Source: Leucoraja ocellata (taxonomy: Eukaryota). From it: a stretch of 64,000 nucleotides of DNA. Positions 1 to 64,000 of this stretch are shown here, piece by piece. Where the stretch lies: assembly GCA_036785375.1 (NCBI GenBank), contig JAWMAR010000471.1, positions 806,001 to 870,000 of the forward strand, given 5' to 3'. The notes under the pieces were generated by a model, which saw only the letters and a program-made list of their open reading frames with translations, was not told the origin of the DNA and searched no databases. Position numbers and translations under genes: made by a program. Position 1 is the stretch's first letter; each line of letters begins with the position of its first letter.

Positions 1-743
1 TTCTAATGAGTTAGTGAAAGCTCTCACCCACATTACGTTGATACATCGAGAGTACACAAAATGAAATACAGTTGTGACCCAGAGCAGGAGAAAGCTGCCG
101 GAGATGGCAAAGAGTAATATTATGGACCGTTTACGGCTTTCCGTCTCCGGGTCTCCACGAGTGAGATCGCGGAGCCTCCTGCGGACCCGATTGGCCATTA
201 CAATACATCTCGCCGTGTGCGCATTAAACAACAAGATGAAACAGAATGGAATAACTGGGGTCAACAACGCCTCGGTCCAAGAAAATGCGATCCATGCTGG
301 CAGGACATAGAACTCCGGTGGGATTCCGCAGCCCCACAGTAAACCATTATACACGTAGAGAGGATTGTAAGCGAAAGGCCAGGGAGCGTTCTGTAAGCAG
401 ATGAAGGTACTCAGGGTCACAATAATCACCGCCGCGCTTCTCTCGGTGCAGTATCTGGATCTCAGATTCTGTTTGGAGATGGCCACGAACCTATCAAATG
501 TGAAAGCGACCGTGAACCAAACGGAACAGTCTACGGCCGCGGCGGACAGGAAGAGAATACACTTGCACACAGGAGCAATGAACAGGATTGAGTTCATCCA
601 ATAAAGATCGGCAATTTGATTTAAAATCACTTCGCAGACAATCACGGAGAGGTCCGCCGTCGCCATAGCCACCAGGTAACAGGTGATGCATTTGGAGAGA
701 CCGCACTTTCCTCGGGACAGGATCACAATGGCCAGTAGATTCA
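1..743 (-). CDS. GPR139/GPR142-like class A GPCR copy 1, exon 2 (3' end runs off the window)
   Basis: ~99% identical to 61215-61957. Acceptor cccctAG|TG AAT CTA (V-N-L-L-A); TM3 FTFDRFVAI motif. Confidence 0.9.
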
Positions 744-1453
744 CTAGGGGAGCAAGAAAGAAGCAATGGTGATTATGGGGACAAAACTTCGAGTTGAGTG
801 ATGGATGGTCATATATTGTTATTTTGCTCGCTTTCGTAAATTGTGAAATGGACGGAGATTTCCTTTGGTTTGAATGTGATCCCTGATACTGCGCTCACGA
901 ACAAACATTCCACCTAACAGTGAATTAATCTACTGAGAAACAGTTTGAACGGAAGCGTAGAGTGAACAGTACGACTGAAGTTGGTGTTAATCGGGTGCAC
1001 ATTTCGGATCAGCATTTGCTTATTGGTTTGCAACATTTGCAGGGGGCGGTGTACAGTGGAGAATACCTGCACGCGATGCGGCGATCGTTGAAGAAAGTCC
1101 ACAATGAAAATTAATAGAAGCCATAAAAAGGGAGAACATATGGAAACAAAGATAGAGCGGGAAATACAATCGCCCGAGGTTTAAGCACATACAGCCTTTG
1201 TCGCTCAACCGACTTTGGCTGTTACTTCACTTAACAATATTGCAAGGATCATTCTAAACGCCAAACGGTGAAATGCAATGAAACCATACAATAACTATAT
1301 TATCTTCTGGTTATTTCCCCCAAACCCCATTCCCTGAATGCAGCCGAGTATCCAGTACATGTTGTCACATTATTTTAACTTAATCTTCAACATTACCGCT
1401 TCCCAATCAATTGGCCTCACGGTTATCCCACATACAGCCGTCAAGAGACATAC

Positions 1454-1520
1454 CGGGTACTCCAATTGATGCCAGGATTGGGTAATAATAATATTCAACC
1501 GACATGTGCATCCGACCCAT
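1454..1520 (-). CDS. GPCR copy 1, exon 1 (MGRMHMSVEYYYYPILASIGVP)
   Basis: ATG at 1520; ends G|GTATGT phase-1 donor, which joins exon 2 in frame inside TM1 (IGVP-V-NLL). Confidence 0.9.
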
Positions 1521-2189
1521 TTCTCCTTCAAAGCGACCTCGGAAACTCAGTACACAGCTTACAGATGTCATAGTGGGAGGTTAAACCGCTTGACATTTAT
1601 AACCCAAGAAGAAGATTCACGAGTTATTGTGATAACCTCCCTGTGGACATTCATTACGGATTTTGCTCCCGTGTGATGTTATACGACAACAATCACGAGG
1701 GTGGTCGTTCGCTGCACATGCACCAATTGAGCGCGTACAGAACTAACACACTGTAAAGTAGGATTGCGAAAAATATTTCGCAATTTAAATATGTTCCACG
1801 GAGGTTGCAGCTGCAGAAAGGTCCGACAGAAATATCAGTCAACAACACACGATCCAATGAGGAACTGCAGATGCTGGTTTAAACAGAAGGTAGACACAAA
1901 AAGCCGGACTAACTCAGCGGGACCGACAGCATCTTTGGAGAGAAATAAATGGTTGGCGGTTCGGGTCACGACCTTCTTCACTGTGAAGAAGGGTCTCGAA
2001 CCGAAACGTCACTCCAGCTTTTTCTGTCTATCGTTTGTTTATTCGGAAAACTTGAACTACAGTTCCCAGACACTGACCCAATCCCTTTACATTTACCACT
2101 ATCAATTTCTTCCCAGGTGCTTCCATTGGGCCCTGTTGAAACATACATTAGAAAGGTTCGTGTGTGTGTTCTTCTTTACATTCTTCACG

Positions 2190-2460
2190 GGGAAAGATCA
2201 GGGGGAAACTATGCCCTCTGGTCCTCGATGCACCTACTCTGGAAAGAGACTCGGCATCTTCCCGACCTTATCCTCTATAGTTTGTACATCTCGATAAGAA
2301 CACCCCTCATCCTGCTGCACTTCGTGGATAGAGACCCAGCCTACAGAACATCTCCTCATTACTCATACCCTCTCGTCCTGGAAACATGCTCGTATATTTT
2401 TTCTGAACCTTTTCAAGCTTGACAATATCTTTCCTATAACATGGTGTCCAGAACTTAACA
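2190..2460 (-). mobile_element. Degenerate CR1 LINE ORF2 fragment
   Basis: Translation FWTPCYRKDIVKLEKVQKKYTSMFPG...RLGLY resembles the CR1 RT C-terminal region. Confidence 0.75.
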
Positions 2461-2478
2461 AAAATATTACTGTGCTGT

Positions 2479-2921
2479 AACTGATTGTTGGTCTGCACTG
2501 TGCTTGAACTGAATTATAGGTCTGCACTGTGCTTGAACTGATTTGTTGGTCAGTTCTACTGTACTTGAACAGAATTGTTGGTCTGCACTGTGCTTGAAGT
2601 TAACTATTGGTCTGCACTGTGCTTGAACATAATTGTTGGTCTGCATTGCGCTTGAACTGTATTGTTGATCTGCACTGTGTCGGAACAGAATTGTAGGTCT
2701 GCACTGTGCTTGATCTGAATTGTTGTTCTACACTGTGCTTGAACTGAATGGTTGGTCCACAATGTGCTTGAACACAATTGTTTGTTTGCAATGTGCTTGA
2801 AATTAATTGTTGGTCTGCACTGTGCTTGAAATGAAATATTGGTCTGCACTGTACTTTAACTTGATTGTTGGTCTGCACAGTGCTGGAACTGATTTGTTGG
2901 GCTGCACGGTGCTTGAACTGA
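2479..2921. repeat. ~29-bp minisatellite (consensus ctgcactgtgcttgaactgaattgttggt), ~15 units
   Basis: Directly visible tandem units. Confidence 0.95.
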
Positions 2922-4185
2922 AATGTCTTCACTGACCGGTTGTTGGCTATTCAGAACAAATTGACCTCATGCCGTCGGCCAAGGCCCAGCCACGGTTTGT
3001 CCTAGTGGATTCACTACAGCGTTTTAATTTTGCATAAATATTCGAGCATATGTAGTCTTTTGTATCTCAGCGATTTGCAAGACGTATTGTTTCATGTATT
3101 GTTGGTTTAGTTAACTTTCCCTGTGTGAAATATACTCGTTTTACCGTTTTAATGTTGTAATCACTGCAACAGATGAGAAGCATGATTTGAGTGTGGCCCA
3201 AATCCAGCACGTGCACCCAAGTGGTCAAGCAGAACCTCCGAAATGAAGAAGGACGGATGGAGGAATTTGCATTTAGAGTCGGATTATTCTGGAGATGGTC
3301 AACAGGTCTCGGGGCATTGGCGGAATAAAATGTAATCATTCATCTTTGATCTCCTCTCAGGGATTCGGATTTCGGTAAAAAAAACCGCAGTTTGACCACG
3401 GGGAACAATGGAGGAAGAAACTGACTTTGGTGCCTTCCCACACAGTGGGAAACATTGATTCTGCTGTGTGGGGATGTTTTATGTCAAACCCTATAGTGTG
3501 TTGTGTCCTTTTTTTATTGTATGGCTGTATGGGAATTTCATTTCACTGTGCCATCTGGCACATGTGATGAATAAATCTATCCTGTATCTTGTATCTTGTT
3601 CAGTATCGCATCGATCTACTCTGCTCCATTGAAGCCTCACGACTCTCCACTATTTCATTCTATACTTCAGTGTCTCTTCTACGCTTTCCATTTTACGACA
3701 CGTCTCCTTGTAATGGCGTGAGAGGATCAGGGCGGAATACGTAAAGAGTTCCCTGCGAGTGTGTTAACAATTCTGGCATAACTTCTTTGTACTTCGCTTT
3801 TGTACTGTGGGCCCTTTAGCAGAAGTGATTTCAACAACCATTCGCCACTAGCCGCTTCATGACATACCATAGCGGAAGACAAAATACTTGCTGACGGTAT
3901 AAATTTTATTGGGGGTTCTCATCCTATGTCCGTTTATGTACGTACCCGTGCCTTACGATGCCTGCGTTAGATATGCATGTTCACACACTTCTACCAAACT
4001 CCCATCTAAGTCGTTGCTGTCAGACGTGCTCGTGCCATCCGAGCTACCGACGAAATACCATTCTGCCTTTCTAAAGACCATTTGGGACGACGAGTGAGCT
4101 AACCGTCCGTTGTCAGCTCCCAATCGAATCTCGATTGTAACCATCTAGGCTATTTCAGTCGCATTTTGGAGACTTAATACAAGGC

Positions 4186-4580
4186 ACGCTTGTACTCGCT
4201 AGAATTTAGAAGATTTAGGGGGGATCTTATAGAAACGTACAAAATTCTTAAGGGGTTGGACAGGCCAGATGCAGGAAGATTGTTCCCGATGTTGGGGAAG
4301 TCCAGAACCAGGGGTCACGGTTTACGGATAAGGGGGAAATATTTTAGGACCGAGGTGAGAAAAACATTTTTCACACAGAGAGTGGTGAATCTCTGGAATT
4401 CTCAGCCACAGAAGGTAGTTCATTGGCTATATTTAAGAGGGAGTTAGATGTGGCCCTTGTGGCTAAAGGGATCTGGGGGTATGGGGAGAAGACAGGTACA
4501 GGATACTGAGTTGGATGATCAGCCATGATCATATTGAATGGGCTGAATGGCCTACTCCTGCACCTATTTTCTATGTTTCT
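4186..4580 (+). mobile_element. CR1 LINE 3' end
   Basis: YSLEFRRFRGDLIETYKIL...SRTRGH...FFTQRVVNLWN; tail cctactcctgcacctattttctatgtttct. Confidence 0.9.
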
Positions 4581-5302
4581 GTGTTATTCAACGTGATCAA
4601 AATATCTGGCTACAGTGATTTTATTACCGTCGTTAAATTGTTAGGTTAGAATATGGAATTTCGAATGAAGCACAAATGGATTAGTTAATTATCCAGCATG
4701 ATAATCATGAAATACATGCATACTCTTTAATAAAACGTTACCACAAATACTTAGTACAGTAAAGAACCCACAGCCTCAAACTCTCCTTGGGTAAAACCAT
4801 CGGGCTATGTTTCATTGTCTGCTTTGATCAGTTTGTGTCTCAAGAAAACAGCCACCCCAGTGGATGCAGGAGTACATTCCGTTCACAATAAGTAGTTAAT
4901 AAACGCTGTGTTTGACAGAAAGACCAAGATCATGGTTAACTCAGAAGCATCTACATTCCTTTTGTTTGCATCGGCCTCCTTTCTGCCTCTCTAGCGAGAA
5001 TACTTTAAGAGGTATTTATTCCCCCATTGCACGAACGTTTCCCCTTTGCGAAGCAGTGGGTCTCCTAAATGAACAAGTTTGACGTCAATTTACTTTCAAT
5101 GGAGAAATGTTTTGTTTTCCAGATAGCTCACCGAAAGCATGCAGTCACCACCAGAAATAGACAAGAGTCAAGACACCGTGTGAATTCTTCTCTGACTGCG
5201 TCTCCCACCCGCACGCAAGCTGCGAATTTCGCGGCCGCTGCGCAAGCCGCAATGAACGACATCCATCCACGAGACAGCAGCTGTGCGCTTGAAATTCTCA
5301 CC

Positions 5303-5341
5303 AGTTATTGTACGGGTATGTACACCATTCTCATCACTGTG
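5303..5341 (-). promoter_or_regulatory. 23-bp-spacer recombination signal sequence of the TCR V segment
   Basis: Minus strand reads CACAGTG (5341-5335), 23 nt, ACAATAACT (5311-5303). Confidence 0.93.
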
Positions 5342-5643
5342 TTTCACTGCGCAGTAATAAACTGCCGTATCAGTCAGACGCAGTGCCGAGATTGTCAATC
5401 GATATTTTTTCTCCGACTGCTGGACTGAGTCCGAAAAACGATTTTGAGCGAATTCAGCCTTCAGCTCAGAGCCACCGCTAGTGTATCGCCGGACCGCAAA
5501 CTCGGGGTGCCCGCCAGGATACTGCCGATACCAGTATAAGTAATAATTATCCTTAGTATAGGTACATGTGAAAGTGGCGCTTTGACCCTCCGTATGTGCG
5601 AGCGGACCCTGCTCTTGGTTGACGGAATCTGAATGAACCAGAC
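5342..5643 (-). CDS. T-cell receptor V-alpha/delta gene segment, V exon
   Basis: Acceptor ttccAG|GT. Open frame GLVHSDSVNQEQGPLAHTEGQSATFTCTYTKDNYYLYWYRQYPGGHPEFAVRRYTSGGSELKAEFAQNRFSDSVQQSEKKYRLTISALRLTDTAVYYCAVK with canonical C, WYRQ and D-x-A-x-YYC, followed by a 23-RSS. Confidence 0.93.
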
Positions 5644-5962
5644 CTGGAACACATTAGAGCGAGTGAAGAATTAATGATACAAAGTAAACGCAAACGACTT
5701 TGGGACTCTTCAACTAAATTAGGCAACAATAAGAGCACACTATTCCTGTCGAAGCAAATTGAGTTTGACCGTCTGGAAATCCTACATAAATATTCACTAT
5801 TACCAAAACCAATGCCAATGTTGCATCTCATTGTACGCTTTAATGCCGCTCTCCATTGAAACATGTTTATAGGTTTTGTAATATAGGTTTTGTAACGTAC
5901 TGTGTTGCGTTGCACTTTCATTGGTAAAATCGTTTTTATAAACATATATACACATATAAAAA

Positions 5963-6470
5963 TTACAGCACGGAAAACAGACCATCTCGGCCATAGCCCT
6001 CCATTCCTTTCCCATCCATATACATATCCAATTTATTTTTAAATGATAAAATCGAACCTGCCTGCACCACTTCCACTGGAAGCTCATTCCACACAGCTAC
6101 CACTCTCTGAGTAAATAAGTTCCCTCTCATGTCACCCCTAAACGTATGTCCTTTCATTCTCAAGTCAAGCCCTCTTGTTCGAATCTTCCCTACTCTCAAT
6201 GGGAAAAGTTTATCCACGTCAACGCTGTCTATCCCTCTCATCATTTTAAAGACCTCTATCAGGTCCCCCCTTAACCTTCTGCGCTCCAAAGAATAAAGGC
6301 CTAACTTGTTCAACCTTTCTCCGTAACTTAGTTGCTGAAACCCAGGCAACATTCTATTAACGCTCCTCTGTGCTCTCTCTATTTTGTAGACATCCTTCCT
6401 ATAATTAGGCGACCAAAATTGTACACCATACTCCAGAATTGGCCTCACCAATGCCTTGTATAATTTAATC
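5963..6470 (-). mobile_element. CR1 LINE 3' fragment in the leader-V intron
   Basis: ORF KLYKALVRPILEYGVQFWSP...RRLRGDLIEVFK. Confidence 0.9.
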
Positions 6471-6789
6471 CTCGGTATCATTTGTATACGCATCATTCAT
6501 CTATTATGTGACAATTCTTCAGTGGTACGACCGTGTTATGTGTCCTATGTAGGAAGTGACTACTTGGCCTTTACTTTCCCGATGACATTTATCTCAAAAT
6601 ATGCTTTTCGCCAAACTATTTTACGAAACTATTAGTTCCCATTTCTTAATGGGGTCGCGGACAATACACGATGTCGTATTTCAATAACAAGTGAATGACC
6701 AAACCGGTCGATGTTTAACTCCTTGGATCTTCATGCAGTCAGGCACTTGCTCTGGAAAAGCAACTGTTTAGAGAAATCGCTCTTCTTAC

Positions 6790-6835
6790 CGACAAAGAAT
6801 GTCACCCACGCCACCGCATGTGGCAGGAGATGCAT
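6790..6835 (-). CDS. Leader exon of the TCR V segment (MHLLPHAVAWVTFFV)
   Basis: 46-nt hydrophobic exon ending G|GTAAGA; phase 1 matches the V exon. Confidence 0.8.
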
Positions 6836-6927
6836 GTTTGATGACCCTGGCTGCAAGAAATCTGTCTGTCTGAGATACCCGCAGAGCGTCCGTCTGACAG
6901 CCCTGCGAGCACTGGCTGACACTGGCA

Positions 6928-6940
6928 TGACGTCACTTCC
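6928..6940 (-). promoter_or_regulatory. Overlapping CRE (TGACGTCA) and ETS (GGAAGT) motifs, putative TCR V promoter
   Basis: tgacgtcacttcc ~93 bp upstream of the leader ATG. CRE-like elements are typical of TCR V promoters. Confidence 0.6.
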
Positions 6941-7107
6941 TACAGCAAACAGATCCAAGAGAGCGAGCAATGCGGGTTCGGCGTCACTCTCATAAGTAAC
7001 GAAACGTGTTTAATGTAGACAACTCCTCCTGGATGTGTTGTTATATATGAAAATGAAAGAGAAGATAGCCTGCATGCTAACCTACCGATAAATCAATGGG
7101 AATACTC

Positions 7108-7495
7108 ATAGAAACATAGAACACATAGAAAATAGGTGCAGGAGGAGGCCATTCGGCCATTCGAGTCAGCACCGCCATTCAATGTGATCATGGCTGATCG
7201 ACCCCTATCAATAACCCGGGCCTGCCTTCTCCCCATATCCCTTGACTCCACTAGCCCCTAGAGCTCTACCTCACTCTCGCTTAAATCCATCCAGTGATTA
7301 GGCCTCCACTGCCCTCTGTGGCAGGGAATTCCACAAATTCACAACTCTCTGGGTGAAAACAGTGTTTTTCTCACCTCAGCCTTAAATGTCCTCCCCTTTA
7401 TTCTAAGACGGTGCCCCCTGGTTCTGGACTCGCCCAACATTGGCAACATTTTTCCTGCATCTAACTTGTCCAGTCCCTTTTATAATATTAAATTG
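7108..7495 (-). mobile_element. CR1 LINE 3' end
   Basis: catagaaacataga tail and 3' UTR shared with the other CR1 copies. Confidence 0.85.
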
Positions 7496-7579
7496 TTCTC
7501 CTGGAGTGTCTCCTACGAGTCACTGTTGAATCAGCATTACCACCAGAGTCGAGTTGACCTCTACTAAGATTATTTATGA

Positions 7580-8428
7580 CTTCACTAAGGAAGACATAAA
7601 TAATTTGCCGGAAATAGCAGGGGACCGCGGGTCAAAGGAGTTGGAGGAATTGAGTGAAATCCAGGTTAGCCGGGAAGTGGTGTTGGGTAAATTGAATGGA
7701 TTAAAGGCCGATACATCCCCAGGGCCAGATAGGCTGCATCCCAGAGTACTTAAGGAAGTAGCTCCATAAATGGTGGATGCATTAGTAATAATCTTTCAAA
7801 ACTCTTTAGATTCTGGAGTAGTTCCTGAAGATTGGCGGGTAGCAAACGTAACCCCACTTTTTAAGAAGGGAGGGAGAGAGTAAATGGGGAATTACAGACC
7901 AGTTAGTCTAACATCGGTAGTGGGGAAACTGCTAGAGTCAGTTATTAAAGATGGGATAGCAGCACATTTGGAAAGTGGTGAAATCATTGGACAAAGTCAG
8001 CATGGATTTACGAAAGGTAAATCATGTCTGACGAATCTAATATAATTTTTCGAGGATGTAACTAGTAGCGTGGATAGGGGAGAACCAGTGGACGTGGTGT
8101 ATCTGGACTCCCAGAAGGCTTTCGACAAGGTCCCACATAAGAGATTAGTATACAAACTTAAATCACAAGGCATTGGGGGTTCAGTATTGATGTGGATAGA
8201 GAACTGGCTGGTAAACAGGAAGCAAAGAGTAGGAGTAAACGGGTCCTTTTCACAATGGCAGGCAGTGACTAGTGGGGTACCGCAAGGCTCAGTGCTGGGA
8301 CCCCAGCTATTTACAATATATATTAATGATCTGGATGAGGGAATTAAAGGCAATATCTCCAAGTTTGCGGATGACACTAAGCTGGGGGGCTGTGTTAGCT
8401 GTAAGGAGGATGCTAGGAGACTGCAAGG
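7580..8428 (+). mobile_element. CR1 LINE RT fragment
   Basis: [24 protein letters not shown] and FADD motifs, with in-frame stops. Confidence 0.92.
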
Positions 8429-8629
8429 TTCCTGGGATGTCAGGACTCCATCCTATCACCCCTCGTACAGTCTCTCGCGCCCTTTGTCCAAGATACCTCA
8501 CATGGCTTTCGTCTCTTTCCGAGCCCCCACGTTATGATGGACGTTCAGTCACTCTACACGTCCACTTCCCACCAGAAATGCCTTAAAACCCTCAGTTTCT
8601 CCCTCGACCGCAGAACCATCAGATTTCCC

Positions 8630-8980
8630 TCTAGCCAGATGCAGGAAAAATGTTCCCAATGTTGGGCGAGTCCAGAACCAGGGGCCACAGCCTTAGAATA
8701 AAGGGGATGTCATTTAAGACTGAGATGAGCAAAAACCTTTTCACCTAGAGAGTTGTGAATTGATGGAATTCCCTGCCAAACACGGCAGTGGAGGCCAAAT
8801 CACTTGATGGATTTAAGAGATAGTTAGATAGAGCTCAAGCGGCTAGTGGAGTCAAGGGATATGGGGAGAAGGCAAGCACGGGTTATTGATACGGGATGAT
8901 CAGCCAAGATCACAATGAATGGCGGTGCTGGCTCCAAGGGCCGAATGGCCTCTCCCTGCACCTACTTTCTATGTTTCTAT
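8630..8980 (+). mobile_element. CR1 LINE 3' end nested in the Penelope-like element
   Basis: CR1 3' UTR and ttctatgtttctatg tail. Confidence 0.85.
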
Positions 8981-9889
8981 GTTACAAACACCCCTCTGGG
9001 TAGTGGAGCCGGTCCTCACCTTCATCAACTTCTCCTTTGAATACTCTCACATCCTCCAAGTCCGAAGTGTCGCTATGCGCACTTACGTGGGTCCCAGCCG
9101 CGCCTGCCTCTGTGTACGTTGGCCAATCCCTGGTCCAGGCGCATCCTGGCCTTATCCCCTAACTCTTTCTCCGTTACACAGATGGCCGCATCGGTGCTAC
9201 CTCTGACACCCATGCAGAGCTCATGGACTTCATTAACTTCACCACCAACTTTCATGCTGCACTCAAATCTACTTGGACTATCTCCGCCACCTCCCTCTCC
9301 TTTCTTGATCTCACATGCGCCATCACAGGAAATAGACTATTGACTGACGTCTATTACCATCGTGAGGAAGGAGGGGGAAGAACAATGGAGCATCCGGCGA
9401 GAGGGGGGGGGGAGGGCGGGCGCTGAGAGGAGGGGGGGGGGGGGTTATTGGAAGACCAAGAGTGGGGCGGGGGGTGGGGGGGGAGGCGCCGTGCGGGAAG
9501 TGGGGGAAGAACAATGGACAATAGGGGGAGTGGGGACAAATATGGCGTGGGGGGTCTGCTGAAGAGGGGGGGGGGGGGGAACAGAGAACCGACATGCTTT
9601 GTAACTTAATAACTCCACCCCTACTCCTAATCCATCCGTCTACGCCGCATCTGTGCCCAAGATGAAGTGTTCCATACCAGGACGTCCGAGATATCCTCAT
9701 TCTTCTCGTGTATGGGGCCATCATTCGTGCCTCCTCGTTACCCCACAGCTCCGGCCTTGCTCTCCTTAGGCTATTCGCAGTAGAGACCGCCTCGTCCTTA
9801 TCTTCCACCTCACCAGCCGTGGCATATCGAAATTTCATCCGAAATTTCGCCACCTCCAACGGGTTCCTACCACTAGCCACATTTTCCTT

Positions 9890-10635
9890 CATAGAAACAT
9901 AGAAATATGGTAAATAGGTGCAAGAGTAGGCCATTCGGCCCTTCGAGCCTGCACCGCCATTTAATATGATCATGGCTGATCATCCAACTCAGTATCCTGT
10001 ACCTGCCTTCTCTCCATACCCCCTCATGCCTTTAGCCACAAGGGCCACATCTAACTCCCTCTTAAATGTAGCCATTGAACTGGCCTCAACTATATTCCGT
10101 GGCAGAGAATTCCAGAGATTCACCACTCCCAGTGTAAAAAAATGTTTTTCTCATCTCAGTCCTAAAAAACTTCCCCTTTATCCTTAAACTGTGACCATTT
10201 TTTCTTTACTTCCCCAACATCGGGAACAATCGTCCTGCATCTAGCCTGTCCGACCTATTAAGAATTTTGTAAGTTTCTATAAGATCCCCCCTCAATCTTC
10301 TAAATTCTAGCGAGTACAAGCCGAGTCTATCCAGTCTTTCTTCATATGAAAGTCCTGACATCCTGGAAATCAGTCTGGTGAACATTCTCTGTACTCGCTC
10401 TATGGCAAGAATGTCCTACCTCAGATTAGGAGACTAAAACTGTACGCAATACTCCACGAGTGGTCTCACCAAGACCCTGTACGTTTACAGTAGAACCTCC
10501 CTGCTCCTATACTCAAATTATTTTGCTATGAATGCTAACATGTCATTCGCTTTCTTCTCTGCATGCCTACTTTCAATGACTGGTGTACCATGACATCCAG
10601 GTCTCGTTGCAACTCCTCTTTTCCTAATCGGCCAC
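9890..10635 (-). mobile_element. CR1 LINE 3' end nested in the Penelope-like element
   Basis: catagaaacatagaaa tail and RT C-terminal homology. Confidence 0.88.
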
Positions 10636-11340
10636 CTTCACTATACCTTTCCGCGCTCCTCCGAGACGGTACCCTCCATAACTCCCTGGTTAACGCATCC
10701 CTTCCCACCCAACCCCACCTCCCACCTCAGGTAACGTCCCCTCCAAGCGCAGAAGATGCAACAACTGTCGCTGTACCTCCTTCCTCGACTCTGTCCAAGG
10801 ACCGCGAAAGTCCCTTCAGGTTAGGCAGAGATTCACTTGCAGCCCTTGCAACCTAATTTACGGTATACGTTGTTTTAAGATTAGGACTCTTATACATCGG
10901 CGAGACCAAACGCACTGTGGACGTTTGTTTTGCGGAACACATTCGCTTAGCCTGCCTGAACGTAAACATTCTCCCCGTTGCGGGACACTTTAATTCTCCT
11001 TCCCATTCCTAAACAGACCTTTCTCTCCTCGGCCTCCTCCATTGTCATAGTGAGGCTACACGCAAATTGGAGGGAAAGCATAGTCATAGTTCGCTTGGGC
11101 AGCTCACAGCCCCGTGATATGACTATTGATTTCTCTCCCGTCAGGTAGCCCCGGCATTCCCTCTCTCTCCATCACCCCCACCCCCACCCAAGCCGCATTT
11201 GCTTTTCATTTTCTCGCTACAAACATCGAACAATGGCCTGTTTCCTATGTAATTGTAACTTTTTTGCATATATTTAATTCATTGTTTTTATCTCTCCACA
11301 TCACCGTCTATATCTCTCGTTCCCCTTATCCCTAACCAGT

Positions 11341-11368
11341 CTGAAGAAGGGTTTCGACCCGAAACGTC
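11341..11368 (+). ncRNA. Minimal type I hammerhead-ribozyme-like motif (Penelope-associated)
   Basis: CUGAAGA-A-GGGU-UUCG-ACCC-GAAAC-GUC: catalytic core boxes plus stem II. Stems I and III are very short. Confidence 0.55.
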
Positions 11369-23265: not shown

Positions 23266-23559
23266 TGCTTTGCCACCTGTACTCAGCTTGGCAGTAATAG
23301 GTGGCGCTGTCTTCAATTCTCAGATCCCGAATTTTCAACGTAAAGGTCATTTTTGCTTTTACGGTCCATGCAACAAATCGCCCCCCTCTGGTGATCAGCT
23401 GACGATCTGCGCCGGACTTGGTCTTCTTGAAAAAAATTCCACCCTGAAAACGGTAAGTTCCAGATGAACCATGTTGGAAACGGCAGGAGATTGTGAGAGA
23501 CTGACACTCCTTCACGGTTACCTCCGTCGGGCTCTGTATCACCGATTGACTGGAGGAAG
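23266..23559 (-). CDS. NAR-TCR V segment (IgNAR-like V domain)
   Basis: SSQSVIQSPTEVTVKECQSLTISCRFQHGSSGTYRFQGGIFFKKTKSGADRQLITRGGRF...TFTLKIRDLRIEDSATYYCQAEYRWQS. Short FR2 and no CDR2, with the VNAR-like I-x-x-GGR-F motif and an extra FR1 Cys. Confidence 0.88.
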
Positions 23560-23619
23560 CTGGAAACGAAACACAGTGAGGTGGGAATGGGCATCAGTAG
23601 ACGATTTCTGGACAGAACA

Positions 23620-23900
23620 GTAACATAGAAACATAGTAACATAGAAAATATGTTCAGGATGGGGCCATTCGGCCCATTGTGATCATGGCTGATCGTCCCC
23701 TATCAATAAACCGTGCCTGCCTTATCCCCATAGCCCTTGATTCGACTAGCCCCTAGAGCTCTATCTCACTCTCTCTTAAATCCATCCAGTCACTTGGCCT
23801 CCACTTGCCTCTGTGGCAGGGAATTCCATAAATTCGCAACTCTCTGGGTGAAAAAGTTTTTTTCTCACCTCAGTGTTAAATGACCTCCCCTTTATTCTAA
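23620..23900 (-). mobile_element. CR1 3' end in the NAR-TCR leader-V intron
   Basis: catagaaacatag tail and CR1 3' UTR. Confidence 0.85.
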
Positions 23901-23969
23901 GGGAAGTATTCCAAATTCGAAATGCGTTCGGACATTGAGGTAGTTAGAGAGTTTGTGAAGGATACTCAC

Positions 23970-24012
23970 GGCATATGCAGAGACAAAGAGTAAAAAGTAA
24001 TATCATCCCCAT
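23970..24012 (-). CDS. Leader exon of the NAR-TCR V (MGMILLFTLCLCIC)
   Basis: 43-nt hydrophobic exon, C|GTGAGT donor, in phase with the V exon acceptor tttccAG|CT. Confidence 0.88.
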
Positions 24013-25634
24013 AGCCTTGTTTCTGGTGGCATGTGTGAAGGAGAGTTGGAGAACGAGGCCGTGGATTGGTCGAACGGGCTGCAAAACAGAAATTGACCTG
24101 AACACGGCAAACATTCGCTGTGGATTCACTCTGGCAATTGTGCTGAACATTATGAAAAGGACCCGATCAGTCGGAATGTGCTGTGTAAAAATGGAGAGGT
24201 TTAAAATGAGAGCCTTCAATGTGCTGCCTCTGCTTTGTGCATCTGAGCATCGCGCCACCCACATTCCTGTCGAGTAAAGCGGACGTGGTGTTCTGATGGT
24301 GAAGAATGCCGCTCCAGTTTGCTCCTCAGCAGTGGTCCAGCAGAGGACTGCCGAGGGTTATTTGAGCGTTGCGGTGGGGCGTCAGTTGAGAGCTGAGGAA
24401 GCGGACCAGGTTGGTTCACTGTAATCTATGGATCAGCCGCGTGAGGCCTCAATGCGACCCGAGAGCTGGGGCTGCGCTGAAGAACTCCAGCAGATTTAAT
24501 ATCCTGGAGAGCAGGAATGGGAAGATCGATGTTCCAGTGGGCGCCAGGCGCCAGCAGTGAGCACGTCTCTGCGTTGAAGCGATAGGTAAGAACACCTCTG
24601 AGGGAGAGAAACGTAAGTCGGGGGGTGGGAGTGGTTTGGGGGAATAGACGAATAGCGTACGTTTGTAAACGCATACCTCCAGATTCAAGGACAGTTTTCT
24701 CCCCACCTGTTATCAGGCAACTGTGCCACCGATTGCACCAACTCCACAGCAGTCCTGACCTCCCATCTATCCCCTCAGAGACCTTCGAACTATCTTTAAC
24801 CTGACGTTACTGAAACTTACGTTGCACCAAACGTTTTACCCATTAGCCTGTGTTTACAGACTGTGGACGGATTGATTACAATAATGTATGTTTTTTCCCC
24901 CGCTGGTTGGATACTGTGCACGTCGCCACACGTGACAATAATAAAACGGACAAAAACGAACATAATCATCTGCAAATTTAATTAATTTCTTCTAATTTGG
25001 CAGTGGGCAGTGTTGGCGGAAGTCTTCTTTCTATCAATTGTTCTAACATGTTGAACGACATGTCCTATTTTGCCGAGAAAGCGATGAGGCGATATTGCCC
25101 CTCAACGTGTTGTGTGTCCAAACTGTTTGCATCTGCTAGCATGTACTTTATTGTCTGTTGATGTTTGCATTCGTGGCCATTTAATTAGCGGCAGGAGAGA
25201 AGGCTTGGGTAAGGTTTCGGGAACTTTAGCCCGCATCAGTGAGCATGAACTGAAGAATGGAACTCTAACAGCGCTGCGGAACTAGAGTGGCGAAGCGGCT
25301 GATGGGCAATTTAAAATAATTTTACACAAATCATGTATAATATGTGTAAACTTAAGGACTCCAGGTTTAGGAACAAATTATTTTCGGCTATCGGCAGGGA
25401 ACTGAATGATTCTGTCAGCGCTCCTAAGATACTATCGCCCTTATTGGGGACCATCGGACTCTATTGATTCGGACTTTACTAGGCTATATCTTGAAGCGAA
25501 CGTTATTCTCTTTATCATGTATTCGTACATGTGGATGGCTAGACGGTAATTTTGTGTTGCCTTTCTGCTGAAGAGTTAGCACGCAACAAGAGCTTTTATT
25601 ATTCCTCTGTAAACGTGACAATAAACAATAGACA

Positions 25635-27815
25635 ATATGTGCAGGAGTAGGGCATTCGGACCCCGTTCCTGCCTTCTCCCCATATCCCCTGACTCCACTA
25701 ACCATATAACCATATAACCATATAACAATTACAGCACGGAAAGAGGCCATCTCGGCCCTACAAGTCCGTGCCGAACAAATTGTCTTCCCCTTAGTCCCAC
25801 CTGCCTGCACTCATACCATAACCCTCCATTTCCTTCTCATCCATATGCCTATCCAATTTATTTTTAAATGATACCAATGAACCTGCCTCACCACTTCCAC
25901 TGGAAGCTCATTCCACACCGCTACCACTCGCTGAGTAAAGAAGTTCCCCCTCATATTACCCCTAAACTTCTGTCCCTTAATTCTGAAGTCATGTCCTCTT
26001 GTTTGAATCTTCCCTATTCTCAAAGGGAAAAGCTTGTCCACATCAACTCTGTCTATCCCTCTCATCATTTTAAAGACCTCTATCAAGTCCCCCCTTAACC
26101 TTCTGCGCTCCAGAGAATAAAGACCTAACTTATTCAACCTATCATCTGTAACTTAGTTGTTGAAACCCAGGCAACATTCTAGTAAATCTCCTCTGTACTC
26201 TCTCTATTTTGTTGACATCCTTCCTATAATTGGGCGACCAAAATTGTACACCATACTCCAGATTTGGTCTCACCAATGCCTTGTACAATTTTAACATTAC
26301 ATCCCAGCTTCTATACTCAATGCTCTAATTACGTTTAAGAGTCCTATTTTTCTCTCTCTTGAAAGTATTCAGAGAACCGGACTCCAATCGCCCTCTGACG
26401 CGGAGAATTCCACAGGCTCACAACCTCCTGAGTGAAAAAGTGTTTCCACATCTCCGTTATAAATAGCTTACTCCTTATTCTTAAACTGTGTGGCCCCTGG
26501 TTTCGGAACATCGGGAACATGTTTCCTGCCTCTAGCGTGTCCAAACCCTTAATAATCTTATATGTTTCAATAAGATCCCCTCTCATCTTTCATAATTCCA
26601 GAGTATACAAGACCAACCGCTCCATTATATCAGCATATGGCAGTCCCGCCATCCCGCGTATTAACATTGTAAACCTACGCTGTACTCCCTCAATAGCAAG
26701 AATGTCCTTCCTCAAATTTGGAGACCAAGAATGACACAATAGTCCAGGTGTGGTCCCACTGGGGCCCCTATACAACTGCAGAAGGACCTCTTTGCTCCTA
26801 TACTCAACTCCTCTTGTTAAGAAAGCCAACATGCCATTCGCTGTCTTCACTGCCTGCTGAACCTGCATGCTTACATTAATCGCCTGATAAACAAGAACCC
26901 CCAGATCCCATTATACTTCCCCTTTTTCCAACTTGACACCATTTAGACACTAATCTGCCTTCATGTTTTTGCTAACAAAGTGGATAACCTCACATCAATC
27001 CACATTAAACTGCATCTGTCAAGAGTTTTCCCACTCAGCCAACCTGTCCACCTCACACTGCATGATATTAGCATCCTCCTCATAGTTCACACTGCCACCC
27101 AGCTTTGTGGCATCTGCATATTTGCTAATGTTATTTTGAATGATTGATGTATATTGTAATTAGCTGCGGTCCACAGCACCGAGCCTTGCGGGTACCCCAC
27201 TAGTCACTGCCTGACATTCTGAAAGGGATACCAATCCCTACTCTTTGTTTCCTGTCTGCCAATCAATGTTATAGCCATANNNNNNNNNNNNNNNNNNNNN
27301 NNNNNNNNNNNNNNNNNNNNNNNNNNNNNNNNNNNNNNNNNNNNNNNNNNNNNNNNNNNNNNNNNNNNNNNNNNNNNNNNNNNNNNNNNNNNNNNNNNNN
27401 NNNNNNNNNNNNNNNNNNNNNNNNNNNNNNNNNNNNNNNNNNNNNNNNNNNNNNNNNNNNNNNNNNNNNNNNNNNNNNNGAATGTAATGGAGGGTTATGG
27501 TCTGAACGCAGGTATATGGGACTAGGGCAGCATACGTGTTCGGCACGGACTAGACGGGTCGAGATGGCCTGTTTCCGTGCTGTAATTGTTATATGGTTAT
27601 ATGGTTATATGGCTAAATGGCTTACCCCTTATTCTTAAACAGTGGCCCTGGTTCTGGGCTCCCCCAGCATCGGGAACAATTTTCCTGCCTCTAGCGTGTC
27701 CAAACACTCAATAACATTATATGTTTCAATAAGATGCCCTCTCATCCTTCTAAACTCCAGTGTATACAAGCTCAGTCGCTCCATTCGTTCAACATATGCC
27801 AGTCCAGCCATCCCG
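25635..27815. mobile_element. Cluster of CR1 fragments from two families (mostly minus strand, nested)
   Basis: RT C-terminal ORFs at 25811-26137 and 26344-26868; accatata and ttatatgg tails. Confidence 0.88.
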
Positions 27816-29599
27816 GTTAGAACCGACCGTTGGGAAAATCAAAGTTCTGACAGTCTACCCTATCCACGCATATCAAGAACTAATGTAAACTAACTAAACT
27901 AGCACGCTGTACAAATTGGTGACCAGTAGCAAAGCAATTAGTGAATGTCTTTGCCAATTCGGCAAGATGGGCACATTTATTAAGAACAGCGTGTTTTAGA
28001 GCAGCAGTTGCTCATTTACCGGAATGGTGGCTGGATTAGCGGTGCAGGGAGAGGTTGGTCATCTTTGGATTCTTTCCCTCTGGAATGTCGGAGATTGCAG
28101 GAAGATCTCGTTGAGGTGTGTAAAGTTATGAGAGGCTTCGATGGGGTCTGCTCCCCCAACGCACCCGTTCCCTACCCGTAGCCCCCACAGGAGGCGTGGT
28201 CCTCCAACAGAAGCCGTTCCCGAACGTCAGTGAAGCTGATCACTGCTATCCGAGCCATCGTGACGTCATCAGTTGCAGCTAGCCGTGTTAATTTTCAAAG
28301 TAATTTGATTTTTTAAAACTTTAATCAGTAATGCCGAAAAATAAAGCATCACATGTTCAGCGAAGGTGCTCTCTGCCTGGAGGGGATAAATGTGGATCAG
28401 AATATGTAAAAATTTTGTGAAAGTTCACAATTTTAATGTTTTAATCGCGAATAATGTGAAATATAGGATGAAATCTTCAGGGACGCTGTTCACTGATAGC
28501 CGTGCCATTAAGCAGCTGGTCGATTTAAAGTCAAGTTCTTTTGACGTTTTTAAACTTCTTACTTACTTTTAATCAGTAATAAGTCAATAAATAAAGCATA
28601 AAATGTTCAGTGAAGGTGTCTCGGACTCGAGGGGAAAAACGTCAATCGTAATATGTAAACATGTAATTGTTACCGCGTCGGGAGAGGAGGATTTGGGGAG
28701 AGAGTGCTCAACTCAAATTTGGAGCTATACAGATCTCAGCCGCCATCGGTGGGGAAAATAAATTAATGGATTTCTCACATTTCCTTGCCCTGCAGGAGGA
28801 GATACATCCGACTCTCTGAGCATTCCCTCGAATCTAAAATAGGCAGAGCTCCAGCGTCGGCGCTGCATCAATGGAGGTGGGACATTAATGTAAATAGATT
28901 CAGCATATCTTTACCACACAGGTGAACTTACTCACTTTACCGCCCTCTACTGGACACTCGCTTGTTACACACTGCTTGCATTACAAATATAGTTAGTAAT
29001 GCCAACTTGTATGAATAGAACCCAGTACCTTTGGCTGCATCTGGTGCAGAGTTACTAATTGTACTGAAAACCGAAAGCCTCTGGAAGAAGCAACGAGGCA
29101 TTACATTCAGTGCGAGAAACAAATATAAAATCGAACTTTCATTGACGTAAATGTTGCAGCAACAATTTTATTAAACACATTTGTGCACTGGGCATTTATA
29201 TACGTAACCATGGGACGTCTCAAAGAATTGTAGAGTAATGGAGCATGCAATGTTTAGGACCATAATTCTATGTCTGTTTTCATCACGTGCTGGAGACGTT
29301 GCCGCTCGATTCAAAGGAAGGTGGAAACAGTTAACGGCGAGACTCAATTCCGGAATCTTTGGGGGTCTGCTCCAGTACAACATATAACTCGGTTAAACAT
29401 GGCCGCCCTCCCCACTGGGCACTTTGAACAACGCGCCCGTGTCGCATGTTAAATAGATGGCCAAATGTGCTTTCCAGTGCATGGGACGCGTTCGGATTCT
29501 ATTTCTCAACTATTTCTTTGAAAATTGATGCGGAATGATTTCAGAGAAAACTCCTTCATTACCTAGTGTTTGACTCACGGAGGGATCAGTAATGTAACG

Positions 29600-30513
29600 T
29601 TATTTTACACAAGGATTTCTCGATTTTATTAAACGTACAGTTAGGGTGAAGGGGTACATGGGTACCTGGATCAGATGCTCTCTGAACCTCCTCTGGGTCA
29701 CGGTGTAAATGAGCGTGTTTGTGCAGGTGTTCAACAGTTGTAGCAGAATTCCAGTTTGTTCAAATGTTGGAAATGGGTTCTTCAACCCCCTGTACATAAA
29801 TGCAATCGTACATCGATAGAATACGAAATATGCCACGTTTGTGCCCCAGAGCAGCATAAAACTGCTGGAGATTGCAAGGAGTAAAATTACGGACCGTCTG
29901 CGGTTTGCGATCTCGGGGTCCTCACTACTGAGATCGCGGAGTTTTCTGCGGACACGACTGGCCACTAAAATGCGCCTGACAGTGAGCACGTTCATCAGCA
30001 TAATCAAACAAAATGGAATGACTGGGACTAGCAGCTGTTGACTCCAGGAAAATACAATCCACGGGGGCAGGCTATAGAAGTGATATCGGATTCGGCAACC
30101 CCACGGTATACCCTGCCGATCCCTGAAATAATAACTGTACGCAAAAGGCCAGGGGACGTTCTGTAAACAGAAGAACGCCGTTAGGGTGACTATAACCACC
30201 AGCGCGGTTCTCTCGGTGCAGTATCTGGTTCTCAGATTCTGAGTGGAAATGGCCACAAAGCGATCAAATGTGAAAGCAACCGTGAGCCAAACAGAACAGG
30301 CAACGGCCGCGGGAGCGAGGAACATAATGGACCTGCACACAGTATTGTGGAAGAGGAATGAGTGCGCCCAGTAAAGGTCGGCAATCCGATGTAATATCAC
30401 TTCGCAGACGATCACCGAGAGGTCCACAGTCGCCATGGCCACCAGGTACCGAGTGGTGCATTTGGAGAGACCACAATTTCTGCGCGACAGGATCACAATC
30501 GCCAGCAAGTTCA
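29600..30513 (-). CDS. GPR139/GPR142-like GPCR copy 3, exon 2
   Basis: Intact ~304-codon frame; acceptor cgcAG|TG; DRF motif; NTCTNTLIY. Confidence 0.93.
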
Positions 30514-30689
30514 CTGCGGGTGTAGAAAAGAGGAAACTGTAGTTACATGTAAGGGAAACGCGATGCTAATTTGGAGGCGGGGATAAATTTAAGGCACGCT
30601 TTGCTTATTTGTTCGAAAACAACCGGCCCACATGCAAACCTGGGTGCTTGCGAAGGAGCTGTGCGGATTAGTTAGCAGCGGTCTACGCA

Positions 30690-31275
30690 GGTAGCGTGAG
30701 CTGTCTCCCAGCCACACTTGTTGCACCGCAGACTGCATATTGCAGCAACATGTCCGCATCAGACGCCATCGTCCTGGAACTAAACCCTTCCCGGGAACAG
30801 CCGGGCAACAAACGAGTCGAAAGTAAGATTCCCATTTCTCCGCTGGAGAACTTGCCTTCAACACTACTCCCATCCAAACCCATTGATAAACTCCACAGCC
30901 CAGCGATCAGTGCACCAGCTTGCGAATGGATACTCAACTTCCTAAAGAATAAACCGAGAGAATTAGTGGTAACACCCTTCCACAATAATTCTCAACAACG
31001 GTGCCGCACAAAACTTGTTGTGGGGCCACCTATGCCCCATAAAGAATAAATTGCACAGGGTTCTGGAAGACGCCGGGTCCATATCACGAAATAGACTCCG
31101 CACTGTTGACTGCGTTCGCACGTCACAATCGTTTGGAAACGGAGACATGTCTCACCCCGCGCATTCCTTCTACTTCCTGCTCCGTCGGGCAGAAAATGGA
31201 GAAGGCTTAAAGCTCGCCCCACCAGACTCCAGAACAGCTCTTTCCCCTCTGTTGTCAGGCTTCTGAGCAGCTCTT
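30690..31275 (+). mobile_element. Degenerate Rex1/Babar LINE fragments in the GPCR intron (paralog at ~43680-44265)
   Basis: PSKPIDKLH...CEWILNFL and LLPAPSGRKWRRLKAR.TRLQNSSFPSVVRLL. Confidence 0.65.
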
Positions 31276-31590
31276 CCATATGCCAGGGTATTGTCATTTC
31301 CATGTTTCACCTCTATCCCCTTGCGGACATTGGTCTTTGTGGAAGTGATACGCTGCAGTGCGCTCCCAAACTTGAACTACGCGCTGCACTCCGATTTCAC
31401 CTCTTACACTACCTGTTACTGAGATTGAATTGTTTGTACTGTTATTTAATATTATTTGATCTAATTTGGATTTCTTGCAAACCAATGCGTTTTGCAGCTC
31501 CCGGAGAGACATGGCAACAATGCACCTAAACCTGAAGAGAATTAACCTGTGCCTGATCCAATGAACGACCAACGATCAAGTAGCTTAACA

Positions 31591-31666
31591 AAGGAATAGG
31601 TGACGTTTCGGGTCGAGAACCTTCTTCAGACTGATCAGTCTCGACCCGAAACGTCACCTATTCCTT
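31591..31666. repeat. 28-bp inverted repeat of Penelope-type termini with a hammerhead-like motif (paralog 44572-44647)
   Basis: aaggaataggtgacgtttcgggtcgaga ... tctcgacccgaaacgtcacctattcctt. Confidence 0.8.
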
Positions 31667-31903
31667 CGCTTCATAGATGCCGCTTCACCCGCTGTATAAT
31701 TCTCCAGCATTTTTGTCTAGATTCGATGCCTCCAGCAACTGCAGTAATTTCTTAAACAAACATTTTCAAATACCGCCCTAACCTGAAGAATGCAGTCTAG
31801 TATTCCCGTGTTTCGCACACTATTTACACTTTACCTTTGACATTGTCTTTATCAACACATCATCCCACATCTCAGTCCCACTTACTGCGTTCCATTCACC
31901 TAC

Positions 31904-31973
31904 CGGGTACTCCGATTGCTGCCAGAATTGGATAATAATAATATTCCAATTCCAAGTGCCACTTCCAACCCAT
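31904..31973 (-). CDS. GPCR copy 3, exon 1 (MGWKWHLELEYYYYPILAAIGVP)
   Basis: ATG at 31973; donor G|GTAGGT. Confidence 0.92.
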
Positions 31974-34078
31974 TTTTCCTTCAAGCCGTCCGCAGTTATG
32001 CAGTGCAAAACTTATAGGAGTCAAAGTGAGAAGTCAAACACCGCTATATTTATATTTTTTGAAAAACTTAAGGACTGCGTGCGTTCACCTCCCCGCGGAC
32101 ATTTATTGTGGACCGTTGAACAAACAGTTTGCTCCCAGGTGATGCAACGCGATCAAACTCATTATGCGACCGCTCACTACTCGGGCACCAGCTGAGCACC
32201 AACAGAACAAAGGAACTGTAAAATACGAGTCATCATTCTATTTTTTAATTTTAACGCATGGCACACATATGCAGCAAAATTCGTGTATTGTAGCATTTAT
32301 CCACACATGCTGCGATGTAATACAGTATATTACTTGTCGCATTTGCAATGCATTTTCCAGAAACCGTTCCCTTCATTTAACATGCACCCATTAATAATTT
32401 CATCTTGCAATATCCGTGGAGCTGCCTTTCAAAAGGAAAGATAATCATATTTTGGCAGGGTCTAAATGATGTAAACCACAGGGAACCTTCTAGACGACAT
32501 CGTATACAATTCAGCTACAACAGCAGCATTAATGTATTTCAACTGTTGCCACTTCATGAAGTAAAGAATAGGCGAATATAATGTGTAATGTGACAACTGA
32601 CTGGAAATAAACAGCGGCTAGAAATATTATTGATCAACAGGCTATCTTTAAATGAATGTGTTAAATCATAAAACACAGAGGTGAACAGCTGTTGGTGTTA
32701 TTCCAGATATTAGGGCGAAATATTCTCAATGCATTAATCCTTTTGAGATATCACGAATGTTGATGTGCAAGATGATAGAACGAATTGAATGGGTCTGATC
32801 GGCTGTAAATGTTTGGGGATAGATCATTCTGAAGAAAGATTTGACCTAAGAAAGAAGTGTCATGTTTGCTGCACTCGACCTAAGGAATTCGCAGGAAAAG
32901 GAACTTCACAATGCAGTACAGCACAGGAACAGGGATATTATTTTTCGAAATAATGAATTACGGATCAATTTAAACTAGGGAGGATGCAACTCTCCTCACA
33001 CGAATGATGCTAGTATTTGGCAGTGTGAATTGTGAGATGGACTGGATAATGCAGAATTGTTTTCCCTCTGCAGCGAACAAAACCATGATGAGTTATGGAG
33101 GGTTAAAATATGAGAAGATGATCAGTTCAAGTATTACCCACTGAACTTTCTGAATTTTGAAGTAGGCAGGGCAGTACTCTGCATATCGCCAAGTTGGATA
33201 ATTTAACTTTTTTTTTTATCAAGCCAATTAACATAGACAAATAGAAACATAAAAATAGTTGCAGGAGTAGGCCATTCGGCCCTTCGAGGCTGACCGCCAT
33301 TCAATATGATCATGGCTGATCATCCAACTCAGTATCCTGTTCCTGCTTTTTTTCCATACCCCCTGATCCCTTTACCCACAAGGGCCATATCAAACCCCCT
33401 CTTAAATATAGCCAATGAACTGGCCTCAACTACCTTCTGTGGCAGAGGGTTCCAGAGATTCACCACTCTCTGTGTGAAAAAAATGTTTTTCTCATCTGGG
33501 ACCAAAAATAATTCCCCTTTATCGTTCAACTGTCACCCCTTGTCCTGGACTTCCCCAACAACGGGGACAATCTTCCTGCATCTAGCCTGTCCAACCCCTT
33601 AAGAATTTTGTAAGTTTCTATAAGACCCCCCCTCAATCTTCTAAAATGTAGCGAGTACAAGCCGAGTCTATCAAGTCGTTCTTCATATGAAAGTCCTGAC
33701 ATCCCAGGAGTCAGTCTGGTGAACCTTCTCTGTACTCCCTCTATGGTAAGAATGTCTTTCCTCAGATTTGGAGAACAAACTGTACGCAATACTCCTGGTG
33801 TTGTCTCCTATACTCAAATCATTTTTCTATGAATGCTAACATACCATTCGCTTTCTTCACTGCCTGCTGCACCTGCATGTCTACTTTAAATGACTGGTGT
33901 ACCATGACACCCAGGTCTCGTTGCATCTCCCCTTTTCCTAATCGGCTACCATTCAGATAATAGTCTACTTTCTTGGGTTTGCCACCAAAGTGGATAACCT
34001 CACATGTATACACATTATATTGCATCTGCCATGCATTTTCCCACTCACCCAGCCTATCCAAGTCACCCTGCAGCCTCT

Positions 34079-35750
34079 TAACCATATAACCATATAACAA
34101 TTACAGCACGGAAACAGGCCATCTCGGCCCTACAAGTCCATGCCGAACAATTTTTTTCCCCTTAGTCCCACCTGTCTGCACTCGTACCATAACCCTCCAT
34201 TCCCTTCTCATCCATATGCCTATCCAATTTATTTTTAAATGATACCAATGAACCTGCCTCCACCACTTCCACTGGGAGCTCATTCCACACCGCCACCACT
34301 CTCTGCGTAAAGAAGTTCCCCCTCATATTACCCCTAAACTTCTGTCCCTTAATTCTGAAGTCATGTCCTCTTGTTTGAATCTTCCCTATTCTCAAAGGGA
34401 AAAGCTTGTCCACATCAACTCTGTCTATCCCTCTCATCATTTTAAAGACCTCTATCAGGTCCCCCCTTAATCTTCTGCGCTCCAGAGAATAAAGACCTAA
34501 CTTATTCAACCTATCTCTGTAACTTAGTTGTTGAAACCCAGGCAACATTCTAGTAAATCTCCTCTGTACTCTCTCTATTTTGTTGACATCCTTCCTATAA
34601 TTTGGCGACCAAAATTGTACACCATACTCCAGATTTGGTCTCACCAATGCCTTGTACAATTTTAACATTACATCCCAGCTTCTATACTCAATGCTCTGAT
34701 TTATAAAGGCTAGCATACCAAAAGCTTTCTTTACCACCCTATCTATATGAGATTCCACCTTCAAGGAACTATGCACGGTTATACCCAGATCCCTCTGTTC
34801 AACTGTATTCTTCAATTCCCTACCATTTACCATGTACGTCCTATTTTGATTTGTCCTGCCAAGGTGTAGCACCTCACATTTATCAGCATTAAACTCCATC
34901 TGCCATCTTTCAGCCCATTTTTCCAAATGGCCTAAATCACTCTGTAGACTTTGGAAATCCTCTTCATTATCCACAACACCCCCTATCTTGGTATCATCTG
35001 CATACTTACTAATCCAATTTACCACACCTTCATCCAGATCATTGGTGTACATGACAAACAACAAAGGACCCAACACAGATCCCTGAGGCACCCCACTAGT
35101 CACCTGCCTCCAACCCGATAAACAGCCATCCACCATTACCCTCTGGCTTCTCCCATTCAGCCACTGTTGAATCCATCTTGCTATTCCTGCATTTATACCC
35201 AACAGTTGAACCTTCTTAACCAACCTTCCATGAGGAACCTTGTCAAAGGCCTTACTAAAGTCTATATAGACAACATCCACTGCTTTACCCTCGTCAATTT
35301 CCCTAGTAACCTCTTCAAAAAATTCAAGAAGATTAGTCAAACATGACCTTCCAGGCACAAATCCATGTTGACTGTTCCTAATCAGACCCTGTTTATCTAG
35401 ATGCTTATATATATTGTCTCTAAGTATCTTTTCCATTAATTTGCCCACCACTGAAGTCAAACTAACAGGTCTATAATTGCTAGGTTCACTCTTAGAACCC
35501 TTTTTAAACAATGGAACAACATGCGCAGTACGCCAATCCTCGGGGACTATTCCCGTTTCTAATGACATTTGAAATATTTCTGTCATAGCCCCGGCTATTT
35601 CTACACTAACTTCCCTCAATGTCCTAGGGAATATATTGTCGGGACCTGGAGACTTATCCACTTTTATATTTTTCAAAAGTGTCAGTACTTCATTTGCTTT
35701 GAAACTCATAGTATCCATAGCTACTCTACTAGTTTCCCTTACCTCACATA
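34079..35750 (-). mobile_element. Young 5'-truncated CR1 (accatata-tail family), uninterrupted 518-codon RT frame
   Basis: [31 protein letters not shown] and YADD. Confidence 0.95.
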
Positions 35751-36177
35751 ATTAGCATCATCTTAGCATAATTAGCATTAGCATCTTAGCATCATCCTCA
35801 CAGCTACAATTGCCCCCCAGCTTCGTGTCATCGCAAACTTGGAGATGTTGCATTCAATTCCCTCGTCCAAATCATTAATATATATTGTGAATAGCTGAGG
35901 TCCCAGCACCGAGCCTTGCGGCACTCCACTAGTCACTGCCTGCCATTCTGAAAAGGACCCGTTTACTCCTACTCTTTGCTTCCTGTTTGCAAGCCAGTTC
36001 TCTATCCACATCAATACTGAACCTCCAATACCGTGTGCTTTAAGTTTGTATACTAATCTCTAATGTGGGACCTTGTCGAAAGCCTTCTGGAAGTCCAGAT
36101 ATAACACATCCACTGGTTCTCCCTTACCCACTCCATTAGTTACATCCTCGTTAAATTCCATAAGATTCGTCAGACAT

Positions 36178-36905
36178 ATAACCATATAACCATATAACAA
36201 TTACAGCACGGAAACAGGCCATCTCGGCCCTACAAGTCCGTGCCGAACAACTTTTTTTCCCTTAGTCCCACCTGCCTGCACTCATACCATAACACTCCAT
36301 TCCCTTCTCACCCATATGCCTATCCAATTTATTCTTAAATGATACCAACGAACCTGCCTCCACCACTTCCACTGGAAGCTCATTCCACACCGCTACCATT
36401 CTCTGAGTAAAGAAGTCCCCCCTCATGTTACCCCTAAACTTACGTCCCTTAATTCTGAAATCATGTCCTCTTGTTTGAATCTTCCCTATTCTCAAAGGGA
36501 AAAGCTTGTCCACATCAACTCTGTATATCCCTCTCATCATTTTAAAGACTTCTATCAAGTCCCCCCTTAACATTCTGCGCTCCAGAGAATAAAGACCTAA
36601 CTTATTCAACCTATCTCTGTAACTTAGTAGTTGAAACCCAGGCAACATTCTAGTAAATCTCCTCTGTACTCTCTCTATTTTGTTGACATCTTTCCTATAA
36701 TTGGGCGACCAAAATTGTACACCATACTCCAGATTTGGTCTCACCAATCCCTTGTACAATTTTAACATTACATCCCAGCTTCTATACTCAATGCTCTGAT
36801 TTATAAAGTATAGCATACCGAAAGCTTTCTTTACCATCCTATCTATATGAGATTCCATCTTCAAGGAACTATGCACGGTTATTCCCAGATCCCTCTGCTC
36901 AACTG
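36178..36905 (-). mobile_element. 5'-truncated CR1 (accatata-tail family)
   Basis: Near-identical to 34079-34806. Confidence 0.93.
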
Positions 36906-38179
36906 GATTTGCCTTTCGTAAATCCATGCTGACTTTCTCCAATGATTTCACCACTTTCCAAATGTGCTGCTATCCCATCTTTAATAACATACTCTAGCAG
37001 TTTCCCCACTACCGATGCTAGATTAACTGGTCTGTAATTCCCAGTTTTCTCTCTCCCTACTTTTTTTAAAGTGGGGTTAAATTAGCTACCCGCAATCCAC
37101 AGGAACCACTCCAGAATCTAAGGAGTTTTTAAAAATGATCACTAATGCATCCACTATTTCTGTGGCTACTTCCTTAAGTACTCTGGGATGCGGCCTATCT
37201 GGCCCTGGGGGTTTATCAGCCTTTAATCCATTCAATTTACCTCACACCACTTTCGGCTAACCTGGATTTCACTCAGTTCCCCAATCTCACTTATCCCGCG
37301 GTCCCCTACTATTTCCGGCAGATTATTTATGTCTTCCTTACTGAAGACAGAACCAATGTAGTTATTCAATTGGTCTGCCATGTCCTTGTTCTCTATGATC
37401 AATTCACCTGTTTCTGACTGCAAATGACCTACAATTGTTTTAACTAATCGTTTTCTCTTCACATATCTATATACACATTTGCAGTCCGTTTTTATGTTCC
37501 CTGCCAGTAATCTATGTTCTATTTCCTAATTAAGCCCTTTCTCCTCCTCTGCTGGACTCGAAAATGTCTCCCAGTCCTCTGGTAGGCTGCATTTTCTTGC
37601 TAATTTGTACGCTTCATATTTTGTTTTGATACTATCCTGATTTCCCTTGTTATCCACGGATGCACTACCTTCCCTGATTTATTATTTTGCCAAACTGGGA
37701 TGAACAATTGTTGTAGTTCATCCATGCAGTCTTTAAATGCCTTCCATTGCATATCCACCGTCAACCCTTTAAGAATCAAATGCCAATCAACCTTGGCCAA
37801 TTCACGTCTCATACCCTCAAAGTTACTTTGCTTTAACTTCAGAATCCTTGTTTCTAAATTGAAAATGTCACTCTCCATCATAATGAAGAACTCAACCATA
37901 TTATGGTCACTCTTGTCCAAGGGGCCACGCTCAACATGACTTGTTGTCCTTCGATCTTGGCATAGAGATCTAGTGTCATACAGCGTGAAAAATAGTCTCC
38001 CGGCCCAACCTGCCCACGATCAAAAATGTACCCCATCTGCACACCCCCACCTGCCTACGATTGGCCCATATTCCTGTTAACATATCTTATCCATGTCCCT
38101 GTCGCAATATTTCTTAAACGTTGCGACAGTACCTGCCTCAACTACCTTCACCGGCAGCATGCTCCATACACAGGTGGTG

Positions 38180-40295
38180 GAGAGAAAACTGGGTCTTTAC
38201 ATAAGGACTTGGATAGGTTGGGAGAGTGGGTAGAGAAGTGGCAGATGGAATATTGAGTAACAAAGTGTGGAGTCAGCATTTTGGTAGAAGGCGTAGAATA
38301 TTTCAAAAAATGGGGAGAGAATCAAGAAATCGAAGGTGCAAAGGGACATGAGAGGGCTAGTGCAGGATTCCCAAACCAGGTAATTTGCAAATCGAATTGG
38401 TAGTAAAGAAGGCAAACGCAATGGTAGCATTTACTTCCATCGGGAAAGAATACAACAACAGGTATGTAATACTGAGGCACTACAAAGGCGCTGGTCAGGT
38501 CGCCTTTGAGTATTGTGACCAATTGTGGGTACCATATCTGAGGAAGGATGAGCCAGCTGCGGAGAGGGTCCAGAGGACGTTTACAACACCAATTTCAAGA
38601 ATGAGGCAGTTAAAATATGTTGATCGTTTGAAGACACTGAGCCTGTACTCGCTGGAGACTGGAAGCATCAGGGGGGGACCACATTGAAACTTACCGAATC
38701 GTGAAAGGTTTGCATAGAATGGACGTGGAGAGGATGATTCCACTAGAGGGAGAATCTAGTTTATTTTTAATGTCTATAAATAGTAAATTGTTTCCAGCTT
38801 GTAGTACAGTGCTACTGTATGGGGTGATCGATGGTAAGCGCAGATTGTGTGGGACGAAGGGCCTGTGTCCACAGCGGATCTCCGATATCTTGAGCCTATG
38901 TTCCTTGGGCGCACGAGGCAGAGTGTATGAAGTCATTAGCGGATTGGACAACGTGAATCACGCGTGAATCACAGTGGGAAACTTTATTCTGCTGTGTGGG
39001 GATGTTTTATGTTGGACTCTATCGTGTGTTGTGTTCTTTATTTTATTGTATGGTTGTATGTTGACCACACACTGGTACATGTGACAAATAAATGTATCTT
39101 GTATCTTGTCCTTTACCCAGAGTTGGAGAATCAAGAACCAGAGGAATTGGGTTAAAGGTGAGAGGGGAAATATTTAACAGGAACGGGAGGGAAACTTTTG
39201 CACTTGAGAAGGTGATGGGTATCACTTGGTGTCCTTGTTCATCACTCACTGAAAATAAGCATGCGGGTACAGCAGGCAGTGAAGAAATCTAACTGCACGT
39301 TGGCCTTCATACCAAGAGGAATTGGGTATTGGAGTAAAGAGGCCATTCTGCAGTTGTACAGGGCCCTAGTGAGGCCACACCACGAGTATTGTGTGCATTT
39401 TTGGTCTCCAGATTTGAGGAACGACATTCTTGCTATTGAAGGAGTGCACCGTAGGTTCACGAGGTTAATTCCCGGGACGGCGGGACTATCATATGCGGAT
39501 ATAATGGAGCGGCTGGTCTTGTATACACTGGAATTTAGTAGGATGAGAGGGGGTCTTTTTGAAACATAAAAGATTATTAAAGGATTGGACAGGTTGGAGG
39601 CAGGAACCATGTTCCCGATGTTGAGAGGGTCCAGGCCTAGGGACCACAGTTTAAGAATAAGTTGTAGGCTATTTAGCAAGCGGGAGATCATGCAGTTTTA
39701 TGCGAATTTAGCGGAGGTGTTCCACGAAACATTCCTGCACATTACCCTGTGTTGTGCCTGTTAATTTACTTGCAAATGTTGAGCACCCTAGCTTAAAAAG
39801 TAACACATGTGTTTGTGAAATAAATTAGTTTATGGGTCTGGAAGCAGAGAGAGAAGGTCCTGCAGATATGAACAGTTGGAAATTAGCTGATAAGCTTCAT
39901 TTCAATAGACAATAAGTGCAGGAGTAGGCCATTCGCCCTTCGAGCCACCACCGCCATTCAATGTGATCAAGGTTGATCATCCACAATCAGTACCCCGTTC
40001 CTGTCTTCTCCCCTTTCCCCCTGACACCACTATCTTTAAAAGACCTATCTAACTCTCTCTTGACAGTATCCAGAGAACCGGCCTCCACAGACTCAGTACT
40101 ATGTGTGAAAATTTGTTTCGGTATCTCCATTTAAATGGCTTACCCCTTATTATTAAACCGTGGACCTGGTTCTGGACTTCTCCCAACATCGGGAACATGT
40201 TTCCTGCATCGAGCGTGTCCAAACCCTCAATAATTCCAATATATACAAGCCCAGTCACTCCATTATTTCAACATCTGCCAGACCAGCCATCCCGG
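38180..40295. mobile_element. Old CR1 fragments (38180-38760 +, 39110-39680 +, 39905-40295 -)
   Basis: Degenerate VKKAN, LYRALVRPH and RRFTRLIPG translations. Confidence 0.8.
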
Positions 40296-41380
40296 GTAGA
40301 ACCGACCGTTGGGAAAATCAAAGTTTGGACAGTCTACCCTGTAGACACCTATCATGAACTAATGTAAACTAACTAAACTAGCACGCTGTACTAATTGGTG
40401 ACCAGTAATACAGCCATTAGTGAATGTATTTGCCAACTATGCAAGATGGACACCTTTAATAAGAACAGCGTGTTTTGGAGTCGCAGTTGCTCATTTACCG
40501 GAATGGTGGCTGGATTAGCGGTGCAGGGAGAGATTGGTCATATTTGGATTCTTTCCCTCTGGAATGTCGGAGATTGCAGGAAGATCTGGTTGAAGTATAT
40601 AACGTTATGGGAGGCTACGATAGGGGCTGCTCCCCCAACGCACCCGTTCCCTACCCGTAGCCCCACAGGAGGCGTGGTCCCCCAACTCAAGCCGTTCCCG
40701 AACGTAAGTGAAGCTGATCACTGCTAGCCGAGCCATTGTGACGTCATCAGTTGAAGCTAGTCGTTTTCAATTCAGTCTTTTGATTTTTTTTTTTACTTAA
40801 AGCAGTAATGTCGAGAAATAAAGCATAACATGTTCAGCGAAGGTATTTTCGGCCTCGGGAGGGACAATGCCAATCAGAATATGTAAAAATGTAATCGTTA
40901 CCGCGTCGGGAGCGGAGGATTTGGAGAGAGAAAACTCAACTCAAATTTGGAGCTATACAAATCTCAGCCGCCATCGGTGAAGAAAATAAATTAATGCATT
41001 TCTCACATTTCCTTGCCCTGCGGGAGGAGATAAATCCGACTGTGAGCACTCACTCGAATCTCCAATAGGCAGAGTTCCAGCGTCGGCGCTGCATCAATGG
41101 AGGTGGGACATTAATGCAAATCGATTCAGCATCTCTTTACCACTCAGGTGAACTTACTCACTTTACCGCCCTCTACTGGACACTCCCTTGTTACTCATTG
41201 CTTGCATTAAAAATATAATTAGTAATGCCAACTTGTATGAATAACACCCACTCACTACCTTTGGCTGCATCTGATACTGAAATACTAATTGTACTGAAAA
41301 CCGATAGCCTCTGTAAGAAGCGACGAGGCATTACATTCAGTGCGAGAAACAAATATAACATGGAACTCTCATTAACGTAA

Positions 41381-41900
41381 TGTAAAGTTGGTCAGATCCT
41401 GACCAACTTTTACCGCTGTACTATCGAAAGCATCCTGACCACCTGCTTCACGGTATGGTACAGCAGTTGCACCGTAGCGGACAGGAAGGCACTAGAACGG
41501 GTGGTTAAAACCTCTCAGTACATCATCGGTGCCCCGCTCCCTGCCATGGATGCCCTGCACCGAAAACGGTGTCTGAGACGGGCCGGGAAGTTCATCAAAG
41601 AACCCTCCCACCCTAACCATGGACTGTTTGCCCACCTCCCATGAGGTAGGCGGTACAGGAGCCTCGGGTCTCGTACCAGTAGGATGAGGAACAGCTTCTA
41701 CAAGAACACTATCACATTGCTGAACTCGGAGTCCCGCCGATAGATTTCTCCAGTCTCTCCGTCCACATTGTTTGCTTATTCTGAATTTTTATTTCTATGT
41801 TGCACTATTACCACGGACTGACGCTAAACTGCATTTCGTTGTACCCGTACTTGTATCTGTGCAATGACAATAAAGTTGAATTGAACTGAATTGAATTGAA
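41381..41900 (+). mobile_element. Rex1/Babar LINE 3' end
   Basis: ILTNFYRCTIESILT...DRKALERVVK...CLRRA..IKEPSHPNHGLF...RRYRSL; aataaagttgaattgaactgaattga tail. Absent from duplication copy A. Confidence 0.88.
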
Positions 41901-42583
41901 ATGTTGCAGGAAGAATTGTACTTACTCACCTTACAGCCCTCTACTGGACACTAGCTTGTGACACTCTGCTTCCATTAAAAGTATAGTTAGTAATGCCAAC
42001 TTGTTTGAACGGCACCGACTACCTTTGGCTGCATCAGGTGCAGAATTACTAATTGTACTGAAAGCCGAAGGCCTCTGTAAGAAGCAATGAGGCATTACAT
42101 TCAGTGCGAGAAACAAATATAAAATGGAACTCTCACTATCGTAAATGTTGCAACAAGAATTTTATTAAACACATTGGTGCACCGGGCATTTACATACGTA
42201 ACCATGGAACGGCTCAAAGAATTGTAGAGTAATGGAGCATGCAATGTTTAGGACCATAACTCTATGTCTGTTTTCATTGCGTGCTGGAGACGTTGCCGCT
42301 GGATTCAAAGGAATGTGGAGACAGTTAACGGCGAGGCTCAATTCCGGATTCATTGGAGGTCTGCTCCAGTACAACATAGCACTCGTTCCATGTGGCCGCC
42401 CTTCCCACTGGGCACTTTGAACAACGCGCCCGTGTTGCATGTTAAATAGATGGCCAAATGTACATTCCAGTGCAGGGGACGCGTTCAGAATATATTTCTC
42501 AGCTATGTTTTTAAAAATTGATGCGGAAAGCTTTCAGACAAAACTCCTTCATTACCTAGTTTCTGCACTGACTCACGGTGGGA

Positions 42584-43509
42584 TTAGTAATGTAATGTTA
42601 TTTTACACCGGTTTCTCGATTTTATTAAACATACAGTTAGGGTGAAGGGGTATATGAGTACCTGGAACAGCTGCTCTCTGAACCTCCTCTGGGTCACGGT
42701 GTAAATGAGCGTGTTTGTGCAGGTGTTCAACAGTTGTAGCAGTATTCCAGTTTGTTCAAATGTTGCAAATCGGTTCATCAACCCCCTGAACATAAATGCA
42801 TTCGTAATTCGATAGAAAACGAAATATACTACATTTGTGCCCCAGAGCAGCATAAAACTGCTGGAGATTGCAAGGAGTAAAATTACGGACCGTCTGCGGT
42901 TTGCGATCTCGGGGTCCTCACCACTGAGATCGCGGAGTTTTCTGCGGACACGACTGGCCACTAAAATGCGTCTGACTGTGAGCACGTTCATCATCATAAT
43001 CAAACAAAATGGAATGACTGGGACTAGCAGCTGTTGAGTCCAGGAAAATGTTATCCACAAGGATAGGCTATAAAACTGATATCGTATTCGGCAACCCCAC
43101 AGTGTACCCTGCTGATCCCTGAGATAATAAATGTACGCAAAAGGCCAGGGGACGTTCTGTAAACAGAAGAACGCAGTTAGGGTCACTATAACCACCAGCG
43201 CGGTTCTCTCAGTGCAGTATCTGGTTCTCAGATTCTGAGTGGAAATGGCCACAAAGCGATCAAATGTGAAAGCGACCGTGAGCCAAACAGAACAGGCAAC
43301 GGCCGCGGGAGCGAGGAACATAATGGACCTGCACACAGTATTGTTTAAGAGGAATGTGTTCACCCAGTAAAGGTCGGCAATCCGATGTAATATCACTTCG
43401 CAGACGATCACCGAGAGGTCCACAGTCGCCATGGCCACCAGGTACCGAGTGGTGCATTTGGAGAGACCACAATTTCTGCGCGACAGGATCACAATCGCCA
43501 GCAAGTTCA
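42584..43509 (-). CDS. GPR139/GPR142-like GPCR copy 4, exon 2
   Basis: Intact ~308-codon frame, about 90% identical in protein to copy 3; acceptor cccAG|TG. Confidence 0.93.
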
Positions 43510-44888
43510 CTGGGGATGTAGAAAAGAGGAAACCCGTTACATGTAATGGACACGCGATGCAAATTTGGAGGCGGGGGTCAAACTTTGCTTATTTGTTCGA
43601 AAAAAACTGCCCACATGCAAACCTGTGTGCTTGCTAAGGAGCTGTGCGGATTAGTTAGCAGCGGTCTACGCAGGTAGCGTGAGCTGTCTCCCAACCACCC
43701 GTGATGCACCGCAGACTCTATATTGCAGCAACATGTCCGCATCAGACGACATCGTCCTGGACCTAAACCCTTCCCGGGAACAGCCGGGCAACAAAGGAGT
43801 CGAAAGTAAGATTCCCATTTCTCCGCTGGAGAACTTGCCTTCAACACTACTCCCATCCAAACCCATTGATAAACTCCAGAGCCCAGCGCTCAACACACCA
43901 GCTTGCGAATGGATACTCAACTTCCTAAAGAATAAACCGCGAGAATTAGTGGTAACACCCTTCCACAATAATACTCAACAACGGTGCCGCACAAAGCGTG
44001 TTGTGGGGCCATCTATGCCACATAAAGAATAAATTGCACAGGGTTCTGGAAGACGCCGGGTCCATATCACGTAATGGACTCCGCACTGTTGACTGCGTTT
44101 GCACTTCACAATCTTTTGGAAACGGAGACATGTCTCACCCCGCGCATTCCTTCTACTTCCTGCTCCGTCGGGCAGAAAATGGAGAAGGCTTAAAGCTCGC
44201 TCCACCAGACTCCAGAACAGCTCTTTCCCCTCTGTTGTCAGGCTTCTGAGCCGCTCTTCCATATGCCAGGGCATTGCCGTTTCACCTCTATCCCCTTGCG
44301 GACATTGGGCTTTGTGGAAGTGATACGCTGCAGTGCGCTCCCAAACTTGAACTGCGCTCTGCACTCCGATTTCCCCTCTTACACTACCTGTTACTGAGAT
44401 TGAATTGTTTGTACTGTTATTTAATATTATTTGATCTAATTTGGATTTCTTGCAAACCAAAGCTTTTTACAGCTCCCGGAGAGACATGACAACAATGCAC
44501 CTAAACCTGAATCTGAAGAGAATTAACCTGTGCCAGATCCAATGAACGACCAACGATCAAGTAGATTAATAAAGGAATAGGTGACGTTTCGGGTCGAGAC
44601 CCTTTTTCAGACTGATCAGTCTCGACCCGAAACGTCACCTATTCCTTCGCTTCATAGATGCCGCTTCACCCGCTGTCTAATTCTCCAGCATTTTTGTCTA
44701 GATTCGATTTCTCCAGCAACTGCAGTAATTTCTTAAACAAACATTTTCTAGTTAATACCGCCCTAACCTGAAGAATGCAGTCTAGCATTCCCGTGTTTCG
44801 CACACTATTTACACTTTACCTTTAACATTGTTTTTATCAACATATCATCTCACGTCTCAGTCCCTCTTACTGCGTTCCCTTCACCTAC

Positions 44889-44958
44889 CGGGTACTCCGA
44901 TTGCTGCCAGAATTGGATAATAGTAATATTCAACTTCCAAGTGCCACTTCCAACTCAT
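44889..44958 (-). CDS. GPCR copy 4, exon 1 (MSWKWHLEVEYYYYPILAAIGVP)
   Basis: ATG at 44958; donor G|GTAGGT. Confidence 0.92.
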
Positions 44959-46829
44959 TATTCCTTCAAGCCGTCCGCAGTTATGCAGTGCAAAACTTAG
45001 AGAAGTCAAAGTGAGAAGTCAAACAGCGCTGTATTTATATTCCTGGAAAAAAGTGAAGTACTGCGTGCGTTCACCTCCCCGCGGACATTTATTTTGGACC
45101 GATGAACAAATAGTTTGCTCCCATGTGATGCAAAGCGATCAAACTCATTATGCGACCGCTCCCTACTCAGGCACCAGCTCAGCACCAACAGAACAAAGGA
45201 ACTGTAAAATACGACTGCACATTCTATTTTTAAATGTTAACGCGTGGCACACAGATGCAGCAAAATTCATGTCATGTAGTATTTGTCTACACATGCTGCG
45301 ATGCAACACAGTATTTCATTTGTAGCATTTGTAATGCATTTTCCAGACACCGTTCCATTCATTTAACATGTACCCATTAATAATTTGATCTTTCAAAAGG
45401 AATGATTATTATTTTAGGGCAGGGTCTAAATGATGTAAATCACAGGGAACCTTCCAGAAGACATCGTATACATTCAGATACAACAGCAGCATTAATGCCT
45501 TTCAACTGTTGGCACCGCATGAAGTAAAGGATAGGCGAATATAATGTGTAACGTGACAACTCACTGGAAATAAACAGCAGCTGGAAATATTCTTGATCAA
45601 CAGGTTATCTTTAAAGAAATGTGTTAATTCATAAAACATAGAGGTGACCAGCTTTTGATGTTACTCCAGATATTAGGGCGAAATCTTCTCAATGCATAGA
45701 TCCGTTGGAGATATCAAGAATGTTGATGTGCAAGATGATAGAACCGATTGAATCCGCTAAGGAGACGCTGACCAGCGGTACATGTTTTGGGATAGATAAT
45801 TTTGAAGAAAGTCTTGACCTAAAAAAAAGTGTCATGTTTGCTGCACTCAAACTAAGAAATTCAAAGGAAAAAAAATCTTCACAAAGCAGTACAGCACAGG
45901 AACAGGGATATTAATTTTCGAAATAATTAATTAAGGATCCATTTAAACTAGGGAGTATGCAACTCTCCTCACACGAATGGTACTAATATTGGACAGTGCG
46001 AATTGTGAGATGGACTGGATAATGCAGAAGCTTTTTCTCTCTGCAGCGAACAAAACAGGAGGAATTATGGAGAATTAAAATATGACAAGGTGATCAATTG
46101 AGGTATTATATTTTGTTCCTAAGGTATAGGTCTCTACAATAAGTAAATATTTAAAGGGCACGCAGCGCCAACTTCCCCTCACGGGAGGGGCAGGTATATT
46201 GAACCAACTCTCACTGTAAGTGGTAGTTGCATGTTACACAGCACAGAAACAGGGCCCTTTCTCCATCTTGTTCATGAACTATTTGCTTACAACCAATGCG
46301 AGTAAATTTGAATGTGGATGGTAAGATTTTTTTCCCTCAGCCAGCTGGAGGTGTGGGCTTATTTCACGGCAGGAGTCGCACGCAGTTGGATATAAGTGGA
46401 GTTTAACCACCTGGTCTGGGACGTTGACGAGGCCGCACGTGCAATATTGTTCAGATCGCAATATGTTAGCGATGATACAATTAAACTGGGGGTGGCAGCG
46501 TATTAATGACAAAGTTTTTGCCTGGACTGGTGTGGTGGTTCAATCCTGAGAGAGACTGTATAGGTCAGGATATGTTATTTCTCTGGACCGAACGATGTTG
46601 TGATTTGACATTTCAAGTTTTGAACGTTTTCACGAGAGACAGTATAATCAAGACAGTCGTCGAAATGCCCAATTGTGTTCCAAATGACGAGGAAGAGAGA
46701 TTTAGTAGAGATGTAGGCTCGGATGTTATGTGCAGAAATTTGCGCCTTGCCCCGGCGGAAGGTGATGTGTTGTTCTTAGATCTTGGCATAAAGTCCTGGT
46801 GTCATCTGGCAAGCGCGAGCAAACCAGAA

Positions 46830-47075
46830 GCGTGAGCCGCGCGGAGGTCGAGTCAGTGACACGGCGTCGAGGCGGCTGCGGACCGGCAGCCGCGCGGAAT
46901 TTTTGAACACGGTCAGTTTTTCTGAGCCCCGCGCGATGTCGGGACCAGCTCCGCACAACTCCATACGCCTCCGGCGATCGAAGTGGGACCGGCCATGCGA
47001 GGTCGTACGGCTCAAGCGACCACGTTAGGTCGCGCTTGCCGCTTGGAGCCGCATGCTCGTGGGACAGGTCCTTTA
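46830..47075. mobile_element. Partial GC-rich MITE-like element
   Basis: Ends in gtgggacaggtccttta, similar to the TIR of the 18835 MITE. Only one end is recognisable. Confidence 0.45.
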
Positions 47076-47379
47076 CACTGCATACACACTTTTTCGCACA
47101 GGGAGTGACCGGTATATGGAACGTGCAGCCAGAGGGAGTAGTTGTGGCAGGCACTATGACAGGTACTTTATTGAAAACACATGTGGACAGGTATATGGAT
47201 ACGGAAGGCGTATGATACAAACGCGGGAAAATGACACTAGGGGCATCTTGGTCGGCACGAACAAGGGCCCAAAGCGCTGTTACCGTAGGTATCACTCTAT
47301 GGCTCTCTAACGATGTATCAAGTGCAAATTCATGGCTTGAAATATTAATATTAGTGGATATATCATGTCAGCTGATGCA

Positions 47380-48665
47380 ATAAATGTAGGTCCCTTACAG
47401 TCAGAATTACAGGTGAATTCATAACGTGAAACAAGGAATTGCAGACCAGTTTAACAGGTACTTACCAAGAAAGGCATAAACAATTTCCCATAAATATTGG
47501 AGGACCGAGGATCTATCATGTCTGAGGAACTGAAGGAAATTCTCATTAGTCATGAAATGGTGTTGGGTAAAATGTTGGGACTGAAGACAGATATATCCCC
47601 AGGTCCTGATGGTCGGCATCCCAGAGCACCCACGGAGGTGGGCCGAGACATCGTGCTTGCATTGGTGATCAGTTCTTTTGACTCTGAATTAGCTCCTGCG
47701 GACTGGAGGGTAGCTAATCTAATCCCACTTGAGGAAGAGAGAAAACTGAGAACTATAGACCAGTTTGGTTGCCATTGGTAGAGGGAAGGATGCTTGAGCC
47801 GATTATTAAAGATGTAACATAACCGCATTTGGATAGCAGTGACAGGATCGGTCAGCGTTATCATTGATTTATGAAAGGGAAATCATGCTTGACAAATCTT
47901 CGGGGTTTTTGAGGACGTAACAAGTATAATGGTTAAGGGAGAACCAGTGGGTGTGGTGTAACTGGACTTTCAAAAAAGCTTTGACAAGGTCCACCACAGG
48001 AGATTAGTGTGCAAAATTACAGCACATTGTACTGTGGGTAGGCTATTGACACGGATAAAGATCTGGTTGGCAGGCAGGAAGCAAGGAGCAGGAAATAACG
48101 GGCCTTTTCAGAATGGCATGCAGTGACCCGTTGGGTGCCGTAAGGCTAAGTCGTGGGACGCCAGTTATTTACAATATATATTAACGATTTAGACGAAGGA
48201 ATTAAATGCAACATCTCCATGTTTGCGGATGACACAAAGCTGGGTGGCAGTGAGAGCTGCGAGGAGAATGCGATGATGCTGCCTGGTGACTTGGTTCGGT
48301 GCGTGGGCAGATGCAAAGAAGATGCCGTATAATGTGGATAAATGTGAGTTTATGCACATTGGTGGCAAGAACAAGAAGGCAGATTATTATCTGAATGGTG
48401 TCAGATTTGGAAAAGGGGAGTGTTAACGAGACAGTGATGTCCTTGTACATTAATCAGTGAAAGTAAGCATGCAGGTATAACAGGCAATGAAGAAAGCTAA
48501 TGGCATGTTGGCTTTCATAGCGAGAGGATGTGTGTAAAGGAGCAAAGCGATCCTGGTGAGACCGCAGTTTTGGTCTCCTCATTTGAGGAAGGGCATTCTT
48601 GCTATTGAGGGAGTGCAGATTATGTTCACCATCTTAACTCCCGGGATGGCGGGACGGACTTATGA
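47380..48665 (+). mobile_element. Old CR1 RT fragment
   Basis: ISPGPDG.HPR, FDKV, FADD and other motifs with many disruptions. Confidence 0.85.
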
Positions 48666-62667: not shown

Positions 62668-62734
62668 CGGGTACTCCAATTGATGCCAGGATTGGGTAAT
62701 AATAATATTCAACCGACATGTGCATCCGACCCAT
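62668..62734 (-). CDS. GPCR copy 6, exon 1 (MGRMHMSVEYYYYPILASIGVP)
   Basis: Identical to 1454-1520; donor GTATGT. Confidence 0.92.
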
Positions 62735-63694
62735 TTCTCCTTCAAAGCGACCTCGGAAACTCAGTACACAGCTTACAGATGTTATAGTGGGAGGTTAAAC
62801 CGCTTGACATTTATAACCCAAGAAGAAGATTCACGAGTTATTGTGATAACCTCCCTGTGGACATTCATTACGGATTTTGCTCCCGTGTGATGTTATACGA
62901 CAACAATCACGAGGGTGGTCGTTCGCTGCACATGCACCAATTGAGCGCGTACAGAACTAACACACTGTAAAGTAGGATTGCGAAAAATATTTCGCAATTT
63001 AAATATGTTCCACGGAGGTTGCAGCTGCAGAAAGGTCCGACAGAAATATCAGTCAACAACACACGATCCAATGAGGAACTGCAGATGCTGGTTTAAACAG
63101 AAGGTAGACACAAAAAGCCGGACTAACTCAGCGGGACCGACAGCATCTTTGGAGAGAAATAAATGGTTGGCGGTTCGGGTCAAGACCTTCTTCACTGTGA
63201 AGAAGGGTCTCGAACCGAAACGTCACTCCAGCTTTTTCTGTCTATCGTTTGTTTATTCGGAAAACTTGAACTACAGTTCCCAGACACTGACCCAATCCCT
63301 TTAAATTTACCACTATCGATTTCTTCCCAGGTGCTTCCAGTGGGCCCTGTTGAAACATACATTAGAAAGGTTCGTGTGTGTGTTCTTATTTACATTCTTC
63401 ACGGGGAAAGATCAGGGGGAAACCTATGCCCTCTGGTCCTCGATGCACCTACTCTGGAAAGAGACTCGGCATCGTCCCGACCTTATCCTCTATAGTTTGT
63501 ACATCTCGATAAGAACACCCCTCATCCTGCTACACTTCGTGGATAGAGACCCAGCCTACAGAACCTCTCCTCATTACTCATACCCTCTCGTCCTGGAAAC
63601 ATGCTCGTATATCTTTTCTGAACCTTTTCAAGCTTGTCAATATCTTTCCTATAACATGGTGTCCAGAACTTAACAAAAATATTACTGTGCTGTC

Positions 63695-64000
63695 ATTGAT
63701 TGTTGGTCTGCACAGTGCTTGAACTGAATTATAGGTCTGCACTGTGCTTGAACTGATTTATTGGTCAGTTCTACTGTACTTGAACAGAATTATTGGTCTG
63801 CACTGTGCTTGAAGTTAACTATTGGTCTGCACTGTGCTTGAACATAAGTGTTGGTCTGCACTGTGCTTGAACTGTATTGTTGATCTGCACTGTGCCGGAA
63901 CAGAATTGTAGGTCTGCACTGTGCTTGATCTGAATTGTTGTTGTACACTGTGCTTGAACTGAATTGTTGGTCTACAATGTGCTTGAACACAATTGTTTGT
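63695..64000. repeat. 29-bp minisatellite, second copy (runs off the window)
   Basis: Same units as 2479-2921. Confidence 0.95.

Follow-up and report, generated by a model that had tools for sequence, protein, structure and literature searches.

Positively selected, recombining extracellular loops in a large GPR139-like receptor family of the skate Leucoraja ocellata: a likely germline repertoire for varied ligands

Expanded GPCR repertoires that diversify toward their ligands include the olfactory receptors, TAARs, V1Rs, FPRs and MRGPRs, and loops that vary on a conserved core are already a familiar pattern in other receptor families. Sharks and rays are thought to hold small classical olfactory-receptor repertoires. 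GPR139 is a single conserved gene. It is activated by L-Trp, L-Phe and alpha-MSH (PMC8807744), aromatic peptides and amino acids act on relatives in the wider group of receptors (PMC8557429), and an FMRFamide-receptor-like expansion has been described in Lymnaea (PMC11589774); in an atlas of receptors the neighbours of the GPR139/142 lineage are invertebrate FMRFamide/srw-type receptors. Here we describe a skate family that numbers hundreds, unlike GPR139, and that shares with the vertebrate and Lymnaea repertoires its tandem clusters, birth and death, gene conversion and a ligand-facing surface under positive selection. Our literature search found no paper on this expansion or on selection acting upon it, and the new contribution here is a test of selection controlled for recombination.

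Two members of the family, genes 3 and 4, lie in a stretch of 64,000 nucleotides of one contig, termed the window (Table 1). The exon junction of gene 3 recurs in the model of an annotated Amblyraja homolog (P0003). Each gene has a near-identical counterpart on a second contig, differing by 2 nt in one case and by 3 nt in the other, and this refutes an assembly or sequencing artefact through collapsed or mis-polished repeats; such an artefact would fit the haplotigs in the assembly and the different gene order of contigs C471 and C1182, but the frames are intact, errors would not prefer loop replacements, and loop variants of the present copies recur in a Leucoraja homolog, so we give this explanation practically no weight.

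Table 1. Positions of receptor genes, variable patches and T-cell-receptor elements in the window
Feature	Position	Strand	Details
Gene 3, exon 1	31904..31973	-	ATG, 23 codons + 1 nt; short N-terminus and first half of TM1; then GT donor
Gene 3, phase-1 intron	30514..31903	-	1390 nt, GT...AG
Gene 3, exon 2	29600..30513	-	intact, 304 codons + TAA; remainder of TM1 through C-tail; putative class A GPCR
Gene 3, ECL1 variable patch	30347..30367	-	codons 50-56; sites 50 and 51 with posterior 1.0 for omega > 1
Gene 3, ECL2 / top of TM5 variable patch	30041..30136	-	codons 127-158
Gene 3, top of TM6 / ECL3 / top of TM7 variable patch	29768..29812	-	codons 235-249; selected sites 235, 241, 247, 249
Gene 4, exon 1	44889..44958	-	
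Gene 4, phase-1 intron	43510..44888	-	1379 nt
Gene 4, exon 2	42584..43509	-	intact, 308 codons + stop
Gene 4, variable patches	43363-43343, 43132-43037, 42808-42764	-	
Homologous block around gene 3	28923..33136	.	90.7% identical to 41917-46108 around gene 4, 4241 columns
NAR-TCR-type cassette	18330..23593	-	NAR-like V 23261-23593 with 22-spacer RSS at 23265
NAR-TCR-type cassette, likely D and J			12-spacer RSS at 22869; oppositely oriented 23-spacer RSS at 22474
NAR-TCR-type cassette, supporting V	18370-18687		23-spacer RSS at 18368
TCR-type V segment	5303..5653	-	23-spacer RSS at 5341
Family member, clade D type	14145..15224	+	exon 2 ORF
Frameshifted family member, likely pseudogene	57139..58051	-	
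Family member related to clade B	61050..62108	-	near-identical copy runs off window start (1-894)

By their sequence, genes 3 and 4 are assigned to the class A (rhodopsin-like) GPCRs of a chondrichthyan "GPR139-like" kind. Their sole Pfam match is 7tm_1 (61.8 bits for gene 3 and 55.7 bits for gene 4, curated cut-off 30.5), and the AlphaFold model of exon 2 alone, in which TM1 is partial, has seven helices, an ECL2 hairpin and helix 8 (pLDDT 86, pTM 0.81), with Foldseek TM-scores of 0.62-0.74 against peptide receptors for this predicted model. The core motifs tested are present (D2.50, the C3.25-ECL2 disulfide, D-R at 3.49-3.50, W6.48, N7.49 and Y7.53), with Thr read from the sequence in place of P6.50 and P7.50; D31, R85, W223 and N266 are invariant across 110 aligned homologs, and C60 and C140 in the four clades treated below. 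The family, which includes tandem paralogs and pseudogenes, has at least 249 matches in the genome (130 + 119 non-overlapping, haplotigs included), with further clusters beyond, and about 50 of its members are close copies, genes 3 and 4 among them. It has expanded by tandem birth and death and was recently re-duplicated to hundreds of copies. All 119 species-named entries among the 120 database homologs listed are chondrichthyan, and homologs are labelled "probable GPR139". Membership of the OR, V1R, V2R, T2R or TAAR families was rejected, since 7tm_1 is the only Pfam match and the top PDB matches are GPR139 and peptide/chemokine receptors; the skate gene also differs from the OR, TAAR, V1R, FPR and MRGPR repertoires in having an intron and in belonging to the GPR139/142 peptide-receptor lineage.

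Compared with solved structures, the family profile matches GPR139 best (E 1e-18; next 6e-12), while a single-sequence search with gene 3 alone gave no match to GPR139 at E <= 0.001. A short N-terminus, W6.48 and L7.42 are common to both, whereas the GPR139 pocket residues E108, F109, H187, R244 and N271 are replaced by A, P, Q, N and I in the skate family, and the TM3-ECL2 cysteine pair is kept in the skates while the aligned GPR139 has no cysteine at the TM3 position. The profile value for GPR139 comes from a PDB-sized database, against 2e-62 for an amphibian and 3e-54 for a coelacanth gene in a far larger library. Orthology to GPR139 was rejected because its similarity is weaker than that of other GPR139-like genes and its agonist pocket is replaced; the tree was built without GPR139. 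In that tree the entire chondrichthyan expansion has as its sister the salamander gene XP_069092602.1 of Pleurodeles (FastTree support 0.99), which is the best-scoring of ten named non-chondrichthyan matches and shares 30% identity with gene 3. Frogs and caecilians conserve the amphibian GPR139-like gene at 66-74%, and each listed species gave a single cluster at 90% identity; the Xenopus tropicalis homolog is P0293, and a conserved GPR139-like gene is also present in sturgeon. The coelacanth gene P0229 has a single ortholog in this genome (62%, contig C16), outside the expansion. Orphan receptors of coelacanth and fishes have been called GPR210A/B (PMC6504862), a candidate match to these amphibian and coelacanth genes.

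A reading made from the sequence alone had counted 24 amino-acid differences between genes 3 and 4 in exon 2 ahead of the C-tail, 21 of them in three extracellular patches, and our codon-by-codon recount over codons 1-279 is exact to this figure: five differences fall in ECL1 (50-56), ten in ECL2 and the top of TM5 (127-158) and six in ECL3 (235-249), matching its per-patch counts and quoted peptides, and three lie elsewhere (codons 173, 197 and 228). The proteins are the same at codons 1-49 and 57-126, as it had stated for TM1-TM4 and ICL1/2, and exon 1 contributes two further N-terminal differences. The two genes are not each other's sister duplicates: for each of them, other copies in the array are more closely related. 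When the AlphaFold secondary structure was used to define the regions (45 loop and 45 outer-helix codons of 279), 21/24 replacements face the outside (hypergeometric p = 6.9e-9) and 15/24 lie in loops proper (p = 6.4e-8), against 6/14 purely synonymous codons facing the outside, where no significant clustering was found (p = 0.28); the two placements differ (Fisher p = 0.008). Between the two genes, loop pN (15/101) is higher than the divergence of the introns (61/1279; p = 2e-4), and the pair by itself does not support loop pN above pS (0.148 vs 0.089, bootstrap P = 0.18).

Selection was examined over the family, using our own implementation of codon models with nucleotide branch lengths, one fitted scale and naive empirical Bayes posteriors. 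For 27 primary-contig copies 2dlnL reached 112 (M1a/M2a), 114 (M8a/M8) and 130 (M7/M8, with M7 refitted), and for the deduplicated clades A, B, C and D (37, 30, 15 and 18 sequences) 110, 113, 34 and 74, with omega2 of 4.7, 6.0, 4.3 and 6.1. An omega of about 4-6 was found at 7-11% of codons in these four separate clades, enriched in ECL1-3 and the outer helix ends: the extracellular-facing share of high-posterior sites is 10/10 in A, 10/13 in B, 7/8 in C and 10/15 in D (Fisher p 6e-6 to 4e-3), leaving 3/13 in B and 5/15 in D away from that face. In gene 3 the selected sites 130, 141, 143 and 151 stand on either side of the invariant ECL2 cysteine (140). Purifying selection acts on the helical core and on the loops inside the cell (pN/pS 0.3-0.5). 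The patchwise gene conversion proposed from the sequence is upheld by recombination in all four clades (PHI p <= 0.006) and by clear mosaic genes such as L037, whose 5′ half resembles L038 and 3′ half L033; 35 distinct loop combinations occur among the 37 clade-A copies. PHI restricted to synonymous sites (14-31 sites) was significant in no clade.

Such conversion raises an alternative without positive selection, in which the loops are merely unconstrained and a core homogenised by conversion yields both the patches and false site-model signals. Loop-average pN/pS is indeed close to 1 in A (1.13), C (1.05) and D (1.43), being significantly above 1 only in B (5.75), and relative to core pS, loop pS is roughly doubled in A and C and raised about sixfold in the C128 sub-cluster (0.089 vs 0.015), whose introns are far more divergent; part of the loop excess therefore reflects deeper ancestry or a homogenised core. 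Raised linked synonymous diversity together with conversion and selection is a trait of the MHC, and the skate receptors share it. In null simulations that combined conversion with loops of doubled depth and omega <= 1, whole-gene LRTs ranged over 9-64 and omega2 reached up to 3.8 (16/16 runs), so that the chi-square p-values of the site models are far too small. However, the LRT of 110, omega2 of 4.7 and loop pN of 0.129 of clade A exceed all 16 runs. When each segment received its own tree and synonymous rate, 8/12 loop and 1/12 core segments were significant, and the summed loop LRTs (46, 31, 26 and 24 for A to D) lie above all nine conversion-only simulations calibrated to clade A (0.4-12); letting rates vary freely by region leaves an LRT of 39 and an omega of 3.6. 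Moreover, 10-23 of the 45 loop codons are invariant in each clade despite a loop-average pN/pS of at least 1. In clade B, where loop pN is 0.129 against a loop pS of 0.022 (tree-free, bootstrap P < 0.001), the alternative is largely refuted, and overall we consider it improbable.

When the sites for each clade were chosen from the remaining three, their pN was 1.5-3.7 times extracellular pS (P = 0.014, 0.001, 0.051 and 0.054), and against loop pS alone they are significant in clade B only (A P = 0.06, C 0.33, D 0.15). Per-site pN is correlated between clades in 6/6 pairs (p < 0.05), pS in 0/6. CpG does not explain the loop signal: the core is richer in CpG than the loops are, and when transversions alone are counted, loop pN is above the gene-wide pS in each of the four clades, though not above loop pS in C or D. 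An omega above 1 at ligand-facing sites, robust to recombination, is thus supported, most cleanly in B and more weakly in C and D, and the diversifying selection proposed from one gene pair is seen family-wide. The sequence-only reading had named loop dN/dS not above 1, with synonymous changes in the same patches, as speaking against it; half of this is found, in the loop pN/pS of A, C and D and the raised loop pS of A and C, while site-level omega > 1 survives local trees, regional rates and cross-clade validation, and clade B joins its high loop ratio with low loop pS.

Three hypervariable patches on a conserved frame are also a likeness to antigen-receptor CDRs and MHC grooves, and genes 3 and 4 sit among T-cell-receptor V segments, including a cassette that we provisionally call NAR-TCR-type from the description in PMC12227049. 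An RSS scan of the window gave five sites, all of them at Ig V cassettes; genes 3 and 4 and their surroundings had none. True CDRs or a rearranging antigen receptor were accordingly rejected: unlike in CDRs, the diversity is germline and spread over paralogs, and the CDR-like pattern noted earlier holds as an analogy only. The receptors might instead be passengers of V-segment duplications, or have a T-cell role tied to the locus, their diversity being its by-product, as the contig of the window carries 127/150 scored TCR-type V matches, interleaved with receptors, and a NAR-type V, a supporting V and a receptor repeat as a unit at 1.00-1.24 Mb. But clade B, with the cleanest signal, is away from the functional V array, many other family clusters are on contigs without a listed V match, and the V passengers have decayed while the receptors have not (on contigs C10, C7, C2063, C2073 and C3594, 24/24 co-duplicated NAR-type V matches contain stops, and 33/35 neighbouring receptors are free of them). 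Olfactory receptor genes, which are not known to have a T-cell role, lie among mammalian TRA V segments as a further counter-example, and we give this explanation little credence.

Our preferred reading, held with moderate confidence, is that genes 3 and 4, both intact, belong to a large GPR139-like family whose positively selected and recombined loops form an inherited repertoire for varied external, probably peptide-like ligands. All copies would have one signalling core and a conserved inner pocket in common, ligand specificity would be set by the outer vestibule (ECL1 50-52, ECL2 near the disulfide cysteine, 6.51, ECL3 and 7.30-7.32), and conversion would spread and recombine favoured loop modules while homogenising the core. 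A different source of loop diversity would be escape, in which all copies bind one common endogenous ligand and the docking of a virus, parasite protein or toxin drives the change. The selected sites are mostly on the outer surface, similar positions are selected repeatedly in separate clades, and 11/14 mapped GPR139-pocket positions are invariant in clade A (mapped by alignment and helix register, 5.43 being uncertain by a few residues), which lends no support to ligand switching at the core pocket. Yet pocket position 6.51 is itself selected in the primary set (posterior 0.98-0.997), pocket residues vary from clade to clade, and escape by itself does not call for hundreds of intact copies, so we regard it as unlikely, if somewhat less so than the alternatives above.

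Within the repertoire reading, sensing of foreign peptides by leukocytes or at barriers, in a manner analogous to FPRs or MRGPRs, has a slightly better than even chance, neuronal chemosensing may account for about a third, and other uses would take a small remainder. We tentatively suggest, as a bolder and rather doubtful proposal, that this is an unrecognised third germline receptor repertoire of cartilaginous fishes in and around the antigen-receptor complex, with hundreds of loop-diversified, conversion-shuffled GPR139-like GPCRs by which leukocytes or T cells sense pathogen-derived peptides, derived from a gene still conserved at low copy in amphibians; if true, this descent would open Xenopus as a system for deorphanising the family. 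Direct tests of the reading can draw on the selected sites, on natural chimeras of the loops and on the conserved relative in amphibians. Hundreds of intact orphan GPCRs of one lineage, with a ligand-facing surface selected repeatedly, in animals with small classical olfactory repertoires, would add a large class of sensors so far missing from the picture of the oldest lineage of jawed vertebrates, whether immune or chemosensory.

Genes 3 and 4 of the window encode class A GPCRs with the same layout: exon 1 is 70 nt long, and a phase-1 intron of 1390 nt in gene 3 and 1379 nt in gene 4 separates it from a long exon 2. The sequence-only reading had counted 24 residue differences between the two second exons, 21 of them in three patches, namely extracellular loop (ECL) 1, ECL2 with the top of TM5, and ECL3, and our recount over codons 1-279 (numbered along exon 2 of gene 3) returned the same figures (5 + 10 + 6, and 3 elsewhere). 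When regions were set independently from predicted secondary structure (ECL1 49-56, ECL2 126-149, ECL3 236-248 and 45 outer-helix-end codons), 21/24 replacements fell within the 90 extracellular-facing codons of 279 (p = 7e-9), and 6 of the 14 purely synonymous codon differences, which are scattered along the gene, lay in the same 90 (p = 0.28). Replacement differences per site (pN) in the loops, 15/101, are threefold the intron divergence of 61/1279 (p = 2e-4); loop pN above loop pS, the synonymous counterpart, is not shown by this pair taken alone. Genes 3 and 4 are not sister copies: closer relatives of either one occur elsewhere in the array. Three sequencing runs at the locus cover the intron, with no splice joint among those listed; they behave as DNA and are hence neutral as to expression.

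Features of the window, with coordinates in nucleotides
Feature	Position	Strand	Remarks
Segmental duplication, recent	1-2788 and 61215-64000		about 99% identical, 61.2 kb apart (region C471:801.9-917.5 kb); unit contains broken receptor, intact receptor and TCR V; third copy near C471:888-898 kb
29-nt tandem repeat	2500-2990		
NAR-TCR-type cassette	18330-23593	-	NAR-like V, likely D and J, supporting V with extra cysteine in CDR1; apparently intact
Gene 3, exon 2	30513-29600	-	GPR139-like receptor
Reverse-transcriptase LINE fragments, numerous	34165-35751 and many other places	- (34165-35751)	one with 529-codon open frame
Gene 4, exon 2	43509-42584	-	GPR139-like receptor

In the 3.44-Gb source genome, counted with its haplotigs, gene 3 has at least 130 matches, about 50 of which reach 80% identity, and a distant-homolog query added at least 119 further non-overlapping matches, with additional clusters in other searches; all these counts are lower bounds, as about 120-130 of some 4000-5000 candidates were scored per genome search. 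A database search gave 1060 homologs; of the best 120, the 119 with a species name all come from cartilaginous fishes, and almost all carry the label "probable GPR139". The closest with a species name is from Leucoraja (86%), which makes a skate the likely source of the genome. The best solved-structure match of the family profile is likewise GPR139. Orthology to GPR139 was rejected, since the pocket residues taken for comparison from PMC8807744 are mostly changed in this family, and far better scores go to two other genes, a conserved one from amphibians and one from coelacanth. In a FastTree of 38 proteins without GPR139 (row L151, 57 aa and mis-extracted, disregarded), the window's subfamily of receptor copies, made up of clades A-D, groups with shark and sawfish genes (0.98) and next joins a chimaera gene (0.99); the whole chondrichthyan expansion has a salamander gene as its sister (0.99). 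A search that started from amphioxus GPR139 yielded 9 proteins, vertebrate GPR139 not among them, and GPR139 was therefore not placed in the tree. PMC6504862 gives the names GPR210A/B to orphan receptors of this group from coelacanth and fish, and PMC8557429 puts GPR139/142 in a sister position to the protostome receptors whose ligands are aromatic amidated peptides. Outside the expansion, a single conserved GPR139-like gene (L148, C16:5041988-5042941 of genome G000) is 62% identical to a coelacanth orphan and makes a useful slow-evolving control. Our literature search found no paper that describes GPR139-like receptors as expanded in cartilaginous fishes, although subscription papers and further supplements may do so; GPR139 is absent from the main-text search, section 6 and 2 supplement files of PMC12227049, from 1 supplement file of PMC3964593, from 12 of 24 supplement files of PMC8455134, and from main-text passages of PMC12698447 and of PMC11979771, the supplement of which may contain relevant tissue expression.

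Exon 2 was extracted from 122 of 130 fetched sequences (L030, L042, L050, L065, L088, L089 and W2 were not extracted, and L094 was dropped for an early stop). Leaving out the 3-member clade C2, 5 outlying copies and near-duplicates (<= 3 nt apart), clades A, B, C and D held 37, 30, 15 and 18 copies. Codon models were our own implementation (GY-type, F3x4, scaled nucleotide branch lengths, naive empirical Bayes), and the primary-contig set kept FastTree branch lengths, unaltered by the IQ-TREE codon step. For the 27 primary-contig copies of clade A, 2dlnL (LRT) was 112 (M1a/M2a), 114 (M8a/M8) and 130 (M7/M8); over clades A-D the M2a values were 110, 113, 34 and 74, with omega of 4.3-6.1 at 7-11% of codons. 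High-posterior sites face the extracellular side in 37/46 cases over the four clades, and those selected in clade A comprise 50-51 in ECL1, 130, 141 and 143 in ECL2 next to the cysteine of the disulfide, 151, and 235-249 around ECL3, joined in the primary-contig set by position 226 (6.51, equivalent to R244 of GPR139). Purifying selection acts on the core and on the intracellular loops (pN/pS 0.32-0.51). Off the extracellular face, posteriors for omega > 1 are raised in gene 3 at codon 33 (TM2) and 280-294 (helix 8 and C-tail), and core segment 1-35 is significant in clade A by a local-tree test.

Diversifying selection and patchwise gene conversion had been offered as alternatives by the sequence-only reading, and both are borne out. 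PHI detected recombination in all four clades (p <= 0.006) and none when restricted to synonymous sites, which are few. Mosaics are directly visible: L037 differs from L038 by 1, 0 and 2 nt in segments 1-3, and in the last three it differs from L033 by 2, 0 and 3 nt. Distance correlations between segments are weak (0.11-0.50), and 35 different loop combinations occur among 37 clade-A copies. In a clade-A cluster on contig C128 (a subset of L004-L026), core pS is 0.015 vs 0.089 in loops, and introns are also far more divergent than the core, a comparison of qualitative use only as poor alignment inflates intron and flank distances; this points to strong concerted evolution of the coding core.

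Could recombination between copies explain away the selection? The anticipated loop dN/dS above 1 without synonymous clustering in the same patches stood in clade B, where tree-free loop pN/pS is 5.75, and was weakened elsewhere, with 1.13, 1.05 and 1.43 in clades A, C and D and, for A and C, a loop pS about double that of the core. This doubling would fit loops that are merely relaxed and shaped by conversion, as would the size of the false-positive LRTs under omega <= 1, up to 24 in 15 conversion-only simulations and 9-64, with omega2 up to 3.8, in 16 runs with loops twice as deep; in view of these false positives, nominal whole-gene chi-square p-values are unusable as a measure of strength. 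(A null with loops protected from conversion was dropped, as it did not reproduce the raised loop pS, and the explicit twofold loop rate was used instead.) Against relaxation, however, the observed LRT, omega2 and loop pN of clade A exceed all 16 null runs, and the loop LRTs of the local-tree test, which sum to 46, 31, 26 and 24 in clades A-D, stand against a range of 0.4-12 over 9 null runs with clade-A calibration, so that we hold it improbable. Selection holds up in three sturdier tests. With local trees and local synonymous rates, 8/12 loop segments are significant vs 1/12 core segments. At sites chosen from the other three clades, pN is 1.5-3.7 times extracellular pS (P 0.014, 0.001, 0.051 and 0.054 in A, B, C and D), and the excess over loop pS alone is significant in clade B only. 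Per-site pN is correlated between clades in 6/6 pairs and pS in 0/6, and 2dlnL is still 39, with omega 3.6, under free regional rates. CpG hypermutability was rejected as a source of the loop pattern. We are highly confident that positive selection on the loops is real.

The genomic setting is that of antigen receptor segments. Three Ig V exons with RSS lie in the window. One of them is NAR-like, its best single-domain PDB matches being VNARs; RSS that fit D and J, and a second V, lie downstream of it, an order that agrees with the NAR-TCR layout described in PMC12227049. Since 127 of 150 scored V matches lie on the window's contig C471, this contig is likely a TCR alpha/delta locus, judging from the V, RSS and NAR-type cassette; no C1-set domain was found on it among the 150 scored matches, and the TCR constant region was thus not located. 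Stop-free NAR-type V matches number 21 on C471, C1182 and C2754, and C1-set Ig domains are found at a distance of about 0.25 Mb from the clade-A cluster of C128. The location of the receptors points to a possible immune role. A stricter reading, in which they are passengers of the TCR locus or serve T cells, would suit this concentration of V matches and the recurrence of NAR-type V, supporting V and receptor as a joint unit at 1.00-1.24 Mb of C471. It is doubtful at best, because on C10 and related contigs, home of clade B, stops interrupt 24/24 V matches whereas 33/35 receptors are stop-free, and the selection signal is the cleanest of the four clades; there the receptor was retained, not the V. 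These contigs (C10:6.10-6.52 Mb, C7:0.61-0.66 Mb, C2063, C2073 and C3594) make up an array that was translocated and whose GPCRs were each duplicated along with a NAR-type V; a deletion of 4 codons in ECL2 is common to some of the copies.

Receptor number and order differ between the apparent haplotypes C471 and C1182, and a TCR V stands between gene-4-like and gene-3-like copies on C1182 where the window has LINE fragments, CR1-like from their sequence character, and no V; this suggests structural polymorphism or assembly differences. That the receptor pattern itself is an artefact is scarcely credible.

What the data show is that the genes were duplicated, that selection has been purifying on the core and positive on the outer surface, and that copies have recombined with one another. 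Such loops might vary by escape from a pathogen that binds them, which we consider unlikely. We favour, with moderate confidence, a reading in which the copies would share a signalling core and inner pocket, a variable outer vestibule would tune recognition of diverse, probably peptide-like external ligands, and conversion would homogenise the cores while recombining loop modules. The OR, FPR and MRGPR families are known receptor repertoires with a similar pattern; the GPR139-like expansion is this familiar pattern in a family that belongs to none of them.
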